31,822 nucleotides of DNA from Candidatus Geohydrothermomicrobium daggyaiense (lineage in GTDB: Bacteria; Actinomycetota; Geothermincolia; Fen-727; JACVIW01): positions 1 through 31,822 of the forward strand of contig JACVIW010000001.1 of the NCBI GenBank assembly GCA_015711695.1, given 5' to 3'. Both the position numbers and the translations under genes were made by a program. The first letter of the stretch is position 1. Every line of letters begins with the position of its first letter. Below, in pieces: positions 1-31,822 of this stretch. Under the pieces are notes generated by a model, which did not search any database, was not told where the DNA came from, and worked only from the letters and a program-made list of their open reading frames with translations.

Positions 1-753
1 GTAAGATTTGTTGAAATGCTTTCAAGTATTGAGCCCGCATTGGACATATCGATGACGACGAACGGGGTGCTTTTGAGCGAATTTGCTGAAAGCCTTAAAG
101 CGGCTGGCTTAAGCAGGATAAACGTCAGCCTAGATGCACTCGATCCTGAGACTTACAGAAACATAACCAGAAGGGATGGGTCCGGAGAGGTCATGGATGG
201 CATATCCAGGGAGATTGAGATTGGGATGGATCCGGTGAAGGTAAATGTGGTGACGCTCAAAGGTATAAATGATGACATCAGGCCATTTGTAAGGCTTACC
301 TACGATCTTCCTGTGCACGTTAGATTTATTGAATACATGCCGCAATTCGGCAACGCGCATAAATTGATGTTTGTTTCAGGAGGGGAAATTATGGCGAAGA
401 TAAAAGCCTCTTTTAAGGTCGAGGATGCGGAGACGATTGAAGCCTGGGGACCAGCGAAGAGGCATTACAGAGCGAAAGGTGCCCTCGGGACATTCGCCCT
501 AATATCTCCCGTGAGCTCGCATTTTTGTCCCGATTGTAACAGGCTTCGCGTTTCATGTAGCGGCATACTCAGGGCGTGTCTCTTCGATAGGGATGGTTTC
601 AATCTGGGTTCACTATTGCGAAGCAGTGGAGATGTTGAGAGGGTAGCAGAAGTTTTAAGAATGCAGTTAGCCAGGAAAAGGGATAATTTCAGCAACACCC
701 CATTTTCGGACAAAAGTGATTTCACGGGTGGAATGTTTTCTATAGGCGGATAG
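1..753 (+). CDS. moaA: GTP 3',8-cyclase MoaA (radical SAM), 5'-truncated by the window edge
   Basis: Frame is open from base 1 (VRFVEMLSS...). Motifs MTTNG, RINVSLD, VKVNVV, FIEYMP, C-terminal cluster HFCPDCNRLR...C, and the MoaA-typical C-terminal GG (MFSIGG). Confidence 0.95.
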   Translation, partial: VRFVEMLSSIEPALDISMTTNGVLLSEFAESLKAAGLSRINVSLDALDPETYRNITRRDGSGEVMDGISREIEIGMDPVKVNVVTLKGINDDIRPFVRLTYDLPVHVRFIEYMPQFGNAHKLMFVSGGEIMAKIKASFKVEDAETIEAWGPAKRHYRAKGALGTFALISPVSSHFCPDCNRLRVSCSGILRACLFDRDGFNLGSLLRSSGDVERVAEVLRMQLARKRDNFSNTPFSDKSDFTGGMFSIGG

Positions 754-802
754 TTCTTCAGAGGATTTTCAAAGAGGATTTGAGGGGATGGTGAAATAAA
801 GC

Positions 803-1324
803 GTGGATGAAAACAGGCAGGAATGCCCTGCGCTGACGCATATTGACGAAGAGGGCAGGGCAAAAATGGTTGACATAGGGGAAAAACCCCCGACAAGACG
901 CCAGGCGGTCGCTGAAGGGTTCGTGAAAATGAAGGGTTCGACACTCGACCTTATTGTCTCCGGAAAAATACCTAAAGGTGATGTCTTGCAGGTTGCTCGT
1001 ATCGCGGGTATCTGCGCCGCGAAAAAATCTCCGGAACTCATACCCCTTTGCCATCCCATTAGGATTGACTCCGTGTCCGTCGATTTCGAAGTATCCCGAA
1101 AGCGTTGTGCTATCCAGATAAGATCATGCGTGAAGGCTACGGACCGAACAGGCGTTGAGATAGAGGCTCTTACTGCCGTGCTCGTCGCCGCGCTAACTGT
1201 CTATGATATGTGCAAAGCGGTGGACAGGGAAATGGAAATCGAAAGCGTCAGATTGATATCAAAGTCTGGCGGTAGATCAGGAGAGTGGAAAAGGAAGGAG
1301 GATCAGGGGCTTGAGCGCTCCTGA
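803..1324 (+). CDS. moaC: cyclic pyranopterin monophosphate synthase MoaC
   Basis: LTHIDEEGRAKMVD, LIPLCHP, TGVEIEALT, YDMCKAVD and KSGG motifs; directly after moaA. Confidence 0.96.
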   Translation: MDENRQECPALTHIDEEGRAKMVDIGEKPPTRRQAVAEGFVKMKGSTLDLIVSGKIPKGDVLQVARIAGICAAKKSPELIPLCHPIRIDSVSVDFEVSRKRCAIQIRSCVKATDRTGVEIEALTAVLVAALTVYDMCKAVDREMEIESVRLISKSGGRSGEWKRKEDQGLERS

Positions 1325-1365
1325 TTGGTCCTGGTTCCTGGTTATTGGCCTAGGAGGTGCTAATT

Positions 1366-1818
1366 TTGGTTCAAAAAACAGGAAAGGTCATTTCAGTAAA
1401 CATATCTGAGAACACGGGCGAGAAAAAAAGAAACATAGGATTCTGCAGGGTTATTAAAGATTTTGGGCTGGATGGAGACGCTCATGCGGGATGTATGTTA
1501 AGGCAGGTTAGTCTGCTGGCTGTTGAGAGCATTGACAAAATCAGGCTTAAGGGACTTGATGTCTGGCCCGGTGATTTCGCCGAAAATATCACCACGCAGG
1601 GCATTGATCTCCTTTCCCTTCCCGTTGGCGCTAAGCTAGCCATCGGTTCAGGAGTGGTTCTTGAGATCAGTCAGATAGGGAAAGAGTGCGATGAGCCTTG
1701 CGCGATTTACTATCAGGCTGGTGATTGCGTGATGCCCAGGGAAGGGATCTTTGCACGGGTAATTGAAGGTGGAAGCATATCTGTAGGCGACGATGTGACC
1801 GTTTTATCTGAGCCATAA
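1366..1818 (+). CDS. MOSC domain protein (putative sulfur carrier in a Moco cluster)
   Basis: GLDGDAH, RQVSLL, FAENITT, QIGKEC...CAIY...CVMPREGIF. Start moved to TTG 1366 because AGGAGGTG lies at 1352-1359. Confidence 0.9.
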   Translation: MVQKTGKVISVNISENTGEKKRNIGFCRVIKDFGLDGDAHAGCMLRQVSLLAVESIDKIRLKGLDVWPGDFAENITTQGIDLLSLPVGAKLAIGSGVVLEISQIGKECDEPCAIYYQAGDCVMPREGIFARVIEGGSISVGDDVTVLSEP

Positions 1819-1885
1819 TAAGAAGTGTCAAAAAACTAACCCTATTAAAGCTGCAGGTCAGATAATGTAAGTGAGGTGCGCTGAG

Positions 1886-2422
1886 TTGGAAAGATCTCAC
1901 CCAGGTTTTTCGCGAAGAGAGGAAAAGCGTTTCAAAGCTGCGGTTGTGACTATTTCAGATAGAAGTTATCGAGGAGAGAGAGTTGATTTGAGCGGTGATG
2001 TCGCATGCTCAATAATTGAGAATGCGGGGATAAGCGTTGTGAGAAGGGATGTAATCCCGGACGAATTTGAGACGATAAGGAGCGTTCTTATCGAACTCTG
2101 TGAACAGGGAGTTGAGCTGATCGTAACAACAGGGGGGACCGGTCTATCACCAAGGGATGTAACACCGGAGGCAACGCTTGATATTCTGGAAAGGGAGATA
2201 CCGGGGATGGCGGAGGCAATGAGAGCGGAAAGTCTTAAGATCTCCCCACACGCGATGATATCCAGGGCTGTCTGTGGGATGAGGGGCAAAACAATTATCG
2301 TGAATTTACCGGGCAGTCCCAAAGCGGTCAAGGATTGCCTTGAGATAGTCATGAAGGCAATTCCTCATGCTCTTGAGGTTGCCTCCGGTCAGGTTACTGA
2401 TTGTGTTAGGGAACAGATTTGA
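1886..2422 (+). CDS. mog: molybdopterin adenylyltransferase (Mog/MoaB family)
   Basis: TISDR, D.SG, IPDE, TTGGTGLSPRDVTPEA, NLPGSPKAV. Probable TTG start at 1886 after GAGGTG; the ORF track starts at 1871. Confidence 0.92.
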   Translation: MERSHPGFSRREEKRFKAAVVTISDRSYRGERVDLSGDVACSIIENAGISVVRRDVIPDEFETIRSVLIELCEQGVELIVTTGGTGLSPRDVTPEATLDILEREIPGMAEAMRAESLKISPHAMISRAVCGMRGKTIIVNLPGSPKAVKDCLEIVMKAIPHALEVASGQVTDCVREQI

Positions 2423-2499
2423 CTTCCAATATTCCAATAATTTGATTACGCGGCTATCCTGTTGACTGAGGCTGCCTCGCTGGTTGATAATCTTATGCT

Positions 2500-3000
2500 A
2501 TGGAAGATAGTGAGAAATCTATAGGCGACAGACTTGCAGAAAGGCTCGTAAGGGTAATCGAAAGCCGGGCGGACGAAATCGCTAAGGTGTGGTATCGCGA
2601 CGCCAAGGAATCAATTTACCTTCCAAACATAAAGAAAATCCCCGAGGACCAGGCATTAAAAATCGCCACGTCTGTTTATAAGAAACTCAGTTACTGGCTT
2701 TTGCCCTCGAGCGACAAAGAAATAAGAAGGGTTTATGAAAGATTTGGCGCAGCAATGTACCGCCGCGGTTTCAGAATGGAAGAAGTGGTGATGATTCTCG
2801 TCCTGGTGAAGAGATACCTGTGGCTTCATCTTCTGGAAGAGGGTCTTATGACAACAAATCTCGACCTTTACCAGGCGCTCGATCTCAACAACAAGGTCGT
2901 TCTTTACTTTGATAGGGCGATTTATTTTTCACTTGTTGGTTACAAAGAAGCGCGCAACAAAAGCCTTGAGGCCACCTCAACCCCACCCCCGGGAAAGTGA
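2500..3000 (+). CDS. hypothetical all-helical protein, resembling a stand-alone RsbRD-N / globin-like sensor domain
   Basis: 166 aa ATG ORF with an amphipathic helical pattern (IESRADEIAKVW ... YERFGAAMYRRGF.MEEVV ... YFDRAIYF..GY). The family call is from pattern recognition only. Confidence 0.55.
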   Translation: MEDSEKSIGDRLAERLVRVIESRADEIAKVWYRDAKESIYLPNIKKIPEDQALKIATSVYKKLSYWLLPSSDKEIRRVYERFGAAMYRRGFRMEEVVMILVLVKRYLWLHLLEEGLMTTNLDLYQALDLNNKVVLYFDRAIYFSLVGYKEARNKSLEATSTPPPGK

Positions 3001-3046
3001 CAGGTTTTGAAATTCGTTTTCTTATATCAAGCATCAGGAAGTGGGT

Positions 3047-3664
3047 ATGGGCGAAATCACACGTGTATACATTGTCCGTCACGGTGAGACAGACCTTAAC
3101 AAAGAGAAAAGATTCAGGGGGCTCACTGATATTTCGTTAAACGAAAAAGGAAGGCTCGAGGCAAGGAATGCAGCCTCGCTGATATCGAATGACCCCGCGG
3201 CTATACATACAAGCCCACTTAAGAGAGCGGTTGAGACCGCAAAAATAATAGGAGGGATAAAAAACTGCGAAGTGTTCATAGACCGTTCCTTCACCGATAT
3301 TAACTACGGGGATTGGCAGGGACTGACGGTTATGGAAGTCGAAGAACGCTTCGGCAAAGATTCTATAACGAAGTGGCTGGAAGATCCGGGGCGGTTTCGT
3401 TTCCCCGCTGGCGAGAGCATGGAGGAAGTTCGGGAAAGACTGAGACCGGGTTTTGAAAAACTTGTCTCCATGTATTCGGGAAAATCCGTAGTCGTTGTTA
3501 CACATATGGCAGTAATCAAGGTTTCTTTTCTGGTTCTACTTGGACTTGATTTCCGCTGGTTCTGGAAGATAGATATAGACAACGGATCAGTAAGCCTGTT
3601 TTCGCACCACGGCGATGCAGGTTTCGTTCTTAACTGGTGGAATCGCCTTCCCTTTGCGCCTTGA
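3047..3664 (+). CDS. histidine phosphatase family protein (PGM/CobC/PspA-like)
   Basis: RHGETDLN catalytic motif, SPLKRAVET, YGDWQG, FPAGES, VVVTH second His. ATG 3047 follows AGGAAG; the track start is 3041. Confidence 0.92.
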   Translation: MGEITRVYIVRHGETDLNKEKRFRGLTDISLNEKGRLEARNAASLISNDPAAIHTSPLKRAVETAKIIGGIKNCEVFIDRSFTDINYGDWQGLTVMEVEERFGKDSITKWLEDPGRFRFPAGESMEEVRERLRPGFEKLVSMYSGKSVVVVTHMAVIKVSFLVLLGLDFRWFWKIDIDNGSVSLFSHHGDAGFVLNWWNRLPFAP

Positions 3665-4616
3665 GTAAAAGATTTTCCTGAAAGAGCATCCGAAATGGAA
3701 GACTTTTCTTCTTTTTCCTATCGCGAGGAGAAGAGCGCATCAAAGGCGTTCATCCTGTTGTCGCGTTTCTGGCCAGTCTGTTGATCGCGACTACCTCCAT
3801 TTTCTCTCGCTTCATGAGATTCGGTAGATTCATGCCGGTCTGACGGTGTTTTCCGAATATGCAACTCCTTAAGAGAAGCCCGAAAATCAATCAATGATTT
3901 TCACTGTGGATGCAAAAAGGATATACGCTTGCTGCATAATGAAGGCGTTAGAAGATATTCCGCTTAAGGTCGCCCGGGAATACGGTGGGAGAAGGATATT
4001 CGCACAGCGTGTCGTTTTGCTGATATATTGAAACGCTTGACAGGAGGAGCTTTTCCACTCAAGGCGCCGGTTTGCTCATGTATTGAAATGCCCGCTTCGG
4101 GATGGAATCGGGGAGCCTGCAGCGTGCGTCTGGAGGTGGGAGAAAGAATAGTTCAAACTAACGCTTTCTCCATCTCTGCCTCCTGCGAGTCAAAAAATAC
4201 CCCAGGCGATATGGTGACATAGAAGGATGATTCTACGGTTATTGTTTTTATTATCCCGATGGATGGACGCCAATCGAACACTCAGGGCATAGCATAAGTC
4301 TACCGGCGCAATTTCACAGGAGAAAACGACCTACCCCGCGAGATTTGTGGTTTACAGAGCAGAGTTAAGGGATGCGAACGCAGTGTTTCTTAACGAGATT
4401 TTCAAAAGGGACGAACGTAAGAGTAGGGGTTTTTATGTTCGGCTGAAAAAAGGGGCAGCGCTTCCAGGATGTTCGAATAGGAGAATTCACGTGAAGGAAA
4501 GGCCCTTAGACTGAAAACGCTTCAGATTTTTCCCAAGAGATCGGGGGAGTCGCGGGAATAAATTGCCATTTGGCTGTGGGTGGAATTCAATAGTAATAGA
4601 ATTGTTTTTGAAAGGA

Positions 4617-5861
4617 TTATGAGTTCAAACCGCTATCCCCGGTAAAGTGGTTTTTTTCAATGCGGTTGATCCAAAGCAAGGGGGTTCTTATTTCTTTCAT
4701 ATCAGGGAGGTATGCCGCTCCCTTCCACACTAAATTCATGAAATCTATTCCTTTTCTTTTAACCACATCTTCGACAAATTTCTGCCCGAGCCTGTATTGC
4801 TCAAGTTTAAGGTTAATCCCAATCAACCTCTGGAAAAATCGTTCGGCGCTGCTTTTCATCTGCTTCCTTTTTTCAAAACGCTCTTTCATCATCTGGTAAG
4901 TGGAAAGCATCTCTTTTCCAACGTTATCCATGACGTGGTTTGAGTAACCCTCAAGCAGGCACATTGTTGCGTGAAGTTTCGCAAGGTATTTTCTCTGTTC
5001 GGGAGTGGTGAATATTGAGATAACGCTGCCGGAAAAATAAACGTCTTCGTCTGTAACCCCTGATTGCCGTACGCTTCTGAACGCTTCGATGCCTGAGGGG
5101 ATCTTGATGTTTATGTTTTGCAGATAATCTTGAAGCGTTGAAAAGAGGTAATCTTTGAGCCAGGAATTTGAATGAAATTCAAACGAATGCGTTACCTCGT
5201 GCAGGGTTATCCACTGCCTGAACTCTCTGGGATCGAGGGACATCTGGCTTTGAATTCGCATCACGTTTGGTTCAACCACATATAGCCTTGTTCCTCTTTC
5301 AGGTTCCGGCAAAGAAAGATCGAACTGCCCCAGAACGTTTCTCGCAAGATACCCAATTATGATCCCGATCTGGATTGTTAAAAGGGTATGTCCAATTTTT
5401 TCGCCCGCCTTGTCCCTGTAACCAGTTTTTTCAACGTAATCGAGGTATTTTTCGGATAAAGGTTCGAAGAGGTATCGGAATGATGGGATATTTGCCTCAA
5501 TCCATTCTTTCTGTGAAAATACTTCGATTTTTTCGGGAAGATTTTCTGCGTTGAGCCCGGTGTATTCCCTTACTTTTCTTTCAGCCGTTTCAAGCATTAT
5601 CTGGTACTGCTCGATCATAGGCGCAGAAAGTTCAGGTGGTTTCCACTTCTGGATGTTTAGGGTGGCAATTGCTATATCTCGAACCTGGTCCCAGTTTATT
5701 ACCTCATCTGAAGGGTGGCGGATAACGTTACGTATCTGCCTGCCGAGAGGAGTATAAGAGGCGATTCTTCTCGCAAGGGAGTCCAGACCTTCAAAGATAA
5801 TTTCAAGCAGGCTTTTTGGTGGTTCGAACCGATTCCCTTTATCACCAGTTGCGAGAGCCAT
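4617..5861 (-). CDS. zinc-dependent metalloprotease-like protein, DUF2342 family
   Basis: HEVTH (HExxH) with downstream LLEGYSNHVMD, plus LGQFDL, YVVEPN, KLEQYRLGQKF and PLLWINR, all typical of DUF2342. Confidence 0.85.
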   Translation of the reverse strand: MALATGDKGNRFEPPKSLLEIIFEGLDSLARRIASYTPLGRQIRNVIRHPSDEVINWDQVRDIAIATLNIQKWKPPELSAPMIEQYQIMLETAERKVREYTGLNAENLPEKIEVFSQKEWIEANIPSFRYLFEPLSEKYLDYVEKTGYRDKAGEKIGHTLLTIQIGIIIGYLARNVLGQFDLSLPEPERGTRLYVVEPNVMRIQSQMSLDPREFRQWITLHEVTHSFEFHSNSWLKDYLFSTLQDYLQNINIKIPSGIEAFRSVRQSGVTDEDVYFSGSVISIFTTPEQRKYLAKLHATMCLLEGYSNHVMDNVGKEMLSTYQMMKERFEKRKQMKSSAERFFQRLIGINLKLEQYRLGQKFVEDVVKRKGIDFMNLVWKGAAYLPDMKEIRTPLLWINRIEKNHFTGDSGLNS

Positions 5862-7151
5862 TTATTTCTTCTTTTCCCATTTCTCCAGATAGGCGACCTG
5901 ACTCAAAGTCCTTCCTTTGGAAATCTCACCTCTGAGCCTGTTTTCCTTTTCTAGAACATCCATCGCCCTGTTCGCGAACTCCGCCGCTTTTGCCCTGGGG
6001 ATTATCACCACCCCATCATCGTCACCCACAGCCCAGTCCCCGGGATGGATCCTCACGTCGCCTATTTTTATCGGGACGTTGATCTCACCAAAACCTTTTG
6101 GTTCGCCGGCGGTTGGCATTATCAATCTTGCCCAGACCGGGAATTTAAGCTTTTTGATTTCGGGTGTGTCGCGTACGGCTCCGTCTATGACTACCCCCGA
6201 GAGTTTTTTCTGGACTGCCGAATGGGTCGCGAGTTCACCCCACATTGCAGGTCCTTTTCCTCCGGCATCTATTACAAGAACTTCCCCTTCCTTCGCGACA
6301 TCGATAGCTTCTACCGGTTTTGCCCAGTCACCGGGATATGTTCGCACGGTAACTACCGGTCCTACCATTTTCAAACCTTCCATTACCGGCATCAATCCTT
6401 CGAGTTCTCCGGTTCTATGCATAGCGTCTGAAATATTCGGCGTCGATACGAGGGAAAGGGCTTCCCTAATGTTGCTATCTGTCACCCTCTTGTATAAAAC
6501 GGTTTCGACAGGCACGCCTGACAGCATGGCTCTCTTGATTTCTTCTGCTGCTTTTCTTGCGTCCGCCGATTTGATGATTGCGCCCCCGACTATGATGATG
6601 CTTGCTCCTCTTGAAACAGCTTTAGCGGCGGTTTCAGAGTTGATACCCCCCGCACAGGCGACAGGAATACTGACCGCTTTGGAGACTTTTTCGAGAACAT
6701 CGAACGGGTCGCCGCCAGTCATCTGAACGTCTATTGCGGTGTGGACAGCTATGTAGTTCGCACCCGCTTTCTCGGCAGCTATGGCACGCTCAACCGGATT
6801 CTTAACCTCTATCAAGTCAACGACTATTTCCGCCCCGTAGTTGTTGGCAGCGTCAACACATTCTGCTATTGTCGCGTCGGAGGATGCTCCGAGAACATCT
6901 ATGATATTTGCGCCCGCTTTAGCAGCGCATTCCACTTCTGTTCTGCCAGCGTCTATTGTCTTCATATCAGCGATAATCTTATGGTTGGGGAACTGTTCGC
7001 GGAAGGCTCTGACAGCGTTCAATCCCTCGCTCTTGATGAGCGGGGTACCAACTTCTATCCAGTCAGCGCCGCCTTCCAGAGCTTCCCTGCAAACTTCAAT
7101 TGCTCTCTCAAGGTCAACAAAATCAAGCGCGACCTGAAGTATCGGCTCCAA
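5862..7151 (-). CDS. hps: bifunctional 3-hexulose-6-phosphate synthase / RraA-like (HMG aldolase family) fusion
   Basis: N-terminal HPS domain: LQVALD, EVGTPLIK, ADMKTIDAG, AVHTAID, AGGIN. C-terminal RraA domain: STPNISDA, DWAKPVEAID, AMWGELAT, DGAVRD, VGDDDGVV. TTG start. Confidence 0.92.
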   Translation of the reverse strand: MEPILQVALDFVDLERAIEVCREALEGGADWIEVGTPLIKSEGLNAVRAFREQFPNHKIIADMKTIDAGRTEVECAAKAGANIIDVLGASSDATIAECVDAANNYGAEIVVDLIEVKNPVERAIAAEKAGANYIAVHTAIDVQMTGGDPFDVLEKVSKAVSIPVACAGGINSETAAKAVSRGASIIIVGGAIIKSADARKAAEEIKRAMLSGVPVETVLYKRVTDSNIREALSLVSTPNISDAMHRTGELEGLMPVMEGLKMVGPVVTVRTYPGDWAKPVEAIDVAKEGEVLVIDAGGKGPAMWGELATHSAVQKKLSGVVIDGAVRDTPEIKKLKFPVWARLIMPTAGEPKGFGEINVPIKIGDVRIHPGDWAVGDDDGVVIIPRAKAAEFANRAMDVLEKENRLRGEISKGRTLSQVAYLEKWEKKK

Positions 7152-7182
7152 GTCAGACCCCCCTTCCGGTCAGGCGAAACTA

Positions 7183-7191
7183 AGTATAACA
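7183..7191 (-). promoter_or_regulatory. possible extended -10 promoter (TG-T-TATACT) for hps-DUF2342
   Basis: Minus strand reads TGTTATACT about 30 nt upstream of the hps TTG; no good -35. Confidence 0.35.
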
Positions 7192-7414
7192 CAGGGCTTA
7201 TATCGGTGTTCCACTGTTTTCTTTATCTCTATGCGTCGCGTTTATAAGTCACTAATAAAGGCTTTTCCATTGTTCTGAAGGACTCTCAAAAACCACTGAA
7301 TCCATATGAGCAGTTATGTTAAACTCTTTTTGTCGAGATAACTCTGATTTCTTATTTTTTGAGGGATAAGGGGTATACTTTTAGTTTCTTTCGATAGGGT
7401 TTAAGGGAACAGAC

Positions 7415-8731
7415 ATGAGGGGAAGCCAGGACTGCATAAATATAGGGCTTCTTGGATGCGGGACGATTGGCTCGGGCGTCTATCATCTTATTCAAAAGAA
7501 TTACTCCGAACTAACCGAGGCGGCGGGAAAGCCCCTGAAGGTGAAGAGAATTCTTGTTAAGGATCCTTATGAGCCTCGACCTTTCGAGGTGGACCGAGAA
7601 ATAATGGTGACCGACCCGGGGCAGGTAATCAGTGACGAAAGCATTGATATATTTGTGGAGGTAATGGGAGGGATTCAGCCAGCTCTCAGTCTCGCTCTGG
7701 ATATTATTTCGAGCGGCAGGCACCTTGTCACAGCCAATAAAGAGATTATTGCGAATCACGGAAGAGAGCTTATGGCTAAAGCTGCACAAACAGGATCACA
7801 TGTGCGTTTTGAGGCTGCAGTTGGCGGAGGGATACCACTAATACGTCCTTTAGAGGAATCTCTTGGTGGAGACAATATTCTAAAAGTAATGGGTATTGTC
7901 AATGGAACAACTAACTATATTCTCTCGAAAATGAGCAGTGAAGGGAGTGCTTACGATCAAGCACTCGCGGAGGCGCAGAGGCTTGGCTTCGCGGAGTCTG
8001 ATCCCACAGCTGACGTTGAGGGATTTGACGCTGCGAGCAAACTCGCGATACTGTGTTCGATACTTTTCAAGAGAGGGGGCACTCCGAGGGAAATATACCG
8101 CGAGGGAATCCTGTCGGTTCGGCCCGAAGATTTGGAAAATGCACGGGAACTTGGTTTTGTTGTTAAACTTCTTGCTATTGCTGTCCGCGAAAACGATCTG
8201 ATCTCCGCTCGCGTCCATCCAACCATGATTCCTGACTCACATCCACTCGCAAGCGTCAACGGGAACTTTAATGCGATATTTGTCGTGGGAGAATCTGTAG
8301 GGGAACTTATGTTTTACGGTCAGGGAGCGGGATCCCTTCCGACTGCCACGGCTGTTCTCGGGGATGTTGTTAACGTTGCCAGGAATCTCGGGAGACCTCC
8401 GATTTCGACCAGAACTTACTGGCTCAGAGACGCCAGCATAAAACCCATCGGGGATACGGTTACACGTTTCTATATGGTTTTGAGGGTCATTGATAAACCC
8501 GGCGTCCTTGCCAGGATAGCCGGCGTTTTCGGTGATAATAATGTAAGCCTTGAAAGTGTTGTCCAGAAGGGAATTGGTGACAGCGCACAGATTATCTTAA
8601 TTACCCATGAAGTTATTGAAAGTAACTTCATGAAAGCAAAGAATGGACTGGAAAAACTTGACGTGGTACTTGAAATACCAAGTGTTATAAGGGTCGAGTC
8701 AGGTTCAGAGAGTAAATCGCAGAATGCTTAG
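7415..8731 (+). CDS. hom: homoserine dehydrogenase with C-terminal ACT domain
   Basis: GLLGCGTIG, VTANK, FEAAVGGGIP, NGTTNYIL, GFAESDPTADVEG, GQGAG..PTA, ACT motif DKPGVLARIAGVFG. Confidence 0.96.
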   Translation: MRGSQDCINIGLLGCGTIGSGVYHLIQKNYSELTEAAGKPLKVKRILVKDPYEPRPFEVDREIMVTDPGQVISDESIDIFVEVMGGIQPALSLALDIISSGRHLVTANKEIIANHGRELMAKAAQTGSHVRFEAAVGGGIPLIRPLEESLGGDNILKVMGIVNGTTNYILSKMSSEGSAYDQALAEAQRLGFAESDPTADVEGFDAASKLAILCSILFKRGGTPREIYREGILSVRPEDLENARELGFVVKLLAIAVRENDLISARVHPTMIPDSHPLASVNGNFNAIFVVGESVGELMFYGQGAGSLPTATAVLGDVVNVARNLGRPPISTRTYWLRDASIKPIGDTVTRFYMVLRVIDKPGVLARIAGVFGDNNVSLESVVQKGIGDSAQIILITHEVIESNFMKAKNGLEKLDVVLEIPSVIRVESGSESKSQNA

Positions 8732-8954
8732 CGGTTCGAAGCGTCTTCGCTGACAGAGATTCATGACCGTTCTGTTAACCTTTTCAAAGAGTGAACGAAA
8801 AAATTGTATCCGTCTGAGCAAAGAGCGTCTATCTGGTTCGATCAAATCTGAATTTCTTCTCGTGATTCGACTCTCATTTCTGAGTCTCGAATGAGGAATC
8901 CGGAAAGTCCGTTTACATCCTGGTAATGGATTTTCAAAGCGCCAGGAGGGAGCT

Positions 8955-10046
8955 ATGAAATCGGGTGATTCTTTAGGTCAAAACAAAAATCTGTGGAAAG
9001 GAGTGATAAACGAGTACAGGGAATTTCTTCCTGTAACTGAAAGCACTCCGGTTGTCACTCTTCTTGAGGGAAATACCCCTCTGATCAGATCGAGAAGAAT
9101 TTCGGATGAATTAGGCGTAGAGGTCTATTTCAAATATGAGGGCTTAAACCCAACAGGATCATTCAAGGACCGCGGGATGACAGTAGCTATAAGTAAAGCG
9201 CTCGAAGAGGGCGCACGCGCTGTGATTTGTGCCTCAACCGGCAACACATCGGCATCAGCAGCAGCCTATGCGGCAGCTGCCGGGATCAGGTGCGCGGTTC
9301 TGATACCGCGCGGAGCGATTGCCCTTGGCAAACTTTCTCAGGCGCTTATACACGGGGCGCAGGTTCTGGCTGTTAATGGCAATTTCGATGAGGCATTGAG
9401 AGTGGTCAGAGAGATCGCTTCAAGAAGCGAGGTCGTTCTGGTTAACAGCGTCAATCCAATGAGAATAGAAGGCCAGAAGACTGGAGCGTTTGAGATTTGC
9501 GATGCTCTGGGCGGAGCGCCAGATATCCAGGTTATTCCTGTTGGCAATGCGGGTAATATAACCGCTTACTGGAAAGGATACCGTGACTACTATGCTGCGG
9601 GTAAGATTGATTCCCTACCGAAACTTTTCGGTTTCCAGGCTGAAGGTGCAGCACCGATAGTCCGAGGTTACCCCGTGAAGAATCCTGAGACGATCGCTAC
9701 CGCGATAAGAATCGGAAATCCCGCTTCCTGGCAAGGAGCAGTTCGCGCGGCGGAGGAATCAAAGGGGAAGATAGATATGGTTAGCGACAGCGAGATTCTA
9801 GAAGCTTACCATATGCTTGCCTCAAAGGAAGGCATATTTGTTGAGCCGGCTTCCGCTGCTTCTCTCGCAGGTTTGATTAAGATGAGGAAATCAGGCATGA
9901 TTCCTTCGGGCGTGAGGGTGGTAAGCATACTCACCGGTCATGGTTTGAAAGACCCTGATAGGGCTGTCGCGGAGTCTCCACAACCGCCTGTAGTCGAGCC
10001 AGATACGGATCGGATTTTAGAAATGATAATTTCTCAGAACAATTAA
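8955..10046 (+). CDS. thrC: threonine synthase
   Basis: [21 protein letters not shown] (PLP lysine), [32 protein letters not shown]; SD AGGAGG upstream. Confidence 0.96.
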
Positions 10047-10153
10047 TCACATTAGCGTAAGGTTGAGTGTTTTATCAGACGTATCAAGATCAAAAAAGAT
10101 CAGTATCATAATCAGCCAGGCACTTCTCACGTGTCTTTAGCGGAGGTGGACAG

Positions 10154-11371
10154 TTGATAGTTGCCGTTCTTGTTCCCGACGGCGCTGCAGACCTTCCCAT
10201 TGAGGAGCTCGGCGGAAAAACGCCATTGGAAGCCGCGCAAACCCCATACATGGATGAAGTCGTCAGGCAGGGAATAACCGGAACACTTAAAACTATTCCT
10301 GATGGAATGTCGCCTGGGAGCGATGTCGCCAATATGTCTCTTTTGGGGTACGACCCGAAAAGATTTCTAACCGGACGTGGGGCGATAGAGGCTGCGAATC
10401 TCGGAATAGATATACCGGATGGCTGGACCGCGTTCAGATGTAATCTTGTCACGGTTGAGAACGATATAATGGTTGATTACAGCGCCGGGCATATCGGCCA
10501 GGATGATGCTTTGCTTTTCATAGACTTTTTAAATCAAAGAATTGCAGATGACAGGATGAGATTCTATGCGGGGACTTCCTACAGGAATATTCTTCTTATC
10601 AAAGGGTCATATGAGGCTGTTAAGTGTACTCCTCCTCACGACATCACAGGTATGCCCATAGATGAGTACCTGCCTTCGGGTGATGGTTCTGATGTTCTCA
10701 TTTCAATTATGGAGCACTCGCGCGAAATTCTTACGGAATGCAATATCAACGCGAGAAGGAAGGAGAACGGTCTTCCCCCGGTAAACATGGTATGGTTATG
10801 GGGACAGGGCAAAAAGATGGTGCTTGAGAGTTTTGAAAAAAGGTTCGGACTTACCGGGGGAATCATAAGCGCGGTGGACCTTGTCTGTGGAATCGGAAAA
10901 CTTATCGGTCTTAAGAGGGTGCATGTTCCGGGAATGACGGGGTACCTTGACACAAATTACGCCGGGAAAGGCGAAGCCGCGATTGAAGTGTTAAAAGAGC
11001 AAAATTTCGTTTATGTTCATGTCGAAGCCCCTGATGAAGCATCTCATATGGGCAGCGTAGAAGAAAAGATAAAGGCAATCGAAAGATTTGATAAACTGGT
11101 TGTTGGCAGGGTTCTTAATTTTATTGCTGACACTGCGGAAAAGTCGAGATTATTGGTTTGCCCGGATCATCCAACCTTTATCCTTACGCGAACACATGAC
11201 AGTTCCCCGGTCCCGTTCGCTTTATGCGGTTCAGGTATTCCAGAAGGGGGGTTTAACACTTTCTCTGAGAGATCAGCACAACTTTCTGGGCTGCATATCG
11301 AGGAAGGACATGAGTTGCTTCCGCTTGTGGTGGCGACAAAAGTTTTGGAAAAAGGTTTTTTTTCACGATAG
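10154..11371 (+). CDS. apgM: archaeal-type 2,3-BPG-independent phosphoglycerate mutase ApgM (subfamily also proposed as a homoserine phosphotransferase)
   Basis: PDGAAD, GKTPLE.A.TP, PGSDVAN (phospho-Ser), YDP...GRG.IEA, TPPHDI, WLWGQG, HVEAPDEASH, PDHPT, THD..PVP. TTG start with GGAGG at 10142-10146. Confidence 0.9.
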   Translation: MIVAVLVPDGAADLPIEELGGKTPLEAAQTPYMDEVVRQGITGTLKTIPDGMSPGSDVANMSLLGYDPKRFLTGRGAIEAANLGIDIPDGWTAFRCNLVTVENDIMVDYSAGHIGQDDALLFIDFLNQRIADDRMRFYAGTSYRNILLIKGSYEAVKCTPPHDITGMPIDEYLPSGDGSDVLISIMEHSREILTECNINARRKENGLPPVNMVWLWGQGKKMVLESFEKRFGLTGGIISAVDLVCGIGKLIGLKRVHVPGMTGYLDTNYAGKGEAAIEVLKEQNFVYVHVEAPDEASHMGSVEEKIKAIERFDKLVVGRVLNFIADTAEKSRLLVCPDHPTFILTRTHDSSPVPFALCGSGIPEGGFNTFSERSAQLSGLHIEEGHELLPLVVATKVLEKGFFSR

Positions 11372-11409
11372 TTTTATACGTTTCGTTGAGGAGATTGAAG
11401 ATTTTTTAA

Positions 11410-12276
11410 ATGGAGCATGCAAGCGGTAAAATCCAAGCATTTGAGAGAGGAAAAGCGAAGATGTGCGAAGCAGAAAAGATGCCGGGAAAAACAGCAATAA
11501 AACTTGCCCATATATCGGACATTCATATCGGCTCGAACCATTTCGTTTCCAATCTGTTAAACCGAGCCATAGTTGAGATAAACGAGATAAAGCCGGATAT
11601 CGTCCTTGTGTCGGGGGATATTACTAATGACGGTTTCAGGCAGCAGTATTCCGCTGCCCAGGCTTTCTTAAGAAACCTTGAGTGCGAAAGGATTTCAGTT
11701 ATACCCGGGAATCACGATTCACGAAACGTGGGATATGTTCACTTCGAGGATATGTTTGGAGATAGGAACAATGTTGTTTATCTGCCTGGAGTGACTCTCG
11801 TCGCCTTGGATTCTTCTCAGCCAGACCTTGACCAGGGAAGACTCGGGAGACAAAACTATAAGTGGATGGTTGAGAAATTAAACAAGCCTCAAGATTTCAA
11901 AATCGTTGCCCTTCACCACCACCTGTTGCCTGTTCCTGGAACCGGAAGGGAGAGGAATATAATTGAAGACGCTGGTGATTTCCTGAAACTTTGCGTTGAT
12001 GTTGGTGTGGATCTTGTGCTTGCCGGTCACAAACACGTTCCCCACGCATGGCACTTTGAGGATTTCTATGTTGTGAACGTTGGAACGGTTTCTTCCCTCC
12101 GCCTCAGAGGCTATGCGAGGCCTTGCTACAACATAGTAGAAATCGTGGACCGAGAATGTCGTGTTACAAGGAAGCACCCATTTGGCGAAAGCATGGAGAT
12201 TGTAAGGTTTCCCGTTAAACCCAAAAGTAAAAACATAAATGTTGACGCCTCCGCCGAAGAGGGGCTTTTTCCGTAA
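11410..12276 (+). CDS. calcineurin-like metallophosphoesterase (CpdA/YydB-like phosphodiesterase)
   Basis: All five motifs are intact: HISDIH, SGDIT, PGNHD, LHHH, GHKH. The true start may be ATG 11461 or 11479. Confidence 0.9.
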   Translation: MEHASGKIQAFERGKAKMCEAEKMPGKTAIKLAHISDIHIGSNHFVSNLLNRAIVEINEIKPDIVLVSGDITNDGFRQQYSAAQAFLRNLECERISVIPGNHDSRNVGYVHFEDMFGDRNNVVYLPGVTLVALDSSQPDLDQGRLGRQNYKWMVEKLNKPQDFKIVALHHHLLPVPGTGRERNIIEDAGDFLKLCVDVGVDLVLAGHKHVPHAWHFEDFYVVNVGTVSSLRLRGYARPCYNIVEIVDRECRVTRKHPFGESMEIVRFPVKPKSKNINVDASAEEGLFP

Positions 12277-12309
12277 TCTGTTGTTTGACCCTTCTGCACG
12301 GGGATATCC

Positions 12310-13671
12310 ATGGGTGATAAGAAAAAACCTGTTATTGTGCTCGTTGATGGAGAACATTACTCGGACGTGATTCTCGACACCTTTTCTTTTCTCGAGAGTG
12401 AACAGAGTTTTCTGATTTCAGCGATTGTTTTTCTTGGTGGAGCTGAGAAACTTGAGGATCTTAAGACAATAAACTATAAGAACATTCCTATCTATACGGG
12501 CAAAACGCCTTTCGAGGCTGTTTCTGTCGCTATTTCAAATCATGATATCGAGATGGTAATCGACCTTTCAGATGAACCTGTCCTCAGTTACCCTGAACGC
12601 TTTAGGATAGCCAGCATCGTTCTCGCTTCGGGCGTGTCCTATGCTGGTGCCGATTTCAAATTCGATGCTCCTGATTTTCCATTCCTTTTTGATAAGCCTG
12701 GTATAGGAATATGGGGTTCCGGTAAACGGGTTGGAAAGACTGCAATATCGGCATACGTATTGAGGTTTCTCATTCAAAAAGGCTTCAATCCATGCGTGCT
12801 TACCATGGGAAGAGGAGGACCCGCGGCCCCCGAGTTAATTGATAAACCTTACCAGATAGACGACGATTTCCTTATCCGGACTGCCAGAAAAGGAATACAC
12901 GCAGCAAGCGATCACTTCGAAAATGCTATGATGGGAAGGGCACGCGCGATTGGGTGCAGAAGATGCGGTGGGGGGATGGTTGGAATGCCCTATTTCTCAA
13001 ACGTTCAGGAAGGGGCGCGATTGGTCTCGCGGATTGAATGCGATGTGGTACTTTGTGAGGGAAGCGGCGCGACGATACCGCCTGTGGGCGTTGACGCGGC
13101 GCTTCTTGTTGTTTCTGCGATTCAACCGATTGAAAACGTTCTTGGATACCTTGGTCCTTGCAAGCTGTTGCTTTCAGACCTGGTTCTGGTTACAATGTGT
13201 GAGGATTTTCTTGTACCCGGCAGGAAAATTCAAAGATTGGTTGACGGGATCAAGTCCATAAATCCCGAGGCAAGAGTTCTAAAGACTGTTTTCAGACCTC
13301 GACCTCTCGGAGATATCAGGGGCAGGAAGGTATTCCTAACAAGTACGGCGCCCGATCGGGCAGTACAAATCCAGGTCAAGCATCTCGAAAAAAAGTATAA
13401 AGCCGACGTTGTAGGTTCAAGCGCAAATCTCGCTAACAGGAAAAAACTGAGGGATGAATTAAAAGACCTGCGGGGCGCGGAAGTTCTTGTGACCGAATTG
13501 AAGGCGGCTGGCGTCGATACGGTCTCGTGTATGGCAAAAGAGATGGGGATTGATCTGGTGTATATGGACAACATCCCGGTGTCTATCGAGGGGAACCTCG
13601 ACGAGGAAATTGGAAAACTCCTGTCGGTTGCCAGGGAGCGCTGCCAGAAGAGGCTGGATGGGATGAGTTAA
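12310..13671 (+). CDS. cpgS: cyclic 2,3-diphosphoglycerate synthetase
   Basis: VDGEHY, GGAEK, DLSDEPV, GSGKRVGKT, MGRGGP, HAASDHFENA, CRRCGGG, EGSG and TELKAA match the cDPGS family over 453 aa. Confidence 0.9.
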   Translation: MGDKKKPVIVLVDGEHYSDVILDTFSFLESEQSFLISAIVFLGGAEKLEDLKTINYKNIPIYTGKTPFEAVSVAISNHDIEMVIDLSDEPVLSYPERFRIASIVLASGVSYAGADFKFDAPDFPFLFDKPGIGIWGSGKRVGKTAISAYVLRFLIQKGFNPCVLTMGRGGPAAPELIDKPYQIDDDFLIRTARKGIHAASDHFENAMMGRARAIGCRRCGGGMVGMPYFSNVQEGARLVSRIECDVVLCEGSGATIPPVGVDAALLVVSAIQPIENVLGYLGPCKLLLSDLVLVTMCEDFLVPGRKIQRLVDGIKSINPEARVLKTVFRPRPLGDIRGRKVFLTSTAPDRAVQIQVKHLEKKYKADVVGSSANLANRKKLRDELKDLRGAEVLVTELKAAGVDTVSCMAKEMGIDLVYMDNIPVSIEGNLDEEIGKLLSVARERCQKRLDGMS

Positions 13672-13711
13672 ATAGTGCGGGTGTGCTGCCCCAAAAATGG
13701 AGGTCGCCTGT

Positions 13712-14662
13712 ATGGCTGAGAGGCTTCAAAAAATAATAATCACTGATGAGGAGCATCATCTACCTTATTCAAAGGGATTGATGGCTACCACTTTGATGGC
13801 TACCGGTCTTCCACCGGACAGGGCTTATCATATCGCCTCTGTGATTCATGAGACTCTTCGTGACGAGGGAAATCCAGAGGTCACGATGGAGCACGTCAGG
13901 AAAACCGCGGAGCTGATTCTTGAAAGGGAAGCTGGTGCGCGCTATGTTGAGATTTACAGAAAATGGCAGTCGCTTGCCACACTCAACCGCCCAATAATTC
14001 TCCTTATAGGTGGTGCTACGGGGGTTGGAAAATCGACGGTATCTACAATGCTTGCGAACAGACTCGGTATTATCAGACAGGTTTCTACTGATGTTATCAG
14101 GGAAGTAATGCGGGCTCTTTTTTCTCCCGATTTGATGCCTGCTCTTTACAGCTCCTCTTTTAACGCTCACGAATCAATGAGAATCCCACTTCCTCAAACA
14201 ACTGACAAGGTAATACTCGGTTTTCTGGAGCAGGCGGCGATGGTCTGGGTAGGGATAAGGGCAATTATCGAACGTGCTGCTCTGGAGAGGACAAACTTTA
14301 TCGTCGAAGGAGCCCACATAGTCCCTGGAATTATCGAGCCTTCCGCTTTCCAGGACGCTTACGTTCTGCAGATGGTTTTGGCTGTTGATGATGAAGCCCA
14401 GCACAGGAGTCATTTTGAGATCCGTGAGGTTGAGACTGAAGGCGCGAGACCTTACTACAGATACATAAAAAATCTTTCTTCCATTAGGAAGATTCAGGAG
14501 TATGTTCTTGAGCTTGCCCAAAGAGAGAATGTGCCCGTTTTTCACTGTTACAATCTTGATAACACCGTCAGCGAAATTGTGGAGTTTGTTATAAACAGTA
14601 TTTTTGGAGAGGGCACCGCAGATCAGGGCGAAGTCATTGGTTCTCAGGGTTTGAAGGCCTGA
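13712..14662 (+). CDS. pgk2: 2-phosphoglycerate kinase (ATP-cone + P-loop)
   Basis: PYSKGLMA ATP-cone start, GGATGVGKST P-loop, STDVIRE, LYSSSF, IVEGAHIVPG. ATG 13712 follows GGAGGT (13699-13704). Adjacent to cpgS. Confidence 0.88.
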   Translation: MAERLQKIIITDEEHHLPYSKGLMATTLMATGLPPDRAYHIASVIHETLRDEGNPEVTMEHVRKTAELILEREAGARYVEIYRKWQSLATLNRPIILLIGGATGVGKSTVSTMLANRLGIIRQVSTDVIREVMRALFSPDLMPALYSSSFNAHESMRIPLPQTTDKVILGFLEQAAMVWVGIRAIIERAALERTNFIVEGAHIVPGIIEPSAFQDAYVLQMVLAVDDEAQHRSHFEIREVETEGARPYYRYIKNLSSIRKIQEYVLELAQRENVPVFHCYNLDNTVSEIVEFVINSIFGEGTADQGEVIGSQGLKA

Positions 14663-14736
14663 GAGTTTTTAAATAATAGCGCTCTGGCAATTCTTCGAGC
14701 AATTCAACCGGTTTAACCCGTAAAAGGAGGTATGAA

Positions 14737-15384
14737 TTGAAGTTGTTCATTGATACTGCCAACGTTGAGCACATAAAAGAAATACACAGCTGGGGGGTCT
14801 TGGAAGGGGTAACGACAAACCCGACTCTTGCAGCAAAGGAAAACAGGAGTTACGTCGATTGTATCAAGGAAATCACTTCTTTTGTGAGGGGACCCGTAAG
14901 CGCAGAAGTCGTGTCTGAGGATGTGCAGGGAATGGTAGAAGAAGCCAGAAAGCTTGCTGCTATCGCTCCTAATATTAATGTTAAAATACCCATTTGCGTT
15001 GAGGGTCTTAAGGCAATAAAAGCGCTTTCCGATGAAAATATTAAGACGAACTGTACCCTCGTTTTCTCGGCAAATCAGGCTTTGCTCGCGGCTTCAGCCG
15101 GGGCGACATATGTTAGTCCTTTTCTCGGCAGGATTGACGACATGGGAAATGACGGTCTCCGGGTTCTTGAAGAGATCGTAGAGATATTTGAATATTACGG
15201 GATTGACACACAAATAATCGCAGCATCTTTGAGGCATCCGCAGCATGTTGTTGGGGCTGCACTTATTGGCGCGCATATTGCGACTATTCCCTATGATGTG
15301 TTCAAAGCGATGGTGAGGCATCCCTTGACCGATATCGGAATAGAACGTTTCAAAGCGGATTGGGAGAAGATAAAGAACCTTTAG
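14737..15384 (+). CDS. tal: transaldolase (TalC/FSA family)
   Basis: FIDTA, GVTTNP, VKIP Schiff-base lysine. SAEV (Glu) and SPF (Phe) indicate transaldolase rather than FSA. TTG start 6 nt after AAAGGAGG. Confidence 0.93.
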
Positions 15385-15416
15385 ATTAGATAAATATTAA
15401 GGAGGTTATACCTGCA

Positions 15417-16754
15417 ATGGACGTTGTTGACAGAAAACTTCTTGAAGACAAGCTCTTAAGTGAGCTTCAAGAAATCGGACAAGCTCTTGAGATCGAGGGT
15501 GTTAAGAAGTATCGAAAGAAAGAACTAATCGACCTGATACTCCGTGAAGTTGGCGCTCTTAATGACGAAAAGACTGCTGAGGTAGCTGTGGATGAACAGG
15601 TCGAAACAGAGGCAAAACCGGCCAAAGAAGAACCTACCGAGGGTGTAGGAAGCGGGATTCTTGACATTCTTTCCGATGGATACGGATTCTTGAGAACACA
15701 AGGCTATCTGGCGTCCGAAAAAGACATATACGTCTCAATGTCCCAGATAAGGAGGTTCCGTCTCAAGCGAGGAGATGAGGTTAAGGGGCAGGTAAGACCG
15801 CCGAAGGATTCAGAAAAGTACAGCGCGCTGCTAAGGATAGAGTCGGTAAACGGCGACGACCCGGAAGTCGCGATGCACCGGAAACAGTTCGAGATGTTGA
15901 CGCCCCTCTATCCGATGGAGCGGCTCCGGCTCGAGACGAAAAACTCCTCTATAACCGGGAGAATAATCGATCTGATTGCTCCCATAGGGAAGGGACAGCG
16001 TGGTCTAATCGTCTCACCACCAAAAGCCGGGAAGACGACAGTTTTGAAACAGATAGCCAACAGCATAACCGACAATAACCCTGAGGTTTACCTGATGGTC
16101 CTGCTGATTGATGAACGACCCGAGGAGGTAACCGACATGGAGAGGTCGGTCACGGGTGAGGTAATATCTTCCACTTTCGACCAGCCGAGCGATAACCATA
16201 TTGCTGTTGCTGAACTGGTGCTCGAAAGAGCAAAGAGACTCGTAGAGCATAACAGGGATGTTGTGATTTTGCTTGATAGCATAACGAGGCTTGCCAGGGC
16301 ATATAACTTGAGCACCCCGGCAAGCGGGCGCATCCTTTCAGGCGGAGTGGACTCTACCGCTCTTTTTCCTCCAAAGCGCTTCTTTGGAGCGGCGAGGAAT
16401 ATTGAGTTCGGTGGGAGTCTTACTATCATCGCGACCGCGCTTGTGGATACAGGAAGCAGGATGGATGAGGTCATTTTCGAGGAATTCAAAGGTACCGGCA
16501 ACATGGAAATTCACCTTGACAGGAAACTGGCAGACAAGAGGATCTTTCCGGCTATCGATATAGAAAAGTCTGGAACTAGAAAAGAGGAACTCATACTCGA
16601 TCCTGATGAAGCAACAAAGGTCTGGCGGCTCAGGCGAATCCTTCATTCACTTGACCCGAGCGCAGCGATTGAGCTCTTGATTGATGGGATCAGAAAGACA
16701 CGTAGCAACGCTGAATTCCTTGCCCAGATCAAAGACGCGCAGGGACTTAAGTAA
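15417..16754 (+). CDS. rho: transcription termination factor Rho
   Basis: [66 protein letters not shown]. Confidence 0.98.
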
Positions 16755-16828
16755 GTCTTGAAATGAGTCTTTGCTACTGCTGTAACGCTGGACGGCTGAG
16801 CCTTTGTGGACTTATGAATATATGAGCC

Positions 16829-16857
16829 TTGTTAGCGAAAACCGCTTATGCTAACAT
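16829..16857 (+). promoter_or_regulatory. putative sigma70-type promoter for rpmE
   Basis: TTGTTA (16829-34), 17 nt spacer, TAACAT (16852-57), with TG at the extended -10 position. Confidence 0.4.
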
Positions 16858-16889
16858 GTGCTCGATTTTACATGCGAGGTGAAGTTAAT

Positions 16890-17123
16890 TTGAAAAAGGG
16901 AGTACACCCTGAATATATGAAAGCGATCGTTCGTTGCTCCTGTGGCGAGACATTTGTCACCCGTTCAACCCGCTCTGAATTACATGTGGAGATTTGTTCA
17001 CAGTGTCATCCATTCTACACAGGGCGCCAGAAACTCGTGGACACAGGCGGCAGGGTTGAGAGGTTCAGGAGAAGATACGCCCAGCATCTGGAGACGAAGT
17101 CAAAATCCTCAAAGAAGTCCTGA
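16890..17123 (+). CDS. rpmE: 50S ribosomal protein L31, Zn-binding (C+) form
   Basis: TTG start after GAGGTG; MKKGVHPEY...CSCG...[10 protein letters not shown]...DTGGRVERF. Confidence 0.96.
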
Positions 17124-17148
17124 TCAGCTTGAAGATCAGGGACTATTT
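17117..17148 (+). terminator. possible intrinsic terminator after rpmE
   Basis: CCTGATC / GATCAGG stem with an 8-nt loop, followed by only a weak TATTT tract. Confidence 0.3.
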
Positions 17149-18385
17149 GAAGTCTGACAAACCTCAAAAGCACCGTAATCTATAGCCATGCGCCTTTTCA
17201 AGCATTCCACACTCTCTTGCTGGTTTGCCTGAATCCACATTCTTAAACCTTACCCTTCTTTCTTCCCCCGCTTTCCAAAAGCAGGCCTGATTCTCTGAGT
17301 CTTCTTTTCTCTTACCCCTGGTGCCTCACTCTTACCTCGCTTCTGTTCTGCCGTGTTCATTTTCACAAAAACCGCTCTTCAATCATCCTGCCCACGAAAA
17401 CTCCTTGTTTGTATCCTTTGATTGAGAAGGAACGCGTTATTTGTGTTTGACGTGCGATGCGGTAAAAGTTTGGCGGGTAGTAGGCGGCGCGCAGGGTGGC
17501 GCTGGGTTGTTAGCCCTGAAATAGTGCGGAGGCGTAGACTCAAGCAGAATTCCAGGGCTTCAAGCTTTCTATTCTCCCCCTGAAAAGTGGAGACATGCAA
17601 AATCATTTTGTTGAAAATAGACAGGGAGAAGCAAGGCTTCCCCGTGAAAAACATTTCGCGAAGCAGAAAACGCCCGGAAGTGTTAGCGGAGACTGAAATT
17701 TCCTGAAAGACAAGGTCCACAATAGCTGGAAATCTTATCATGGCTATTTACCACAGCGCTAAACGGTTTTACTGACAGGGAGGTAATGGTAAGGAAGTAA
17801 AGCCTTTAACTTGACGTGGAAGAGGAAGGTTGCCACGATCACCATGTTCAGTTCGCTGAGAGTCGAGCGCATGCTCAAGCGTTCCGGAAAATGGGGCGGA
17901 AAGATCGCCAGGTTGATTCATCTCAAGGCGACTGACGGGCTTCGATGCCAGGTCAAAAGTTATGCGGGAAAAAAGGACAGAAAGAGATTCTTAAGCTCGC
18001 TGTTACAAAGCCAGGAAGAAGTCTTAAAAAGCTTCTGACGAAAGCTTCTGACGCGTGACTTTCAACTTACTTCCTATTGCTGAAAAAGGCAGATAGCAAT
18101 GAAAACCTGGTGCCGGCATAAAGCGCTCTGTCGCTCTCAGGAAAGGTGGTTTAAAGATCGTGAAGGTTTCTTACTGCTAAATCTTAAGTGCTACTCCGTC
18201 CCACATACATGAGGAGTCCCGCAAAGAGATATGCGATAATTTATTACAGGAAATCCCTTGCTTTTGAGATAATTTATCGAATATGCGGTGTGTGTATATT
18301 CGGGATTGTGGAATGCTTTTAAATTGGGCAAAAAGGGTTTTGTTTTGTTATCACGGGAAAGGAGAGATGAAATCTGGTTGAAAAT

Positions 18386-19459
18386 ATGTTCGACAAACTC
18401 GAGGCGCTCAAGAAAAGACTTGAAGAGATAGACGGCATCCTTGCTGATCCCGACACGCTCGCTGATAGCAAGCAGTATGTGCGGCTGGTGAAAGAGAGGG
18501 CTTCGATCGAGGAAATTGTTTTTCTCTACGATCATTTCAGGACGTTATCAGATCAACTAACAGATGCGGAGCAAATGCTTAACTCCGAGAACGACCCCGA
18601 GATGGTCGAATTCTTGCGGGATGAGGTGCGCCGGCTCAAAGAGGAAATCGAAAATACATCCCGGAAAATGAGAATAATGTTGATACCCAAGGATGAGGAT
18701 GCGGGCAAGGATATCATCGTTGAGATAAGAGCGGGCGCGGGCGGCGACGAAGCGGCTCTTTTCGCTGCGGATTTATTCAGGATGTATACAAGATACGCGG
18801 AAAGAAAAGGCTGGAATGTTGAGCAGATGTCATCTTCCCCTTCTGACATGGGTGGTTATAAAGAGGTTATTTTCTCCATAAAGGGTGACGATGTCCACTC
18901 GAGGATGAAATTCGAATCCGGTGTTCACAGGGTGCAGAGAATTCCGGTGACAGAATCGTGAGGCAGGATTCACACATCAACAGCCACGGTCGCTATTCTG
19001 CCAGAGCCCGAAGAGGTGGATGTGGAAATTGACCCTGCCGATTTGAAAATAGATGTGTTCCGCTCCACCGGCCCGGGTGGTCAGTCTGTCAATACGACTG
19101 ATTCAGCAGTAAGGGTCACGCACAAGCCGAGCGGTATTGTCGTCACGTGCCAGGATGAGAAGTCCCAATTCCAGAACAAGGAAAAGGCTCTTCGTATTCT
19201 CAGAGCGAGGTTGCTCGATGAAGAGCGCAAAAGACGCGCCAATGAAGAAGCACAGAAAAGAAAGAGCCAGGTAGGAAGCGGTGAGAGAAGCGAGAAAATA
19301 CGGACCTATAACTTTCCGCAAGGGCGTGTGACCGATCACCGGGTCGGACTTTCTCTGTATAAACTTGACTCAATAATCGACGGCGATCTTGACGAATTGA
19401 TCGATGTGCTTATTGAGGATGAAAGAGTAAGAGCGCTCAGGGAGATGGCGGAATCATGA
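18386..19459 (+). CDS. prfA: peptide chain release factor 1, interrupted by one in-frame TGA (codon 192, 18959-18961)
   Basis: The two track ORFs (18386-18961, 19016-19459) are in the same frame. Joined, they read ...[25 protein letters not shown]...[10 protein letters not shown]...[20 protein letters not shown]: 357 codons with the RF1 PxT motif and GGQ. Confidence 0.95.
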
Positions 19460-20313
19460 AATATTGGGAGTGTTTGAAAGCTGCTACTTCATATCTTGAA
19501 GAAAACGGGATAACATCAGCGAGGGTGAACGCAGAAGTCATACTCGAGGATACACTGCGCCTTTCCCGTAGCGAGATTTACGCTCGATACGGTGAGGATA
19601 TTTCGCCAGAGATGGCAGAGAAGTACTTTGACAGAGTGCAGCTCAGGGGCAGAAGATTTCCCTTGCAGTATATAACCTGCACCACTTCATTTTTCGGTTT
19701 GAACCTGGAAGTTACCCCTGGTGTTTTCATACCGCGTCCCGAGACCGAGACTCTGGTTGAAAAGGCTCTTGAGATACTTCCGCTCATTGACGCAGGGCAG
19801 GTGAGAGTTCTTGATATCGGGACAGGTAGCGGGAATATAGCCGTTGCGATCGCTTCGCTATGGAAAGATGCTCACGTTACCGCGGTGGACATAAGTCCGC
19901 TCGCCCTGAAAATCGCAAAAAAGAACCTGGAAAACCACGGGATCTTGAATCGCGCCAAAGTTGTATTAAGCGATTTATTCTGCGCCCTGGATTCAACAGT
20001 TGACCGTTTTGACATGATAGTTTCAAACCCGCCATATATTGCTGAGCCTTTGATTGGCAGTCTCGATCCCGAGGTGAGGTTTTTTGAGCCGGCGCAAGCA
20101 ATAAACGGTGGACATGATGGTCTTTTTGTCACAAAAAAAATTATTGATCGCGCCCCGGATTTCTTAAATGATGGAGGATTTCTTCTGCTCGAGACCGATC
20201 CCGGACATATCGAAGCTCTTTCATCCTTTATTTCTGACCCCTGGGGGGATGTTGAATTCTTCGAAGATCTCAGCGGAAGGACAAGGGTTATGGTCGCGAG
20301 GAAATCCCGCTGA
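19456..20313 (+). CDS. prmC: release factor glutamine methyltransferase
   Basis: [25 protein letters not shown]; ATGA overlap with the prfA stop. Confidence 0.96.
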
Positions 20314-20334
20314 TTGCTGTAGTAGGGAGTTTTC

Positions 20335-20970
20335 ATGAGGCTCGAGATAGTTGCCGAAAACGGAAAAATTCCTAACGATAAAATCATTGAAGCCGCAGAT
20401 ATTTTGAAATCGGGTGGCATAGGCATTATCCCGACAGATACCGTTTACGGCATAGTCGCTCTTGCCACGAACCCGGATCCACTAAAAAGAGTTTACGAAT
20501 TGAAGATGCGTTCTTTTTCCAAGCCGTTTCCCGTTCAGGTTTCAAGTGTGGAGCATGCCTCTGAGATCGCCGTGATCGAGGGGGAAATCTGCACCAGATT
20601 GATCGAACGTTTCTGGCCAGGCGCGCTCACCATAGTCATGTTCAGAAAACCAAAAACCAAACTGGTATTCCAGCCTGAAGACAGGATAGGCTTGAGAATG
20701 CCGGATTACCCGCTCGCCCTTGAGTTAATAAGGAATTCAGGATTCTTAATAGCACCGAGCGCGAATTTCTCCGGAGAGCCAGCGCCAAAAGAACCAGATG
20801 AAATTGATCCACGGCTCGTTCGACTTGTTGATTTTGTCATTTATGCTGGCAGCTGCCCAGTGGGTATTGAGTCCACGGTTGTTGATGTGACACGTGGCAT
20901 CAAGATATTGCGAGAAGGCGCAATTAAAAAGGAAGTGATAATGAGCGCGCTTGAAAATGCCCGGAAGTAG
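20335..20970 (+). CDS. tsaC: L-threonylcarbamoyladenylate synthase (TsaC/Sua5 short form)
   Basis: PTDTVYG, K.R...KP, FWPGALT, GLRMP, APSANFSG, ESTVVD, ILREGAI; no Sua5 C-terminal domain. Confidence 0.93.
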   Translation: MRLEIVAENGKIPNDKIIEAADILKSGGIGIIPTDTVYGIVALATNPDPLKRVYELKMRSFSKPFPVQVSSVEHASEIAVIEGEICTRLIERFWPGALTIVMFRKPKTKLVFQPEDRIGLRMPDYPLALELIRNSGFLIAPSANFSGEPAPKEPDEIDPRLVRLVDFVIYAGSCPVGIESTVVDVTRGIKILREGAIKKEVIMSALENARK

Positions 20971-21103
20971 CAGGCAAGACTTCCAGTGTTTAAGAGTATC
21001 CTTTTATTCTCGTTTTGGCCGAATGATTGTTCGCTCCTTTTCGGAACCCGATTATCTACATCACACCGTATGTTAGAATCTTTGCATTCGAGCATGGAGG
21101 TCA

Positions 21104-21595
21104 TTGATGGTACAGTCAGACCATAACGTCACCATTGCGCTTGGTTGCGACCATGCGGGTTTCCAGCTCAAGCAAGAGATCGCCAGATTCTTGCTGAATC
21201 AGGGATATCAGGTGATAGACCGGGGCACTCTTTCTGATAAGCCATGCGATTACCCTGATTTCGCTGAGCCTGTAGCGCGAGACGTAAGTTCTGGCAATGC
21301 GCGCTTCGGTGTCCTTATTTGCGGCACCGGTATCGGAATGTCCATAGTCGCGAATAAGTTCCCGGGAGTAAGGGCTGCTCTCTGCTCAAATGAGTTCAGC
21401 GCGAGATATGCGCGTATGCACAATGATGCAAATGTTCTTGCTCTCGGGGGCAGGGTTGTGGGTGTGGATCTGGCATTGTCCATTCTCCGGGTTTTTCTTG
21501 AGACAGGTTTCGCCGGGGAGAAACGCGGCGAAAAGAGACACGTGAGGCGTCTTGGCAAAATATCAAAAATTGAACGTGAGCTTAAAAAAAAATAG
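21104..21595 (+). CDS. rpiB: ribose-5-phosphate isomerase B
   Basis: GCDHAG, DYPD, CGTGIGMSI.ANK..GVRAA, HNDANVL, RH.RR. Confidence 0.96.
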   Translation: MMVQSDHNVTIALGCDHAGFQLKQEIARFLLNQGYQVIDRGTLSDKPCDYPDFAEPVARDVSSGNARFGVLICGTGIGMSIVANKFPGVRAALCSNEFSARYARMHNDANVLALGGRVVGVDLALSILRVFLETGFAGEKRGEKRHVRRLGKISKIERELKKK

Positions 21596-21690
21596 CGGTT
21601 ATGACTGGCCTGGCACTGGTGAATTCCAGGATTCAGATATTGTTCAATGTCTCCAATAGGCCATAAAATATGCAATGATTCCAATCGGGG

Positions 21691-22956
21691 GTGCAAATGA
21701 AAGGGTATCTTGAATTCTTAAAACGCTCCGACCCGGAGATATACGAAGCACTAATAGGTGAGCTTAATAGGGAACAGGCAAAGATCAATCTTATCGCAAG
21801 CGAGAACTACGCACCGCCTGTGATCTTGAAGATAACGGGATCTCTGCTAACCAATAAGTACGCGGAGGGTTATCCCGGGAAGCGCTACTACTCTGGCTGT
21901 GAATTTGCTGACCGGGTGGAGGAACTTGCCAGGAATAGAGCAATGGGTCTTTTCGGGAGCGAACACGCAAATGTTCAGCCACATTCCGGTACTCAAGCAA
22001 ACATGTCAGTTTATTTTTCATTGCTAAAGCCGGGTGACACGATAATGACGATGGATTTATCTTCTGGAGGCCATCTTTCGCACGGGGCGAAATCTAACTT
22101 TTCCGGCAAGCTTTACAGGGTTGTTCACTATGGCGTGAACAGAGAAACGGAAGTGCTTGACTACGACGAGATAAGAGCGATTGCCGAAGCGGAAAGACCG
22201 AAACTCATTGTTGCCGGAGGCAGTTCATACTCCAGGTTGATAGATTTTGAGAAATTCCGTCAGATTGCGGATGCTGTTCAAGCGGTTTTGATGGTGGACA
22301 TGGCACATTTTAGCGGGTTGGTAGCGGGAGAAGCCCATCCGAGTCCGATTCCTTTCGCGGATGTGGTGACAAGCACAACACACAAAACGCTGAGGGGTCC
22401 ACGGGGCGGGTTTATTCTCGCGCGGGCAGAACATGGCGAAAAAATTGACGCCTCTGTCTTCCCGGGGGTCCAGGGTGGGCCTTTGATGAATGTTATAGCG
22501 GCTAAGGCTGTTTGTTTTAAGGAAGCTACCAAGCCGAAATTCAAAAGATACGCTCAAGAGGTGGTTCTAAACGCAAGGGTTCTCGCGGACAAGCTGGCTT
22601 CAAACGGGCTAAGGATTGTCTCGGGGGGTACTGATACTCACTTATTTGTTGTTGACTTAAGACCCATGGGCATTACCGGAAAAGAAGCGCAGGAAATACT
22701 TGATTCCGTTGACATAAACGTGAATATGAATGAGATACCTTACGATCCTGCACCACCTAATATCACAAACGGCATAAGGATTGGCACACCCGCGGTAACA
22801 ACCAGGGGTATGCACCCCGAACACATGGATTTCCTTGGGGATTTGATTACTACAGCTCTTGAAAAAAGACACGATGCTATGGCTCTTGCGAAAGTGCGGT
22901 CAGAAGTTCAGGGCCTGGCAAGGAGTTTTCCTATATACCATGAAGTTTCTCCATGA
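21691..22956 (+). CDS. glyA: serine hydroxymethyltransferase
   Basis: [45 protein letters not shown] (PLP lysine), [14 protein letters not shown]. Confidence 0.98.
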
Positions 22957-23073
22957 CATTAAGCATGATAGTCTTGTCTTTTCGTGTGTTACACTATTCC
23001 AAAATCAGGCACCAACAATTCGTGCTTGCATATGAAGCTTAAATTGGTTTTGTTTCTGCTTCATAAATAAGCT

Positions 23074-23892
23074 ATGGAGGCTTCAATGGGAGCTAAGAGT
23101 GATATCATCGAACAGGCCGCGCGAATGATTGACGCGGCAGGGAAAATAGTTGCTCTAACAGGCGCTGGAATTTCAGTTGAGTCCGGTATTCCTGATTTCA
23201 GATCTCCGGGCGGTTTGTGGACAAGGTACGATCCGGTCGTTTACGCCACATTCGAATCCTTTATCAACGACCCTTCGAAGTTCTGGGAGATGGCTGCCGA
23301 TTTACACCCTTTGCTCGAGAACGCTGAGCCGAATCCTGCTCACATGGCTCTTGCTGAACTTGAAAAACTTGGCAAATGCGAAGCTGTGATAACCCAGAAC
23401 ATCGACAACCTTCACCAGAGGGCTGGAAGCGGCCAGGTGCTTGAGCTTCATGGAACTTTCCGGACGGGCACTTGTCTCGGTTGCCGCAAACAACACACAT
23501 ATGAGCAGATTAAAGAGTCGGCATTCCGTGGAGAAATACCCAGGTGTGTGATCTGTGGCGGCGTGGTGAAACCGGATGTGGTTCTTTTTGGTGAGCCGCT
23601 GAATGCATCAGTGTTGCAGAGGTCTAATGAGCTGGCAAGTCAATGTGATCTTATGCTTGTTATCGGATGCGGGCTTGAAGTCTATCCTGCGGCTTCTTTG
23701 CCCTCTTATGCAAAAAGAGGGGGAGCCCGTATCATCTTCGTTAACATCGCAAGCACTCCTTATGACCCCATAGCGGACCTTATACTTTTGGGAAAAGCGG
23801 GGGAGGTAATGCCTGCGGTTGTTGAGGCTTATAAAAGGATAGCCGAAAAGGAAGTGAAACGATTTGGGCGCTGGAAATCGAAGGATAATTGA
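23074..23892 (+). CDS. cobB: NAD-dependent protein deacylase (sirtuin)
   Basis: GAGIS.ESGIPDFR, TQNIDNLH, HG, Zn pairs CLGC/CVIC, KPDVVLFGE. Confidence 0.94.
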   Translation: MEASMGAKSDIIEQAARMIDAAGKIVALTGAGISVESGIPDFRSPGGLWTRYDPVVYATFESFINDPSKFWEMAADLHPLLENAEPNPAHMALAELEKLGKCEAVITQNIDNLHQRAGSGQVLELHGTFRTGTCLGCRKQHTYEQIKESAFRGEIPRCVICGGVVKPDVVLFGEPLNASVLQRSNELASQCDLMLVIGCGLEVYPAASLPSYAKRGGARIIFVNIASTPYDPIADLILLGKAGEVMPAVVEAYKRIAEKEVKRFGRWKSKDN

Positions 23893-23893
23893 T

Positions 23894-26680
23894 TTGGAGG
23901 AATGGTCTAGAAAATTTAGTGATTCCGATATGTCCGGTTTCGGGGCGAGGTTTAAAAAAGGTCTCACGAAGCCAAAGATAGTCATTCTCGTAATAGTCGC
24001 GCTCATTATTATTTTTTTCCTTATAATAGCACCGTTTGCTGATTTTTATACGGACGCGCTCTGGTATAACCAGCTGGGTTTCCAGAACCTTTTCTGGAAA
24101 ACTCTCATCGCGAAAATACTTTCGGTGATTTTTTTCGGCGCGATATTCTTCGCGATAATTTTCACCAACATTCAGATCGCGAGAAAACTTTCACCCGAAC
24201 AGAGGATTGATCTTGAAGGTTCTCCCCTCGAGGGCATTGTAAAGCTGATTCAGGAGACCTGGACAAAGCTCGTCAGAGTCATTGTTGTTGTCTTCTGCGT
24301 TTTCACCGCTTTTATCTCAGGCTTCGGATGGGGGGCCAATTGGGAACTGGTACTAAAATTTTTAAATCACTCCTCTTTCGGTAAAGTAGACCCGATATTC
24401 CAGAAGGACGCCGGTTTCTACATGTTTACTTTTCCGTTTCTCAAGGTCTTTGCTTCATGGTTGCTGGGCTCCTTGATTTTCGTATTTATCATCACGAGCC
24501 TCATATATCTTCTTGTGGGCGGGATACGATTCAGGCGTGGTGGGGAAATGTTTGCTCCAAAGGTGAAGGGACATCTTTCGATACTCCTTGCTGTGATATT
24601 TCTCGTTAAAGCGTTTATGTACAGACTGAACATGTATGAGTTGCTTTTTAACAAGGAAGGGGCAGTCTACGGTATCGGGTACACCGATCTCAAAGTGCGG
24701 ATTCCAGCTCTCTGGATATTGTTTGTGCTTTCCATCGTAGCGGCCGTTGTGCTCATCGCCAATGTACGTTACCGGGGATGGATTCTTCCTTTGATAGCCA
24801 TCAGCTCGCTTGTGATAGTCACAATTATCGCAGGTTCGCTTGTTCCCCTTATTATGCAGAACTACAGGGTAAAACCTAACGAGAGGGGACTTGAAGCTCC
24901 ATATCTAAAGCACAACATAGATTTCACCCGCATCGCATACGATATCCATAAGGTCAAGACAAAACCGTATCCTGCTGATGAAAAACTCAACATGGAGTTG
25001 ATAAATAAGAATCGTCTGACAATAGATAACGTGCGGCTTTGGGATGCCCGTCCCATGCTTGACCTCTATCAACAGCTGCAGGCTATAAGACAGTATTACG
25101 GGTTTACTGATGTGGACGTTGACAGGTATGTGATTGATGGTGTTTACAGACAGGTCATGATAGCTGCCCGGGAGATGATTCAGGGCAACCTCCCCGCTAC
25201 CGCCAAAACATGGATAAATCAGGTTCTTGTTTATACTCATGGCTATGGTGTAGCGGTCGCTCCCAGCAACGACGTCACAGAAGAGGGTAATCCTCGCATA
25301 ATCCTCAGGGATATACCTCCGCGCAGTGAGACGGATCTTAAATTAAGCAAACCTGGAATATATTTTGGAGAGCAGACATCCGGTTATGTTGTTGTAGACA
25401 CCACCGAGGACGAGTTCGACTACCCTCTGGAAAACAAACAGGTTTACACGAAATACGAAGAGAGGGGAGGGGTATACGTCAAGAACCTGTGGAGGAGGAT
25501 TCTTTTCGCAATTAGATTTTTTGACCCTAATATGCTTTTCAGCGGACAGATCAGGCCGAGTTCACAGGTTCTGTACTTCAGAGATGTGCGTGAAAGGGTC
25601 TCAAGGTGCGCTCCTTTTTTGAAATTGGATAGGGATCCATACATTGTCATAAACGATGATGGGAAATTGTACTGGATCCTGGATACGTACGCGACCAGCG
25701 ATTATTTCCCCTACAGTGAACATACAGAGGGCTTCGGCAACTACATAAGGAATTCGGTTAAAGCTGTTGTTGATGCTTATAATGGCAAAGTCTGGCTTTA
25801 CGTCATAGATGAGAAAGACCCGGTAATAAGAACCTATAGAAAGATCTTCCCCGGCATATTCACCCCTTTTGAGAAAATGCCTGAGAGCCTAAAACGGCAT
25901 TTGCGCTACCCGGAGGACTACTTCATTATCCAGGCAAACATGCTAAGGACTTACCACATGACAGACCCGCGCCAGTTTTACAATAAGGAAGATATGTGGG
26001 ATTTTCCAAAAGAGACTTACAATGAAAGCGCTCAAGAGATGGTCCCTTACTACTTGATAATGAAGCTTCCCGGGGAGAGTAGAGAGGAGATGGTTCTTCT
26101 TCTCCCATTTGTGCCGCATAAGAGGCAGAATATGATTTCCTGGTTCGCGGCGAGGATGGACGGTGAAAAATACGGCGAACTCATAAATTTCGCTTTTCCT
26201 CCTGGGAAGCTTATTTATGGTCCGGAACAGATCGAGGGGAGAATCGAGCAGGATCCCCTAATAAGTCAGCAATTATCCCTCTGGAGGCAGGAGGGATCAG
26301 AAGTCATAAGGGGAAACCTTCTTGTCATTCCTATTGAGGGATCTATTCTGTATGTGGAACCCCTGTACCTTCAGGCGGCACAAATAAAAATACCTCAGAT
26401 TAAACGTGTCATAGTTGCCTACGGGCAGCAGGTCGTGATGGAATCCACGCTGGAAAAAGCTCTCGAGAGGATATTTACGGGCGCGCCACCAAGCATGGTT
26501 GAAGAACAAAAACCAGTAACAGGTAACCTTAATGAGGTTTCCAGCAGGGCTCTTGAACTTTATGAGAAAGCCACAGAAGCGCAAAAAGCCGGAAACTGGG
26601 CACAATACGGTGAATATCTAAGAGAGCTCGGCGAAGTGCTTAAGAGCTTGGCAGAGCAGGTCAAGAAGGAATCACAGTAA
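23894..26680 (+). CDS. UPF0182 family membrane protein
   Basis: N-terminal TM helices, DP.F.KD.GFY.F.FPF, N.RLWD, YTHGYG, IYFGE, NYIRNSVK, PYY..M.LPG, GNLLVIP, YVEPLY. Start uncertain: TTG 23894 has AAGGA 8 nt upstream; alternatives are 23864 and 23930. Confidence 0.93.
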   Translation: MEEWSRKFSDSDMSGFGARFKKGLTKPKIVILVIVALIIIFFLIIAPFADFYTDALWYNQLGFQNLFWKTLIAKILSVIFFGAIFFAIIFTNIQIARKLSPEQRIDLEGSPLEGIVKLIQETWTKLVRVIVVVFCVFTAFISGFGWGANWELVLKFLNHSSFGKVDPIFQKDAGFYMFTFPFLKVFASWLLGSLIFVFIITSLIYLLVGGIRFRRGGEMFAPKVKGHLSILLAVIFLVKAFMYRLNMYELLFNKEGAVYGIGYTDLKVRIPALWILFVLSIVAAVVLIANVRYRGWILPLIAISSLVIVTIIAGSLVPLIMQNYRVKPNERGLEAPYLKHNIDFTRIAYDIHKVKTKPYPADEKLNMELINKNRLTIDNVRLWDARPMLDLYQQLQAIRQYYGFTDVDVDRYVIDGVYRQVMIAAREMIQGNLPATAKTWINQVLVYTHGYGVAVAPSNDVTEEGNPRIILRDIPPRSETDLKLSKPGIYFGEQTSGYVVVDTTEDEFDYPLENKQVYTKYEERGGVYVKNLWRRILFAIRFFDPNMLFSGQIRPSSQVLYFRDVRERVSRCAPFLKLDRDPYIVINDDGKLYWILDTYATSDYFPYSEHTEGFGNYIRNSVKAVVDAYNGKVWLYVIDEKDPVIRTYRKIFPGIFTPFEKMPESLKRHLRYPEDYFIIQANMLRTYHMTDPRQFYNKEDMWDFPKETYNESAQEMVPYYLIMKLPGESREEMVLLLPFVPHKRQNMISWFAARMDGEKYGELINFAFPPGKLIYGPEQIEGRIEQDPLISQQLSLWRQEGSEVIRGNLLVIPIEGSILYVEPLYLQAAQIKIPQIKRVIVAYGQQVVMESTLEKALERIFTGAPPSMVEEQKPVTGNLNEVSSRALELYEKATEAQKAGNWAQYGEYLRELGEVLKSLAEQVKKESQ

Positions 26681-26714
26681 AGGCGTACAGGATATTTTCC
26701 AGAGAGTTTTTCTT

Positions 26715-27092
26715 TTAAAACAGACCGATTCGCCTGGCGAAAGCAAAATACCCTTTTGCTATTATAGCGGGAATGCTTGCGTTTACGCGGTAACTGAAGA
26801 CATAGGAATCGTCATCGCATTTGGTGCACTTCTTAACACGTGATATGAGGTCATCAATATCTCTTGAGGAGCAAATGAACTCGAGTGCGGATTTGTTCAG
26901 TTTCACTGAAATGTCAGCAGGGTATTCTCCATTCTCGAAGGCTATATCACCATCCTTTTTGACTACCGTGAATGAATGCCTACCAACACTCACGTTGAGC
27001 GAAGCACCATCCTTCAAATTTTTTACGATCTCCGAGCCGGGATATCTATGGAAGAAATCCTGAAGCGTGCTTTTTATTGAAGATTTCTTCAT
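26715..27092 (-). CDS. hypothetical protein, possibly SCP2 (sterol-carrier)-like fold
   Basis: About 125 aa from ATG 27092 (the track starts at 27137). The segment HSFTVVKKDGDIAFENGEYPADISVKL resembles the SCP2 beta-sheet pattern. Confidence 0.5.
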   Translation of the reverse strand: MKKSSIKSTLQDFFHRYPGSEIVKNLKDGASLNVSVGRHSFTVVKKDGDIAFENGEYPADISVKLNKSALEFICSSRDIDDLISRVKKCTKCDDDSYVFSYRVNASIPAIIAKGYFAFARRIGLF

Positions 27093-27223
27093 GACTCTAT
27101 CGGTAAACCTCCATGGCATAAAGATTGTTGTCAACAAATAACTGTAAGAACTTCTATTCGCGGTCTAGCATTGTATTTTACTGTAGTATTATTAAAATTT
27201 CTTTGAGAAATTGATACTTACCT

Positions 27224-28120
27224 TCATAGTCGGACCGGTTCTATTTCAAGGTTGTTTCCCCTGACCTTCACGAGGATGTAGTGGTGATAGCCACCATTTC
27301 TCTCGGATGCGTGAAGTGGCGCTCCGGCTCCACCGGTTATGGTAATTTTGAGGTTGTTTTGCTCATACCGCCTGAATGCGTGGAAATGTCCGCAAAAAAG
27401 CTCTTTCACGCCGTTTTTCACTAGCACTGGCACAATTTCCTCGTTGCTTGCCACTGCGGACCTTTCGTCTTCTCCGGTCAAAAGCGAATAAGGGTAACCT
27501 GGCGGAACATGGCACACCGCGATATGGTGGTCGTAACGCATCTTTCTAACGCTTAAAAGGTCTTCTTCAACCCGGCTTCTCTCCTCTCGTGAAAAGCCTT
27601 TCTTCGGTGAACTGTTGTCTATTAACACGAAAAAACAATTTTTATGCGAAAAAGACTGCGAAGGCTTACCCACGTATCTTGCGAAAAGGGATTCGGCTGG
27701 CGCCTTTGAAACGTCGTGGTTACCGGGAACCGCATAGAACTTTACCCCGCCCTTTTTCATAAATGATGAAAACGTGGCGAATTCCTGTTCCGTTCCACTT
27801 CCAGTTAAATCTCCGGCTATGATCATGAAATCAACAGATTTGGCGGCCTCGACAATTTTTGAGAAAACCTCATAATTGTTTTGCGGGTCACCGCACACAA
27901 TAAAGCTCCAGGGTCTTGTATCTTCGGCGCTGCTCCGGGTGTCAATGTTTTCGGTCTCGGTTACTGCGGTTTGGGTTCTTCTACCTGTTGCGCATCCTGA
28001 AAAAATCGCGGCTGATAATAGTAGAAACAGAACCAGAAATAAAACACAGAGGATGTATACCCTTGCGATATTTTTTTTACCTAAACAAAAACTTCCATCG
28101 TGCATCTTTTGCCTGATCAA
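27224..28120 (-). CDS. exported (probably lipoprotein) calcineurin-like metallophosphoesterase
   Basis: Hydrophobic N-terminus ending AAIFSGC (lipobox-like); motifs CGDPQ, AGDLT, PGNHD, CHVP, GHFH, ITGGAG. Start uncertain. Confidence 0.85.
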   Translation of the reverse strand: MIRQKMHDGSFCLGKKNIARVYILCVLFLVLFLLLSAAIFSGCATGRRTQTAVTETENIDTRSSAEDTRPWSFIVCGDPQNNYEVFSKIVEAAKSVDFMIIAGDLTGSGTEQEFATFSSFMKKGGVKFYAVPGNHDVSKAPAESLFARYVGKPSQSFSHKNCFFVLIDNSSPKKGFSREERSRVEEDLLSVRKMRYDHHIAVCHVPPGYPYSLLTGEDERSAVASNEEIVPVLVKNGVKELFCGHFHAFRRYEQNNLKITITGGAGAPLHASERNGGYHHYILVKVRGNNLEIEPVRL

Positions 28121-28259
28121 AACAGCGATTATTTATCATAATCGCTTAACGTTAATTAAAAATCGACGATAAATACCGTTCCGCACCCAATGAATGACAG
28201 CGCCTTTTGACAATATGAGCTTCCAGGGAAATACATCTCCCGAGCCCAAGAGGGGATTA

Positions 28260-29327
28260 TCATGGCTTTTTGTACCTGCAGACTCCCGAGAAGTCACTAC
28301 GCGCCGATAACCTGCTCACTTTGACGACATCACCGGTTCTCGGCGCATGGATGAACATGTCATTGCCAAGGTATATCCCGACGTGGTGAGGAGGCATTCC
28401 AAAAAACACGAGGTCTCCTGGACGGGCTTGTGAGAGCGGAATTTTTATGCCAGCCTCGAACTGGGCTGCGGCGGTTCTTGGAATGTTAATGCCGTGGAGT
28501 CTGTAAACGTATTTGGTGAACCCGGAGCAATCAAAGCAGATTCTATGCTCTCCAGTGGGACAACCGCCCGGACCATTTCCAGCCCAGTGGTAGGGAACTC
28601 CAATATACCTCATTGCGGTTTTTGCGATGGAACTTTCCGGAGCAGAAACGAGAACTTCCGTCGCTTTTTGCTGAAGCGCCGCTGCTTCCGCATCTCTCCT
28701 TCTTGCCTCTTCCTCAAGGATCCTCTGGATCTCCTGGTTTATGCTCGAGAGGAGAGCCTGTCTCGCGGCAAGTTTTGCCTCGATATCAGCCTTTTTCCCA
28801 GCTACTTGCTGTAAGAGCGCCTGTTGCTGTCGCTGTTGCTCCGCAAGCTGGCGCTCGATTTCAGCGACGGAATCTCGTGCTTTTCTTATTCTCTTGATAA
28901 GCTTTGCGTCGCTTTCAGCGACTCTTGCGGCATAATCAGCCCGATGGAGGAAATCTGCGAAATCCCTGGTACTGAGCAGGACTTCGAGCATGGTTGTCCT
29001 GCCGTTTTTGTACATCTCAGCTGCTCGGCTGTTAAGGAGTTCGCGTCGCTTTTTAAGGCTAATTCTAATTTCGTAAAGTCGCTGGCGCGTCAGGTCAACT
29101 TTCTCGGTAATCGCATCGAGCTCTGTTTTGACTCTGTTGTATGCGTCTGTAGCGATTTCAAGTTCTCTGTCGAGCTCATCAATTTCCCTTGAAATTTGCG
29201 CGGCTTGCTGGCTTTTGGATGCGAGGTCTGTTGGGACAGCGAGAGATGGCACGCAGGGCAAGAGTAGCACAAGCATCACTGCAGCGATAATGCATGTTAG
29301 ATTCTGGAAATATTTCCTCTTGCCCAA
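28260..29327 (-). CDS. secreted NlpC/P60 cell-wall peptidase with coiled-coil (CwlO/PcsB-like)
   Basis: Signal peptide, long coiled coil, YKNG...LEVLLS..DF.DF, catalytic FDCSG, PGDLVFF, HHVGIY, FIHAP. Confidence 0.93.
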   Translation of the reverse strand: MGKRKYFQNLTCIIAAVMLVLLLPCVPSLAVPTDLASKSQQAAQISREIDELDRELEIATDAYNRVKTELDAITEKVDLTRQRLYEIRISLKKRRELLNSRAAEMYKNGRTTMLEVLLSTRDFADFLHRADYAARVAESDAKLIKRIRKARDSVAEIERQLAEQQRQQQALLQQVAGKKADIEAKLAARQALLSSINQEIQRILEEEARRRDAEAAALQQKATEVLVSAPESSIAKTAMRYIGVPYHWAGNGPGGCPTGEHRICFDCSGFTKYVYRLHGINIPRTAAAQFEAGIKIPLSQARPGDLVFFGMPPHHVGIYLGNDMFIHAPRTGDVVKVSRLSARSDFSGVCRYKKP

Positions 29328-29766
29328 ATTATCCCGCCTTTATGTGTTTCAACGAAAAACCGCTCTGGTACGCGGAAGAGTTAAACCCTGCTGGAATCTA
29401 TATGCTGTAATCTATAATAAATAAACGATATATTATTAAAGTGGTATCTATTATCGTCTTCAAACTCACCAGGGTCAATAGTTTCTGTTAATTATTGTTG
29501 CTTGATAATACTTTCGTAATAATATTATCGGCATTGTTGAAAAAGGTTTGATAGTTTCAAATTATTATTTTTGTTAATATCTGTCTTCTTTTGTAAAATA
29601 TTCGCGGACTCTAATTCGTTAAATGAAGACCGTGCCCCTGCCTCTAAACTTCATAATTGAAGATCTTGTTAAGACTATAGTTATATCTAAACTGGTATTG
29701 TATTTGCAGCTATAGATGTTATAAATATATATAAAATAAAATATATATATAGTAGAAAAAGAGCGA

Positions 29767-29843
29767 TGCGGGGTGGAGCAGTCTGGTAGCTCGCTGGGCT
29801 CATAACCCAGAGGTCGCCGGTTCAAATCCGGCCCCCGCTACCA
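29767..29843 (+). tRNA. initiator tRNA-fMet (CAT)
   Basis: 77 nt cloverleaf TGCGGGG...CTCATAA...GGTTCAAATCC...CCCCGCTACCA. Three G:C pairs in the anticodon stem, unpaired 1:72, encoded CCA. Confidence 0.97.
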
Positions 29844-29891
29844 TCTTTTCCTGAATCGTAACTTTCCCTGAATCTTTAAATTATCGACTCG

Positions 29892-30392
29892 TCACTCAAA
29901 TATCTCACGGGGAGCTTCTGGATAAACTTGAGGCCCTATACCTGTGCCCATGTCTACCACAATCCACTCATTTCCTGATTTCTTTAGAAATACGCTTGCG
30001 GCGTCAGTCGATCGATCAACAGGTTCGAGGTCAACGCGGGCCCAGCCAGCTGCCATTTTGGCAGCGAGGACGCGCAGTTCGGGAAGAGATGGGTTGTTTT
30101 CTCTGGCGGCGGCAACGGCGGTGCGTATTACCACGTTTCTTTCATCAGGCGTTTCCCCCGCGGGTTGATCCCCTTTTATGTTTTCGTCTGTCAAATTCCC
30201 TGTGCTCTCGCCGCTCCGGGTGTCGTCTCTCGATTTGTTTTTTTCAGCCTTTAGCGATTCACTCTCATTTTTCTCTAAAACCGCTCCCTGTTGCCCTCTG
30301 CTTCCTTTCTGACAGCCCGATAAATAAAGCATTGATGCAGCAAGGGTAAGGGATAAAAATGCAAACACAACGGCCCTAAGTCTTTTTTTCAT
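29892..30392 (-). CDS. lipoprotein of unknown function
   Basis: ATG 30392 after AAGAGG; MKKRLRAVVFAFLSLTLAASMLYLSGC (lipobox LSG|C), polar linker, compact C-terminal domain (GWARV...ASVFLKK.G.EW.VVDMGTG). Confidence 0.8.
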   Translation of the reverse strand: MKKRLRAVVFAFLSLTLAASMLYLSGCQKGSRGQQGAVLEKNESESLKAEKNKSRDDTRSGESTGNLTDENIKGDQPAGETPDERNVVIRTAVAAARENNPSLPELRVLAAKMAAGWARVDLEPVDRSTDAASVFLKKSGNEWIVVDMGTGIGPQVYPEAPREIFE

Positions 30393-30594
30393 GTCCTCTT
30401 CTTGTATTGCTCTTTTCATGTTGGTTGGATCGCTTAAATTAAATCGGAACGCCGGTAAAACCAACTCAATATTTCTGCTCAAAGAAAGGGATCACCTTTA
30501 GCTTTTGCCCAGTGACCAGAGATCTGGAGACCGGCAATATCAGGTTCTTTGTTATGCTTTACCTTCGGCATTGCATTAGTATTTTCGAAACTTT

Positions 30595-31821
30595 TTACCC
30601 GGTGACTTCTTTTTCAACTAATTGAGTCGCTAATGAAACTAGGTTATCAACGGTGAAGCCGAACTCCCGCATTACTTCTGTTCCTGGCGCTGACAATCCA
30701 AATCTCTCCACGCATAATGATTTTCCATCAAGGCCGAGATATTTACCCCAACCATGGCTCACACCTGCTTCAACAACGAGTCTGTGTCTTATCGCCGGGG
30801 GAAGGACGCTCTCCTTGTATTCCTTTTCCTGTTCTTCGAATATTTCCCATGATCCCATATTGACAAGCCTCGCCCAAACGCCACCTTTTTCAAGTTTTTT
30901 CACCGCCTCAAGCGCGAGCGAAACCTCAGAGCCTGTGGCAATTATGATGATTTTCGGGCTGTTTTTGCTCTCATAGAGGACATATCCACCGCGCCTTAAG
31001 TTTGTAGCGTCCGCAAGATCTTTCCTATCAAGTACGGGAACATTCTGCCGGGTGAGAATCAAAGCCGTGGGGCTCTTTCTTTCCAAAGCGAGTTCCCAGG
31101 CGACGACCACTTCATTCGCATCTGCGGGTCTGATTACCGTGAGTCCCGGAACCGCCCTCAGGCTGGAGATTTGTTCGACTGGCTGATGAGTGGGCCCGTC
31201 TTCACCCACCCCCAGGCTATCATGCGTGAATACGTAAACAATGTGGAGGCCCATCATAGCAGCAAGCCTCATGGATGGTCTCATGTAATCGGAGAACACG
31301 AGAAAAGTTCCGCAATATGGTATCAGTCCTCCGTGCCTCGCCATCCCATTCACCATGGCGGCCATTCCATGCTCGCGGACACCAAAATGCAGATTTCTTC
31401 CCGAGTAATGTCCTTTCCGAATGCTTTCATAGCCAGGCAGCAGGGTGTTATTTGAGGGACCGAGATCAGCTGAACCACCTATCAATTCCGGGATGACCTT
31501 AGCAAGAGCTTGTAAAACTTTTCCGGAAGCGGACCTTGTGGCAATGCTGCTTTCAGGCGCGAAAGAGGGAAGATTCTTTTTCCATCCAGCGGGAAGTACT
31601 CCTTTCATGACTCGATTCCATTCGCGAGCGTCATCCGGAAATTTTTTTGCGTATTCCTCAAATTTTTCCTGCCACTTCGCCTCAAATACCCGACCCTTTT
31701 CGACTGCTTTCCTCATATGGTTTAAGACGGCTTCAGGAACGAAGAACTCATTGTCCGGGTCAAAGCCGAGGTTCGCTTTTGTTAAGCGGGCTTCTTCTGG
31801 GCCGAGGGGTGCTCCATGAGC
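30595..31821 (-). CDS. tkt: transketolase, 5'-truncated by the window edge
   Basis: AHGAPLG, ATRSASG, GGSADL, FGVREHGM, FLVFSDY, THDS.GVGEDGPTHQPVE, IATGSEV. Confidence 0.97.
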   Translation of the reverse strand, partial: AHGAPLGPEEARLTKANLGFDPDNEFFVPEAVLNHMRKAVEKGRVFEAKWQEKFEEYAKKFPDDAREWNRVMKGVLPAGWKKNLPSFAPESSIATRSASGKVLQALAKVIPELIGGSADLGPSNNTLLPGYESIRKGHYSGRNLHFGVREHGMAAMVNGMARHGGLIPYCGTFLVFSDYMRPSMRLAAMMGLHIVYVFTHDSLGVGEDGPTHQPVEQISSLRAVPGLTVIRPADANEVVVAWELALERKSPTALILTRQNVPVLDRKDLADATNLRRGGYVLYESKNSPKIIIIATGSEVSLALEAVKKLEKGGVWARLVNMGSWEIFEEQEKEYKESVLPPAIRHRLVVEAGVSHGWGKYLGLDGKSLCVERFGLSAPGTEVMREFGFTVDNLVSLATQLVEKEVTG

Positions 31822-31822
31822 T

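Follow-up and report, generated by a model that had tools for sequence, protein, structure and literature searches.

The locus described here raises the question of whether a metallophosphoesterase (MPE) encoded just ahead of a cyclic 2,3-diphosphoglycerate (cDPG) synthetase gene is the enzyme that breaks cDPG down. cDPG has been described as exclusive to hyperthermophilic methanogens (PMC10690619). A cDPG hydrolase activity yielding 2,3-DPG was reported from M. thermautotrophicus (Sastry et al. 1992, Biochemistry 31:2926, cited through Roberts 2005, PMC1224877), and the latter article describes a membrane-bound enzyme, subject to inhibition by K+ and Pi, and names no gene for it. A sequence-only reading of this DNA had noted the methanogen activity from cDPG to 2,3-bisphosphoglycerate (2,3-BPG), which PMC1224877 describes, and had known of no firm gene assignment. 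The literature that we searched agrees on the latter point, and contained neither a gene assigned to the cDPG hydrolase nor a paper tying the cDPG synthetase or cDPG genes to a metallophosphoesterase.

The metallophosphoesterase gene and its product

The window, the whole stretch of 31,822 nucleotides that was analysed, comes from an uncultured marine bacterium represented by a Geothermincolia-like Actinomycetota MAG (2.1 Mb, 87% complete), whose named relatives are Candidatus Geothermincolia and Anoxymicrobiaceae MAGs. The block of interest runs in the order hom, thrC, apgM-like, MPE, cpgS, pgk2, fsa and rho, and its rho gene identifies the host as bacterial. The MPE gene at 11410..12276 (+) is followed by the cDPG synthetase gene cpgS at 12310..13671 (+), which matches Methanothermus fervidus cDPGS (PDB 8ORK) with an E-value of 1.5e-123 over residues 1-441 of 453, and by the 2-phosphoglycerate kinase gene pgk2 at 13697..14662 (+), whose matches to NF003259 (E 1.8e-86, 290 bits against an equivalog cutoff of 343) and NF008994 (E 1.5e-91) both lie below the equivalog cutoffs. 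Downstream, the conserved frame at 14737..16754 (+) consists of fructose-6-phosphate aldolase/transaldolase (14737-15384) and rho (15417-16754), recognised by profile matches and comparison of loci. The upstream neighbour at 10154..11371 (+) belongs to the ApgM family (cofactor-independent PGM type, or TIGR02535 'proposed homoserine kinase'). We assigned it to the hom-thrC block and not to the trio of MPE, cpgS and pgk2, because it is kept in two relatives that lack the trio (G004 and G005) and is exchanged in family f8 for a canonical GHMP-type thrB.

Between the MPE stop codon (12274-12276) and the following ATG (12310) lies a spacer of exactly 33 nt (12277..12309, +), the distance given by the sequence-only reading, and the downstream ORF is a genuine cpgS as that reading had it. 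The spacer carries a GGGGA ribosome-binding site and no terminator-like site. MPE, cpgS and pgk2 are likely co-transcribed; the sequencing runs containing 10100-14700 are DNA only and come from one marine metagenome study.

The MPE frame is open for 288 codons without an internal stop, as first read, and would give a protein of 288 amino acids, but the start at 11410 did not stand as the only choice. Alignments with homologs begin at residues 24-31, most homologs have 261-271 amino acids, and an ATG at 11461 (M18, with GAGG 10 nt upstream) or at 11479 (M24) is as likely a start. The Pfam profile Metallophos (PF00149) matched with an E-value of 1.2e-19 and 71.9 bits (cutoff 21.5) over profile positions 2-191 of 191. 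All five metal-ligand motifs (DxH, GD, GNH[DE], H and GHxH) are present and are invariant in the subfamily alignment, and their positions at residues 37, 69, 100, 169 and 206 bear out the original description of an intact binuclear enzyme with DIH, GD, GNHD, HHH and GHKH. Motif I, with the metal ligands D37-I-H39, lies at 11518..11526 (+), and motif II, G69-D70 with the bridging Asp, was placed by alignment at 11614..11619 (+). Motif III, GNHD at residues 100-103, is extended to the subfamily signature GNHDSRNVG, which includes R105 (11707..11733, +, by alignment). Motif IV, H169-H-H171, is followed by the loop LLPVPGTGRER with R180 and R182 (11914..11955, +, by residue alignments and conservation), and motif V reads G206-H-K-H209-V-P, or GHKHVP (12025..12042, +, by alignment). 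Neither a signal peptide nor a membrane segment was detected in the MPE, as no 19-residue window reached a Kyte-Doolittle value of 1.6 and the N-terminus is hydrophilic. The hydropathy scan thus finds no hydrophobic segment, in line with the earlier statement that a signal peptide is absent, and the protein is predicted from its sequence to be soluble.

The AlphaFold model of the MPE has a pLDDT of 92.7 and a pTM of 0.90. The top structures in Foldseek were GpdQ and Rv0805, with E-values of about 1e-17 and TM-scores of about 0.7, and a profile search returned GpdQ at 2.2e-20 and Rv0805 at 1.4e-18. Among Swiss-Prot fold matches the CpdA-type phosphodiesterases were nearest, with ADPRibase-Mn lower down. 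The closest relatives by both fold and sequence therefore fall in the class-III cNMP phosphodiesterase/GpdQ group. No solved structure or Swiss-Prot entry was found inside the MPE subfamily itself, the best being GpdQ, Rv0805 and CpdA at about 20% identity. An assignment as CpdA was rejected, as the MPE scored 44.1 bits against the CpdA equivalog NF008359 with a cutoff of 225. An anti-phage phosphoesterase, the top NCBIfam match, was likewise rejected at 70 bits against a cutoff of 420, and LpxG was among the weak NCBIfam matches. As a protein, the MPE is an unexceptional representative of a known superfamily, and its substrate is probably new.

Linkage and co-occurrence with cpgS

Among 40 relatives of the same class, cpgS was found in 38 and an MPE ortholog of 54-85% identity in 37. 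The order MPE-cpgS-pgk2 is conserved in 36 of the 40, and two more are accounted for by contig ends; in G026 and G039, MPE and cpgS stand at facing contig ends. In 35 relatives MPE and cpgS share a contig and are separated by 18-500 nt. In the G014 assembly, the contigs are broken inside the block and no MPE was found. Two relatives, G004 (99% complete) and G005 (96% complete), lack MPE, cpgS and pgk2 altogether, with hom-thrC-apgM and fsa-rho intact. The G004 locus reads thrC, apgM, 336 nt, fsa and rho, and an S49 peptidase gene stands in G005 where the trio would be. Because the trio is present in other members of the genus of G005, these two loci probably represent two separate deletions of exactly the three genes.

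The linkage extends well beyond the class. In a scan limited to a single genome for each species, 448 cpgS loci turned up and 80 were retained, and MPE is immediately upstream of cpgS in all 30 actinobacterial loci extending that far, with the exception of DeMMO3_18, where the corresponding interval holds a glycogen-debranching-type gene and an S49 peptidase gene. The lineages with the order MPE-cpgS-pgk2 include Aquicultor, Subteraquimicrobiales and Coriobacteriaceae EMTCatB1. The trio was seen in fourteen further families of a phylum-wide sample and in about 20 sampled families overall, and the order MPE-cpgS-pgk2 occurs in f9, f12, f17, f21, f29, f31, f33, f46, f54 and f64, among others. 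The surroundings of the trio vary. It is present in two families (f20 and f61) without the hom/thrC/rho frame, it is rearranged to cpgS(+)-MPE(-)-pgk2(+) in f63, and MPE still adjoins cpgS where about 3.5 kb of other genes part it from apgM. A metagenome contig shows the order folP-like, MPE, SnoaL_2, cpgS. The linkage thus outlasts relocation and inversion, which inheritance of one frozen block does not predict. The adjacency may nevertheless derive mostly from one ancestral arrangement within the very stable hom-thrC...rho block, so that the many genomes showing it are not independent observations. Neither MPE nor pgk2 was found within 10 kb of cpgS in about 50 Methanobacteriaceae loci examined.

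Co-occurrence was counted in the same phylum sample of 251 genomes, with membership of the MPE subfamily set at an E-value of 1e-40 or lower. The subfamily was found in 148 genomes and cpgS in 148, with both in 146 and neither in 101, where relatives are not independent and one ancient loss may account for most of the genomes with neither. Four unpublished genomes are counted here (G250, G294 and G361 of f8, and G332 of f42), all with both genes; omitting them lowers the number with both to 142 and leaves the outcome as it is. The families f12 and f17 contribute one negative genome each, which may be incomplete. Three of the four discordances are assembly artefacts. The apparent cpgS without MPE in G431 was rejected as cpgS lies 61 nt from a contig end, and two apparent cases of MPE without cpgS were set aside as well: G359 is missing rho too, with the whole block unassembled, and G378 is a 75%-complete assembly with rho and pgk2 frameshifted. 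The sole real discordance is G267, the 95%-complete DeMMO3_18, in which cpgS-pgk2 is present and the best match to the subfamily is only 5e-7. Among the 103 sampled genomes that lack cpgS, none carries a subfamily MPE at the same threshold, save two faulty assemblies.

In Methanobacteria (201 genomes), both genes occur in 176 genomes, cpgS alone in 9, the MPE alone in 8 and neither gene in 8, so an MPE homolog is found in 176 of the 185 that carry cpgS. Under independence, 1.35 genomes with neither gene would be expected against the 8 observed, among genomes that may be incomplete. Outside these groups, three Bacillota, one Omnitrophota and three unclassified bacterial MAGs carry cpgS with no subfamily MPE, the best match being about 1e-8. 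In three of these loci cpgS stands beside a diverged apgM, and two of the three have pgk2 upstream. A bacterium without cpgS carries a more distant member of the MPE family. Phylogenetic profiling against cpgS, the check that the sequence-only reading had suggested, was strongly positive in Actinomycetota, with one clade, the trio in varied contexts, joint deletion twice, co-occurrence in 146 of 251 genomes and one real discordance. The MPE does not accompany cDPG synthesis everywhere, given the Bacillota, Omnitrophota and unclassified MAGs, family f8 and the non-adjacent homologs of methanogens.

In maximum-likelihood trees, every cpgS-adjacent MPE, including that of the window, falls in one clade with SH-aLRT support of 97 (58 rows) and 98 (29 rows). 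An unlinked sister paralog and two clades of Methanobacteria all fall outside this linked clade. The sister clade includes the unlinked second copies of some Geothermincolia, beside flavin amine oxidase and B12-radical-SAM genes, and also the sole MPE copy of family f8, beside plsC/gpsA. All 17 of 17 genomes of f8 have kept cpgS-pgk2 with only the sister-clade MPE. Methanogen clade A lies in the context tRNA-guanine transglycosylase, NAC, MPE and NYN RNase, and downstream of the clade B gene come those for a 207-aa polytopic membrane protein and a PhoU-domain regulator. Clade B was considered as the one that tracks cpgS and was rejected, being present in only 83 of 201 Methanobacteria, or 82 of the 185 with cpgS. 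M. fervidus and one Methanothermobacter genome each have two MPE homologs of 44-47% identity. The outgroup to all these clades is a 500-aa tandem-MPE group with archaeal-looking gene context.

The active-site residues were compared across the same clades. The loop after HHH, with R180 and R182 ten residues on, is specific to the subfamily, with no equivalent in either GpdQ or Rv0805, and R147, R180 and R182 align to non-basic residues in both of these enzymes. The basic residues conserved in the subfamily are R105, R147, R180, R182, K208, R231 and R233, a set which, as far as sequence can tell, would fit a small polyanionic substrate better than a nucleotide. In an alignment of 117 subfamily sequences, only the linked clade has S104, and conservation of R105, N106, V107 and G108 spans the whole subfamily. 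The conserved arginines are common to the sister and methanogen clades (R147 to the linked and sister clades), and since the arginine set belongs to the whole subfamily, it gives no clade-specific substrate signal. A signal confined to the active site of the linked clade was also rejected, as only modest differences from the sister clade were found (H34, S42, E56, F76, Q78, S104, P174, E217, C239, Y240, R254 and P257).

A candidate cDPG hydrolase and its alternatives

A role of the MPE in cDPG turnover is well supported, and we consider it quite probable that the enzyme acts directly in cDPG or 2,3-BPG metabolism in some way. Each phosphorus of cDPG has one ester bond, one anhydride bond and one negative charge, and so resembles a phosphodiester. 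Phosphodiester-like centres are attacked by MPEs of the diesterase type through a metal-bridged hydroxide. With the hydrolysis of the cDPG anhydride being exergonic by about 16 kJ/mol (bioRxiv 10.1101/2025.02.21.639460), the conversion of cDPG to 2,3-BPG would be the most natural reaction for an MPE in a cpgS operon. We infer both the substrate and the bond that would be cleaved, and give the reading that the MPE is a cDPG hydrolase a probability of about 0.5. On this reading, we propose that the MPE is a soluble binuclear enzyme that serves the cDPG pathway specifically and is transcribed along with cpgS and pgk2. The metal-bridging hydroxide would attack one phosphorus of the seven-membered cyclic pyrophosphate in cDPG, resulting in the opening of the phosphoanhydride bond and the release of 2,3-bisphosphoglycerate, which could afterwards re-enter glycolysis or gluconeogenesis. 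Alongside pgk2 (2-PG to 2,3-BPG) and cpgS (2,3-BPG to cDPG), the MPE would complete a module that builds and breaks a store of phosphate, carbon or osmolyte.

The MPE might also act at another step of the pathway, a reading that we regard as unlikely. It would then be a 2,3-bisphosphoglycerate phosphatase (2,3-BPG to 2-PG or 3-PG and Pi) that drains this intermediate with cDPGS run in reverse, or a hydrolase that proofreads by removing a side product made by the two kinase-like enzymes. The cDPGS of M. fervidus works in both directions (PMC1224877), so cDPG breakdown does not strictly call for a hydrolase of its own, and the reverse reaction would leave 2,3-BPG needing disposal. Linkage, co-loss and co-occurrence fit cDPG hydrolysis and 2,3-BPG dephosphorylation equally well, the basic pocket would hold 2,3-BPG as well as cDPG, and phosphomonoesterases do exist among MPEs, with purple acid phosphatases in the fold matches. 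However, dianionic monoester groups, as in 2,3-BPG, are generally poorer substrates for class-III phosphodiesterases, and the MPE has the GNHD/GHxH motif set of this type, with diesterases (GpdQ, Rv0805 and CpdA) and not monoesterases as its nearest relatives in sequence and fold. Dephosphorylation of 2,3-BPG therefore equals cDPG hydrolysis in its fit to the genomic evidence and falls behind it in its fit to the enzyme class.

Two further explanations place the MPE outside the chemistry of cDPG. It could be an ordinary phosphodiesterase of the CpdA/Icc/Rv0805/GpdQ kind, acting on cyclic nucleotides or on phosphodiesters in general, that stands beside cpgS only through a very stable ancestral block. 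JGI names its orthologs 'CpdA' or 'Icc', it agrees with class-III phosphodiesterases in fold and motifs, conservation of the hom-thrC...fsa-rho frame itself extends across the phylum, and the position of the sister paralog beside plsC/gpsA would suit a glycerophosphodiesterase ancestry. Yet the score against the CpdA equivalog and the identity of about 20% to any characterised member are low, the MPE was deleted with cpgS and pgk2 while the frame remained, it stays with cpgS outside the frame and when inverted, and subfamily members are missing from the sampled genomes without cpgS, apart from the two faulty assemblies. One clade, the trio in varied contexts, co-deletion and co-occurrence thus point to a dedicated role in cDPG metabolism and argue against a generic cyclic-nucleotide phosphodiesterase, which appears quite improbable. 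A regulatory or accessory function appears very improbable; here cDPG synthesis would be controlled by a signalling nucleotide or phosphorylated effector that the enzyme hydrolyses, or its target would be an unrelated co-regulated phosphorylated compound, for example under phosphate starvation. The PhoU-domain regulator adjoining the methanogen clade B homolog could be taken in its favour, as could the fact that in f8 and in methanogens it is phyletic pattern and not adjacency that links the broader family to cpgS, but the MPE is a single catalytic domain with no sensor or regulatory domain, and a tight operon position amid metabolic genes, such as it has, is seen more typically with pathway enzymes.

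Since 1992 the breakdown of cDPG has been on record only as an enzyme activity, and there is now a concrete candidate for the enzyme, a specific, widespread and easily expressed protein that is predicted to be soluble. More tentatively, at a little under even odds, we suggest that the MPE clade is this long-orphan hydrolase and that many mesophilic Actinomycetota, marine ones included, keep cDPG as a store of phosphate, carbon or energy with dynamic turnover, in which case cDPG would be no oddity of hyperthermophilic methanogens. If the MPE is the cDPG hydrolase, it would close the cDPG cycle at the level of genes, serve as a marker by which genomes and metagenomes could be screened for cDPG turnover, and strengthen the argument that cDPG is made and used by many bacteria. 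The finding would also be useful to those who produce cDPG as an extremolyte (bioRxiv 10.1101/2025.02.21.639460), as a contaminating or co-expressed hydrolase would cut yields.

Comparison with known systems

Similar to the cDPG hydrolase of M. thermautotrophicus, the MPE is proposed to convert cDPG to 2,3-BPG, and organisms with cDPG also carry MPE homologs. The methanogen enzyme was described as membrane-bound, whereas the window MPE has no hydrophobic segment and is predicted to be soluble, which counts against identity with that enzyme and not against the same reaction in soluble form. In addition, the MPE homologs of the methanogens with measured hydrolase activity belong to other clades and do not stand beside cpgS.

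The MPE has the same fold and the same five motifs as E. coli CpdA, M. tuberculosis Rv0805 and Enterobacter aerogenes GpdQ (PDB 3D03, 2HY1 and 3IB7). It differs from them in an identity of only 17-21%, its own GTGRER loop, the conserved R147 and the phyletic tie to cpgS. Members of the superfamily that cleave P-O-P bonds with one ester per phosphorus are LpxH, LpxG and ADPRibase-Mn. These pyrophosphatases share the fold and provide a precedent for P-O-P cleavage by the MPE, but they are distant from it and act on nucleotide or lipid substrates, so that the likeness is mechanistic only. In the ppk-ppx and cphA-cphB pairs, the hydrolase is encoded in the operon of the synthetase that makes its substrate. 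The MPE gene likewise stands beside the synthetase gene cpgS, with the enzymes of these systems being unrelated and the analogy being one of operon logic only.

The ApgM-like gene and gene order around cpgS

In family f8 of the phylum sample, a canonical GHMP-type homoserine kinase gene (L182:4428-5339) lies between thrC and the cDPG genes, at the same site as the ApgM-like gene (10154-11371) of the window and most relatives. This swap supports the idea that the ApgM-like protein may stand in for ThrB. Clusters of pgk2, cpgS and apgM were also found in Omnitrophota and unclassified bacterial MAGs (L103, L117 and L140), in which ApgM is diverged, with 31-36% identity; here, by contrast, it probably is a true mutase that supplies the pathway.

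The stretch between apgM and the metallophosphoesterase (MPE) gene is enlarged by inserts of about 3.5 kb at three loci (L073, L081 and L128). In G005, a relative that keeps both flanks, an S49 (SppA-like) peptidase gene stands where the MPE-cpgS-pgk2 trio was lost (L062:6597-7646). An S49 gene is also found directly upstream of cpgS in DeMMO3_18, which has cpgS-pgk2 without the MPE, and is itself preceded by a glycogen-debranching or mannosylglycerate-hydrolase-like gene (both within L104:6640-10001). In the complete genomes of family f18, about 3 Mb in size, the MPE adjoins cpgS and both are close to rho (L200); tblastn found no pgk2 in between. Several f18 genomes carry extra MPE copies at other sites (L189 and L190), resembling the clade of cpgS-adjacent MPEs.

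Tandem and other MPE copies

Proteins of about 500 residues with two tandem domains of the studied MPE family form about 25 clusters (P0125-P0191; for example L195:8001-9500). Their context is archaeal-looking, with thermosome, Nre, PhoU_div and geranylgeranyl reductase, and no cpgS was found among the called neighbour genes. The window itself holds a second Metallophos-domain ORF of 298 residues on the minus strand (27224-28120; Pfam E-value 2.5e-15), which is unrelated to the studied MPE, the identity between them being only 23%.

cpgS and MPE homologs in Methanobacteria

Nearly all Methanobacteria carry cpgS (185 of the 201 sampled genomes), among them MAGs of Methanobrevibacter and Methanobacterium that come from goat, water-buffalo and rumen samples. 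This distribution is at odds with the published view that limits cDPG to hyperthermophiles (PMC10690619). At about 50 of these loci (L084-L143) cpgS stands alone, with no pgk2 or MPE within 10 kb.

The clade A MPE lies in a conserved cluster (L164:2585-7964; also L162 and L160) with archaeosine tRNA-guanine transglycosylase, NAC, an NYN-domain RNase and an uncharacterised protein of 402 residues. This gene content suggests an RNA-related role, not tied to cDPG.

In a Methanothermobacter genome (G056, L163:4982-7450) and in Methanothermus fervidus (G063, L161:3416-5774), methanogens known to make cDPG, the gene after the clade B MPE encodes a membrane protein of about 207 residues, in which 4-5 segments are hydrophobic, and the next one encodes a PhoU-domain/HTH regulator. 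This neighbourhood of membrane protein and PhoU regulator fits the cDPG hydrolase activity described as membrane-bound and Pi-inhibited (PMC1224877), but only 83 of the 201 sampled Methanobacteria carry clade B.

Follow-up and report, generated by a model that had tools for sequence, protein, structure and literature searches.

A TGA codon within the release factor 1 gene of one actinobacterial metagenome-assembled genome is private to that assembly

To our knowledge, prfB, the gene for release factor 2 (RF2), is the only release-factor gene that carries a programmed in-frame UGA. The UGA of prfB is located near the 5′ end of the gene, sits within a conserved slippery and SD-like site, is passed by a +1 frameshift, and is conserved in most bacteria (PMC11463598). 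A literature search returned no precedent for an in-frame-stop device in prfA, the gene for release factor 1 (RF1), in agreement with the first-pass annotation of this DNA, which knew of none. Loss of RF1 has been achieved in the laboratory, where knockouts survive only with amplification or mutation of RF2, changes that are engineered or evolved (PMC7530605). Here, a prfA gene with a TGA at codon 192 is described. This TGA is private to one assembly, and both the relatives and the co-population assemblies carry a sense codon in its place.

The window, the whole 31,822-nt stretch of DNA that was analyzed, is contig 1 of a metagenome-assembled genome (MAG) of 2.10 Mb (284 contigs, 86.8% complete, 2.2% contamination, 47% GC). 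Its prfA gene (Table 1) translates into a 357-codon RF1 with a sole internal stop at codon 192, between the segments RIPVTES and GRIHTS, and positions 18947-18973 read GTG ACA GAA TCG TGA GGC AGG ATT CAC. The product displays the elements of an RF1: full length, a PxT motif, a GGQ motif, and, with X placed at the break, the Pfam domains PCRF (5e-72; residues 8-202, profile 1-194 of 194), which spans the stop, and RF-1 (1.9e-44; residues 209-319), in that order. The uninterrupted frame expected of an RF1 gene is lacking in the window and is present in an ENA contig and a Logan contig that are described below. The TGA is positioned five codons past the proline of the PVT motif and three past its threonine, and ORF calling with table 11 divides the gene into pieces of 191 and 147 aa, the second of which begins at GTG 19016. 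In RF1-ribosome structures, residues of the GRIHTS segment, which directly follows the break, help to read the third base of the stop codon. At the other end of the gene, the terminal TGA of prfA overlaps the ATG of prmC (ATGA, 19456-19459).

Table 1. Positions of prfA, its motifs and its internal stop, of prmC, and of bases that differ between the window and ENA contigs
Feature	Position	Strand	Description
prfA (RF1)	18386-19459	+	Identified by translation, Pfam, and colinearity with RF1 of 40 relatives; intact except for one in-frame TGA
In-frame TGA, codon 192	18959-18961	+	Base 18959 is T in the window and G (GGA, Gly) in two same-population assemblies
PVT (PxT) stop-codon recognition motif	18944-18952	+	Residues 187-189; upstream of the break; P[VA]T in 20 of 20 aligned relatives
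18 conserved RF1 codons	18962-19015	+	Follow the stop and precede the first codon that could serve as a restart
GGQ peptidyl-tRNA hydrolysis motif	19076-19084	+	Residues 231-233; downstream of the break
prmC (release-factor glutamine methyltransferase)	19456-20313	+	The identical gene in ENA has the Pfam families PrmC_N and MTS
Difference from ENA contig	17977		Window A, ENA G; intergenic
Difference from ENA contig, tsaC-like codon 106	20650	+	Window CCA (Pro), ENA GCA (Ala); sister genome matches window
Difference from second ENA contig, hom codon 222	8079	+	Window GGC (Gly), ENA GTC (Val); sister genome Val, window derived

The first-pass annotation had reported a TGA in an otherwise pristine prfA, three codons after the PVT motif, with 18 codons of conserved RF1 sequence before the next possible start and with the GGQ motif downstream. 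As a description of the contig, this account is accurate. The TGA is found at exactly the reported position, in the sequence and in its translation, the distance of three codons is correct when counted from the threonine, the GGQ motif lies on the far side of the break, and a local alignment with the sister genome is 95-100% identical on either side of the stop, which bears out the conservation of the 18 codons up to GTG 19016. The account of the codon as one that normally encodes Gln, Gly, or Ser is likewise in keeping with the relatives. Aligned codon 192 was read in 20 of these: it is GGT in the same-genus genome and GGN, AGC, TCC, or CAG in the remaining 19, giving Gly, Ser, or Gln and never Cys. 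GGA and TGA are separated by a single G>T step.

All 40 relatives that were searched, from the same genus to the same class, have an RF1 match free of internal stops, and the TGA is conserved in none of them. The RF1 of the same-genus genome is 84% identical to that of the window at the protein level, and the named relatives identified by RF1, which are 64-65% identical, all belong to uncultured Actinomycetota, as MAGs of Geothermincolia and Anoxymicrobiaceae. Mismatches between the prfA genes of the window and the sister genome are distributed over the three codon positions as 40/41/185, and as 2/2/37 in the region around the stop. The gene is thus under strong purifying selection and carries no other lesion, as would be expected if the stop were an error or had arisen very recently.

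The window is represented in public runs of marine metagenomes. One of these, X1, contains 0.84 of the sampled 31-mers of the gene and 0.75 of those of another 10-kb stretch of the window, and its Logan contigs were aligned to window positions 18300-19600. A Logan contig of 686 nt, which covers 18507-19192, has a single difference from the window, T>G at 18959, seen at 5/5 depth in this one contig at a distance of 234 nt from the contig end. X1 covers the locus in pieces at a depth of 4-5, with gaps such as 18436-18506. Logan contigs lose minor variants, and the T allele could still exist in the X1 sample. In addition, the RF1 of the window with Gly in place of the stop is encoded, as an exact match, on an ENA metagenome contig of 14,272 nt. 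This contig reads GGA at codon 192 and shares 99.978% identity with the window across 13,886 nt, with three differences. An exact look-up of the 191-aa truncated product found no other record, and a scan of JGI metagenome contigs with a 35-mer that spans the site, its variable base set to N, matched neither allele.

Another contig from this ENA assembly spans window positions 2310-15502, also with three differences, at 2444, 8079, and 8822, which brings the comparison to six differences in 27 kb, half of them intergenic. When polarized by the sister genome, two differences are derived in the window (hom V222G and the change of prfA Gly192 to a stop) and one is derived in ENA (tsaC P106A); the remaining three are uninformative, one because the sister genome has a third base and two because they are unalignable. 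This polarity shows no asymmetry such as would prove an error. The differences at hom 8079 and tsaC-like 20650 are both non-synonymous, and synonymous differences number zero in the 27 kb, counts that are too small to interpret. The first-pass annotation had pointed to the reads, where a sense codon might be seen, and to a possible second, intact prfA. With contigs standing in for reads, a sense codon is essentially what was found, the Logan and ENA contigs both reading GGA; a second prfA was not found in the 87%-complete MAG. The observation of the TGA holds for the contig, and the step from the contig to the organism fails.

Among frames of at least 250 aa across the MAG, TGA ends 48%, TAA 33%, and TAG 19%, and of the 23 genes in the stretch of the window for which external gene calls exist, 10 end in TGA, prfA included. 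The genes hom, apgM, tal, tsaC, and rpiB end in TAG, as had been stated in the first-pass annotation. The MAG also contains a 3′ fragment of another release-factor gene, whose 5′ part is lost at a contig end and in which SPF and GGQ motifs are present; this gene carries SPF and is therefore RF2. ARAGORN identified 36 tRNAs and a tmRNA in the MAG. Rfam and tRNA scans of the window itself returned nothing besides a tRNA-Met at 29767-29843.

Two further regions of the window were noted. In the 1.26-kb gap between rpmE and prfA (17124-18385), the ENA annotation calls no gene, and no Rfam family was found. The gap is not similar at the nucleotide level to the sister genome, whose rpmE-prfA gap is ~3 kb, and it includes the variant at 17977. 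At 23864-26680 (plus strand), a 938-aa protein of the UPF0182 family (PF03699) is encoded, and the start of its gene overlaps with the end of the SIR2-family gene before it.

Other in-frame stops of the MAG were surveyed, with its error rate as the aim, by comparison with ~750 kb of the same-genus genome, or ~160,000 aligned codons. Most of the apparent in-frame stops in this comparison are shadow-frame noise; when third-position periodicity was applied, antisense frames that share the wobble position remained. Three other MAG genes, on contigs C18, C195, and C160, have stops within a Pfam domain match, and all three kinds of stop are represented. These genes carry two stops or further frame breaks and look like genuine pseudogenes, and they therefore provide no calibration of the error rate. 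The occurrence of TAG, TAA, and TGA as in-frame stops in the MAG argues against a recoding specific to UGA. Comparable cases are found in the sister genome.

The three genes differ in their architecture. The gene on C18 (14215-15171, minus strand) encodes an NAD-dependent epimerase/dehydratase with TAG 15123 just past the GATGCIG nucleotide-binding motif and TAA 14625. The Pfam Epimerase match (profile 2-240 of 240) crosses both stops, where the same-genus genome has Ser and Tyr, and the gene is probably a true pseudogene. On C195 (601-2595, plus strand), a 485-codon open frame runs without an intervening stop from a GFO/IDH/MocA oxidoreductase into the first part of a creatinase-N/M24 peptidase; TAG 2056 is located inside Creatinase_N, and the M24 match ends at position 110 of the 208-position profile. 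In the sister genome, the same frame has a TAG elsewhere, inside the GFO C-terminal domain (L072 19176), and the locus represents either an unusual gene fusion or a decay that, oddly, both genomes share. On C160 (4514-4912, plus strand), a B12-binding domain (profile 1-120 of 121) is broken by TGA 4610, where the sister genome has Arg. Further stops occur in frame upstream of this domain, and the gene is likely a pseudogene or frameshifted.

Several explanations of the prfA stop as a functional element were proposed in the first-pass annotation, and even taken together, all readings other than an error or a nonsense allele private to one strain have a small probability. Programmed read-through of the UGA would tie the output of RF1 to the level of RF2, a cross-regulatory counterpart of prfB autoregulation. 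The sequence itself, with its single UGA in a pristine gene and an RF2 in the genome, is what suggests this device. The stop is absent from the sister genome, from the 40 relatives, and from the same population at 99.98% identity, and the option falls on this lack of conservation even within the population. In addition, the literature holds no precedent in prfA, no suppressor tRNA was found in the MAG, and the 81 nt from the stop onward have no significant fold (z = -0.65; 56 of 200 shuffles fold as well). A prfB-type stimulatory context was likewise not found at the stop: the codons GAA UCG UGA GGC include no CUU U slippery site, and no significant structure follows. Programmed read-through is highly improbable. 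Recoding of the UGA, either as selenocysteine or through a code 4/25-type reassignment to Trp or Gly, has in its favor that the ancestral Gly is the code 25 meaning of UGA, which is mere coincidence of the one-step change from GGA to TGA. As concluded in the first-pass annotation, UGA is a normal stop here and codes 4 and 25 are excluded: TGA is the commonest stop and ends prfA too, RF2 with its SPF and GGQ motifs is present, and no UCA-anticodon tRNA is found among the 36 tRNAs of the 87%-complete genome. The insertion of selenocysteine, which that annotation had allowed for, is left with neither machinery nor a SECIS-like fold. In the same 87%-complete MAG, tRNA-Sec is absent from the 36 tRNAs, the selA model has no match, and those for selB and selD hit nothing but paralogues, below the cut-off; a SECIS-like fold was not found 3′ of the UGA, and Cys occurs at the site in none of the 20 relatives read there. 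Long same-frame ORFs that are split by a single stop, counted genome-wide, are interrupted by TGA in 46 cases, TAA in 28, and TAG in 25, which mirrors ordinary stop usage, and there is thus no excess of TGA junctions. Recoding is extremely improbable and, within the limits of an 87%-complete genome, is refuted for both selenocysteine and code reassignment. A naturally split RF1 would consist of two polypeptides, residues 1-191 and 211-357, that reassemble, and GTG 19016, 18 codons past the stop and preceded by GAGG, could be taken as the start of the second. The GAGG-GTG belongs to the conserved coding sequence PEEVDVE, however, and the 18 codons that would be skipped (GRIHTS and following) are conserved and part of the codon-recognition region. 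The break would fall inside the codon-recognition loop and within one Pfam domain match, which tells against the split protein put forward earlier; no relative has a split gene, and this reading has next to no probability.

Two mundane readings remain, both of which had been named in the first-pass annotation and both of which find support; an error is the most likely, and a rare nonsense allele of one strain is next. On either reading, artefact or rare allele, the feature does not characterize the lineage, nor even the population. In the case of an allele, one strain would carry a prfA with a stop in place of Gly192, of recent origin and deleterious or transiently tolerated, and the assembler would have taken the path of this non-representative strain. 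Its cells would have RF1 only as traces from spontaneous read-through of the UGA and would rely on RF2 or on compensatory changes. The differences between the window and the ENA contigs, derived on both sides, suggest that the assemblies may be from slightly different strains, and the intergenic location of half of them suggests real variation filtered by selection. The state of the gene, which is otherwise free of decay, would fit a very recent event, and RF1 loss is survivable in the laboratory with RF2 amplified or mutated, as the available part of the source describes (PMC7530605). Against the allele, TAG is the stop of 19% of long frames and a second prfA was not found in the MAG, and a null would be strongly selected against and unlikely to be the majority. 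Moreover, G is seen at full depth in X1, the one public run in which the organism is clearly present, and the truncated product occurs in no other record. A real nonsense allele is possible but rather unlikely. The first-pass annotation had called an assembly error a serious possibility, and this is strengthened by the two same-population contigs, both of which read GGA. Consensus errors are to be expected in a MAG of 284 contigs given the patchy depth of 4-5 in X1, and about one-fifth of genes need prfA, with no back-up copy, which also counts for error. On the other side, the Logan and ENA contigs may share reads and may therefore be one witness rather than two. The gaps in X1 indicate that the MAG was not assembled from X1 alone, and the data from which it was built may be different and may contain a genuine T. 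The mixed derived sides, with 20650 being ENA-derived, and the three intergenic differences of six resemble real strain variation equally well. On balance, the prfA of the organism is probably ordinary, with GGA (Gly) at codon 192, and the T a consensus or base-call error in the assembly of a low-abundance population; the T is most probably such an error rather than a rare real allele.

If the T is an error, the true prfA would be uninterrupted, and the G>T at 18959 would stem from a consensus or base-call error, in keeping with the k-mer depth of ~5 in X1. No recoding would be involved. RF1 would be made normally and would read UAG and UAA, and prmC would be translated through normal coupling. 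In the gene as assembled, termination at codon 192 would leave a fragment that ends in the codon-recognition loop, lacks the GGQ domain, and is predicted to be inactive. The organism most probably never makes this 191-aa fragment.

Were the stop fixed, it would be either the first cross-regulatory stop codon in prfA or the mark of a natural RF1-less bacterium that still uses TAG, and it would bear on the understanding of termination and of genetic-code evolution. That a natural strain of this uncultured marine actinobacterium carries prfA G192(UGA), with RF1 made by low read-through (more when RF2 is scarce) or not at all and RF2 covering UAG, is highly improbable; such a strain, if real, would be the counterpart in nature of the RF1 knockouts made in the laboratory. 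Annotation should list prfA as intact (Gly192) or mark it for a possible sequencing error, and not call it a pseudogene. More generally, when a low-coverage MAG shows a lone nonsense codon in an essential gene that is otherwise pristine, the site should be checked in reads or further assemblies from that sample before the codon is interpreted.

Comparison with known systems places the locus accordingly. Similar to prfB, the window prfA has an in-frame UGA within a release-factor gene. The differences are that the UGA of the window prfA lies mid-gene in the recognition loop, calls for no change of frame, has no CUU U, and is not conserved. If the allele were real, the state of the cell would be that of laboratory RF1-deficient strains, such as E. 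coli RFzero and Salmonella delta-prfA with prfB amplification, although the RF2 of this genome is known only as a 3′ fragment and its SPF motif is normal. Nonsense calls in low-coverage MAGs, which arise as consensus errors or minority-strain paths, share with this case a one-base difference, a MAG that is fragmented and of low depth, and purifying selection on the rest of the gene; the sole distinction of the present case is that the gene hit is essential and conspicuous. The ordinary prfA-prmC operon is matched in the order of PCRF and RF-1, the PxT and GGQ motifs, the length of 357 aa, the ATGA junction, and the neighborhood of rpmE followed by prfA-prmC-tsaC-rpiB-glyA, and the window departs from it by a single T at 18959 in this one assembly and by nothing else.
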